Under the pieces are notes generated by a model. That model was not told where the DNA came from. It ran no database searches and was given only the letters and a program-made list of their open reading frames with translations. The translations under genes were made by a program, and so were the position numbers. Below are positions 1-64,000 of a stretch of 64,000 bases of DNA, one piece after another. The first letter of the stretch is position 1; each line of letters starts with the position of its first letter. This DNA is from Dendrobates tinctorius (taxonomy: Eukaryota), in assembly GCF_039654945.1 (NCBI RefSeq), contig NW_027361921.1:10292001-10356000 (forward strand). Direction: 5' to 3'.

Positions 1-53
1 GGTGGTTTCCAAAAGGAGCCACTCCTTGGCTGGGTCCTTCCCTGGAGGAAGAT

Positions 54-390
54 CTGGCTGCCTTAATTAGCTTTTTATAGAATTTATTTAATTTTTTGTA
101 TTTATTTAATGCCTCATCACTACCTACTTGCTTTAATTCTCTAAATGCTTTATTTTTGTCACTTATTGCTCCCCTTACAGCTCTCTTTAGTCACAGTGGT
201 TTCCTCCTATTTCTAGTATGTTTATTCCCATACGTTATATATTGTGCACAGGTCCTATTCAGGATGCTATTAAACGTCTCCCATTTTCTTTGTGTATTTT
301 TATGTGTCAGGATATCGTCCCCGTTAATTGCACCAAGATCATCTCTCATCCGTTCGAAATTTGCTTTCCTGAAGTTTAGTGTCCTTGTAA
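54..390 (-). mobile_element. CR1 LINE ORF2 fragment (region between endonuclease and RT), downstream half of the CR1 split by the Harbinger element
   Basis: Minus-strand peptide TRTLNFRKANFERMR...KWETFNSIL...RNRRKPL. It joins the 10915+ segment exactly across the duplicated TAA (AGAGGGG-TTA-CAAGGACAC on the minus strand). Confidence 0.85.
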
Positions 391-449
391 GGCCTCTTTC
401 ACACATCAGGTTTTCGCCGTCAGGCGCGATCCGGCGCTTTTGACAGAAA

Positions 450-703
450 CCGGATCCGGCGAAATGCAATGCCGGATCCGGTTTCCCCCCCATTGACTTG
501 CATTTGCGCCGGATCGCGCCGGATGGCCATGTGTTTCATCTGGTTTTCGCCGGATCCGGCAATGTGTCGCGATCCGGCGTCTGGAAAAAACGTCTACTGT
601 AACGTTTTTTGTCTCCGGCGAAAAAGCCGGACACGCCGGATCCGGCGCGTCCGGCTTTTTCACACAATGAAAGCCTATGAGCGCCGCAATGCGCCGGATC
701 CGG
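450..703. repeat. Left subterminal array of palindromic CCGGATCCGG motifs (mirrored at 10706-10875)
   Basis: CCGGATCCGG at about 450, 472, 550, 636 and 694 plus partial copies; similar copies at about 10706, 10762, 10792, 10808 and 10843. Confidence 0.85.
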
Positions 704-746
704 TTTTTTTGGTCTGAGCATGCTCAGTAGCTCTGCCCACAAGACA

Positions 747-755
747 TATATAAAA
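747..755 (+). promoter_or_regulatory. TATA box of the Harbinger MADF gene
   Basis: TATATAAAA 33 nt upstream of the ATG at 788 (context CAACATGC). Confidence 0.6.
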
Positions 756-1859
756 GCAAGACAGTGGGACCCACAGCCACACCCAACATGCCACCCAAGC
801 CAAGAACCAGGAGAAGGCAGCAGACATCTGCAGCACCATCAGCACCACCACCACCCCAAATGGAGCAGCAAAGGGAACATGCTGAGGAGGGGAGTCCAGA
901 AGCAGATGAGAGACGGTAATTATCAAATCCCCCATTCCTCCAAACTAGGGCCATGGAATATCAAGATATTCATTGGCCCTTTGTTTCTCTTTATTCAACA
1001 GCCGCCAAAGAGATGCAGCAGCAGCAGCAGCAGCAGAAATGGCATCACTGGCAGCAGCAACAGCAGCAGCAATACCCACAGTCATGGAGTCTGGCCATCA
1101 ACAGGACAGCACATCTTCTTCTGGGAGCCCTCCCTCGCATCGTCAGCGTTTGACGGTAAGTTTTTATTTCCAAAATCCATCATCTCTGTAATATATGTCT
1201 ATTCATTAACTTTTATTTCAAAACAGGAATCACAAGATGAAGAGGAGCTCCCAGAAGAAGAAGGAAGGGGTGGACAGACACCTGGAGTGGGCTCACAATT
1301 GGTAAGTTTTTTGCATCAAACGCAGAAACACAACATCACACTACACACAACACATAGAAAACAATGTTCTGCAGACCACACACAGCAAACAAATGCCTAC
1401 ATCCAAAGACAACATTTTTTGTTTTCTTCTCTAGTATTCCCAATCTGGTGCTCGGCCAAGAGGTCCTCGCAGTGCCTCCAAGGGTCGTCGGCGACAGCAA
1501 CGCGGCGGTCACCAGCGTGTAAGTATAAATATTTTTGCTTTGTTTTTTTGCACTTTTTATTTCATTTCTTTTGTGGAGGCTAATTATGTTATTTTTGTCT
1601 TTTTCTTTAACAGCCTTCACAGCGTGCTCCCGACTCTGACGGTGAGGATGGAGGGATTGATGTGGACCGCCTCATCGATCTCGTCAGAGAAAGGGAGCCG
1701 CTCTGGAATATGGCTGACCGCTGCCACGCTGACCTGATAGTTACCCGACGACTCTGGGAGGAAATCTGTTCTCTCCTTGTGGGCCGCTGGGAGGACCTCG
1801 AAGCTCGGGCCCAGATTAAAGAGCGTAAGTATATACAGTACCGGTTGCTTGATGTAAAC

Positions 1860-1984
1860 CAGTGTTTCCCGAACTCCAGTCCTCGTGGTCCCCACGGATC
1901 ATGTGTTCAGGATTTCTATTTACTATGGAAATCCTGAAAACATGACCCCTGGGGACCATGAGGACTGGAGTTTGTGAAACACTG
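1860..1984. mobile_element. 125-bp palindromic hAT-type MITE in MADF intron 5
   Basis: CAGTGTTTCCCGAACTCCAGTCCTCGTGGTCCCCA ... TGGGGACCATGAGGACTGGAGTTTGTGAAACACTG. The 8-bp TSD is only partly matched. Confidence 0.7.
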
Positions 1985-2552
1985 ATGTTGTATACTAACC
2001 ACTCCTTTCTCGTTTCAGGGAACAGAATTGTGAATCGGTGGCGGTCTGTGAGGGATCGTTTCAAGAAGGAGTTCAATAAAGAGATGCGGGCCCCGAGTGG
2101 ATCTGGAGGACGCAGGAGCAAGTACAAGTACGCACAAGCCCTGTCTGTCGTTCCTCCGGGAAACAATGCTCACCAGAAGGTAAATATTACACACCACATG
2201 TGAAAAGAATGTTAGATGTAACTTTTTTTTTTCAGCCAGGGCCATACCATGTCAGTATTTTTTTTTTTCAGAAAATATTTATTAAAGTTTTTTTTTTTTT
2301 TTTATAACAAAGAAAGGGTACAATACAATAGACCATATACTACCATTATCTGAGTAATTAAACATTATTTAAGTATGGAAGTAGAGAAAAGAAGAGAAAG
2401 ACATGAGGGAGAAGACATAGTAGTAAGAGTAAGGAAAAAATAGGTATGGGGATATAGGGTAAGGGAAGGAAGAAGGGGGGGGGGATTATAGCCCATCAGT
2501 AAAAAATAATAATTTAACTTATTTAACTCAAATCATCTAAATTACTCGGGAG

Positions 2553-5500
2553 CTAAATATGTATCCAGTTGGCAAATTCCGGACTCTCTTTGAATGAATG
2601 CCAAGGAAACCAAGTGTGTCCCTGTCTAGATGTGGAGCCCCTATCTTGGGACATCAGTGATTCCATACGCTCCAATCTGTCCATCTCCACCACCCATTCC
2701 ATCACAGAAGGGACCCTCATGGATCTCCAATGCCTGGGTATGATCATTCTTGCTGCTATTAGGCAAAATCTCCAAAGGCCCCTTTTAATTGTTTTTAATG
2801 GGCCAGGGATTGGAGAAAGGAGAGCAATCTGAGGAGATGGTTCATACCTGATTCCAGAAATGATATAGAAAATCTGGAAGATCGCCAACCAAAATGGCTT
2901 CAGCAGACGACAGGACCACCAGACATGTAGCATGGAGCCCCCGTCCTCTCCGCATCTCCAGCATAAATCAGGGACCCCCGGATAAATCCTGTGCAGCATG
3001 TCAGGGCATCTATACCATCTAGTCAAGATTTTGTAGTTCTTCTCCTGTGACTCACAAGAGATAGACAACTTATGAGTCAGGGTGAAGATTTTATGGCGAT
3101 CCGCATCGGAAAAGTTAATCTGCAGATCTTTCTCCCATGCAGTGATGAAGCGGGGCGTGTCTGTAGATTCCAAATCAGAGATCAGGCCATAGAGGAGTTA
3201 GCTGCATAAGGGTCTCAAATGGTGTCGGCAGGCCAAGATCTATCTTTGAAAAACAGCTCTTGAGCTGAATAAATTCAAGCCAGGGTATCGATCTCCCCGG
3301 GCAGGCCGTCCTCATATCCCCCACCACAGGGAATCCTGCAATCTTGTCTGCAGCCTGGCCCAGACTAACCCGGTCGTCAGAGTCCCAACAAAGAAATGAA
3401 GTCCGTGTCGTGGCAGGAGGGAAGTCTATGTTATTAAAGAGGGGGCCTAATCTACTTGGTCTGTTAATGATTTTCATTTTGGTGCTATATTTGTACCAGA
3501 AATTTATTACCACTTGTGTGAGCGGTGGGAATTCAGAAACTGTGTAGTTCCGAGGATCATAGGTCCAAGGGAGCCAATACAATGAATGTGGGGACATCAG
3601 CTTTTCAATGATCACCCATTGTTTATACAGGTCACCATATCTCCAGTCCACCAGTCTGGAAAGAAGAGCAGACCGGTAATATGTTTTAAAATTAGGAAGA
3701 CCCATGCCACCCCTCGACTTAGGTCTAATCAGAGTGGAGAACTCAAGTCTTGGTTTTCTTGTGCCCCAAACAAAACTGTTAATTGCTGATTGGAGACAGT
3801 TAAAGAAATGGTCAGGAACAAAAATAGGGACTGTCTGGAAAAGATAAAGAAAACGGGGAAGAATGTCCATTTTGACTGCATTAATACGGCCAAACCAGGA
3901 AAGTTGGGATCTATTGTATTTCTTCAAGTCAGCTAGGGTAGTATGGAGGAGTGGGATATAATTAAGATTGAGTAGATCATTGGAGTTTTTAGGAATCATA
4001 ACTCCCAGATATTTAAGTGCCCTGTCCTCCCACCTAAAAGGGAAGGAAGATTGGAGTCTATGGGCCTCTTCCTTGGGGAGAGTTATGTTCAAAACTTCTG
4101 TTTTGGAGTAATTAACTTTAAAGTTAGATACCTCCCCAAATTTTAGGAACTCTCGCATGAGCACTGGAAACGCAATTGTAGGGTTTGTCACGTATATTAA
4201 TAATTCATCTGCGTATATTGATAGTTTAAAATTATCGTGGCCAATCTGTATGCCCTTAATGTCAGGAGCGCTCCGCAGTGCAACTGCCAGGTGCTCCATG
4301 GCAATTATATAAAGCAGAGGGGACAATGGACACCCCTGTCTGGTACCATTAGATATGCTCAAGCAAGATGAAAGAGTACCGTTGACTCTAATACGAGCCG
4401 TGGGGTTTTGGTACAAAGCGAATATTCTCCCCAACATTGTAGACCCCAGTCCCAGTTGTGTCAATGAAGAACGTAAAAAGGTCCACCCAAGGCGATCAAT
4501 AGATCACTTCTCGGCGTCAATAGATAAAAGGCAAGCTGGAATCTTGTGTCTGCGTACATAAGATGCGAGCAGTAGTGTTTTAACCGTGTTGTCTTTGGCC
4601 TCTCGTTTCTGCACGAATCCGGCCTGATCACCATGGATGGAACCCGGAAGTAGAGGGCTCAACCTGTTAGCCAACGCCTTAGCAAAGACCTTCATATCCA
4701 CATTAATAAGTGAGATGGGACGATAATTTGAACACATCGAATGGTCCTTACCAGGTTTAGGTATCACCGTAATTGTGGCGACCAAGGTCTGTCTGGAAAA
4801 AGGACAGGTCTCTGAGATAGAATTGAATAGTTTAGTTATAATGGGTACTATATTAGGTGTAATTAATTTATAAAAGGAAGCTGGGAACCCGTCGGGTCCG
4901 GGACTCCTACCATTAGCCATAGATTGAATAGTATCTGAGATCTCCTGATCTGTGAATGGTTCCTCCATGGCTGCTGTATCTGCCACTGGAAGAGGAGGGA
5001 GCGGGGTGTTGTTAACATAGTCGTCCACCCTGGCCTGGAAGTTAGTCGGGGACATATCAGCTATTGGCCCCCTGAGATTGTATAAGGAATCGTAATATTC
5101 TTTGAAGGAAGCCGTGATTTCTTCTGGATGATGTAATAGTTTACCAGTTTTAGATTTTATGGTAGGGATGTAAGTAACAGGAATACGTGGGTGCAGGAAT
5201 CGTGCTAAAGCCTTACCAGGCTTATTGGAGAATTCATATAAATATCTCCGAAAACGGTCTCTTTGCCGTGCTGATGCCGTATCCAACAGGGAGGTAAGGT
5301 CTTTCCTGGCCTTTAAGAGGTCAGCCAAGGTTTGAGAATTGTGGGTATACTTATGATCTAGCTCCAGCTTTTGAATGCGTGTGAGTAGATCGTTGATTGC
5401 GAATGCTCTTTCTTTCTTTAACCGCGCTCCCTGTTGGATAAACACTCCTCTAATTACTCCCTTTAAAGCCTCCCACTGATAGGGAAAGGCTGTGTGGTCT

Positions 5501-6333
5501 GATTTGTGGAAGTCTATGAAGTCAGTGATGGCCGTTCGGATTGCTGTCTGGCATGTGGGGTCTTTAAGGAGGCCAGGGTGTAACGACCACGTCCATTCCG
5601 TAGGGGCCAGGTCCGGTAGTCGTATGGACAACAAAACAGAGGCATGATCTGACCAAATCATCGGTCCAATCTGAGTCTCTGGGTGACATGTTAATAGTTT
5701 GTGACTGATCAGGAAGAAGTCTATCCTACTATAGGAGTCATGTATAGCTGAGTAGTAGGTGTAGTCGCGTGTAGTGGGATGAGTCAGTCTCCAAACGTCC
5801 ACTAGTCTAGACTCCACTAATTTGGTCTTTAGGCTCTCCAGTTGGGACGGGGGTATGGACGACCTACCAGTCGATGAGTCCACGGACCTGTCAAGTACAA
5901 GATTGAAGTCCCCACCGGCAATCACCAAGCCCTCGGCGAACGTTGCGAGGCAATTCAAATATGCTCTACATGTCCGAGCCTGATCCTGATTAGGAAGATA
6001 AAAATTAGAAATAGTGAACACACCAGCAGCCATTTTCAATTTTAGAAATAAGAACCTGCCATGGGGGTCCAATTTAGAATCCAGTACCTGAGCCTGAAGG
6101 GATTTGTGAAGTGCAATACTGACCCCCTTTGATTTAGATTCCGGGTTGGTACCATGGAACCACTGTGTGTAGTACCTATTCCTAAGGGCCGGTATGCGGT
6201 CTGATCTGAAGTGGGTTTCCTACAGCAGGAGTACATGGATATGTTTCTTATGCATATGGTAGAGCACTTGGGAGCGCTTTTCAGGAGTGTTAAATCCCCT
6301 AACATTCAGTGAACACAGAATTAAAGTTGCCAT
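2553..6333 (-). pseudogene. L1-a ORF2 (APE endonuclease, RT, Cys-rich C-terminus), disrupted
   Basis: SLNVRGFN, LL*ETH (CAG>TAG), [33 protein letters not shown]...HVWWSC. Breaks near 6221, 4500 and 3175. Confidence 0.92.
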
Positions 6334-7048
6334 ATCAATATGCTATCCGAGCCGAGGGAATAGTAACAGCGGTGGTTGGTAAAAGGTTGGAGGGGGAAGG
6401 TTTACACAAGAGGGAAGAAGAAAGATGGGAAGAAGTGGAAAGAAAAAAGAAGTAGTAGATATTAACAGACGAACAGCAAGAAATTTTCAGACAGGAGAAA
6501 CTTTCCTGTCAAGACAGCTCCCAGGTCACTATGCCTGGGAACTGGAAACTATACAGAGGATACTCTGTAACGTAGTGTCCTTAGACACTCCCTAAAGTGG
6601 GGACTGACTGGACCAGGGCACTGAGACTCAGCCAAGCCCCCGCAGCAATTCAATAAGACGTTTAAACATAAACACAATTAACTGTAGACCGGCATAAAGG
6701 CAAACTGTGTTAGTAACTGTTCCTATTAACAAATATCAGAGAGCTATGAAACAAAACCACAGTCTAAAGTAAGTAACGGGGCCGCAAGGTGATCTACAGA
6801 TCATATTAGTATATGGAGACTATATAATAACCAGAAAATATAAAATTGGTAATAAGATAGCATAATAATAATAATAATAATTATCAGCTCTTCTCTGGTC
6901 ACCAGCAGGAACAGAACATCTGTATTGCTCCCGATTTATTAGCCCAGGGTATAATTCCACCAAACAGAGCGTAGTTCGAGATCTTCAGGTAAGGTGGAGA
7001 AGAGGGGTCAATGGGGGGAGAATTCCCCTTGAGTCGATCTAAATAAAG

Positions 7049-8692
7049 TCAAGGGTCCCCATCTTGGGCTCCAAAATCGTGCCTCGGGCCACGTCTCCTC
7101 TTCCTATTAGGTCCCGATGGTGGTCTCCCCCCTCCCTGTCCTCCCCACAACAATAAAGGTGATGGTCGAGGCCACTCTCCCAGCTGCACCAAGGGTAAAT
7201 CCAGAGCAGAAGAAAAGGTTGATAAGTCCGCCGGTGTCCTCAATATCACTGGGCCAGCTTCTCCGCGTACTTGTAGTTGAAAGGGGTATCCCCATGAGTA
7301 GTTGATGTCTTTAGTGCGAAGAGCCTCCAGGAGTGGCCTGAGCGCCCGTCATTTGGCCAGGGTCAGGCGAGAGAGATCTGCCATAAGCTGAATGTTAGAG
7401 TCATTGAATTCAATAGCCTCTTTCTCCCTGGCCCTTTGCATAATTTCTTCCTTTTGTCGATAGAAGTGGATTCTGCATATCACATCTCTTGGTTTGTTGG
7501 AGTCAGGATTTTTGGGGCCAAGGGACCTATGTGCTCTGTCCATTTCAATATGATCGCCTCCAGGTTTGCCTAGAAGCGAATTAAAGATGTTTTGGATGGC
7601 AGGGACCAGGTTTCTATTAGTCACTGTTTCCGGAAGTCCACGGATGCGAATATTATTCCTCCGGTTCCTATTTTCGGAGTCTTCCATCATATCAAACACC
7701 AGCTGGAATGTCTGGGAGTGATGATCTAGGAGTTCATGTTGGTTATGTAGTTGAGATGCAAGATCCTCCACTTTAGATTCCAAGGTAGTGATTGTACCCT
7801 TAAGCTGTGACACTTCCTCTTTAAGTGAGCTAATTTCACCTCTATATACTGCTTCAAGGCGCTGGATATAACCCTCCATGTCAGATTTAGTAGGTATAGC
7901 ATTCAGCCGGGCATATAGAACCTCATAGCTCATGTCACAGGATGGGAGTCCTCGAGGTGTCTCTGGAGTGATTGAGGATAGCACCATCGGGTCCACAGAC
8001 TGCATATCTGATATGTCGTGGTTAGGGGACTGTAAATTCTGCATCTCAGTGGTGTTTTGCAAATGAGCCAGGGCCCCAGTAGTGGGCTGAGGAGGCAAAG
8101 TTACCTCCTGCTGGACTGGGGAGGAAGGGGTTACACTGCTTGCTTCTTCAATTGCGAAATGGCTGCCTCCTCCCTCCTGCTCTCTGAGACCTGCTGCAGA
8201 CAGTGAATGTTTAAGTGATGAATATGTGGCAAGGGGGGGATGGGAGCCGCCACTCACTTCATGGGGCTGTTGCTTACAAACTTCTCTGGCCTTTCCCGGG
8301 GAGAGCCCTGTCAGAAAGGAGGTCTCTGGGGACCCCCGTAGATCTGGGGAGGGTCGGGACATGCCGCTCACCTTTCCCTGCTTATGCTGAGCATTCTCCC
8401 CGAGCGATCCATAATGGGTTTCTCCAGTCACGATTGAGGTACGGCTGGTGACTTTTCCAGAGGACTGGCGTCGCTCTGCACTGCTGCGCTCCCCTCCTTT
8501 GTCCACAGGAGAGGAGCGGACCCCTCCTGTTTGTCCTGCTTTTAGTGTCGCTCCAGGAGCCATCATGGCCGCACGGGTAGTAGTTTTTCCCGCTCTCCCC
8601 GAGGATGCCAGAAAGCGGGTAATATCTCCATTTGTGGTCCCCGTCGGTGGTTCCTGTGATGCCTGGGATCTGAGGCCACCTTTGCCCTTCAT
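7049..8692 (-). pseudogene. L1-a ORF1p (long N-terminus, coiled coil, RRM, CTD); one in-frame TGA at 7349
   Basis: EDSENRNRRNNIRIRGLPE, DRAHR, PRDVICR, ADLS. The frame continues past the stop (RALRPLLEALR...SWGYPFQL) to 7049. Confidence 0.9.
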
Positions 8693-9598
8693 TTGGGAAG
8701 GTTAATGTGTAAATTAGTGCTAGATTTCAGCTGCAGGGGCTCAGAAACTGAGGAGCTCTCAGAAGGCACGTCCTCCCAGCACCATGTCCAGGCCACGCCC
8801 CCCCATGTCAGTATTTTAATTGTTTTTTTTTTCTCTTTATTACACAGCACGGTGAGCAGCACTCGGGAGCCTGCACGATTGGACCCTTCTGAGGCGATCC
8901 CTGAGGAGACCGGCACCGAGGGACACTTCGACCGCCCCGGTACATCTGCACCTTCCCAGCCTTCCCACACATTTGACCCATCTGTCCCATCCACCAGCAC
9001 AGGAGCATCGTGGCCGCCTACATTACATGAAGCTGCTGGTGAGGAGATCGCTTTCCCTTTACCCCACCCTTCTGCCCCTGCCACCTCTAGTACACCTGCG
9101 GGTACTGGGCGGCAGCGGCAGAGGGGTCAGGAAAAGAGTTATGCGCAAGAGTTCTTGCATCTGAATGCATCTTTCCAGAACTGTCTCAAAGTCTTGTCAG
9201 AGCAAATCTCCGCAGGCTTTCAGCAGATCAACTCCAGCATTCTGGAGGTGAAGACACTTCTGCAAACCATGCATTCAGAAGCAAGATCTTCGCCAAACCA
9301 CACCTTTTTCAGGTCTGTTGTGGAGCGCATGGAAATGCTATCTCCTACCCAGCAGATGCATGTAATGCATTCGTGCCACGGTGCTCTACAGCAGGTTACC
9401 TCCCAACCTCCACCTCCCACCACTGTAGTTCCTCCACCTGCACCCCCTCCAGCCACTTTCCATCCTCCCCCTCCTATTACATCTGCACCCCCTCCAGCCA
9501 CTTTCCATCCTCCCCCTCCTATTACATACCAGCAACCTCACCAGTACCAGCAACCTCCCCAGTACCAGACATCTCCCCACTTCCAGCAACCTGCCCCG

Positions 9599-9724
9599 TA
9601 CCAAACTCCTTCCCCGTACCAAACTCCTTCCCCGTACCAAACTCCTTCCCCGTACCAAACTCCTTCCCCGTACCAAACTCCTTCCCCGTACCAAACTCCT
9701 TCCCCGTACCAAACTCCTTCCCCA
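9599..9724 (+). repeat. 18-bp coding minisatellite x7 encoding (YQTPSP)7
   Basis: Seven near-identical copies of TACCAAACTCCTTCCCCG in frame in MADF exon 7. Confidence 0.95.
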
Positions 9725-10190
9725 AACAACTTTCCATCAACATCATCTGCTCCTACAGTCCCTGCCCAACCCTCCACTCCACCGCCCACCACCTCTTCTG
9801 CCTCCCACATGTCCACCCATTCTGTAGCTTTTTCAACACCATCACCTCTAACTGTTCCTTCCCCACCACGATCCCAGTCCTCTCTCCACACACCCAGTGT
9901 CGAAGTGTCCCGCAGCCCCTCCAGCAGTATTTCCACCCCACAGTACACAGATTTGTAATGTCTGTTTTTTGTAATAAAAATGCCCATTGGGTTTAAAACC
10001 TTTATTAAAAAAGTTTTTTGCACTTTAAAAACATTTAAAAAAAAAAAAAAAATTTAAATAAAAGTTAAATTATCGTTTCACAATGGTTGTCTGTCATTTC
10101 TTTCTGCGGCCAACTATGTTTTAAAAAAAGGTTAAATACAGGGTATTTCAAAGGTAAAAAGGTATTCAAAACCAGGTATATAACTGTGGG

Positions 10191-10369
10191 TAAATTTTAG
10201 CTTTTTGCCACAGTTGTGTTCCTGGTTGTGTTTGAAGCAAAGTATTTCACCTAAAAAGTTGTGTTTATTGTTGGTGATTTCCTACCAATGTACACAACTT
10301 TTGTTAAAAGGTGAAATACTTTGCATAAAACACAACCAGGTACACACCTGTGGCCTAAAGGTAAAAATA
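10191..10369. repeat. Long imperfect inverted repeat (hairpin) between the convergent Harbinger genes
   Basis: 10208-10270 (CCACAGTTGTGTTCCTGGTTGTGTTTGAAGCAAAGTATTTCACCT...) pairs with 10286-10353 (...AGGTGAAATACTTTGCATAAAACACAACCAGGTACACACCTGTGG). Confidence 0.85.
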
Positions 10370-10460
10370 GTAAGACCATGACAAGATAGCCAACTTTGGT
10401 TGGCAAAGGTATATACTGTTGGTCCAGAAGGTACACAAGTTTGGTTAGGGCACAAATCTT

Positions 10461-10586
10461 TCACATTCTGTCATCCTGCCAGTGTACTCTGCCTTGAGGT
10501 GACATAAAGTATAGTGCAAAATTGTCCCTCATTACTGAAACCGTCACAGAACTTCTAGTGGTAATATTTCCAATGACAACATCCAT
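10461..10586 (-). pseudogene. Harbinger DDE transposase remnant: 41-aa mini-ORF
   Basis: Hand translation MDVVIGNITTRSSVTVSVMRDNFALYFMSPQGRVHWQDDRM*. R-x2-F-x2-YF-x-S-x2-G-x-V-x-WQ is the typical C-terminus of animal Harbinger transposases. ATG context is GAAGATGG. Confidence 0.78.
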
Positions 10587-10914
10587 CTTCGCCAGTAACT
10601 TGCTCTTCTCTCCAACCTGCACTTTCTTCTCTACAGGAACATGCTATATCTAGTTTTCCAGTAGCCAATCCCGTTCGGAAGGCCAGAAGGGTAAATTTTA
10701 AAAACCGGATCCGGCGTAATCCGTCTAAAAACGGATAGAAAAACGGATGAACCGGATGAGACGGATCCGGTTTTGTCTGTCAAGAACAAGACGGATCCGG
10801 CAGAAAACCGGATCCGGCACTTCAGGTTTTACAAAACATTTGCCGGATCCGGCATTCCGGCACGACGCCGGATCGCGCCTGACGCCGAAAACCTGATGTG
10901 TGAAAGTAGCCTAA

Positions 10915-12372
10915 CCCCTCTACTACACATCTTATTAAAGGATACATGAAAACTTATTAATTTGTGATCACTATTACCCAAGTGACCCCCAACCCTTACA
11001 TTTGATATGCGGTCTGGCCTGTTGGTTAATATTAGGTCTAGCAGTGCCCCTCCTCTTGTTGGGTCCTGAACCAGTTGTGAAAGGTAATTGTCTCTCATAG
11101 TTGTCAAAAACCTATTACCTTTGCTGGAACTGCAGCTTTCGGTTCCCCAATGTATTTCAGGGTAGTTGAAGTCCCCCATAATAATGACTTCTCCTTGAGT
11201 CGCTGCTTCATCTATTTGCTTTACGAGGATATTATCAGTTGCTTCCATAATTTTTGGAGACTTATAACAAACCCCTATCAGTAATTTATTATTGTTTTCC
11301 CTCTCCCCTTACCTCCACCCACAGGGACTCTACATTTTCATTATATTCACACATATTATCACGCAGGATGGGTTTTAAGGATGATTTTACATATAAACAC
11401 ACACACCCCCCTCACTAATTCATACAGTCATTTCTGAACAGACTATAACAATGTAAATTACCGCCCAGTCATGGCTCTCGTCCAGCCATATCTCAGATAT
11501 TCCCACCATGTCATAATTATGTGCCAACAAAATTAATTCTAATTCCTCCATTTTGTTGGCAAGGCTTCTGGTATTAGTTTACATGCACTTTATGTAACTC
11601 TCTGTACCTCTCTTCTTAAATTATTAACTGTTATAACCTCACACCCCATGCCACCCCCACCCCCAATTTCATTGTTTGTGCCCAGGTGCACGGTCTTCCC
11701 CTCCTATAAAATGAATACCCTCCCCCCAGTTCCTAGTTTAAACACTCCTCAACCTTCTAGCCATTTTCTCCCCCAGCACAGCTACACTTTCCCTATTGAG
11801 GTACAGCCCGTCCCTAGCGTAGAACCTGTAGCCAACTGAGAAGTCGGCCCAGTTTTCCAGGATCCCAAACCTCTCCTTCCTACACCAATTCTTGAGCCAC
11901 TTATTAACCTCCCTAATCTCCCATTGCCTCTCTGGCGTGGCACGTGGTACAGGAAGTATTTCCGAAAATACCACCTTGGAGGTCCTTGCTTTAAGCTTGC
12001 AGCCTAAGTCCCTGAAATGGACCTTCCACCTACCTCTAACTTTGTCATTTGTGCCAATGTGCACCATGACCACTGGGTCCTCACCAGCCCCTCCCAGTAA
12101 TCTGTCAACCCAATCAGCGATGTGTCGGACTCGAGTGCCAGGTAGGCAGCACACCGTTCGACGATCCCTGTCTTTGTGACAGATTGCCTTATCTGATCCC
12201 CTAATAATTGAGTCCCCCACTACCAGCACCTGTCTGGCCTGCCCTGCTCTCCTATTTCCCCCCTTACTGGAGCAGACACTCCTCCGGATTTCAGAGGACA
12301 TGCCTTTCTGCAGCAGTGCTACCCCTGCGCTGGCACTCCCCTCATCTGCCAACTTAGCAAACTTATTGTGGT
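10915..12372 (-). mobile_element. CR1 LINE, 5'-truncated: ORF1 SGNH/GDSL esterase domain and ORF2 endonuclease
   Basis: VLVVGDSIIR, CCLPG, HIGTND (ORF1 esterase); IIMGDFNYP, LDLILTN, LGNSDH (APE endonuclease). Confidence 0.9.
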
Positions 12373-13934
12373 AAATTAGCAGGTTTACATGGTACAGTTG
12401 CTCGGGTTTCCTTTTTCTGGGTTGGTACATGCTATAATTCACTTCCCCCACCTTCCCCCGTATCACATAAGGCCCTTGCCACTTGGCCAACACCCGATCC
12501 TCTTCTTTAAAGGTCCTGACCGTGGTCCTTTTATTATACGTGCGGCTCTGAGCGGCCTGGGCCTTGAACAGATGCTCCTTTACTATGGGCCGCATGGCCG
12601 CAATCCTATCCTGCATACTTGCCACATGCTCGATGACACTCTTAAGTGGAGTGGGCTCCTGTTCCCATGTCTCTTTGGCTACATCCAGCAGTCCCCTCGG
12701 TGCCTGCCAATCAGTAGCTCAAATGGGGAGAACCCCGTGGATGCCTGTGGTACCTCGTGGATGGCGAACATTAGATAGGGCAGTAACATGTCCCAATCCC
12801 TCCTCCCCTTGGCAACTACCTTCTTCAGCATGGCTTTGAGGGTCTTGTGAAACCTCTCTACCAACCCGTCGGTTTGTGGATGATACACTGACGTACCTAG
12901 CGGTTTAATGCGGAGCAGCTTACATAGCTCCTTGGTCACCTTAGACATAAAAGGAGTTCCTTGATCTGTAAGGATCTCCTTGGGTAGCTTAAGGTGACAA
13001 AACATGGCGAATAGTTCATGTGCTATTAGTTTAGCCGACGTGTGGCTGAGTGTTATCACCTCTGGGTACCGGGTGGCGTAGTCTACGACTACTATGTGTT
13101 GGTGACCCTGTGCAGATTTTACTATTGGTCCTACCAGATCCATCGCTATCCGCTCAAAAGGTACCTCTATAATGGGCAGAGGCACCAATGAACTCTGGTA
13201 GTTCATGGTGGGTGAGGTTAATTGGCACTCCGGACACATATCGCAGTACCTTTCAACCTCAGTGTAGACACCAGGCCAAAAATAATGCTGCAGTATGCGC
13301 TTTAGCGTCTTTTGGCCCCCAAATGCCCTCCCAGTGTGTGAGTGTGTGCCATGTCGAGCACTGCCCGCTGATAGGATTGGAGCACTACCAGTTGTTCTAC
13401 TACCTCATCCCTGATTTTATCAACCCTGTACAGTAACTCCTGGTTGATCGAAGTCCGAGGATACTCCGTCTTTGCACCCGGTCGTTGAGCCACCCCATTT
13501 ACCTCAATTACTCTATCCCAGGTACGGATCAGTGTGGGATCCTGGAGCTGGGCGGTCCCGAACTTACCAGGGTGCACCTCCAGCTCAGGGATTGGTGGGG
13601 TCTCTTCAACTTCTCCTGCCAGTACCACTAGGGGAAATCTATCGGGGTTACACTCTGTCACTAGGTTGGTGACCTCTGCCGCAGGTATCCCTGACTCGTG
13701 ATCTTCGGTTTCTGTGCCCAGAATACCAGTTACCCTGGGAGGGTTAACTCCACAGGGACCAGAACAGGGGTAAGCCTCTTCCCAGTACAGTCCCATGCGG
13801 AAGTCTTTACCACTCCCACCACATGTTTTATCTCTCCACACTGGGTGGAAAACAACCTTTGCGGTCGGGTACTCTCGGAGGCCCTCATGTATGCACACCA
13901 CCCCCACCTTCCGTCCATTAGAATTGTCCCCAGC

Positions 13935-16900
13935 GGGGGCGTGGCCTGCTTGCAGACCAGAGAGGCCACATAACTCACAGGCTCCTGCTTCTCCTGACTT
14001 AAACCGGCTAATAACAGCACTCTATATTGCCTCTCCTCCCTGTGCACAGTAACGGCTCCTGGAAGGTCCTGGGCACATGATGACCCGAGGGAGAGTGCAG
14101 AAACGCAGTTCCCCGCTGAAGCTCCCGGACTTCTTCCCCCGAGGACAGACTGCACATGCTGCAGGTAAAATGGCGGCGGCTTCCCCCTCAGCTTCCTCCT
14201 GCTCGTCGGGTGGCTCTGGGGGGAGGGGGGCATCTGAGACTCACAACAACCTGTCTCCTATTACTAAAGGAGACATGAGGGATTTTCTGGCCTCCATCCG
14301 TGCTCCCTAAAGGAGACATGCAGTCCATGCTGCAGGAGATTAGAGGGGAAGTCTCGTCCCTGGGGGAGAGAACTGCTCATGTTGAGAGCAAGATGGCTGA
14401 ATATGCCAATTCATGCAAACTGTACTCCAACCTTGCTCCCCAGAGATTTCCTGATTGACAGGATACATAGGCTCCCCAAACCCCGGCATGTGGACCCAGC
14501 CTTGCCCAGAGACACTTTGGCGCGCATCCACTTCTATACTACCAAAGACGCCTTCATGCAGAGGATGAGGAATCACCCTGAGCTCCCTGCTGAATACCAA
14601 GGCTTACAGGTGTTCCCAGACTTATCAGCGTCCATGCTGGCAAAGAGGCCAGAATACGCTCCTGTTTGTAAAGCACTACGTGATGTTTATATCCGATACA
14701 AATGGGGATTCAATCCTGTCAGGCTGATAATATCCTATGAAGGTCGTGGTGTGGTCTGCCAATCTCCCAAACAGGCTGAGAACATGCTAACCGATTGGAA
14801 GATTTCCTTTGCTCCCCGCCAGAACCCGATGGGAAAGAAAATTGTTCAGGACTGTATTGAAACTTGAAGAGGAGGATGATATGCTGTCCGGATGCAGGGT
14901 GCTATGGATTTTGTAACCTATTTCCCTTTTTCCACCTTTTTCTATTTGCTTCAGCACCCCGTCCAAGATAACTCTCGGTTATTTTCCATCTTTTTGGGAG
15001 TGAGCCTTGGAACTGCCCCGAGCTGGCATTTACCTGCGGTCTAGGACTGACCACTCAGGCGTTTCACTGCCTGACTAGCCTGGCCTTTGGCCTAGTGGCT
15101 GCATGTTTAGAATTTTTGTCAGTGTTCTCTGTGTATTGTTTCCCTTGTCTCCTGTTTTTTAGGTACACCTTCGATATGGGTATTTTTAAAGTGGTTACTG
15201 TGGTTCTCTATGTTGCCAACACACGAGCCCTAATGCAGGTGATCTGGGTTCATGAAGATGTTTGTGTGATAGCAAGTTTTATAATGTTTAATTATGAGTG
15301 TTACCAGTATGTCTCTAAATGTTAAGGGGTTGAACTCCCCCTGTAAGAGGTCCATCCTATGGAAGGAGGTGAAAAAATCAGTTGCGGAGATTATCTGCCT
15401 GCAGGAGACACATCTGATAGAAGCTGATAATTTTAGGCTGCGTCACCCACAATTCTCTAATATTTACTTTGCTAATAATAACACTAAAAAAGCTGGGGTG
15501 TGCATCATCTTTAAAAATACATTAGCCTTCAAATGTATCCAGAGGGTAGCGGATCCTGCGGGCAGATTTCTGATCCTCATATGCACATTGAATGGCGAGT
15601 TGCACACTATCACAGGCCTTTACGCCCCCAATCATTCGCAACAGACATTTATCCGCAAAGTACTACATAAAGTGGATGGTCTGGCGCAGGGTGAAAAGAT
15701 ATACTGTGGAGACTTTAATCTCCCCATGGACAAAGATCTAGATTGCTCACGAGGTGGCATTCGGCCTAGGGGGAGTTGAAAGGCATAGCCAAAGAATATC
15801 ATCTACACGATTTCTGGAGGTACTCCCACGCGAGTGAAAAAGATTATACCTTCTATTCCTTCCGACACAGTACATATACTCGGATAGACCATATTCTGGT
15901 GGATACTACGGTTCTTCCTAGATGCGTCTCCTCCAGCATAGGACTAATTACCTGGTCTAACCATGCACCCATTGTTGTCATGGTCACGTGTGACTGAACA
16001 CATCACCTCCAGCAGGGTGAATTTATATGACATGTGTGACCCTGGATACACCGCCTCCAGCAGGGAGTTAGTTAGCGTTAAAACATCATGCGAACCCTGC
16101 CTTTCGGTGGCGTCTGAACCCTTCTCTTTTACTAAATGAGAATGTGACGTGTGGTATCTCTACTGAGTTGACTCACTACTTCCATGTTAACGATAATGGG
16201 GAAGTTTCAGATGAAACGCTATGGGCTGCGCATAAAGTGGTTATACGGGGATATCTCATACAACAAGCCTCCATACTGAAGCGCAGTGGAGGGATACGGG
16301 ATGACCTCTTAGCTAGACTTGACCAGTTGGAATCACTGAATAAAACCTCACCCTCTCAGGTGGTGTCGGATGAGATATACGGGGTTCGCTTTCAGTTGCG
16401 GGAGATTTTGCTTTCTGCTTATGCCCGTAATTTACGTAAGCTTAAAACTCACTTTTACGCCACTGGAGATAGGGCGGGAGCAATACTGGCCCGTAGGGTA
16501 CGTAAACGAGAGGCTAAATCCAGAATAGATGGTTTACAGGATCGGAATGGGTGTCTGGTTAGGAATCCGGTTGACATCGAGGAGACATTTGCAAAGTACT
16601 ACTCCCATTTATATAACTTACATTCTGACCCTCAGACCCATCAACCCACTCAGATAGCAATCGATTCATATCTGCAATCAGTTAATTTACTGTGTGTATC
16701 CCAAGAGCAATTATTGTTAAATGCCCCATTTACAGAGGAGGAGATCAAAGAACTATTAAAAGCAGTAGGCTACACACCGCGCCTGGTCCGGATGGACTAT
16801 CAAATGAATATTATCGCACTTTTCAGGAACTTCTGTCCCCATATTTATTGAGGTTGTTTTCAAGTTGGCGGGATTCAGGCAAAGTTGCTGCCCCTAATTT

Positions 16901-19494
16901 GGAAGCTACTATTACCACTCTCCCTAAGCCAGGTAAGACCCCTGGTAGTCCTGGGAATTTTAGATCCATTGCTTTATTGAATTGTGATTTAAAGATATAT
17001 ACCAAATTACTAGCCTCCCGCCTTCATTTGATAATCCCCTCTCTTGTCTCTCCTGACCAGGTCGGTTTTGTGGCTGGCCGGGAAACCAAGGATGGTACCC
17101 GCCGAATGTTGAATCTTATTAGGGTGGCGGAGCTGTCGGGCCTCCCCAGTGCATTCCTGTCCTTGGACGCTGAGAAGGCCTTTGACATGGTGCACTGGGG
17201 ATATTTGGGAAGTGTTCTTTGGAAGTTTGGTTTGGAGGGCCCCATCCTTTCGGCGATTTTAGCAATATATTCCACCCCATCTGCCAGAGTCCTAGCCTCT
17301 GGGTTTGTATCTTCCCCCTTTTTGATCGCCAATGGGATGTGGCAGGGATGCCCACTATCCCCTATTATATTTGCATTATGCATGGAGCCCCTGGCGGAGA
17401 AAATCCGTCTTAACTCTGATATCTCAGGTCTGATGGTGGGTCCGGCTGCTCACAAGATCGACCTTTACGCGGATGGCGTTATCATAGCTTGTGTGGACCT
17501 GGAGCGGTCGTTCGCGGCTGTCATGGCTGAACTAGAGGAGTTTGCGTCAGTATCCTATTACAAACTGAATGCATCCAAATCATTGGTATTCCCTGTCGCG
17601 GTCCCTTTGGTCACCAAAGCTGAATTGGAGAATAAGTTTCCCTTTCGTTGGACTGATCAAGATATCCCTTACCTTGGTATAAAGCTCACGCACTCTCACC
17701 ATATTATAGAGGCAAACTATACTGCTGTATTCAGACAAAGACTGAGCTGGACACCTTACATCAGTTTGACCTCCTGGGTGGCTAGAATTAATATTTTCAA
17801 GATGAAAATTCTCCCCAAGATATTATATTATTTTAGATGTCTCCCTTTGAGGGTCCCAAGCAAAATCATAACAGACCTTCAGCGCTTAACAAACAAATAC
17901 ATATGGGCCCACTAAACTCCTCGAGTGGCCAAGTCGCTTTTGTATTACCCTTATGATCTGGGGGGAATGGGATTGCCAAATTTGATGGCGTACTATAAGG
18001 CCTCAGTGGTAGCAGGGCTGCGGGATTGGTGGCAGCTGGACAAGGATCATAGATGGTTGCAAATCGAAAATTTCTATGCGACTAGAGGCTCCACCCGATT
18101 CATGCTAGAGGTTGAAGCCTTTGGGCCGTGACCTTGTAACCTCCCTCTACCGACCATGTCTACTTCACTGCATTTTTGGAGACAGACGGTCCCGACCCTT
18201 ATTATAATCCCGTTAACTGAAGTGTCACTGAAGGCGCTAGAATTACATATCCCGTATATAGATTTACAGCCATGGGTACTGGCTGGTGTAAAATCACTTC
18301 ATCAGCTGTTTGACGGCACAGCGATTAAGCCGTTTGACCGCCTAGTTGCAGATCACCCAGATATTCGACATAGATTTTAACAGTTTTTACAACTAAGACA
18401 TCTTATACATACTACACAACCGTCGTACTTCTTTAATACCTACCTAGACTGTACAGTAAATGGCCTCTTCCTGGTGCCCGGATCTAGTACTCGCAATGTA
18501 TCTATTTTGTATAGAGCCTTGAATGATCCTGACCCAGAGGTTAAACTGCAATTCATGAGACAATGGTAGGATGACCTGCAGGTCACCCTAGTGCCTGATG
18601 GGTGGCGGGAGGTGGTGTTAGAGGTTCGGAGAGTTTCCTCATGTTTAAACCATCTGGAACAATTGAAAAAAGTCCACTTGTGCTGGTATTATTACCCAGT
18701 TAAAGTTGCTCACTTTGGCCCTCAGTGCTCTCCGTTGTGCTTGGAGAGGCTGCGGTATGTTGGGGACACTTAGCCACATATGGTGGTTGTGCCCGATATT
18801 ACTAAATTTTTGGGCTAGCCTAGAGGACGTGATAGCTGAGGTAACTGGGATTCGGATGGCCCTACAACCCAGTATGGTTCTATTGCATATCGGTTTAGAT
18901 GTGAGCCCGCATGTGTTGAGAGGAGTGTTCTCACATTTGTTTATAGCCGCTAGACTGGCAGTGGCATCCAAATGGAGAGTGACCAGCGCACCGACCATAC
19001 AATTTGTGATTGACAGGATGAACCTTCATTGCCAATACGAAAGGGCTCTGGTATTATCTGCGTCATCTAAAAAGAAAAAGTCCCAGATTTGGGAACCGTG
19101 GCTTGGTAGCCGACTCTCCTTCAACCCACCGTGAGGATGCTTGCGCTACTTCGACTCAGGGCCTGATATTCCCTGCCCGCGATGAACCCTGCTATGTGGC
19201 TAGCTTATTTGACACTTTGATATTCAGGAATCTGCACTATAGCAGGTCATTTTCTGTTAAGACCTTTGATCTAAGTAATTTACAGTTGTATACCTAGGTG
19301 TACCTATTCCCCCCCCCCCCTCATTATTTTTTCCGGTTGATAGCTACTGCGCTTGTTGATGTAGGAGCATGGTAGCCCTTCCCTTTCCTCCCCCCTCCCC
19401 TATTAATCTACTCTGCACTGTTTGCGGAATTGATTTGTTTACCTGTTTAACTATGTAAAATTTTAATAAATATGATTTTTGGGAAAAAAAAAAA
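13935..19494 (+). mobile_element. Full-length L1 LINE (L1-b) in the Gypsy #1 protease; ORF1 about 14077-14867 (internally deleted), ORF2 15294-19134 (frameshifted)
   Basis: TSD GAATTGT(C/T)CCCAGC (13921-13934 and 19495-19508). 5' GGGGGCGTGGC. SLNVKGLN, LQETH, GDFN, DAEKAFD, QGCPLSP, CWR-like C-terminus. AATAAA plus A-tail. Confidence 0.94.
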
Positions 19495-20471
19495 GAATTG
19501 TTCCCAGCAACCAGGGACCCATGCACCAGGGTCACCAAGCTCCCCGAGTCCGAGAGTGTCCGTCTGGTACCCATTAAGGAGTACCTGGCACAGCTCGGTA
19601 CCGGCAGGGCCTGTAGTGGCAGTGCAGACTGGCTGGGCATACATAGACACATGGCACATATACCCACAGTCAATGGGTTCTGCTGCTAGGGGGCAGTTGG
19701 CAGCCACATGTCCCGGCCCTTGGCATTGCCAACACTTAACTGCGACACAAGGGAACCGTGGGGCTGATTTAGGGGATACGGGTCGTGGTCAGTCCTATCA
19801 GTCCTACCACCTGGTCCAGAGTGCCCAGGTGCCCTTGCCCCACCCAACACTGTATGGCTCCTGGCAGAGCCCTCATCAGCCGATCGACCAACACCCTCTC
19901 CACTATCTGAAGTGCGGTTAATGTCTCAGGTTGAGCCATCTTTTCACAAGCTGCAGCAAGTCATAAACCTGAGACTGGTCAGCCTGGGCTTCCACAAAAG
20001 TCCATGAAAACACCCATTGGGCTCTCACGTAGTTATTAACCCACAGTTGGTCAAGGTTCGGAATTCGTGGTCCTGGGCGTCCTTCTGACTGAGGTCAAAG
20101 TAGGCCTTTAGTGCTTCACCCCTCAGGAACGGAGCCATCACTTCGGCCTACTGTGACATAGGCAGGTTCTCCTGCTCTGATGTGCGCTTATAGATGTAGA
20201 GAAAAGCTTCCATATCATCTTCCGGACTCAGTTTCCTCAAAGTGGAAAGGACCTTGTATCAGGCATTGCGACGTTCTGGGGTCGGTGCTGGACGCGCCTC
20301 ACGCAGTGCTGCAATTTGCTGCAACATCAGATAATTGGTTTGTTGCTGTTGTTGCTGTGTGAGGACCAGCTGCCTTAGAATCTCCTCCGTTTTGTCCACA
20401 GGCCTGGGTTGCAATATGGCAGGCCTAATGACAGACATGCAGCTGGCGTTGAGGTATGCCTTAATTCACAC

Positions 20472-20489
20472 TGCCCGCATTCTCCACCA
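20472..20489 (-). promoter_or_regulatory. Primer-binding site (tRNA-Ala) of Gypsy #1
   Basis: Plus-strand TGCCCGCATTCTCCACCA matches the 3' 18 nt of vertebrate tRNA-Ala(AGC) including CCA (from recall). It lies 2 nt from the LTR edge. Confidence 0.85.
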
Positions 20490-20553
20490 TATGTAGTGCA
20501 GCAGTGTCCTTGCTGTGCAGTGAGTAGGCAGTGACTCAGGAAGTTTCAAAATA

Positions 20554-21309
20554 CCGTATATACTCGAGTATAAGTCGAGTTTTTCAGCCCCCTTTTGGGG
20601 CTGAAAAAGACTCCCCTCGACTTATATTCGGGTCACGGTGCCAACTTACCTGGTCCCCGTCATCTCCGCGGTCCCAGTCGTCTCCGCGGTCCCCGGTGTT
20701 CGTCTGCGGTCCCCTGCAGCGTCCTGGCGGTGGGTGATGATAGGGCCGCGGCGACGTTCAAAATCTCTGCGAGCCGCTCTCTCCCGTCCTCCGGCAGTGA
20801 TGTGCAGGGGGCGCGATGACGTGGAAAGCACGCGCCCTCTGCCTGAGTCACTGAAGAGCCGGCGATGCTCAGGAGCAGCTGTCATCAACGTAGGTGAGAG
20901 TATATAGTGTTTTTTTTTTTTTTTTAATTCCAGCAGGTTCTGCGGCAGCGGCAGCAACATGATAGGATTACCAGTAATCCTATCACTTTGGGGGCAGCAT
21001 TATGGTATTTGGGCCACCATTCACTGTGAAACATTTATGGGGGCATATGTTGTGCAGCGTTATTTGGGCCACCATTCACTGTGCAGCATTTTGGGGGCAT
21101 ACTGTATGTTGTGCAGCATTATTTGGGCCAGCATTCACTGTGCAGCATTTTGGGGGCATACTGTATGTTGTGCAGCATTAAATTTACCAGTATCTTCGGC
21201 AATTCTCACCCTAGACTTATACTTGAGTCAATAAGTTTTCCCAGGTTTGTGAGGCAAATTTAGGGGGGTCGACTTATACTCGGATCGACTTATATTCGAG
21301 TATATACGG
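20554..21309. mobile_element. Tc1/mariner-superfamily (pogo/Tigger-like) MITE
   Basis: TIR CCGTATATACTCGAGTATAAGTCGA / TCGACTTATATTCGAGTATATACGG; TA TSD; internal about 56-bp tandem units at about 21000-21180. Confidence 0.85.
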
Positions 21310-21776
21310 TAAGTTCTTCTTTAATGTAGTGTACTCACAAACACAAAGTAAAACGGATCCTCTGGTACACAGCCAGGAAAAAAAGGACAGTCTGTGACTG
21401 GTTGCCGTAGACGACCATCGTGTACACTGGGGTGCCCCGTTTGGCCCTGTGTTGCCTCACACAGAAAGAGCCCTGTTAAAGCTTTCTGCTCAGTCTGTTT
21501 CCAAGACCAACACTGACACACCCAAACCCTCTTGCAGGGTATTTTTTCTACTCCACTAGACTCTGTGGCCATGGGCCACTTGTAAGATCCAGGCTGTAGG
21601 AAACGGAGCGGCCCCACTCCCTTCCTGCAGTGCATTTTGAAAATAAAAGCCCATACTGGGTTTTCCTGAACAACTCCTTGGTCAAAAATAGCTTGACCAG
21701 GTTCAAGCTTACTTTTATTCTGCTTTGTGACTCACAGGCATCCTGCTGTGAGCAAAAGGCACTCCAGCGGACCTAA

Positions 21777-22254
21777 GGGCCCCATTACATGCTTCAATGT
21801 CCCAGCGATCCCACCAACGATCCGACGTGGATGGGATCGTTGGAACAAAGTTAGGTTATCGCTGGTGAGCTGTCACATAGGTAGACTCACCAGCGGTCAG
21901 GACCAGTGAGCACGCTGGTATCCAGGGAAAACAGCGGGTAACTATGAGCCGCGCGGCTCTTAGTTACCCGCTGTTTGCCATGGATACCAGCTCCCAGCGT
22001 CTGCTGTATGGCGCTGGGAGCTCCCTGATCGTTGGTCTCTCGCTGTCACACGCAGCGATGTGTGATGCCAAGCGTGAGACCAACGATAGATTTATGGCCC
22101 AGACCATTAGGCAACGATTAACGATCAGCCAACTGATCGTTGATCGTTGCTACGTGTCACACGCAACAATTTCGTTTCGACATCGCTGCAACATCACCAA
22201 ACTGGTGACGTTGCAACAATATCGTTCACAATATCGTTGCGTGTAATGGGGCCT
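21777..22254. mobile_element. Harbinger-type MITE
   Basis: GGGCCCCATTACA ... TGTAATGGGGCCT termini; TAA TSD (21774-21776 and 22255-22257); palindrome-rich interior. Confidence 0.85.
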
Positions 22255-22325
22255 TAATACAGTTCTGAGCGCATCCTGGGGGACACATAGCGACCCTCGC
22301 GTATGACATCAGTTGCTGCCTCACA

Positions 22326-22520
22326 ATTACTAAATCCATAAAAAGTATACACAGCCCAATGTTCATTTTTTTATTTTCTGTAAAGTAGTTAAAATTTTAT
22401 ACATTTCTTTTCATGTCTTGAATTAGAAAACCGTGTACAATGTTCCCAATGCATGGAAATAACAATTGGTATAAAGATATTGTGATTAACTCATGTTTTT
22501 GAACACACTGCTAATATTTT
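22326..22520. mobile_element. Tc1-like terminal remnant, completed at 36112-36141 beyond the two L1s
   Basis: Reconstructed end, read on the minus strand, is TATAGTAGTGATCAAAATCATAGCAGTGTG. It resembles the vertebrate Tc1 TIR type TA-CAGT(T/A)GTGTTCAAAATAATAGCAGTG (from recall). Confidence 0.6.
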
Positions 22521-23454
22521 TTTTTAAATTCGTTTATTAAACCACAAACAGAATATACTGCATACATACTTGCATATGGTGATAAGCACTGTATAGAATA
22601 TATATATTTCTACTAGTATTAGATGCAAAGCAAAATGTGCATTCCGGTTTACATATGGGATAAAATGTAATGTCAGTTAAATTGTACAAGCCTTTATATT
22701 ATTGCACAAGTAATAACACATATTTAACTTCCTAAAATACAACTATAACTACAAAAACTACTATTTTGCAGCCTGATTTCATACAATCAACTATTTATTA
22801 TGCGATACCTCCACTCTACAGAGTAAGATAAGAGGAATTCCATCTCTCCTAGATCTTTCCAAATTCGATACAGTGTACGTTCATATGGGATAATCGAATT
22901 AATCAAATCAATCCAGATTCTAAGGGAGGGACATGAGTCCCCCATCCACCGCAGTGCCAGTACCTTTCGTGCCATAAATAGCGTCTCCCGCAAAAAGATC
23001 CCAGTATAGTGACCCCATGTCTCCTCATCCCATACCCCAAACAAACAAACCTGTGGCTCAAGGGGAACAGGAGCTTGTATCAGGGAAGTTAATAATGACG
23101 TCACCTCCGTCCAATATTGTGTGATAATAGGACACTGCCAGATCATGTGAATAAAGTGCATCTAATGTATGACATCTCAACCATTCCGATGATTGGAATC
23201 GGCTCGTCTTAGAGTCGTGTCGGAGTCAGATATGATTGGTTTATGATATATAACTGTATCATTCTGTTATTAATAGACGGAGAAACCCCGATCGGAAACT
23301 CCAGAATTTCTTTCCACTCCTCTCACTTTATATCGGGGATGAGCCTTTCCCATTTCCCTTTAACCGGGTTTATGGAGAATTCCGCCCCTACTGACAGCAT
23401 GTATGTATACAAAGAGGAGATGAGACCCTGTGGACCCTGTGAGTTAAGTATTCC

Positions 23455-24027
23455 TGTTGTGAATTCTCTTCTGAGCCGGGGCTCCCTCTGGTGGTTACTG
23501 TGGGTAGTGGAGCTGGCCGGATTGACAGAGGTCTGCCACCTGATGATGATGATTGGAGATCTGAGGTTACTGATTGAAGTATTTAAGTCAGCAGGCTTCC
23601 TTCAATCCCTGCTGGTGAATAGTTCTTCCTTTGCATTCTGAGGTCTGATGTCTCCTGCCTGATCCTGCATTTTTCAGTTAAGTTGTTCATTTGCTTTTCA
23701 TCTGATCTGGTTTTGCCTCTTTCTGCTTGTTGTGAGGGTTCAGCGTGCTCCCTGCTGGGGGCAGTGCTGGACCTCGCTCTATATGTTACAGCTTGTGTCA
23801 GTTTGTTCAGTCTCCTGTTATATTAGTCTCTTTTGCTTTGCTGCCAGTTCATAACAGAATGATGATATAGTGGGGGCGAGGTCGTGAGACCGCAGTGTTT
23901 TTTTGTACATCAGACGTGTTGGATTTTTTTTAGGGTTTTTGCGTGATTGCAGACAGTGTGTTTCCTTTCTGGTTTCCTGGTGGCCTAGCCTATTCCTGCC
24001 ATCCTCCTCGGTGACCTGTTCATAACA
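23455..24027. mobile_element. Solo LTR (573 bp) in L1-c ORF2
   Basis: TGTTGTGAA ... TTCATAACA inverted termini; flanks (T/G)ATTCC duplicated; absent from the homologous position of L1-d (about 31455). Confidence 0.8.
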
Positions 24028-27000
24028 GATTCCTATCAAGGGTAGAGACGAAATAGCATTGTTTACACCCACACATCTCATGTGCGACTGAAAGGCCGAC
24101 CTTAATTGCAGATAGCGAAAGAATTGGGATCTCGGGAGATCGTATTTAACCTGCAATTGTTCAAAAGACCACTGGGTTCCATGATCATGCAAATCACCTA
24201 TCGAGGAGACATTATGTTGAGTCCAAAATTCAGCGGACGGGTGTTCAAGTGGTACCGGAAGATAACTATTATTCCACAAGGGCATTTCAGCTACAATGTC
24301 CCCAAATCCAATCACCCTTTTAATCTGTCTCCACACTGATCGCGCCAGATGAAGTAGGAGCAACAAACGGGCGACACTAATTTTTCCCAATTCCAGAAAG
24401 CCCAGTGGGCAGTTAGCTCATGCGGCATTGAGCAAGTCATTTTCAGAGTTAGGGAGATAATTACCGGGCATCCACTTACTTATAGCTCTGGCTGCTCCAG
24501 ACAGATAATATAGAAAAAAGTCTGGTACCGTTGCCCCACTCCCCTTTTGAGGTCTTTGCAGGGTGTACAGCCTGAGTTTGGGCCTAGTTTTCCCCCATAT
24601 AAAGGATGTAATTTGGGAGTTCAAATTCGCAAAGAAGGACTTGGGTACCATCACAGCACTATGTTGAAGAGAATAGCTGAGCTTAGGGAGTAATATAATT
24701 TTGATTAAGTTACTGCGTCCGGCTACAGATAGCGGGTGTTTACTCCAAGTTGTAAATTTAACTTTAACCATTTCTAGCAGTGAGTGTATGTTGAGCCGCA
24801 AATCAAGCGTGCTGCTTTGAGATATGTGGACACCCAGATGTTTAAAACTGGGTACAATAGGCAATCAGGAGAGTCTCAAGTCGTGGCATCGGGGTATGAG
24901 AGAGGGGCAACAGGGCAGATTTCTCCAAATTTATATACAAGCCGGAATATTTACTGAATTTATTTATGGTGGCAATCACCCGTGTCAGTGTTTCCTCCGC
25001 TCTATCCATAAATATCACCATATCATCAGCATATAAGCCTATGGTGTCTACCCGACCCGCTATTTCTATACCCGCAATATTAGGGGAAGATCGTATGCGA
25101 ATTGCCAATGCCTCGGTTGCAAGAGCAAAAAGGGCCGGGGAAAGGGGACACCCCTGACAGATTCCCCTATGTAGTGAAAAGGACTCAGATATGGAGCTAT
25201 TTACAATGACACGGGCTTTGGGTTTCATATATAATATATTAACCCATTTTAGAAACCTGTCACCAAATCCATATTTCTGTAAACATGCACAGAGGAAAGG
25301 CCACTCAAGGGAGTCGAATGCCTTGGCCGCATCCAGCGATGCCAATGCCCATTTATTGTCTGGCACCAGAGAGCTGTATTGGACCACCGACTGGACTCGT
25401 CTAATATTAATGGAAGTGCTCTTACCAGGCATAAAACCAGTCTGGTCAGGGTGTATAAGTTCCAGTATAATTGAGTTCAATCTGGTGGCCAAGATTTTTG
25501 TAAAAATCTTATAGTACACATTCACTGATGATATGGGGCGATAAGATCCACAGTCTAAAGGGTCCTTCCTCTCCTTTTTAAGCACTATTATATTAGCCTC
25601 GTAGAAGGACTCCGGCATGGATCCCCCCTCCCAAATCCCCCGAAACACCATCAACAAAGGTGGCACTAATATATCCCGATATTACCTGTATAATTCGATG
25701 GGAAACCCATCTGGTCCAGGGGCCTTCCCAGAGGCCATATCCATTATGGCGTTCTCTATCTCCTCCAAAGTGAATTCAGCATCCATAAATTCTTGCTGGG
25801 AAGGGCTTAGTGTGGGAAATGTTATATCTGACAGGTAGTCTAGACACCCCTGACCAACAACGCCACTCTTAGTTGTACAATGATCTATAGTAATCATGAA
25901 AGCAGCTCAGTATTTCTTCAGTTGAGGATAACAAAGTACCATCCAAGCTGCGAATCTGTAATATTGTGTTAGAAGTATTATGTTAACGCACCAAATAGGC
26001 CAAGAATTTACTTGCCTGGTTCCCCAACTCAAAATAGGATTGACAGGCAAAAAATAATTTACGCTTGGACATAGTGTCTATGTGTTGGGTATATAACCTT
26101 TGAGCAGCCAACCACTCCACCCTATTGCCACTAGTTTGATCAGATATGTATGCGACCTCCGAATCTTTCAATCATTGTTCCATCTCATCGTCCACCCTTG
26201 ATGTCACCCGTTTGATGTAAGAGATCGTAGAGGATAAGCAACCCCTCAAATATACCTTAAGGGCATCCTATAATAAATTAATATTCTGAGGTTCAGGGTG
26301 GGATGAGATGAAGCAATGCAACTGATTGATCGTTCTATCGGGCGACTCCACCAACTTCAACCAGAAAGGGTTCAATTTCCATACCATCCTGTTATTTAGC
26401 GGTCCATATTTAAGTTTAAGAATGACCGGACTATGATCTGAAATCCCCCTACTGCCATGTTCTATATTATCCACCCACATTGCTAGACCGCTGGATCCAA
26501 ATATATAATCTATGCGCGACAAGGAGCGCTTAGTGGATGAATGAATGGTAAGTATACTCCCTCGTCTCGGGGTGTCACGTTCTCCATAGATCCAGCCATC
26601 CACTACTTTCCATGAATTGTGACAGTTGGAATGTAGCCAGAGGAGGGGCCTCTCCCTGCATCCCATCACCCAATCTCTGTCTGTCAAGCTGGTTATTCAT
26701 GACCAGATTGAAATCCCCCATGCAGATGACGTCTGCATCTGGATAGTTCAGGGCAAAACTCATCGCCTTCTGGAGAATTGACATATTAGCTGGGGGGGGG
26801 TTATAGATACATAAAATAACATATTTCCTAGAGTTAATTAGTGCATGCACAAAAACGAAACGCCCCTCAGAATCCCTCCGGGCCTCTCTGGCCTCCCACC
26901 TAACGTCCTTATGTATCAGTAACGAAACCCCCCTTGAATAGCTAGTATGGAATGCATGAATAAACCATTGTGACCACGGTTTCTGCACACGCGCCGAGCT

Positions 27001-27431
27001 GCGTCTCTGGTCAGGTGTGTCTCCACCAAGGCCACAATGTGAGGGCGATATTGCCTAAACTGTGAGAATACCTTAATCTTCTGGGGGGTTTTAACATCCC
27101 TCACATTCCAGGTCATGCATATTATTTTAGACCCCATTTTTTACTTATCTCAATATGGTGCATATTATTGCTCGAGCACAGTTTAGAGACATCACATAGA
27201 GAACAGGATTGCCATTGGCTGCGACTTCTACCTAAATAACAATTAAAACTATTGAAAAAGAGAAAGCAGAATAAGAACCTAACAATATAGGAGCAAAGTC
27301 CCACAAGTTCCTTTGCAGGTGATCCCTTATGGGACCGCAGCCACTCAGATGCCTCCGCTGGATCCGTAAAAAACATGGAGGAACCCCCGTGGACAACTCG
27401 GATGCGGGCCAGATAGATCATTGAATACATA

Positions 27432-29067
<1,636 letters not shown>

Positions 29068-30522
29068 TAGTGTTCCTCTCCCTGAGCCGCTTCTTAATTT
29101 CAATGAATTGTGCCCGCTGTTTCTGAAGTTCCATGGAAAAATCCAGGAAAATCGAGGTCACAGCATTGTCGAACTTGATGGAACTTTTTTGCCGTGCGAG
29201 AAGCAGAATGGTATCTCTGTCTTTACAGTTGAGGAGACGTGCCAGGAAAGGTCTAGGTGAGGCTCCCGGAGGAAGGGGTTTGTAGGAACCCTATGAGCCC
29301 TTTCGACGGCGAATACTGGAGAGAATTCATCCCCCAAAGAGGCCTTGAGTCAGCACTACAGAAATTGCTCAGGATGCTGACCTTCTGAGCGTTCCGGCAG
29401 ACCAATGACACGGATATTATTCCGACGCATTCTGTTCTCCAGATATTCCGCTTTCTGCTTCCAGGCATTTATAGAGCCCGCCACCTTTGTTAACTTGGCC
29501 TCCATAGGCGTGATGGTGTCCTCTACTTGGGATACTCTTGTCTCCACTTCCGTAATGCGCCCCCTCATGGCTTGCATATCTTGTTGAAGTCTCCCCACCT
29601 TAGTGTAAACGTCCTCTATTTTCCCCGTCAGGGATGTCCTAGTTAGGGAGATGGCCTGCATCAGCTGTTCAGACACCGGTTTGAGGGTCAGTTCTTCCTG
29701 CTCATTCTCCTTCTCACCCCCAGAGGGACGGTTTTTATGCTGAGCTTGTGAAGGGTTGTTTCTGAGAGACCGTGCACTTTCAGAGGGATCAGGTCTGGCA
29801 AACTTTTAATTTTTCTGCTGCTCCTGACCTATTAGATCAATTCATGATCAGTGACAATGCGGCACAACAGGATGACTAGAGGTGTATACTCTGGGGATTT
29901 TCCCCTACAATTATAAGCACAGCAGGGCTAGTGTTAAATAATTATGGCCCAGGAGCAGCGCCCATTCAGAGGGGTCACATAGATTAGTGAGGGCGATGCC
30001 TGGTGCTGTATCAATGAGGCTTCTTGTGACCAGGGGAAGAGATCCGCAGCACCCGCAGAGACAGCAGCGGTGGGGGGTGCAGAGGTCCCCACAGTAATGG
30101 CGCCAACGGGTAAAGTGAATCTATCATTGGGAGGGGGGAACGCGGGGCCCAATTTTTCCAGGGCACTCACCGCGTATCCCCTTGAGTCTTCAGGATGTGG
30201 GTCACTGCCCGGTAACGCTGCAGCGGTGGGGGCTGGACGCCGCAGCTCTCACTGACAGAGCGTGCGTCTAAGATGGCCGCCACCTCGTGCAAGCCTCGCC
30301 GCCCGTCCCTGCCTCTCCGGCCGCCAGCTCGCCAGAGCCGCTCCGCGTTCTCCCGCGGGGGTCCAGGGGGGGCCCGTTATCCAGGGGTCCTGAATGCTGC
30401 CGGGTATGTCGCAGTGGAAAGGCCTCAGGTGCAGGATAAAGGCAGGATATTAAGGAGCTCCCTCAGCGTGTGTCCCCTCTCCTCAGCTACATAGCCACGC
30501 CCCCTCACACTGCTATTATTTT

Positions 30523-33500
30523 ATTTTTTTTAATTCGTTTATTGAATCATAGACAGGGTATACAATATACAAACTGACGATGATGAAAACACCATATAAC
30601 ACGTATATGTTCCACACAGCATTAATGTCAAATAGTGTATATGTATACCAGTTGTTTACAGAATAAAACATACTGTCAATTACCTTACATTAGTCTGCGT
30701 GTTATTATTCAAATAATAAAGCCTGTCAAACCTCTAAACCATTACTACTACTATAAAACAACAACTATTTGCAGCCTGTGTCCACATAATTAGCTCTTTA
30801 TCATGCGATATCTCCGTCCTACAACGTGAGATGAGAGGAATTCCACCTCTCCCATATCTTCTCAAATTTACTCGGGCACCCTCTGTTTTGATACAGCGTA
30901 CGCTCGTATGGTATAATTGAGTTCACCAATTCAATCCAGGCCCCCCATTCACCGTAGTGCCAGTACCTTCCGTGCTGTAAACAATGTTTCCCGCAAGAAA
31001 ATCCCTGTATAGTGTCCCCATGTCTCATCATCCCACACCCCAAACAGACAAACCAATGGCTCAGGGTGAATATGAATTTGTGCCAGGGAGGTTAATAATG
31101 ATGTCACCTCTTTCCAATAATGTGCTATAATTGGACACTGCCAAATCATGTGAATAAAATCTTTATCTGTTGTATGACATCTCAAACACTCCGAAGACTG
31201 GAACCGGCCCATCTTAAAAAGTTGAGTCAGAGTCAATTATGATTGGTTTATAATATAAAGTTGTATCATTCTGTTGTTAATTGATGGAGACACCTTGGTT
31301 GGTGACTCCAGAATTTCCTCCCACTCCTATCCCCGCGCATCAGGGATGAGCCTTTCCCATTTCACCCTAACCAAGCATATGGCAGATTCCGTTCCCACCG
31401 ATAGCATGTGTGTATACAGAGAGGAGATGAGACCCTGGGGACCCTGTAATTTAAGAATGCCTATCAAGGGTAAGGACGAAATAGCATTATTCACACCAGC
31501 ATATCTCATGTACGATTGAATGGCCGATCTCAATTGCAAATATCGGAAGAATTGCGACCTCGGGACATTACACTTAGCTTGTAATTGTTCGAAAGATAAT
31601 AGTGTACCGCAGTCATATATATCCCCTATCGCAGAAACATTGTACTGAGACCAGAATTTGGCCGACGGGTGGACAAGCAGTGTTGGAAAATAACTATTAT
31701 TCCATAAGGGCATTTCAGCTATGTTATCACTAAATCCAACCACCCTCTTAATCTGTCTCCACACTAATCTTGCCAGACGAAGCATGGGTAGCAGACATGG
31801 GACATTTACCTTCTCCAATTCCAAAAACCCCAGTGGGCAATTAGCACGTGCGGCATGAAGCAGATGGCTCTCAGAGTTAGGAAGATGATCACCAGGCATC
31901 CACTTATTTATAACTCTGGCTTGTCCCGCCAGATAATACAGAAAAAAAATCTGGCAGTGCTGCCCCCCTTTTTTGGCCTTTGTAGGGTGGACAGCTTGAG
32001 CTTTGGCCTGGTTTTCCCCCCATATAAAAGACTTAATCTGGGAATTCAAATTAGTAAAGAAAGACCTAGGCACCACCACAGCACTATGTTGGAGAAAATA
32101 GCTGATCTTAGGGAGTAGTATCATTTTAATTAAATTAATGCGTCCAGCTACAGACAGCGGGAGTTTGCTCCAGATCGTAAATTTGACTTTAACAATCTCT
32201 AGTAATGGATATATATTAAGTTGCAGATCAAGCGTGCTGGTTTGAGAAATATGAACACCCAGATATTTAAAATGTGGTACAATAGGCAGCAAAGAGAGAG
32301 AGTCTCAAGTCGCGGCATCGGGGTATGAGAAAGAGGCATCAGACCAGAGTTCTCCCAATTTATATCCAGGCCGGAATATTTGCTGAATTAATTTATAGTA
32401 GCAATCACCCCCACCAGTGTCTCCTCCTCCCTATCCATAAATATTACCATGTCATCAGCATATAGGCCTATGGTATCCACCCGATCCGCTATCTCTATAC
32501 CCATAATATTAGGGGAAGTTCTCATGCGAATTGCCAGAGCCTCTATTGCGAGAGCAAAGAGGGCCGGGGAAAGGAGACACCCTTGACGAGTCCCCCTGTG
32601 CAGAGAAAAAGACTCCGATATGGAACCATTTACAATGACACAGGCCTTAGGTTTCATATACAATGTATTAACCCATTTTAGGAACCTATCCCCAAAACCA
32701 TCTTTCTGCAAGCATGCGTGGAGGAAGGGCCACTCAAGGGAATCGAAGGCCTTGGCTGCATCCACAATGCCAATACCCACTTAATGTCCGGCATCAGGGA
32801 GCTGTATTGGACCACCGATTGAACCCTTCTAATATTAATGGAAGTGCTTTTACCGGGCATAAAGCCAGTCTGGTCAGGGTGTATGAGTTCCAAAATAGAG
32901 TTCAGTCTAGTAGCCAAGATTTTCGTAAAAATTTTACATTCCACATTTACTAGAGATAAGGGGCGATAAGATCCACAGTCTAGAGGGTCCTTCCCTTCTT
33001 TCTTAAGCAATATGATATTAGCTTCATAGAAGGACTCCGGCATGACCCCCCCCCCCAGATCCCCCGGAACACCAACAACAAAAGTGGCGCCAAAATCTCC
33101 CGGTATTTCCTGTACAACTCAATAGGAAACCCATCCGGCCCAGGGGCTTTTTCCAGAGGCCATATCCTTCATGACATCTCCTATCTCTTCCAAAGTAAAT
33201 TCAGTGTCCATAAAGGCACGCTGAGAAGTACTCAATGTGGTGAACATTATATCAGATATAGTCTAGACACCCCTGGCTATCAATGTCATTTCTTGAGCCG
33301 TACAGTGAACTATAATAATCATGGAAACAACCCATTATTTCTTCAGTTGAGGACACCAATGTATCGTCAGAGCTGCGGATCTGTAGTATTGTGTTAGTTG
33401 TATTGTGCTGCCGCACCAAATAGGCCAGAAATTTACTAGATTGGTTCCCTAGTTCAAAGTAGGACTGGCGGGTAAAAATAATTTACGTTTGGACTTAGAA

Positions 33501-36111
33501 TCTATGTGTTGAGTATATAATCTTTGGGCAGTCAGCCACTCCACTCTTATTACCACTAGTTTGATCGGATATGTAAGCGGCCTCTGAATCTTTCAATCGC
33601 TGCTCTATTTCGTCATCCTCCCCCGACGTCACCTGCTTGATGTAGGAGATCGTAGAAGATAGGCAACCCCTCAGGTATGCCTTAAGGGTGTCCCAAAATA
33701 AATTAACATTCCGGGGTTCGGGGTGGGAGGACACGAAATCATGTAATTGGTCAATTGTTCTGTCAGGTGACTTAACCAATTTCAGCCAGAAAGGGTTTAT
33801 TTTCCATGTCATCCTACCACTTGGTGGGCCATACCTGAGTTTAAGAATGATTGGACTATGATCCGAAATCCCCCTACTTCCATGCTCAAAACTATCCACC
33901 CACACTGCCAGACCACTAGATCCAAAAATGTAATCTATGCGAGTGGATGAGTGGCACGTATACTCTCTTATCTCTGGGTGGCGCGTTCTCCATATATCTA
34001 ACCATCCACTACCTTCTATAAACTGTGATAATTGGGATGTAGCCGCTGCCGAGGTCCGACCTTGTGTCCCATCATCCAGTCTCAATCTGTCAAGGCGATT
34101 ATTCATAACCAAATTAAAGTCCCCCATACAAATGACATCGTTTATGTGTAATTCAGAGCAAAATTCAATGCTTTCTGGAGAATTGACGTACTCGCTGGAG
34201 GGGGATTATAAACACACAGAATAACATATTTCCTAGAGTTGATCAGTGCATACACAAATATGAAGCGCCCTTCAGAGTCTCTCCGGCCTCCTGAACCTCC
34301 CATCTAACGTCCTTGTGTATTAGTAATGAGACTCCCCTGGAATAACTGGTGTGAAATGCGTGTTTAGACCACTGAACCCATGGTTTAGGTACACTCCGAA
34401 CCGTATCTCTGGTCAAGTGCGTCTCGACCAGAGCCACAATGTGAGGGTGATAGAGCCTGATTTGTGAAAATACTTTAACCTTTTTCTGGGGGGTTTTGAT
34501 ACCCCTCACATTCCATGTCTTGCATATTAATTCAGAACCCATCTCTACTTATCTGGGCATGTTGCACATCGGCGCCCAAGAAGAACTCAGAGACACCACA
34601 TAAATAGCAGGACTTCCATTGGCTGCAACTTCTACCTAAGTAACATTTAAAGCTAAAACTAAAGTTTATGAAAAAAAGAGAACTAGATATAAACCTAGTA
34701 ACATAGGAGCAAAGTCCTGCGCCCCTATTAAAAAATAAACAAGGGGATACCATCACTGAACGCAGTGTCCGGTATTGTAGATATCTGGGTGCTCGCCAGG
34801 AGAGCTCCATTTAAGCCTGCAATTAAGGAATCCAGATGAAAGTAGACACACTAGGATTCCTTTGCAGGAGATCCTCTATGGGACCGCAGCCACTCGGTGG
34901 CCTCCGCCGCATCCGTGAAAAACACGGAGGAACCCCCGTGGACAACCCGAAGACGAGCTGGATAAATCATGGCATGCACAATGTTCCTTTCCCTGAGCCG
35001 CTTCTTGATGTCGATGAATTGTGCACGCTGCTTCTGGAGTTCCATGGTGAAATCCAGGAAGATTGAGATCACAGCATTGTTGAACTTGATGGGACTCTTT
35101 TGTCGTGCAAGGCGCAGAATGGTGTCTCTATCTTTACAGTTGAGGAGACGTGCCAGGAAGAGTCTTGGTGAGGCTCCCGAAGGCAAAGGCTTGGTGGGAA
35201 CCCTGTGGGCTCTCTCAACAGCGAACACCGAGGAGAATTGATCTCCCAGAGAGGCCTTAAGCCAGCCCTCTAGGAATTGCTCAGGGTGCTGACCTTCATA
35301 GCGTTCAGGCAGACCGATGACACAGATGTTATTCCGACGCATTCTGTTTTCTAAGTCGGTCTCCTCTCCACCCCCTCAGGGACGATTTTTACGCTGAGAT
35401 TGTGAGGGGGCATTCTGTAGAAAGGGTGCACTCTCAGAAGGGTCGGGTCTGACAAATTCCTTTAATTTTTCTGCTGCTGTCGATCCTTTAGATCGATTCA
35501 TGATTAAGAGCAGTGAAACACCGGTATAGCTGAAATTGTACAGTCCAGAAATCCTCCCGTTGCAATTATATACACAGCATGGACCACGTTTATTAATTAT
35601 AGCCTGGGAGCGAAGTCTGTGTAGATGGAGACAGAAGATCACTAAGGCTCCTATGGCAGGGGGAAGGGGGAGGGATATCCACCCTCAGAGACAGCAGCAA
35701 TGGGAGGGGGAGCAGGTTCCCCCACAGTAATGGCACCAACAGGCCAGCGATTCAGTTCAGAGAGAGGGAATAATACAGGGCCCGTCTTTCAGGGCACTCA
35801 CTGCCTATCCCTCAGATCCTATAGGATACAGATCCCTGTCCCTGCGACGCTGCAGCGCTGGAAGATGGACGCCGCGCTCCCTCTGATAGAGCGCGCGTCC
35901 CGCCGTCCACCCCGGCTTCCCAAGTCTCCTGCTCACAGGAGCCGTCTTGTGCCCCTCCTCGGAGCTCCCGGGGGGTCCCGACACCAGCGGACACCAAGCG
36001 CTGCCACCAGATCAAGAGCAATATACAGGCGGTATGTGCAGGATATATGAAGGATAGGCAGGAGCTCTCATAGCTTGCGTCCTTCCTTCACCACTACATA
36101 GCCACGCCCCC
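30523..36111 (-). mobile_element. Full-length L1 LINE (L1-d), relative of L1-c; ORF1 coiled coil deleted at about 35355, ORF2 from 34542 frameshifted
   Basis: MGSELICKTWNVRG, DAAKAFD, GTRQGCLLSP, YADD. 5' GGGGGCGTGGC. Third target copy CACACTGCTATGATTTT at 36112-36128. Confidence 0.93.
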
Positions 36112-36436
36112 CACACTGCTATGATTTTGATCACTACTATACCTCTTGAGTAGGGATGAGCGATATTGCCCAATATCGTATCGGAATTCCGAAAATATCG
36201 GATATCGAAATTTCCGATTTCCGATATCAATGCAAGTCAATGGGAGAAAAAAATTGAAATTACAAATAACCACTACAGTGCTATATAATGGATAAAATGG
36301 AGGGGAAACACCTCAGGATAATGGGGAAGGAGTTTGCAGAGGCAGAGGAGCAAAAAAGTTGCTAGAAAAATGCAGAGAGTGAAAGCTGTAGCAGGAAAAC
36401 TGGTCGCCATCTTCTTAACAGCTGTATTTTTTCTGT

Positions 36437-36662
36437 GGGTTAGGATTAGTTGGGGTAGGGTTAAGGTTTATGGTTAGGGTTAGTAGGGTTAGGGTAAGGG
36501 TTAGGGTTGGTTAGGGTTATTAGGGTTAGGGGTTATGATTAGTAGGGTCAGGGTTAGTAGGGTTATGGTTAGGGGTTAGGATTAGTAGGGTTATGGTTAG
36601 TGGTTAGGGTTTAGGGTTAGGATTAGTGGTAGGGGTTAAGGGTTAGGGATAGTTAGGGTTAG
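36437..36662 (+). repeat. Degenerate (TTAGGG)n telomere-like tract
   Basis: Many exact TTAGGG units mixed with TTATGG, TTAGGA and TAGTAGGG variants. Confidence 0.85.
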
Positions 36663-37005
36663 TGATTTTACATTATTAAATTAAAACTGCCGGTGGTGGT
36701 GTCAATATTCCCTTTGGCTGACATGTGTCCGCGTTCAGCTCACCTTGCTTTGCAGGGAGTTTCCAGGACCACCACGTGGAGGAACGGATACACTCCCTTT
36801 AAACCATGCTTAGTCTTCTTCTGTTGATTATATTACTGTTATTTAGTAATTCTGCATATTGATATTCTGCCTTTGGTTCATGTACATCTGCTCCTACTGC
36901 TTCCTAAACCTCCGTCTATTGTTATTCTGCTATTGGCTGGTTGCAGAATGTCCCAAACCCAGAGGAAATACGCAGAAGTAACAGTAGGCAGAGGAACTTG
37001 AGAGA

Positions 37006-37340
37006 ACCAGCTGGTGAGTCTGGAACCCGTATAGGCAGCAGAAATCAGCATAAGAGCCAATAGAACTAACAGGCACCAGCTGACGTTACCGGAGCCCGTT
37101 AACTAAGCAGGAGGTACCTGTGCCAGAATGCACTACCAAGGACCAGCAGACATTACTGGAACTCGGATACCACAAAGGAGGGACCTAAGCCATTGACTCT
37201 ACTGAGAACCAGCTGACGTTACTGGAACCCAGATAACCTGCAGAAGGTAAAAGTGCCAGTGGCTGTACTGGGCAACAGCTGATATTACTGTAGCCCGGAT
37301 ACCACAATGTAGTAGTGACATAAGCCAAAAGCACTGCCGA
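37006..37340. repeat. Degenerate 66-69-bp tandem array (5 units) with a conserved core of about 28 bp
   Basis: Core ACCAGCTGACGTTACTGGAACCCGGATA-like at 37006, 37075, 37142, 37208 and 37274. Confidence 0.75.
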
Positions 37341-37967
37341 GAAGCCCAAAAAACCCCCACAAAGACGCAAGTTCAAGAGCAAAAAGACAGGAGTCCGGGG
37401 ACATCTCCATCTGTCTTCTAGTCTTGGGTCTTCTGCATCTGTCTTCCTGTCTTGGGTCTTCTGCATCTGTCTTGGGTCTTCTACCAGAGTAATGTCTTCT
37501 CGGCAGAAGGTGCAAGAGCCACATTTGCCCCCGCAACCCGCACACAGTCTTCTTTACTCCGCAGTCGCAGCAGTGGAGGAGCAGGGCTTACTGGCACTGT
37601 CGAGACCAGCCTTGAGTGCCAGGTCCCGGAGTCCACGTAGGGGGCTCCTACACTGCCAACACCACGGATAACAGCAAACTGAGCCGGAATGATGTACGGC
37701 GGGGGCATGGAACAGTGCGGCGGACACAACCGTGTAACGGCGAGCATTGTTGAAACACAGTTTGGAGCATGAGGTACCCATTCCCTTGGGCACTCCCGAG
37801 AACCATCTGGCGATGCTGGAACTCTGTTTACCCCTCGGGGGAAGCACCTGTGTCCGCACTTCACTGCCAGGAAACAGCCTGCGTGGCTGGATCCCGCCTC
37901 TTGTGCTTCTGCCTATAGGTGTTTGGCATCTGTCGTCCTTTTTTTCCACTTTGGTCTAACGAGGTAC

Positions 37968-38320
37968 AGCTGGCGGTACTGTTGCCCAGAAACACAGCAT
38001 GCTGTGAAAGTGGCAGTCACGGAAATGGGCATTAGCTGGCGGTACTAGAGCCCAGAAACACAGCCTGCTGTGAAATCAGCAGTCACGGAAATGGACACTT
38101 GCTGGCGGTACTAGAGCCCAGAAACACGGCATGCTGTGAAAGTGGCAGTCACAGAAATGGGCACTAGCTGGCGGTACTAGAGCCCAGAAACACGGCTTGC
38201 TGTGAAATCAGCAGTCACGGAAATGGGCACTAGCTGGCGGTACTAGAGCCCATGGAAAACAGTATGAGGTGAAAGTCAGTCACAGAACCAGGTGCTAGAT
38301 GTTGGTAGTAGAGGCCAGAG
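37968..38320. repeat. About 66-bp tandem array (5-6 units)
   Basis: Unit AGCTGGCGGTACTAGAGCCCAGAAACACGGCATGCTGTGAAAGTGGCAGTCACGGAAATGGGCACT; alternating GTGG/TCAG variants. Confidence 0.9.
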
Positions 38321-39407
38321 CATGGGCATAACAGATGACGCTGTGTGCAACATAGGCACATGACAGAGCATGCATACTGCTACCAACCATGCATGTAGCC
38401 TGTCCACTCTGGCCCAGGGCAGCAAAAGCCACCAGAAATCCAGGCCTGGTTCATTTTTATGAATGTAAGCCGGTCCACATTTGCAGCGGATAGTCTGGTA
38501 CGTTGGTCTGTTAGTACATTGCCAGCTGCACTAAAGATGCATTCAGAAATCACACTGGCACCAGGACAAGCCAGGACCTCCAAGGCATACTGGCTAAGCT
38601 CGGGCAATGTATCCAACTTGGAGACCCAAAACTTGAAGTGGCCAGATCCATCCTGAAGCACACTGACAGGGGTGGAGAGGTATTGTGCCACCATGTCACG
38701 ATAACGTTGCCTCCTAGTGCGTTGCACTGTCTGTGCTGATGATGCCCGAACTGTTTGCAGGTTCAGAAACTGTTGGAACATGTTGGGTATACTGAACCTG
38801 TCAGTAGCAGATGTACTGCTTCTGCTACCGACTTCTGAACGGATTCCGCTGGGCCCAGGATGCACTGAGGTGCCTGCTAGTGCACACGCATCACTGCTAT
38901 GCGGTGGAAAAGAGTACATGAGTGAATTAACCAGTGCATCTTGGTACTACTGCATTTTACGCGCCCGGTTCAACGGTGTAATTAGGCTTTGAAGGCTGTC
39001 CCGGTAACGTGGATCTAAGAGGGTGGCCACCCAGTAGTCATTTGTGTGGAGAATACGAGCCACGCGTGGGTCGTTTCTCAGACACTGCAGCATGAAGTCA
39101 CTCGTGCTGAATGCTGCCAACTGGCCATGCATCGCTGTCACCAGCTGGAGGAATGTGCTCTGGCTGCTCTGCATCACCCCATCCACGCTCTATCTGGTGA
39201 CTACTAGTAGAGCGCTGTGTACTTTCCTCCTCTGGCTCATCCTCATAGTCCTCCTCATCCTCCTCGCTTGCTGTGTCCTGCCTGGACCTTTGTGAGGCAC
39301 CCACAGAGCTTTGTATCAACCGGGCCGATGAAGATTGCCTGGTTGGTGCAAGTGTCTCATCATACTCCTCCTCCTCCTGAGAAACCTCATCCCTTAGTCC
39401 TTTAAGT

Positions 39408-40259
39408 CAGTGGTCCCCAACCTTTTTTGCACCAGGGACCGGTTTCAAGCAAGACCATTCTTCCATGGCCTGGCAGGGCGGGGATGGAGGTGTGGCAGGG
39501 GCGGGGCTTTGGTCATAAGGGGGCGGGGCTATGGACGCGGTTGTAGTGTAGCAGTGCATACTTATAATTAAATAACATTTATAATGTGACTCAACTCACC
39601 ATAGGTTTTGAATAAGTGCTCCATCACCCCCTTCTCCCCATCATTGCCTTCACCCCATCACTCCCTTCTCCCCATCATTGCCTTCACCCCATCACTGCCA
39701 TCTCTCCATCATTGCCTTCACCCCATCACTGCTGTCTCCCCATCACTCCCCTCTCCCCATCATTGCCTTCACCCCATCACTGCTGTCTCTCCATCATTGC
39801 CTTCACCCCATCACTCCCGTGCCGTCTCTCCATCACTCCCCTCATGGCCTTCTCATGTCCCCATCTCCTCCAGGGCCAGGCTACACAAACACAGACCAAC
39901 ACACACACACACACACACACACACACCACCTCTCTCCTCTCACCTGTCGCAGCATTGCCCGCGCTTCCTCGCTCTGACACAGCAGCGGCCGCGCTCTCCT
40001 CTCTGTGTCAGTCAGAGACAGGAAGCGCGGGCGGCGGCCAGGAAGCTGGACGCAGTGGGCGGGTCCTTGCAGCTCCGCTCCTGCTATTCCCTCTTGTAGG
40101 CAGCGGAGCTGCTTGGATCGCTCCCTGGCCGCCGCTACACACGCCGCCCCAGCCCCCGCTACGCCACTGACCGCCCCTGGCTCCCCTTGTGTCCGCGGAC
40201 CGGCAAGGGCACTGCAGCGGCCCGGTGCTGGGCCGCGGACCGGCGGTTGGGGACCCCTG
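39408..40259. mobile_element. hAT-Charlie (MER1-like) MITE containing a CCATCA-rich minisatellite and (CA)n
   Basis: CAGTGGTCCCCAACC ... GGTTGGGGACCCCTG; perfect 8-bp TSD CTTTAAGT (39400-39407 and 40260-40267). Confidence 0.9.
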
Positions 40260-41235
40260 CTTTAAGTGATGATTCTATAAGGCATTTAAGTGGAATAGTC
40301 AGGCTGAGTAGGGCAGCATCCGTGCTCACCATCAGAGTGAAGTCCTTGAAGCACTTCAAAATGGTGCATATGTCCTTCATGGATGCCCACTCTGTGGTTG
40401 TAAATTGGGAGGGCTGATATGTATGTCGCCTACTTTGCGCCTGATGCAGCTGCAACTCCATAATTGCAGGTTGCTGCTCACACAACCTCCGCAGCATATG
40501 CAAAGTCGAATTCCACCTGGTGGGGAGGTCAACAATGATGCGGTGCTCGGGCAGGCCCAATCTGCGCTGCATGGCTGAAAGGCGCGATGCAGCCATGCTT
40601 GAACGCCGCAAATGAGAGCACCCATATCTGACTTTGTGCAGCAGCTCCTCAAGGTCAGGATAGTTCCTAAGGAAACTCTGCACCACCAAGTTTAGGACAT
40701 GGGCAAGGCATGGAATGTGAGTCAGACCACCTAGGCCCAGAGCTGCGACCAGGTTTCGGCCATTGTCACACACCACCATAACTGGCTGGTGGTTGAGCGG
40801 CGCAAGCCACATGTCGCTCTGCTCCTTGAGTGTGTTCCACAGCTCGGTTGCGGTGTTGCTAACATCACCCAGATAAACCAATTTCAACACGGCCTGTTGA
40901 TGTTTGGCTGATGCAGTGCTGAAATCGGTTGTTGTGGTACGTCTGGGTGCAGGCGAGTCTGACGAGGAGTATGAGGAGGAGTCAATTTGTACGGAGGAGA
41001 GGCCTGCAATCCGTGGAGTTGGCAGGACCCCCGCTCTTGCACTGTCTATTTCAGTTCCAGGCTCAACTACATTTACCCATTGGGCGGTGATGGAAATGTA
41101 GCGTCCCTGGCCATGCTGACTGGTCCACGCGTCGGTGGTCAGGTGGACCTTGCTACTAACTGCATTTTGTAGCGCATGCTTAATTTTACGCTCCACATGC
41201 TGTTGCAGGGCGGGGACAGCTTGCCTGCTGAAGTA

Positions 41236-41328
41236 ACATAGTAACATAGTAACATAGTTATTAAGGTTGAAGGGAGACTTTAAGTCCATCTAGTTCAACC
41301 CATATCCTATCCTAACTTGCCCTAACAT
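41236..41328 (-). mobile_element. Extremely 5'-truncated CR1 (3' tail only)
   Basis: Minus strand: GGTTGAACTAGATGGAC...TTCAACC stem-loop followed by (CTATGTTA)n. It splits the transposase peptide SHFY|FSRQ. Confidence 0.85.
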
Positions 41329-43095
41329 GTAGAAGTGGCTGGGAATGCTGTATTGTGGGATTGCAAACCCCAACATATCGATAAAGGCTGGCTTGCTCAC
41401 CAGCCAGAATGGTAGCATTTCCACTGCAAGCAGTTTGGCAATGCGAGAATTCATGCCCTGTGCTCGTGGGTGGTTTGCCGAGTACGGGCGCCTTTTCTCC
41501 CACACCTGTGTGACAGATGGCTGCACACTGGATTGGGAGTGTGAGGATGCCAGCGAGCGATTGGGATGCTGATGTGGACGAAGTACAGACAGTGTGCCGC
41601 TGTACAACACTGCCTGCAGATGCACCCTGGCATTCTGGCGAGGAAGCGGGAGCAGCTGTGTGCGAGCTGGAGGAAGAGGTGGCCACTGTGGCTGAAGAGG
41701 TGGAAGGTGGGGGACCAGCTGCAGGTGGCGAATCATCTTGGGTGTGATGCTGCCACTCCACAGGGTGCCTGTTCCTGACATGCATCAACATATTGTTGGT
41801 ATTAAGGTTGCTGACGTTCTTCCCTCTCCGCACAGTTTGTCGACAAAGCTTGCATCTGACTACTGTAACGTCATCTGCAACTTGGTCGAAAAAGGCCCAT
41901 GCACCACAACTCTTGGGCGCACCTTTTGTGCTCTTTAAAAGAGCCCTGCTCCTAACGGGTGCTGAAGTTGAGGGAGCCGACAACCAATTTTTCCCTCTTC
42001 CTCTCCCATGTGGACGGCCACGCTGCGCCACACCTGCAAGCTCTTCCTCTTAGCTATCCCCACGTGCTTGCTGCCCCTCAGCATGCCGTGATGGGTCAAG
42101 GACCTCGTCATCCAATACACTTTCATCAGCAGAAACTGGCAGCTGAGTTTCATCATCTGCTGACTGGGGTCTGGTCTTCTTCCTCAGACGCACGCAGTGG
42201 TTGCGCATCTGTGCACACTAACTCTTCTTCAGCTGCAGGAATGCTGTCTGGCTGGCACACAGATTCCAAGCTAACAGATTCTGAGAAGAGGATTAAGGTT
42301 GGCTCCTGGCCCTCTGAATGTCTGGGCAATTTAGTGGGCGGTGAAGAAGCAGATGGGTGCTGCTCTTCAGTGGCCTGACCTGATGTGGTGGAGAGGTCTT
42401 GGGAGGATGCTGTGCTCATTGAGGTGGATGCCTCAGCTGCCATCCAACCAACAACGGTTTCTACTTGATCCTCTCTTATCAGCCTATGGCCCTGCGCTCC
42501 TAACAAGCTGCACATAAATGACTGCTGCCGGGAGAAAGTAGGTGCTGAGTGACTTGGGCCTGCTGCTTGCTCTGGATGTGCACCATGTCTAGCTGCTGAT
42601 GCACCTCTTCCGCGGCCGCCGCAGGGACGTCCCTTACTCCCTGCCTTCTTCATCTCTATCGATGGATTCAGAACGGCAAGAAAGTTATTATTAGGGATTA
42701 GTGTGCTTATTCCTGTAGGACTACAAACAGGTATAAGAAACACTAATGGCACTGTATGATGGTGTATCTGCTACACTTTATTTGAATCTAGTGTGGCCTA
42801 CACAAAGAGTAACGTGTGTTTGTGGTGTTGGTGTACACGTTATGGTCGGATGTCACAGCGCAGTAAATGACACTGCTGCGATACTAAAAAAAGAAAGGAT
42901 TCTCCGGGACTGGGCCAGGTGCTGTGTGGCACCAGCCACAGTACAATCCCTATATAGTGTTTAACTTTAACCTCAATAGATGCTGTGAGGTAAAGTAACA
43001 CTTATAGGGGCACTGAGAGTGAATTTACTGGTGAAAAATTTGGGGGTGCGCGATAGAACAGGCCGCACTAGGGGTCCTGCAGTCTGATGTGACTA

Positions 43096-44652
43096 CAGTC
43101 ATGGCCAAAAGTTTTGAGAATGACACAAATATTAATTTTTACAAAGTCTACTGCCTCATTTTTTCTAATGGCAATTTGCATATACTCCAGTATGTTATAA
43201 AGAGTGATCAGCTTAACAGCAATTACTTGCAAAGTCAATATTTGCCTAGAAAATGAACTTTATCCCCCAAAACACATTTCAACATCATTGCAGCCCTGTC
43301 TTAAAAGGACCAGCTAACATCGTTTCAGTGATTGCTCCATTAACACAGGTGTGGGTGTTGATGAGGACAGGACTGGAGATCAATCTGTCATGATTAAGTA
43401 AGAATGACACCACTGGACACTTTAAAAGGAGGCTGGTGCTTGGCATCATTGTTTCTCTTCTGTTAACCATGGTTATCTCTAAAGAAACACGTGCAGTCAT
43501 CATTGCACTGCACAAAAATGGCCTAACAGGGAAGAGTATCGCAGCTAGAAAGATTGCACCTCAGTCAACAATCGCATCATCAAGAACTTCAAGGAGAGAG
43601 GTTCCCTTGTTGCCAAAAAGGCTCCAGGGCGCCCAAGAAAGACCAGCAAGAGCCAGGACCATCTCTTAAAAGTGTTTCAGCTGCGGGATCGGGCTACCAG
43701 CAGTGCAGAGCTTGCTCAGGAATGGCAGCAGGCAGGTGTGAGTGCATCTGCATGCACTGTGAGGCAAAGACTCTTGGAGCAAGGCCTGGTCTCAATGAGG
43801 GCAGCAAAGATGCCACTTCTCTCCAGGAAAAACATCATGGACGGACTGATATTCTGCAAGAGGTACAGGGAGTGGACTGCTGAGGACTGGGGTAAAGTCA
43901 TTTTCTCTGATGCATCCCCTTTTCGATTGTTTGGGACATCTGGAAAATGGCTTATTAGGAGAAGACCAGGTGAGCGCTACCACCAGTCTTGTCTCATGCC
44001 AACTGTCAAGCATCCTGAAACCATTCATGTGTGGGGTTGCTTCTCAGCCAAGGGAATGGGCTCTCTCTGTCTTGCCTAAAAACACAGCCATGAATAAAGA
44101 ATGGTACTAGAATGTCCTCCAAGAGCAACTTCTCCCAACCGTCCAAGAGCAGTTTGGCGATCAACAATGCCTTTTTCAACATGATGGAGCACCTTGCCAT
44201 AAAGCAAAGGTGATAACTAAATGGCTCAGGGAACAAAACATAGAGATTTTGTGACCATGGCCTGGAAACGCCCCAGATCTCAATCCCATTGAGAACTTGT
44301 GTTCAATCATCAAGAGACGGGTGGACAAACAAAAACCTTCAAATTCAGACAAAATAAAAGCATTGATTTTGCAAGAATGGACTGCTATCAGTCAGGATTT
44401 GATCCAGAAGTTGATTGGGAGCATGCCAGGGAGAATTGCTGAGGTCCTGAAGAAGAAGGGTCAACACTGCAAATATTGACTTGCTGCATTAACTCATTCT
44501 AACTGTAATATAACCTTTTGCTACTCATATGATTGCAATTATATTTCTGTATGTGATAAAAACATCTGACAAACACACATAAAAACCAGAGGCCAGCAGA
44601 TCATGTGAAAATATAATATCTGTGTCATTCTCAAAACTTTTGGCCATGACTG
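43096..44652 (+). mobile_element. Tc1-like element with DD35E transposase pseudogene (43469-44479), Traveler-like
   Basis: TIR CAGTCATGGCCAAAAGTTTTGAGAATGACAC; TA TSD; FSDASP, FQHDGAPCH-(35 aa)-PIENL; several stops and frameshifts. Confidence 0.9.
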
Positions 44653-46419
44653 TACAAAGACTGACCTAGTGGGTGCTGCACTTCCCCAAAAAAAGCACAC
44701 AGGCGGTCTGCACAGCGGAGGTGACTAAACTCTGCAAAGCGCACCTGAGCACCAGGAAAATTGAGGGATTAATGGGGGTAAGGGATTGGGGGGGGCGATT
44801 CTGGGGGGGAACCCCTCACTGAAAAATCCCTATATAGCGTTCACCAAAATGTACTGGATGGTGAAGCTACACTTTTAGGAAAAAATAGGGGAAGGGGATT
44901 TAAGGAATGAAAAGAAAAGGCTGTGAAAAGGCAGTGAGACACACACCACACAGTGCTGCAGCAAGAGGAGCTGCTGCAGTGAATGTGCGCTGCACTGTCT
45001 CACTAAGCACCTCACTGAGAGCCTGCACAGCACAAAAAATGAAACTGAGCGGGGTCAGTGAGGAAAAGACTGCTTCTGTAACACACAGGGGCTGCTACAG
45101 TCGCTGAAAAACAATTTCTATCGCTACTAGATCCGAGATCTCTCCCTATCTTCAACAGCAACCTATCCCTATTTGCTTTCACAGTAGAGTGAGGCTAAAA
45201 TAGCAGGCGCAGCCTTTTATACTGCCTGATCACACCATCCAGCCAGCCAATTGCAGCGCAGCCCCTAGCTAGCTCGTTTGGACGCCTCCTACCAAGCTTA
45301 GGGGAGTTACACAATGTTGTCAGCAATTCTTCAGCTCCTGATTTGCTCCACGGAGCACTCAGATGCTGAAGGATTATGGGATTTCTGATTTCCGATGTGA
45401 AAAAAATATCGGAATCGGAAATCGTAATTCCGATATCGCGAATATCAGGCCGATTTCCGATATTTCAATATCAGAAAGCTCATCCCTACTCTTGAGACAT
45501 TATTGGCCGTTCCCCACTGTCATCTTCTACTGGCCATGGGTGCTCAAATATTTGAACATCACTACACATGAGCTACTCTTAAAACTAGCAGGGTGAGAGG
45601 CCAGAAATCAATAAATTGACATGTAATGAGCTTCTTTGAGTGTCCAAGTATGGAATCACTTGTCTCCTCTGAGTTACCATGGTAGGAGCAAGGCGGATTA
45701 GGGTGAGGATTATGTGATCCAGACTCTGGACTAGTGAGACTGGACAGTGTGGAAGACGGTGGTGCTGGGAAACATACTGGAATCATTATCTGCTATCCAA
45801 CCGACCACCTGTTCACACTGTTGTCGCTTCAAGAGTGGTGTCCCAACCCCACTGCAAAGTGGGACATGAAGCTAGGTCTCATGGATGAGTGTGTTTGTTG
45901 TGGTCCCGCAGCAGGCACAGTTTCACCTGGCCCACAGCCTCGGCCTCTGTATGCACCATGAGCAGCATGTCCACTTCCCCATTCAAAAGCGCACGCCTTG
46001 CTCATATTAAATTAAGTGTGCAGCTAAGAGTGATATCACTATGGACTAAAATAGAATAGATGTAGTCCTGATAAGGAGTTTGGGTTTTAGGTTTCAGCAG
46101 CAAGAACTGTAAGGCTATAAATCCTAATGCAATGCACTACTATCATTTTTCCAGCAGCTACCCCTACTGCAAATGCAGCTAATAGCGGTATTTACATTGC
46201 ATTAATAGATTTATCCCAGAAAAATAATTTTTTGTTTATATGTATCAGCAGGAAGGCCTGTAAGGCGATATAAACCCTGACTATAAGCCTGTAATGCAAG
46301 CTTTCCTTTCTCCAGGAGCTATCCCTACACTACAGCTAACAGTGGTATTTATATTTAATAGAATAGATGTACCCCTTATAAGGACTTTTGGTTTTAGGTT
46401 TCTGCATCAAGGACTGTAA

Positions 46420-49400
46420 GGTTATGTGCACACGTTAGGGAATTACTGCAGAAATTTCCGCGGGAATTCTGGAATTCCATTCCGCGGGAAATATGCGAGA
46501 AAACTGCATTTTAATTCTTGCATATTTCCCACGGAAAAACTAGCGATTTGCAAGCGTAGTTAGCTTGTAGAATGCTAGCGTTTTCCAAGCGATCTGTAGC
46601 ATCGCTTGGAAAAGTGATTGACAGGTTGGTCACACTCGTCAAACATAGTGTTTGACGAGTGTGACCAACTTTTTACTATTGAGGCTGCCTATGCGGCATC
46701 AGGTAGTAAAAAGATAGGATGTAAAAAATTATTTAAAAAAATTAAAAATCGTGTTTTTCTCACCTTCCGATGTCCCACGCAGCGTTCCCAATCATCGCGA
46801 TCCTCCCGGCAGGTTCCGTTCCCAATGATGCATTGCGCCAATGACCTTTGATGACATCGCGGTCTCGCGAGACCGCTATGGTGTCGTGAGACTGCGACGT
46901 CATCAAAGGTCATTGGCACAATGCATCGCTGAAGCCTGCTGACGCTGCGAGGGACATAGGAAGGTGAGAATATGTCAATTTTTTATTTTACTTCTATTGT
47001 TTACAGGGTGTAGGGATTCTACTCGCTCACGTGCAGCGGGAGACAGTCAGGAGACAGGTTCCTTTAAAGTTCATGGGGTTTATTGCATCATAAACCCATA
47101 AAGCAGCACATAACAAAAGAGAGAGCCTTTAGCTTAGGCAAAAAGAGAACACAAATGTCCGGTACTTCAGACTCAGTCCTGGAGCCTCCGCACACACGGG
47201 AGGCTTAGTCCTCCCCACATACAGCTCTGTATTTCAGAAGCAGTCCACATTATAAGGGTATAGCCACACCCACGAACCCAGCAGCTGATTGGTCACGTGA
47301 TTGTGACCTCACCACAGGTCCTTGCAGTACATTAGAGGTATAGTAATATCATTATGCCTTATATTACGGAGACAAGCCATCTCTGAGACACATCCCCCAT
47401 CGACTATACAACCCTTAGCCACGCCACATACCTCCCCCCTCTGCCTAAAGCCGTGGGGCTCGGCACTTTCACCTACCAGACAAGGGATTCTTGAGAGGGC
47501 ATCAGCATTCCCATGTAGCTTCTCGGCCCTATGCTCTACATGGAAGCTGAAGTCTTGCAGGGCTAAGAACCAGCGGGTGACCCTAGCATTCTTACCCTTT
47601 GTTTCCCTCATCCTTCTGAGTGGGGCATGGTCGGATATTAGCCTAAGCTTCCTTCCCACCAGGTAGTACCGTAAGGTATCCACTGCCCATTTTATGGCCA
47701 GACACTCCTTCTCTACAACTGAGTAATTTCCTTCACAAGAAGACAACTTCCTACTCAGGTAGAGAACAGGATGCTCCTCCCCACGTGTCTCCTGGGAAAG
47801 GACTGCTCCTACCCCGATATCTGAGGCATCTGTCTGAAGGATAAATTCACGTTTAAAGTCCGGGGCCAGCAGAACAGGTTGTTTACATAGAGCCCCTTTC
47901 ATTTCTTGGAAGGCTGACTCTGCCTCTTCGGACCATCTGACCATTACTGACTTTGTCCCCTTTAGCAGATCAGTTAGAGGCACAGCCATCATGGCGAGGT
48001 TTGGGATGAACATTCTGTAATATCCCACGATCCCCAGGAAGGATTTAACTTGCTTTTTGGACAGAGGTCTCGGCCATGTTTGAATTGCCTCCACTTTATT
48101 GATTTGGGGTTTGATCTCGCCACGCCCCACTACATATCCCAGGTACTTGGCTTCTTCTTTCCCCAAAGCACATTCTTTGGGTTTATCGTAAACCCCACCT
48201 CCCTTAGAGCATCAAACACTGCTTGGACTTTTTCCAGGTGAGTCTCCCAATCCAGGGTAAAGATGATGATATCATCCAGGTACGCGGCAGCATATAGCTT
48301 ATGAGGCGCAAGGATTCTATCCATAGCCCTCTGGAAGGTCGCTGGAGCTCCCTGCAGGCCAAATGGCATCCGGACATACTAGAAGCACCTGTCTGGTGTA
48401 GAAAATGCAGTCTTCTCGTTGGCCTCCCGTACCATGGGGATCTTCCAATATCCCTTTGTCAAATCCAAGGTAGTTATGTACCTGGCAGGTCCAAGTCTCT
48501 CGATGAGCTCATCAACGCATGGCTTGGGATATGCGTCGAACTTGGAGACCTCATTCAGCTTCCGGTAGTCATTGCAGAACCTCCATTCACCATCAGGTTT
48601 TGGGACCAGGACAATCGGGCCCGACCAGCCGCTCTTGGATTCCTCAGTGACCCCGAGCTTCAACATATGCTGCACCTCCTTGGTAATTCTCGATGGGCCT
48701 CGGGAATTTGATAAGGCTTCACGTACACCCGCACATGTGGCTCGGTCAGAACTTCGTGCTCCACGACCTTTGTGCACCCTGGCAACTCTGAAAACAGGTC
48801 CCTGTTTTTCTGGAGTAACTCCCGGCACTGCTGTTTCTGGGCCTTCGATAGCATCTCCGCTATGGTAACCGCTCCAACCTCACCTTCTAGGTTGCCCAGC
48901 AAGCACGGAGTTACCGCTGACTCTCTAACCTGCCACGGCTTGATGAGGTTGACATGGTAAACCTGGTATGGTTTCCATCTTCCGTGTTGGTGGATCTTAT
49001 AGTTTATGTCCCCAAGCTTCTCCACCACCTCATACGGCCCTTGCCACTTGGCCAAGAACTTGCTCTCCACCGTCGGAATAAGCACAAGAACTCGGTCTCA
49101 CGGATTGAACTGCCTCACTCTTGCTGACCTGTTGTAGATCCTGGCCTGAGCCTCTTGTGCCTGACGGAGATGTTCTTTAACAATGGGCATCACCTTCTTA
49201 ACCCTCTGCTGCATCAGTGCCATGTGCTCAATGACGCTTCTGTGGGGCATGACTTCGGCTTCCCAGGTTTCCTTGGCTATATCTAGGAGACCTCGCGGAT
49301 GTCGGCCGTACAGAAGCTCAAAGAGCGAGAACCCCGTGGAGGCCTGGGGAACTTCACAGTTAGAAAACAGAAGATACGATAAGAGACAATCCCAGTCTCT

Positions 49401-52079
49401 ACCGTCTTTCTCTATGGCTTTTCTCAGCATGCCCTTCAGTGTCTTGTTAAATCTCTCAACAAGGCCATCTGACTGTGGATGGTACACTGAAGTCGTCAAC
49501 TGGGAGATCTGCAGGACCTTGCACAACTCCCTCATCTCCTTGCTCATAAAAGGTGTCCCCTGGTCGGTCAGGATCTCCTTCAGCAAACCCGTCTGGGAAA
49601 ACACATGGACCAACTCGCGGGCTATACTCTTCGTGGAGGAATTTCTCAGGGGAATTGCCTCAGGATAGCGTGTGGCATAGTCCAGGATGACTAATATATA
49701 CTGATGGCCCCAGGCTGATTTAACTAAGGTACCGACCAAGTCCATGGTAATTCTCTCAAATGGCACCTCAATAATGGGCAATGGCACAAGGGGGTTCCGG
49801 AAATGAGATATGGGGGCAGTTAACTGACCTGCCAGGCAGGACCTGCAATAGTTTACTATTTCCCGGAGACACCCAGGCCAATAGAACCGCTGTACAACCC
49901 GTTCCTGCATTTTTTCCACCCCAAGGTGTCCCCCCAAGATGTGTGAATGGGCCATGTCCAACACTTTCCGTCTATAGGGGCCTGGTACTATTAACTGCTC
50001 TACCAACTCCTCCCTTATTTTCGTGACCCGGTATAACAACTCCCTACTCATCATAAAATAGGGAAACCTTGTGTCCGCTCCTGGCTTTTGTGCAACCCCA
50101 TTAATGATGATGACATTTTTGAAGGCTTCTCTCAGTGTTGGGTCCCTATGTTGGGCAGTCCCAAAATTCTCATCTGCCACCCCTAACTCCAGAATGTCAG
50201 ATACAGGGGACCCGTTCTTCTCCTCCCCCACAAGGACACATAAAGGAAATCCGTCTGCCTCTGGTGGTGGCAGTACGCTATTAGGGTTCATTGGTTCCCT
50301 GCTCTTGCTAGCAATCTCAGAACCCTTATCCCACAGCTCCCAAAACAGACAGAAATCCCGGCCTATAATTATAGGATGCAACAAGTCCCGAATGACGCCA
50401 ACTTCATGGGACTCTGTGCCATGCGCCGTTTCAATGTTCACCCTGGCCATAGGGTAGTCCTTTGCATCGCCATGTATGTACTGAACGCCGACCTTTTTAC
50501 CTGGGAGTAGGTTGAGAGGAAAAGTGGCCCTTACAAGGGTCACCAAGCTCCCTGAGTCCAGCAGCGCCATTACTGCTCAACCGTTCACCTTCACGGGACA
50601 TGCTTGAGTCCCCTCGTTAGGTGGAGAGTTCACACTACAGGCTGGGTATGCATAGTACGAACTACGGCGTCCCATGCTGTAGTCCATCTGCTCGGTGGTC
50701 TGGGGACAACTGGCAGCTATATGTCCTGGCCCATGGCATCTCCAACAAATAATATCACCCGTGGGGACCTTGGGCACCGCCTCCCTGCCTCTTTTGACCT
50801 TGAATGCCCTACCCCTTTTTGGGACTCCGCCCCCTGCTGGGCCCCTCAATACGGAATGAGCTGCTTCCCCAAGGAGCCTTCCATCCCCTGGTATCTCTCG
50901 ACCAGTCTGACCAGTTCATCAGCATTCTGGGGATCACCCTGGGCAACCCAAGTCTGTAGGGGTCTCGGCAGGGAATGCACAAACCGATCCATCACAACTC
51001 GCTCTACCATCTGCGCAGGCGTAGAAGACTCGGGCTGCAGCCATTTCTGGACCAGGTGCAACAAGTCGAACATTTGGGAGCGAGGCGGTTTGTCCCGGTG
51101 ATAAGCCCAGCAGTGAACTCGCTGTGCCCTGACAGTCATTGTCACCCCCAAATGTGCTAGAATCTCGGCTTTTAGTTTGGGATACTCCTTGGCATCTTGC
51201 AAAGTCAAATCATAGTATGCCTTCTTGGGCTCCCCCGTAAGGGTGGTCATTTTTTGTAATGCGCGTCTTACCGCCTTCCTGACGTGGGTGTCATCAGCCA
51301 GACCTGGGGTTGAGGCGCTCGTCCTGCCATCCTGGATGGCGGTTGCCAGAAGCTGCATCTGCTGCCATTGCTCCTGCTGGCTCTGCTGGAACTGCTGTAA
51401 TAACAGCCTGTTGGTCTCCTGTTGCTGTGACTGACTGGACCAGATGTTTCAGCAGGTCCTCCATTATTCCAGGTAGTGCTTGCTGCCTCACTAAAAACTT
51501 GACCCAGGACATGCAGCAACTGTCTCAAGTTTCTGCTGGGAACACTGCCCGCACGTCTAGCACCAACTGCAGGGATTCTACTCTCTCAGGTTCAGCAGGA
51601 GACAATCAGGAGACAGGTTCCTTTAAAGTTCATGGGGTTTATTGCATCATAAACCCATAAAGCAGCACATAACAAAAGAGAGAGCCTTTAGCTTAGGGGA
51701 AAAAGAGAACACAAATGTCCGTTAATTCAGACTCAGTCCTGGAGCCTCAGCACACACAGGAGGCTTAGTCCTCCCCACATACAGCTCTGTGTTTCAGGAG
51801 CAGTCCACGTTATAAGGGTATAGCCACACCCACAAACCCAGAAGCTGACTGGTCACGTGATTGTGACCTCACCACAGGTTCTTGCAGTACATTAGAGGTA
51901 TAGTAATATCATTATGCCTTACATTACGGAGACAAGCCATCTCTGAGACCTATATCTCCCATCGACTATACAACCCTTAGCCACGCCACAAGGGATATGG
52001 TACCCAGAGCCTGGAGGAGAAAATCGCGCGTTTAAAATAGCTGCGAAAACGCAAAAAAAAGCTACGTGTGAACACAGCC
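46420..52079. mobile_element. Harbinger-type non-autonomous element (about 680 bp) split by Gypsy #2
   Basis: GGTTATGTGCACACGT ... ACGTGTGAACACAGCC termini; TAA TSD (46417-46419 and 52080-52082). Confidence 0.8.
47009..51990 (-). mobile_element. Complete Gmr1-like Gypsy LTR retrotransposon #2 (gag[SCAN, CCHC]-PR-IN-RT-RH), frameshifted
   Basis: LTRs 47009-47428 and 51568-51990 (TG..CA); 4-bp TSD AGGG; PPT at about 47429-47442; decayed tRNA-Ala PBS at 51546-51565. SCAN-like KWLQPE...VVMDRFVHSLP, CWRCHGPGHIAASC, LLDSG, TDQG/VERFN, YLDD, TDAS/EKECLA. Confidence 0.95.
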
Positions 52080-52312
52080 TAAAGCAATATAATCTCCGAT
52101 TATAGGCCTGTAGTGCAAATTTTCCCTTCTCCAGCATCTATCGTTACACTACAGCTAACAGCTGTATTTATAGTAGATAGAATAAATTGAACCCTGAAAA
52201 GAACTGTTTGGTTATAGGTTTCGGCAAGAATGACTGAAAGCCAATATAAACCCTGACTGGCTTGTAATGCAAATTTTCCGTTTTCCAGCATCTATCCCTG
52301 CTTTGTTTCCAG

Positions 52313-55300
52313 CAGGGTGGATTTGATTTAAATCTAACTGATTTAAATCACGATTTAAATCACTAGTCAGTAAGGCTTGATTTAAATCAGTGATTTAAAT
52401 CAAAGTTTCTACCTAAACTAGTTCTTGCTACTTTAACATGCAAGTAGATGAAGATTTTTAGAATCACTTTTTATATTACTTTTTCCTCCCCAGTTTAATG
52501 GGTTAATCATTCATATTTGGACACCACTGTTCTGTTGTACTTAGGAAGGAGAAAAATAATCCTGACCTTAATAACAATTTAAATAGATTTATTCAACTGA
52601 AACAATAACAACATTACAGCATAAGTTATTTGCTTAAACAAACATCCATGTTTGTTAACTAATTTGGCTAAACAAAATATATATATATTTTAAGAAACTT
52701 AGACTGTCAGCCCAGCCGACACATGAAAAACTTAAATACTACTGTCCCTGCTGTCCTCTGTAGCTCACTTGTCGTCATCTTCATCATCATCTTCTTCTTT
52801 GTTCCTATTCATAATCTGGAAAAGAAAAACAAGCTTTCCTGCTTTTTTGGGTCCCAACCGATTTCTCAATTTAGAATGAATGAGTCCAAAGGAAGAGAAT
52901 ATTCTTTCAACGCCTGCAGAAGAAGCTACTGCTGTTAAAAGTGAAATCATTACTTGAACAGTCTCTAAATCCAAGCGCTTAAGTGACTTCCACCAGTTTA
53001 CTGGTGTGACCTTCCTTAAAATATCTTCAGCAAACATATATTTCTTGAATGGTTCCCCCTTAGCTCTGAAGTTTATTATAGTTGGCATTAAAGATGGATG
53101 ATTGCTGGATACCCATGTCATAGCTAACTCCTCTTCCTCAGCACTTAGGTTTTGACCCTGATATTGGATATTGACAATATTTGCCAAAAAATGAGCTGGA
53201 GTCTGTGCTTGTCCCATTCGTTTGTTTACTGCTTGTAATTTAATTCTGTCCATGTGTAGTTCTGTTTTTAAGTGTTCACTCAGTTCCTTCCAAATTTCAA
53301 CAGCATCCGCAATAAAACAGCTATTTTTCTGTATTTTGTTTAAAGCTTGAGAGATGGGTTTCAGGAAGCTCAGCATATGTTCAACATTTCTCTTAAGCCC
53401 AATGTTGAGGATTTTGGCCGTGACAGTGCCATCTATTTTATCTCGATTTTCTTCACAAAGTGTCATCAGAATAGGCCAGTTTTTGATATACTGCTCAAAA
53501 CAGTCCACCACAGAGTTCCATCTAACATCTTGTGGGAGCGTTAGCTTGGTTCCACCCATCCTTTTCAGAGCTGCTGCAGCAAAATGATTATTACGGAAGT
53601 ATTTAGCAATTTCAACAACATTAGCCTTTATTTCTGGAACACTTAAGTCTTTGGCTAAGAGGTGCAGCAAATGAGCACTGCAACCATATGTTATTAGCAG
53701 CTTTCTATTCCCTCCCTGCTCTTCTAAATCTCTTCTCATCTTGGATACGTTTGCAGCATTGTCAGTGACCAAACTGCGTACTAGACATTTGAATTTTTGT
53801 TCACATGTCGTTATAGCTTTTACTGACACTTCTTGTAAGTATTCTGCTGTGTGTGCATTTCCTGACGTATCAGTTGTTTGTGCAAGGAAGACTTTACCTT
53901 CTTCTGTTGTTATACAAGCACATACAATAGGATCATTGTGGACATTACTCCACCCATCAATACTTAGGTTAACAATTTTACCCTCCAGAGCTGTTGCACA
54001 TTGCTCCATTTCTCTGTCATACACTTGATCCAGCAGTTTCCCTGCAACATCAGCTCTGCTGGGTGGACTGTATCCTGGTCTCAGTGACTGAACCATATTA
54101 ATGAAATGTGGGTTCTCAGTCAGACGGAAAGAAGAGTTCGTTGCATAAATAAACTGGGCAATTTTTTCATCAATCAACTCTTTTTCTAATCTGCTAGTTC
54201 TTATCACAAACCTATCTATGATGGTTCCAGGAGGTAAAGGTTTTTTCTTCCTTTTGGGTGATGGTGATATGTGGCTGTGGGTGTCTGATGATGATGCTGC
54301 TGCTGCTAATGAAGCACTATCCTGGATGGATAACTCTGAAACTGTAGAACAGGATGATGGTGATCTTGGAGGTGGATAGTTTCCAGAATCCATGAATTCC
54401 CCTAAACAAAAAAGTCAATGCTGTTATTTTATTGTTTATACAATTTCTGCTTATTGTAGACAACACATCACTGCCCCAAAAGGAATATTTGTTTTTCTTC
54501 ATAACTGTACCAAATGACAGTAACATGCAGTAATAATAAGAAATATAATTTTTCTCACACATGACAGTTCAGTCTTTAGAAATAGGATTCAATAAAAATG
54601 TTTACCAACCTGAAGATCCTGCCTGTTCAGAAGTGTTTCTTTGGTCATCTTCATCACCGCACTTCTCATGATGTTGCCTCATTCGCGCCACCAGGCCTTG
54701 CATCTCTTTGTTGCATCGTTTGCATTTTCCACGCATGCCTGCCTTACCGATAGGCGAAGGAGCTTCATTAAAATATTCCCAAACTGGGTCTCTTTTACGG
54801 CCTGCTGCCATTATAAGGAAAGAATGTAATAAACCTCAGATCGTACACACAAACAGATCCAGACTTGTCTGTCTGTGGCTATGCTGCAGTATTGTGCTCA
54901 AAGTTTCACTTTCATTTTCTTGTCTGCTTGCCCTTCCTCCTCCTCACACTTAGATTCACATTCTTCTTGTGTTGTGCAGATCTATTCCACTCCAAACAAT
55001 CAGAAACATATTGTCTAACTTCTTGGACTTGGCACTGAAGGGGTTGATTCTGTATTCATAGGTTTGTAGAACAATAGGATTAAGGTCTTTTTCTCAACTC
55101 TGTTCATGTTGTAACATTTTTGCCGTGAAGAAGAGGCTGGGACCTCTGCGGAGTCAAATTCAGTTTTGAGAACTGCGTAAGTAAAGCGAGCGTCTGTGAT
55201 AATATAGGAGAGAAACTGCCCACTAATCCTACAGAAACCTCTGGAAGAGCATGGCATTGTGAATGTTACACATATACAGCCTTTATTCCACTGAGTTAAA

Positions 55301-55450
55301 CAACTCAGCTTTATCTCATGATGGAAGAACCTTTGGATGGTAAAATATTTTCCTCAAAAAGCAGTTTATTGAAAAAAATCCGATTTAAATCAAAAAAATC
55401 CGATTTTTTTGATTTTTTTTTTAAAAAAACATTGATTTTTATCCACCCTG
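52313..55450 (-). mobile_element. Autonomous-looking hAT transposon, 3138 bp
   Basis: TIR CAGGGTGGAT / ATCCACCCTG; perfect 8-bp TSD GTTTCCAG (52305-52312 and 55451-55458); GATTTAAATC subterminal palindromes at both ends. Confidence 0.95.
52765..54811 (-). CDS. Intact two-exon hAT transposase (BED-like finger, DUF659-type core, hATC), 612 aa
   Basis: Exon 1 is 54811-54610 (VWEYF...CKRC...HHEKC); GT..AG intron 54609-54402; exon 2 is 54401-52765. Total 1839 nt, in frame. SIDGW, VTDNA, CSAH, VRWNS, VERIFS, RNRL. Confidence 0.9.
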
Positions 55451-55739
55451 GTTTCCAGGGTACGGTGTGGCGAGCATTGCGACACCAGGTCTTATAGTGT
55501 ATATAACCGATGACGTGATGCGACTCGCCAATCACAGTAATGCCAGTATCCAGCATGGCTATGCATTACTGTGATTGACAGGCCGTCCCCTCATGTTTAG
55601 TGGCTTGAAAAAAGCAATGAAATAATACCAAGCGTGGCATTTGAGCACCAGGGATACTCGATCGAGAACTAACCCTGCCTCAGCAATTCCAATGCTTGAT
55701 CGAGTACCAAGCTGTGCCGAGCATGCTTGCTCATCACAA

Positions 55740-56530
55740 ATAATTTATATAAAAGGCTTTTATTGGGGTTTTCTGTTGTTCTTGAACCACACATGCATGC
55801 TGTTCCAAATATATTCCAATTTGTGTTCCAAAATTCAAATTGTGTCCCTTCTGTTCCTAGCCCTGCCATTTGTTCAAACATAACTTTTCGCCTACATGGG
55901 GTAATGTCTCTCTTGTAAGAAAGTGGGTACCAAACTGTGGGGTCCACTTTTTGGTGTTTCCTCTTGCAAAAGTAAGAAATTTGGGATAAAGCAAGATTTT
56001 GGTGAAAAAAATGAACTTTTTCAATATGACGATTTAATAATCTAAAATTATGTGTAGTACCTGTGGGTTCAAAATGCTTACTATACCCTGGATGAAATCC
56101 TTGAGGGGTGTTGTTTCCAAAATTTGGGTTACTTGGTGGGGGATTTTTGCTGTTAAGGTACCTTGGGATTTCTGAAAATGCAACATGGTGCCTACCTTCT
56201 CTTTCAGCCAGATTTGTGTTCCAAAATTCAAATATTGTTTCCTTTCCGAGCAATAAAAACGAATTATGTGTCAAAAATTCTGTAGATGTAAAGTCGATGT
56301 ATGGGAAATGTTAATTACCCTCTTTACCCCCCAAGCCTGTTTTCACCTTAATTAGCAGACCAAATTTTACAATTCTAACCAGTGTAACATTATGAAGTAA
56401 TAACTCTGTAATGGAATAGATACAGTATGTCTAAAGTCGTAACCGGGGTAACTAATTTGTGTGGCATAGCTATTTGATTTAAGGGCATAAAAATTTAAAG
56501 TTTGAAAATTGCTAGATTTTCTAATTGTTT
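55740..56530. repeat. Internal fragment of a repetitive DNA-transposon-like element (family unassigned)
   Basis: Internal duplication ATTTGTGTTCCAAAATTCAAAT (about 55819 and 56212); no credible protein. Confidence 0.35.
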
Positions 56531-56715
56531 CCTCAGGTTTTTTTTTTTACAATATAATTTATTTTTGTTTCAGGTAACAGTTTATACATCATTTGTACAA
56601 ATGCTTGGACAGGTAAGTGTAAATTAAAATTGTGCTTTATTGCATTAATAATTACTTAACATTTCCATTGTTTGCGGGCGTGCTTGTTTTTGTATATATA
56701 TAACATATATACCGT

Positions 56716-57241
56716 AGCTCTGTCAAAAATTAAGAGACCACTTTCAAATGTTCAGTTTGTCTGATTTTTCTCTTTATATTTATATTTTTGAGTAAATTGT
56801 AAATTGTTCTTTTCGTCTATAACCTTCTGACATGTCTCTGAATTTCCAAGCAATAAATTTTGTATTTTTTTTCTGACAAAAAAAGGTCAAAATTTAAAAA
56901 AGCAGTGCTTTCAGACCTCAAATAATAAAAAGAAAAGAAGTTCATAATAATTTAGAAACATCAATACTAATGTTTTAACTCAGGAAGAGTTCAGAAATCA
57001 ATATTTTGTGGAGTAACCATGATTTTTAATCACATCTTTCATGCGTCTTCATGCTTGCCGCCAGTCTTTCACACTGCTTCTGGATCAAAAATTTAAGCAG
57101 TTCTTTTTTGTTTAATGGCTTGTGACTATCCATCATCCTCCTGGTTACATTCCAAAGGTTTTCAATGGGGTTCATGTCTGGAGAATGGGCTGCCCATGAC
57201 AGGGTTTTGATGTGGTGGTCTTTTAATTTTTTCCAGAGCTG
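56716..57241 (-). mobile_element. Internally deleted Tc1 element
   Basis: AGCTCTGTCAAAAATTAAGAGACCAC ... GTGGTCTTTTAATTTTTTCCAGAGCTG-TA; remnant WAAHSPDMNPIENLW. Confidence 0.8.
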
Positions 57242-57460
57242 TATGTTGAGCGTGTGAATAACATATATTATTGCATAGTGAAAGTATCCAATCATACACG
57301 TTACAGATGCCTCTGATGTTTCAACATGTTAGCATCAATTCTATGAACGCAATACCTTGAAATCTCAATTTTTCCATTGCAACCTGGGCCACTTTACAAT
57401 TTTAAGTTTAACTTAATTACATCTTAGGAAGTTACTTGTATTGTCTCTATTATTTGGACC

Positions 57461-57525
57461 TTAAAGCGAATCTGTCACCTATATAAGATGCGGCCACCTC
57501 CTTTCATGGCTTATCTACAGCAATC
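57461..57525. mobile_element. Possible T2/Kolobok-type MITE end
   Basis: TTAAAGCGAATCTGTCACC resembles TTAA-AGGG amphibian T2 MITE termini; only one end visible. Confidence 0.35.
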
Positions 57526-57527
57526 TA

Positions 57528-57719
57528 CAACCCCTGGCAAAAGTTATGGAAACACCGGCCTTGGAGGATGTTCATTCAGTTTAATTTTGTAGAAAAAAAT
57601 CAGATCACAGACATGGCACAAAACTAATGTCAATTCAAAAGTAAACTTTCTGGCTTTAAGAAACACTAAAAGAAATCAAGAACAAAAAATGTCGTAGTCA
57701 GTAGTGGTTACTTTTTTAA
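57528..57719. mobile_element. Left end of a Tc1-like element
   Basis: TA-CAACCCCTGGCAAAAGTTATGGAA TIR-like start; other end not in the window. Confidence 0.6.
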
Positions 57720-57753
57720 ACAGCACCACCAGGAGGTTGTCCTTCTTATCCTT

Positions 57754-60700
57754 TTTTTTAAATCAGATATTTTTTATTTGAACATTTTCCAACAAAACAG
57801 GTATAACAACCCAGGGGAACGTAGTCCCCTTACCCCACCCCCCTCCCCCCTGAATTGAATTGTCCCCCCATCTTAACAAAAATAAACATATTATTATATA
57901 GCGTCAATGTCACGTCTCCTTGAATAACAATAATTAGAAATACAAGAGAGGCTCCAAATGTGCTACATATAGACAAGACTTCTCTTTAATTCAGTAAAGG
58001 TACACTCAAATAAGACCTAATCGGAATCTCTGTAACTCTCTGGATGCAAGGCCCGAGCTGCCTGTCCATAATGCCCATATCTTTTCAAATTTTCCGGTAC
58101 AGCCTCTCTTCAAGTAAATTGCTTTTTCCATGTTAATCACCCAGTTCACCTTACTAATATATTCCGTAATGGAGGGCGTCTGATCATCCAACCAATGCTG
58201 TGCTATCAACTTTCTAAACATATATAGCATTCTAGCCACAGCTATTTTGCCATACTCATCTGTCGTTAGATCTTCAACATACCCCAATACACATACCATA
58301 GGTGAGCAGTCCAACCCCCCCCCCCCCCCGAATAAACTTTGTTAATGATATCAACTACCTCTTCCCATAGATGATCCAACTTGGGGCAAGTCCACATCAT
58401 ATGAATAAGATCTGCAGACTGAGTCTTACATCTATTGCACATAGGGTTGTCTCTGAGTCCAATATCATGCAAGAATTTTGGAGTTCTGTATTTTTGGTGT
58501 AACAGTAGTATCTGTGAATAACAATGGGATTCACTCAGGGACAAGTCCGGTACCCTGTCCAAAATTTCCAACCACTGATCGTCTTCAATAGGACCTATTG
58601 CCCCCTCCCATTTTCCCTTGGACTTCGATGGAAACTTTGAAAGCATCAAATCCAATACCATACAATAGATTATCGAAATCAGACCCCCTGACCCTTCAAC
58701 CCCGGCTATTCTATCTATAACCCTATTTTGTGAGATTCCCTGCTCCAGCTTCCCACCATCTGCTCGCCATGCGTGTCATAGTTGTAAATATCTATAAAAC
58801 TCCTGCTTGGGTAGATCGAACTCCCCCTGTAGCTGTACAAATTCCTTCAGCTCCCCGTTCTCCTCTAATATCTGAGCAAATCCTCAAATTCCCCTTCTCT
58901 CCCACATACTGAATCCTTGTAATTTATGTAAATTTGGGAGCCATGGAGTAGTCCAAATCAAAGTAAACCGCGAAATACCTTGTATATTCTGCAGAAGTCT
59001 TACCTTCCACCACAATTAATGCAACAGCAATAGTGTTGGTGTTTTCTCCCCCCTTATTGCAAATAATCGTGCCTCCAGAGCTCCATATAGGTCCCCTATT
59101 TCCAGGAATTGCTGTAATAATATTTTTTGTATCCCCCCACCTCCCGGATCATTCCACCCTCTAATATGCTGCAATTGAGCTGCTATAAAATATGCCCAGG
59201 GATTTGGCGCTGCCAGCCCACCCTCCCCTTTTCCTCTCTGCAGTTCTTCCAATTTAATTTGTGGTGGTTTTTTCCCCCAGATCAATTCCCTGAACAAACT
59301 GTTAATTTTGTAGAAGTACCTTTGTGGTATCCACACTGGGGAGTTATTTCAAATATACAATAATTGTGGCATCCAAATCATCTTAAGTAAATTTGTTTGT
59401 CCTACCACTGACAGCGGTAATTTTACCCATATGTTTAACTTCGATTGAAACTTTTCTAGGACCGGAATAAGATTTAATTTCTCATACACTCCCACCTTCC
59501 CTGTTACATTAATACCAAGATACCTGAATTCCGAGACCAGTCGCAGACCTGATGCTATATAAATGTGTTCATTATCTTTGTTCCCATCAACTGGCAGCAG
59601 CGTCGACTTATTCCAGTTGATCGTCAGTCCCGAGTAGCTACCAAAATCACCAATAACGTCCATCGCCACCTTTAAGGACGACGAGGCCTCTGCCAGAAAT
59701 AGTAATGTGTCGTCCGCGTACAAGGCTATTTTCTCCTCAGTCTGTCCCCTCCTGAACCCCTGTATGTCCGTGTGGGCTCTAATGAGTATGGCAAGAGGCT
59801 CTATGGCCAAAGCGAACACCAGCGGGGACAGAGGGCACCCCTGCCTCGTGCCTCGATGTAACTCAAAGGGGGCTGACAAACCGCCATTCACTCTTATTCT
59901 AGCTGACGGCGTGTCATATAACATCTAAACCCATGAGATAAAGTTAATGCCCAGTCCAAATTTATTCATAACTTCCCACAAATACTCCCATTCTATTGAG
60001 TCGAAAGCCTTAGCCACATCCAATGAACATATGACCCTATCGCCCGGATTATCCACTGGTAGCTGCAGATTAAGGAACAATCATCTGATATTTGTCGCAG
60101 TAGACCTCGCAGGCATAAATCCTGATTGGTCCCTGTGTATCACCTTTGTTATTACCTTGCTAAGTCTAGAAGCAAGAACCTTTGCAATAATTTTTATGTC
60201 AGTGGTCAGCAGTGAAATCGGCCGGTAAGAATCTGGCAGCAGGGGATCTTTTCCCGGTTTCGGAATTACAACTATCACCACCTCCTTCAGAGACCTTGGT
60301 AACGTTCCCCCCTCAGAAGCTCTCTCAGGAGTAGTCAACAGCTGTGGTAGCAAGACACCCCCAAATTTCTTATAGACCTCCAGGGGCAGACCGTCCAAAC
60401 CCGGTGATTTATTATTGGCCATTGACTCCACCGCCAATTGTAATTCCTCCAAAGTAATAGGTCCATTTAGGTAGGCCCGATCTACCTCCGAAAGAGTAGG
60501 GATTGGTATTGTGTCTACGTATGCTTTAATCTGCTCCTTAGTACAGGCCAGTTTAGTGTTATATAAATCCTTATAGAAATCTGCAAAGACTGATAGGATT
60601 TCAGATGGACTATTAACAATTGTACCTGTTGTATCTTTAATAGCGCCAACAAACGCCGTTTTCCTCTGCGCCTTTGCTATAAGAGGCAGCAAGTGTCCTG

Positions 60701-63700
60701 CTTTCTCCCCTTCTTCAAAAAACCGTTGTCTAGCAAATAATCTCTTATTGTTGGCCTTTTCCAGAACGTGGGTATTATAAGCCGTCTGTGCCCCCTTCCA
60801 TTCCCGCAGGTCCTCCTCCGCTCCCGTCAGGACAAACTGCCTTTCTGTAGTACTCACTCTATCCCTAAGGAAAACCCCAAACTGCTCAGTTTTATTTTTG
60901 GCTCTGTTTATAGCTTGGATTAGATTTCCCCTTAGGCGGGCCTTCATAGAATCCCAAAGAACACTTTGCGTAACTGAACCCTCATTTTCCTCAAAGAACC
61001 AATTCAGGGAGATCCCAATTGACTCCAAGTCAATAACCTGAAGCCATAAAGCATTCATAGACCACATAGTGACATTTATCGGAAGTCTAACGGAGCAATT
61101 AATAGTAATTACTAGCGGGGAATGGTCAGATAAAAGTCTAGGTAAGTACTCCACTTTTTCTACTGCCGCAAGGATGCTTTCCGTGCCCAGGGCCATATCA
61201 ATTCGCGATAATGTGTTATGTGTTTTAGAATAACAAGAAAACTGCCTTTCCCTGGGGTTCTTATGACGCCATACATCCAATAACGACATTTCCTGTATAA
61301 GTACCCCAAATTTCGACTCATGAGAATCCGCCGTCGCCGTCCCTGGTCTAAGTTTGTCCCAATATGGGTGTATAATGTTATTAAAATCCCCTACACATAT
61401 TACTGGCACATTCGGTATCTTATCCACAAATGCTGCTATCATCTCCAGCACTTTAGTATTAAAGGGTGGTGGAATATACACTCCAATCAGTATCATTTCC
61501 TTAGCCATTAGTTTACAGTGAAGTGCCACCATTCTGCCCTCCCCGTCCACCCGAGATGTTATCAGTTCAAATGGTATAGAGTTATGAACTAGAACACTTA
61601 CTCCTCTAGCATAACTGGAGAAAGCAGAATGAAAGCTAGATCCTACCCACGCCCTATTTATCAGTCCCGTTTTCCCTTTTTCTAAGTGCGTCTCCTGCAA
61701 GCAGACGATTGCCGGGGACCGTGTGCGAGCAAACTCCATCACCGCCGCTCTTTTAGTGGCGTTTCCCAGACCCCTCACATTCCAGGATAGTACATGAACT
61801 TTGTTATACATCTTACTGTAAGGCAAATGGTGTAATTGAATACCTCCTCACTCCATCCTCCCATAAAACATAGTTGCTTCTGAACTGTAGTGACATATAA
61901 ATATATGGAAACCCACCTACTCATCACAAATTGCAATATAAAAATAAAGTTATCATTGTCTAGCACATTAGCACCTGGATCAAATAATAGGAGACGTGCG
62001 AACCCCTCCCACCCCAAGAAAAGAGAACAGAAAGAAATAAACCCCACAAGAAACAGCAATATTGAAATCCTTCTGCAAATAACAGATTGACAAGGGCACC
62101 AGTCCATCCTTCAGCTGTACAAGAAGCCACCACGAAAAAAGGAAGAATAAAAAAAAAGAAGGGTGCAACAAGAGCAGTCTACCACGCCAATCTTCACCCT
62201 TTGTTTTAACCGGATACAATGCACAGTATTAAAGTTCCACTGGGCCATGGATAGACATCTTTATAAAGAAACCAAAAACATACTACCGGCAAATACCGAT
62301 GGCGAATACTCTTATATGAAATCCATTTCTTTTATGAACTCCGGCAAATCCTTTGCTCATTTTGGTCAATCCAACGAAGCGCATCTTTCGGATGTTCGAA
62401 GAACAAGGTTTCTCCCAGTGCTGCCACTCTCAACTTTGCTGGGTAAATCATGGAGTACGGGATTTGGAGATTCCGCAGTTGTCTCTTTACATCGCCAAAT
62501 TGGGCTCTGCGCTTGGAGACTTCGATAATAATAATAATCTTTATTTTTATATAGCGCTAACATATTCCGCAGCGCTTTACAGTTTGCACATATTATCATC
62601 ACTGTCCCCGATGGGGCCCACAATCTAAATTCCCTATCAGTATGTCTTTAGAATGTGGGAGGAAACCGGAGTACCCAGAGGAAACCCACGCAAACACGGG
62701 GAGAACATACAAACTCCTTGCAGATGTTGTCCTTGGTGGGATTCGAACCCAGCTGCAGCGCTAACCACTGAGCCACCGTGCCGCCCGGAATAATCCGGGA
62801 AAAAGGAGACATTGCGGCCATTGTAGGTAATTTTTCCTTTAGTATGTGCTGCTTTCAAAATGGCATCTCTGTAATGCAGCAGCTTTATCAGTACCGGCCG
62901 TGGGGGAGCTCCAGGTGGTAATGGTCTGGTGGGGACCCTATGTGCTCTCTCCACTGCAAAGAGCGGGGTCAGTCCATCCGATGCAAATAATTCACGCAGC
63001 CAGTTCTCGAAAAACTCTGAGGGGTTATTGCTCTGTTTTTTCAGGGACCCCAATAACTCGGACATTATTCCGTCTGAGCCTAGTCCAAGTCATCTGCTTT
63101 AGCTTGCAAAGCTAATATTTGTTGGTCATGTATGCGGGTGTCTCGTGTTACCTGGGGGAAAGCATCCTCCATGTCCACGAGTCTACCCCCCGCTGCCGAC
63201 ACCCTGTCACTCACTTTTTGCATGTTCTGACGCATAACTGATAGTTCCTCCTTAATCTGTCCCATCTGAGTTCCCAGAGATGTGAGAGTAGAGCCATATT
63301 GTGTCACAGCCATAAATACATCCCTCAATGTAGGTTCTGTGTTGCCAGGAATAACAACTTCGCCGTCTGGATGAGGTATCTCTTTAAGTACCATGGCTCC
63401 CTCTGCTGGCACTTCTGTGCAAGTGTTCATTTCCATATTATCATCTCTGGAATCTTCTCCACCATCAGCAAGCATCGAGAATCTGCTGCCCTGCACTGCT
63501 GTGACTTCCCCCCTGCTGTCCGATCTCACTGGGGCCTTACTTGGAGTTCTAGCAAAGCCTGCCAACTTCTCTGCTGCACTGAGAGCTGCCTGCCTCTCCG
63601 ACCTGGTGTTTGCAACCTGCATGACGGCGCCATCTTGGATTCCTTTACCAGCTCCCTCCGCTGCCTCCTTTTGCTTCTTATTCATGCCCCCAGCCATCTC

Positions 63701-63859
63701 TGCAGCACCCGGTGATCCCCGCGTGTTCCACACTCTTTGCCTAGTCGGTACTGGCAAAAATTCAGCAGTTGTGAGGCCCAGTGGATATAAATACAGGGTG
63801 AGTCGTCCGGAGCTCTTAGACCTTGCAGCCGCTCACATGTCCAGCCAGGCCACGCCCCC
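57754..63859 (-). mobile_element. Full-length L1 LINE (L1-e); ORF1 about 63757-62300, ORF2 about 61811-58006 with stops
   Basis: Perfect 16-bp TSD TGTCCTTCTTATCCTT (57738-57753 and 63860-63875). 5' [48 protein letters not shown]...HMMWTC. Confidence 0.95.
62525..62785 (-). mobile_element. tRNA-derived V-SINE in L1-e ORF1
   Basis: A box TGGCTCAGTGG, B box GGTTCGAATCC, V-domain TTCTCCCCGTGTTTGCGTGGGTTTCCTC...CCGGTTTCCTCCCACA, (ATT)n tail. Confidence 0.88.
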
Positions 63860-64000
63860 TGTCCTTCTTATCCTTGATAGGGACAGGAACACATAAGAGG
63901 TTAAATAGCCCCTCCTCACCAACACCCTTCAGTGTTTTTCCTGTCCCTATCAGGGACAGACGAAGAGTGCATTAGGTACCTGTTAGGGTGGCGTGGAAGT
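63860..64000. mobile_element. Probable DIRS-type retrotransposon terminal region (begins at about 57721, split by L1-e)
   Basis: CAGCACCACCAGGAGGTTGTCCTT...; perfect 15-bp inverted repeat TGATAGGGACAGGAA (63875-63889) / TTCCTGTCCCTATCA (63938-63952) around TTAAATA. Family assignment is from recall only. Confidence 0.45.

Follow-up and report, generated by a model that had tools for sequence, protein, structure and literature searches.

How did two full-length, L1-like elements come to stand head to tail at exactly the same 17-bp site? The locus belongs to Dendrobates tinctorius (GCF_039654945.1, contig NW_027361921.1, positions 10,292,001-10,356,000, forward strand), and the whole stretch of 64,000 nt that we analyzed is referred to here as the window. 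There are exactly three copies of the 17-mer CACACTGCTAWKATTTT in the window, on the + strand in every instance, with variation among them at 2 positions. Three matches were reached by 0 of 100 shuffles, and no further copy was found in the 64 kb beyond those of the array. The intervals between the copies are filled by L1-c and L1-d, both on the minus strand and both decayed (Table 1). The left end of each element is a T-run (the complement of poly(A)) with TTTATT (the complement of AATAAA), and the right end of each is a GC-rich 5' UTR beginning GGGGGCGTGGCTATGTAG. The terminal signatures of the lineage are accordingly a 3' end ..AATAAACGAATT followed by an A-run and a full-length 5' end GGGGGCGTGGCTATG... 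A preliminary description of this DNA had reported three 17-mers bracketing two elements of one lineage, which were diverged throughout and carried different lesions. The array is as described: the two elements are approximately 80% identical in nucleotides along their length, with distinct stops and frameshifts. The re-use of both nick positions, which was also claimed, is borne out by the same 17-bp duplication at both insertions.

Table 1. Features of the array, in window coordinates
Feature	Position	Strand	Remarks
Empty-site left flank	22257..22503	.	AT-rich
17-mer copy 1 (CACACTGCTAATATTTT)	22504..22520	+	Target-site duplication (TSD) adjoining the L1-c 3' end
L1-c, 7985 bp, full length	22521..30505	-	9 in-frame stops, several frameshifts
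L1-c T-run	22521-22525		TTTATT (AATAAA signal) at 22533-22538
579-bp insert	23453..24031	.	Within L1-c ORF2, toward its 3' end; L1-d lacks it
Tc1 transposon nested in L1-c ORF1	27423..29075	-	With a TA duplication; terminal inverted repeats of 151 bp, 96.7% alike; transposase frame of 326 aa, open, at 27651-28631
L1-c 5' end AGGGGGCGTGGCTATGTAG	at 30505		
17-mer copy 2 (CACACTGCTATTATTTT)	30506..30522	+	Between the L1-c 5' end and the L1-d poly(A)
L1-d, 5589 bp, full length	30523..36111	-	4 in-frame stops, several frameshifts
L1-d tail complement ATTTTTTTT	30523-30531		TTTATT at 30538-30543
L1-d 5' end GGGGGGCGTGGCTATGTAG	at 36111		
17-mer copy 3 (CACACTGCTATGATTTT)	36112..36128	+	TTTT/GATC across 36128/36129
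Empty-site right flank (GATCACTACTATACCTCTT..)	36129..36149	.	About 21 bp ahead of an unrelated high-copy element

The coding regions and the termini of the two elements have the character of a vertebrate L1. The ORF2 of L1-c/d gave a match to RVT_1 (E = 3.6e-36), in addition to fragments of Exo_endo_phos. Its RT piece matched human L1 ORF2p with E = 1.7e-54, compared to 1e-17 for R2, and intact outgroup ORF2s aligned along the whole of both elements. The type of ORF1 was settled by a sequence search of the PDB. Residues 2-147 of the ORF1 of L1-d matched the RRM and CTD of human L1 ORF1p (2ykp, E = 1.9e-8) and also mouse ORF1 (2ldy, 2jrb), and coiled-coil signals were seen upstream of the RRM/CTD region in L1-c. 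Pfam was silent on the ORF1 of L1-c, L1-d and their amphibian relatives, and the ORF1 translations hold no CX2CX4HX4C motif. The ORF1s of the Tx1 clade are described as RRM/zf-CCHC variants (PMC5203782), a Type I-like organization, whereas the ORF1 of c/d is of the human-L1 type and has no zinc knuckle. At the termini, the complements of the poly(A) signal are accompanied by T-runs, the junction is TTTT/GATC and the TSD measures 17 bp. In ORF2, in the Type II ORF1p and in the poly(A), nick and TSD, c/d thus agree with the vertebrate-type L1 clade. Judged by these hallmarks, L1-c and L1-d can be classed as ordinary poly(A) L1s, rather than Tx1-type elements; that their nearest named relatives are entries for "LINE-1 reverse transcriptase homolog" is a hint only. 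Common to vertebrate L1 (human ORF1p, PDB 2ykp; ORF2p, PDB 8sxt) and the c/d lineage are an ORF1 of coiled coil, RRM and CTD, an ORF2 with APE endonuclease and RT, AATAAA with poly(A), a TSD in the range of 7-20 bp, a TTTT/R nick and the 5' attrition of copies. The c/d lineage is unlike the known vertebrate L1s in its RT, which is only about 48-57% identical to the nearest proteins in the searched databases.

The reading that we favor, to which we assign a probability of roughly 0.55, is that an ordinary L1-endonuclease hot spot was re-used; it draws on the L1 hallmarks and on human precedent, as applied to one locus. Two separate events of target-primed reverse transcription would have brought members of one poly(A)-type L1 group, long diverged from each other, into one site. 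Under the TPRT model, the TTTT/GATC boundary of the + strand would mark the first-strand nick, and the + strand T-run of the 17-mer indeed abuts each poly(A) complement, as TTTT priming requires. The first insertion would leave the TTTT/GATC nick site intact beside one copy of the duplication or, alternatively, its own tail would supply TTTT/AA. Another L1 could later re-use the nick site, because some L1-endonuclease sites are strongly preferred. For the nick used second there would be two candidate places, the TSD copy upstream and the border between poly(A) and 3'UTR in the resident L1. The stops given in Table 1, the numbers of private changes at conserved residues (5 in c, 4 in d) and CpG decay (48 in c, 52 in d) do not set the two elements apart in age. 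The resident copy may also aid the exact re-making of the 17-bp duplication. The 3' end of the incoming cDNA would have approximately the same sequence as the + (bottom) strand of the first 19 bases of the resident L1, and could thus pair with the top (sense) strand of those bases. Speculatively, such pairing would put the second-strand break at the 5' border of the resident L1, and the c/d pair raises the idea that the 5' end of a resident L1 may guide the position of the second-strand cut.

Precedent for re-use comes from human disease. Among the well-characterized insertion sites, 6 of 66 were used more than once, one of them by two Alus in the same orientation and with a same-sized TSD (PMC3219598). 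The re-used human sites (NF1, APC, F9, BTK; Wimmer et al. 2011, PMC3219598) resemble the c/d site in that independent, L1-endonuclease-dependent insertions of poly(A) elements met at the identical nucleotide of a T-rich nick, in one case with orientation and TSD size also in common. The human insertions are separate alleles in different people, whereas c/d follow one another head to tail along a single chromosome and, unlike the human cases, are both full-length L1s of one group. Estimates of the chance of a random double hit are rough and spread over orders of magnitude. Should the site be a hot spot, the array would be fixed, stacked evidence that a non-specific L1 endonuclease re-uses both nick positions, a behavior known until now mainly from separate human disease alleles. 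As a counterpoint to the hot spot, a full-length pair of one group that re-uses both nicks would be the routine product of a target-specific element.

A less probable but serious alternative, which we hold to be unlikely on present indications, is that the c/d lineage is itself target-specific, with an endonuclease or RNP that recognizes the 17-mer region as part of a repeated element, which might be a degenerate Tc1-like end. The target would be restored within the duplication at each insertion, leading to head-to-tail arrays as in Tx1, R1 and SINEU-3. Such specificity would account for two independent insertions of full-length elements at the same first and second nick, and for sources about 0.8 apart in dS that yet have common 5' and 3' terminal sequences. 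Tandem copies sandwiching the TSD are a signature of target-specific retroposons, and Tx1 families aimed at mariner, Harbinger and piggyBac transposons exist (PMC4494074). On the other hand, the window has neither a sign of the target as a repeat or Tc1 end nor another 17-mer, at the junction there is a plain TTTT/R site, primed by poly(A), and both the ORF1 type (RRM/zf-CCHC in the Tx1 clade, PMC5203782) and the nearest named relatives point to LINE-1 and not to Tx1. The two readings also differ in what they predict for other copies: target specificity would have most of them flanked by CACACTGCTA..ATTTT (AAAATNNTAGCAGTGTG) and the same adjoining sequence, whereas under a hot spot they would have no more in common than a T-rich nick motif, within unrelated flanks.

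The identity of the target bears on this alternative. The preliminary description had placed the insertions in a Tc1 terminal repeat, and this assignment is unsupported. The left flank has no inverted partner in the window and no Tc1 transposase nearby. Against the terminal repeats of both Tc1 elements in the window it showed no significant similarity, with weak local alignments only, and the likeness of its reverse complement CAGTGTGTTCAAAAACATGAG to the Tc1 end CAGTTGTGGCCAAAAGTATTGAC is a loose one, by eye only. On the right side, the sequence from about 36150 onward belongs to the end of a different and very high-copy element, and the empty site has no second copy within the 64 kb window. 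Taking the left flank as a Tc1 end would leave the priming nick approximately 10 bp outside of it, in locus-specific DNA, which argues against target specificity.

The known target-specific systems are instructive in both their likeness and their difference. The architecture of the c/d array is the same as that of the crocodilian Tx1-Mar LINEs and SINEU-3 in Mariner-N4_AMi (Kojima 2015, PMC4494074), where sequential insertion into a target of the Tc1/mariner superfamily, with a TSD of about 16 bp, produces tandem copies sandwiching the TSD. The target there is common to 90% of 300-odd copies, whereas c/d are known from one site, in which no transposon could be recognized; moreover, the Tx1-Mar LINEs are of the Tx1 clade, whereas c/d have a human-L1-type ORF1p and poly(A). 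In the account cited in PMC4494074 (Christensen et al. 2000), Tx1L of Xenopus laevis occupies one site of the Tx1D DNA transposon. Like c/d it comes from a frog and is a LINE of the broad L1 group, and its residence in a DNA transposon was the model of the preliminary description. By the same account, Tx1D is a piggyBac-type non-autonomous element and the specificity of the Tx1L endonuclease was shown biochemically, whereas c/d are known from sequence alone. LINEs aimed at a Tc1/mariner transposon, with copies in tandem around the TSD, have already been described (PMC4494074), so the idea of such a lineage would not be new in kind. Somewhat more doubtful than target specificity as such is the fuller proposition of a true L1-type, non-Tx1 lineage that has long retained integration into a site of about 17 bp in a repeated element, with members at dS of about 0.8 and head-to-tail arrays. 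If true, this long-kept specificity for about 17 bp would extend targeting from the Tx1 branch to canonical vertebrate L1, and c/d would be the first canonical L1 (Type II ORF1p, poly(A)) with such a habit.

Hot-spot re-use entails two insertions, and the differences between L1-c and L1-d argue for them. These differences affect 12.3%, 8.5% and 32.1% of the three codon positions in turn (chi-square p = 3e-46), and the bias is present alike in ORF1, EN, RT and the C-terminal part. Over 1147 codon pairs (NG86), dS was 0.844 and dN 0.094, for a dN/dS of 0.111 (bootstrap 0.091-0.137); in the control, these columns gave 1.23 and 1.66 when they were read in one or the other wrong phase. None of the in-frame stops (9 in c, 4 in d) is common to both. 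Relative to the outgroup P0122, two frameshifts are seemingly common to the pair. One of them is two different events; the other is ambiguous, since the CT-rich sequence around it is prone to slippage. In 8 of the 9 intervals compared, contigs from other copies in the genome match d at 86-94% identity, and c matches d at 78-86%. Of the 30 alignable sites at which d differs from almost every family contig, 26 have the family letter in c. Other copies are hence nearer to d than c is, and the two elements are not each other's closest relatives, a check that the preliminary description had proposed. Its case against a recent tandem duplication was right, and we interpret L1-c and L1-d, from this comparison, as separate retrotranspositions from long-separated sources into the same site, neither of them a duplicated copy. 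The codon-position bias between two copies would by itself separate a double insertion at one site from a tandem duplication in a decayed LINE pair, and this test is re-usable on other such pairs.

It is very improbable that a duplication was followed by ectopic gene conversion of the whole copy from a diverged L1, or that an assembly artefact merged two haplotypes. Gene conversion would bring selected differences into a duplicated copy, but a bias that runs from ORF1 through EN and RT to the C-terminal part would need a tract of >5 kb between sequences that are 80% identical. Long-read assemblies can contain false tandem duplications, but the c/d joint is crossed without a mismatch by read-derived contigs in 4 runs (all from a single sample, and perhaps the very data of the assembly), and different L1s at one site on two haplotypes would still amount to two insertions there. 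Least probable of all is a single L1 insertion with subsequent tandem duplication of the L1 and 17-mer unit, by unequal exchange or replication slippage between the two 17-bp duplications, and decay of both copies; although this is the simplest path to TSD-L1-TSD-L1-TSD, and the differences among the 17-mers fit old copies just as both L1s are broken, it is rejected because dN/dS is 0.11, no stops are common and closer relatives of d exist elsewhere, whereas neutral decay in place predicts equal change at the codon positions and a dN/dS near 1, the frameshifts differ where they can be resolved, and a dN of 0.094 sets an upper limit to the summed decay since insertion, far under the total divergence of 20%.

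The c/d family is abundant and shows 5' attrition, with a summed contig depth of 1000-4000 over the body and 180-400 at the 5' end, compared to about 5 for single-copy sequence; among the loose contig ends listed, none fell at a border of the two elements. A protein word search returned no close sisters (best identity 56% for RT and 58% for ORF1), and an exhaustive search of 1.84 billion protein representatives gave best identities of 48-57%. The contigs of three ORF1 relatives represent other L1 lineages and begin within the element, and a metagenome scan with the 18-base 5' end turned up only four matches, of 20-23 bases and attributable to chance. Within the window, blastn with L1-c matched c and d only. 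The neighboring L1-like elements of the window have no zinc-knuckle ORF1 by Pfam, and the three others (about 3.6-7.6, 14.4-18.4 and 58.6-63.0 kb) show protein identities of only 26-46%. Several such L1 lineages are found side by side in one genome.

Exactly three copies of CACACTGCTAWKATTTT are present in the 64 kb window, with starts at 22504, 30506 and 36112, all on the plus strand; three matches were found in 0 of 100 dinucleotide-preserving shuffles. These copies bracket L1-c and L1-d, two decayed L1 elements, as the preliminary description had stated. On the plus strand, the TTTT end of the 17-mer leads directly into a T-run and TTTATT at both elements, complementary to a poly(A) tail and an AATAAA signal, respectively, and the sense 5' start of each element, GGGGGCGTGGCTATGTAG, immediately adjoins a 17-mer. 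This arrangement identifies the 17-mer as a target-site duplication (TSD) of 17 bp. GATC lies directly after the TTTT of the third copy, and the first-strand nick would therefore have been TTTT/GATC; such a nick and a TSD of this length are ordinary for L1. The window contains no N. The joint between the two elements is crossed without mismatch by read-built contigs from four runs (one sample, which may be the assembly's own data), which excludes a scaffolding artefact as the source of the tandem.

Features of the double insertion and its surroundings (window coordinates)
Feature	Position	Strand	Description
TSD copies	22504-22520; 30506-30522; 36112-36128	plus	17-mer
L1-c	22521-30505	minus	7985 bp, between 17-mers
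L1-d	30523-36111	minus	5589 bp, between 17-mers
Nested Tc1 in L1-c ORF1	27423-29075		TA duplication; 151-bp terminal inverted repeats 96.7% alike
Insert in 3' part of L1-c ORF2	23453-24031		579 bp, absent from L1-d
Harbinger-type MITE	21779-22254		GGCCCCATTACA ends; internal palindrome 21914-21991; 250 bp left of L1 target site
Second Tc1	43094-44654		47-bp terminal repeats 94% complementary
High-copy element, end	36150-36430		GAGTAGGGATGAGC.. then ATATCGGAAAT-type short inverted repeats
High-copy element, second end	45375-45495		
Degenerate interstitial telomere-like (TTAGGG)n array	36430-36665		~230 bp, just right of high-copy element
Short tandem arrays in flanks	37968-38319; 21006-21180		units of ~66 bp and ~59 bp, respectively

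The open-reading-frame pieces of the elements contain RVT_1 (E = 3.6e-36) and endonuclease fragments, and the reverse transcriptase (RT) piece is much more similar to human L1 ORF2p (E = 1.7e-54) than to R2. The ORF1 of L1-d aligns along its length with L1 ORF1p of human and mouse, at the RRM and C-terminal domain (E = 2e-8), a coiled coil lies upstream in the ORF1 of L1-c, and no zinc knuckle is visible in ORF1. By these features it belongs to the Type II ORF1p known from vertebrate L1, whereas RRM/zf-CCHC variants are described for the ORF1s of the Tx1 clade (PMC5203782). No close relatives were found in protein collections: the best RT identity among 1.84 billion representatives was 48-57%, the named nearest proteins being the "LINE-1 reverse transcriptase homolog" of Xenopus tropicalis and similar entries. 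Matches from a metagenome scan were all attributable to chance. Copies of the family are numerous in the genome (summed contig depth 1000-4000 in the body; 180-400 at the 5' end; ~5 at the single-copy joint). The alignable UTR parts of L1-c and L1-d differ by 21% and their synonymous sites by 51%; near identity holds for the initial 18 bases and for the final ~12 before the tail, and the ends of this group seem to be under constraint. Contig depth drops about six-fold from the bin 30748-30946 to the bin 30549-30747, with loose ends at 30822, inside the higher-depth bin, and thus in most relatives of L1-d the terminal ~200-300 bp of the 3' UTR seem to be different.

We consider a re-used ordinary L1-endonuclease hot spot the probable origin of the tandem (probability about 0.55). 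The ordinary human L1 machinery re-uses identical sites with unexpected frequency, at 6 of 66 characterised disease sites, one of them in the same orientation and with a same-sized TSD (PMC3219598), which supports an ordinary double hit here. The preliminary description had instead proposed an L1 lineage specialised on a Tc1 terminal repeat. Its observation that both nick positions were re-used stands, the same 17-mer being present at all three junctions, and this re-use favors lineage-wide targeting of the site, as do the full length of both elements, the separation of their source elements (dS ~0.8) and the tandem arrangement itself: copies that sandwich a TSD characterise target-specific retroposons such as SINEU-3 and Tx1-Mar, residents of a mariner transposon (PMC4494074). 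However, every hallmark is that of a non-specific L1, the ORF1 type speaks against Tx1, the window contains the target sequence nowhere else, and we regard such targeting as rather unlikely. The choice between the two rests on indirect grounds; the window holds no further copies of the L1-c/d group, and the loose ends listed for the read-built contigs do not include the element borders. The placement of the 17-mer in a Tc1 terminal repeat was not supported. The left flank (22257-22503), located between the 17-mer and the Harbinger-type MITE, has no inverted partner and no transposase remnant nearby, and aligns only weakly and locally with the terminal repeats of the window's two Tc1 elements; by eye, there is a loose likeness between its end and that of a Tc1. 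Were it a Tc1 end, only ~7-8 bases of the 17-mer would lie within it, and the priming nick would fall ~10 bp outside, in locus-specific DNA. Recurrent use of a site by the L1 endonuclease is already on record, and so are LINEs that reside in DNA transposons as tandem copies enclosing a TSD. If targeting were true, the novelty would be a canonical L1, not Tx1, as a target-specific element.

The same layout would result if exchange between two TSD copies had duplicated a single insertion in tandem and both copies had then decayed. The two elements are ~80% identical in nucleotide sequence, and copies decaying in place are expected to change neutrally. Intact outgroup ORF2 proteins, together with the window's other L1s, fixed the reading frames independently. 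The differences between L1-c and L1-d fall at 12.3%, 8.5% and 32.1% of codon positions 1, 2 and 3 (p = 3e-46), with the same bias in ORF1, EN, linker, RT and the C-terminal part. Across 1147 in-phase codon pairs dS was 0.844 and dN 0.094, for a dN/dS of 0.111 (bootstrap 0.091-0.137); wrong-phase controls on the same columns gave 1.23 and 1.66. Most of the divergence thus arose under purifying selection, having accumulated in active source elements ahead of insertion; dN caps the summed post-insertion decay at ~9%. In-frame stops number nine in L1-c and four in L1-d, none in common. Two frameshifts looked common to both elements relative to the outgroup: the first resolves into two distinct events separated by 45 bp, and the second, located in a CT-rich run prone to slippage, is ambiguous. 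In eight of the nine intervals with a long contig of another copy listed, that contig is 86-94% identical to L1-d, while L1-c is 78-86% identical; L1-d departs from nearly all family contigs at 30 alignable sites, and at 26 of these L1-c has the family letter. Local duplication is rejected on these grounds, and the earlier argument against a recent one is borne out; L1-c and L1-d are not each other's closest relatives. Codon-position bias between two dead copies, which separates sequential insertion from local duplication, is the most useful product of the analysis. Whole-copy gene conversion or an assembly artefact is a very unlikely source of the tandem.

After a first insertion, the TTTT/GATC nick site would survive beside one TSD copy, and the resident's tail would create a TTTT/AA site. 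The 3' end of the incoming cDNA would be nearly identical to the plus (bottom) strand of the opening 19 bases of the resident, which lie 17 bp from the nick, and could pair with the top (sense) strand of these bases; that the resident thereby sets the second-strand break is speculation. The stop counts, the private changes at conserved residues (five against four) and CpG decay (48 against 52) do not separate the temporal order of the two insertions.

In the Tc1 nested in L1-c, a minus-strand frame of 326 aa (27651-28631) is free of interruptions and contains HTH_Tnp_Tc3_2 and DDE_3; the transposon appears young and may still be coding. The transposase remnants of the second Tc1 are 31% identical to it. 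Within the 579-bp insert, CTGTTATGAAC lies near the start and occurs a second time. To the right of the third 17-mer, after ~21 bp (36129-36149), the end of a different, very high-copy element begins, with a summed contig depth of ~8000-14000 against ~5 for single-copy sequence, roughly two thousand-fold; its family is different from the Harbinger at 391-10911.
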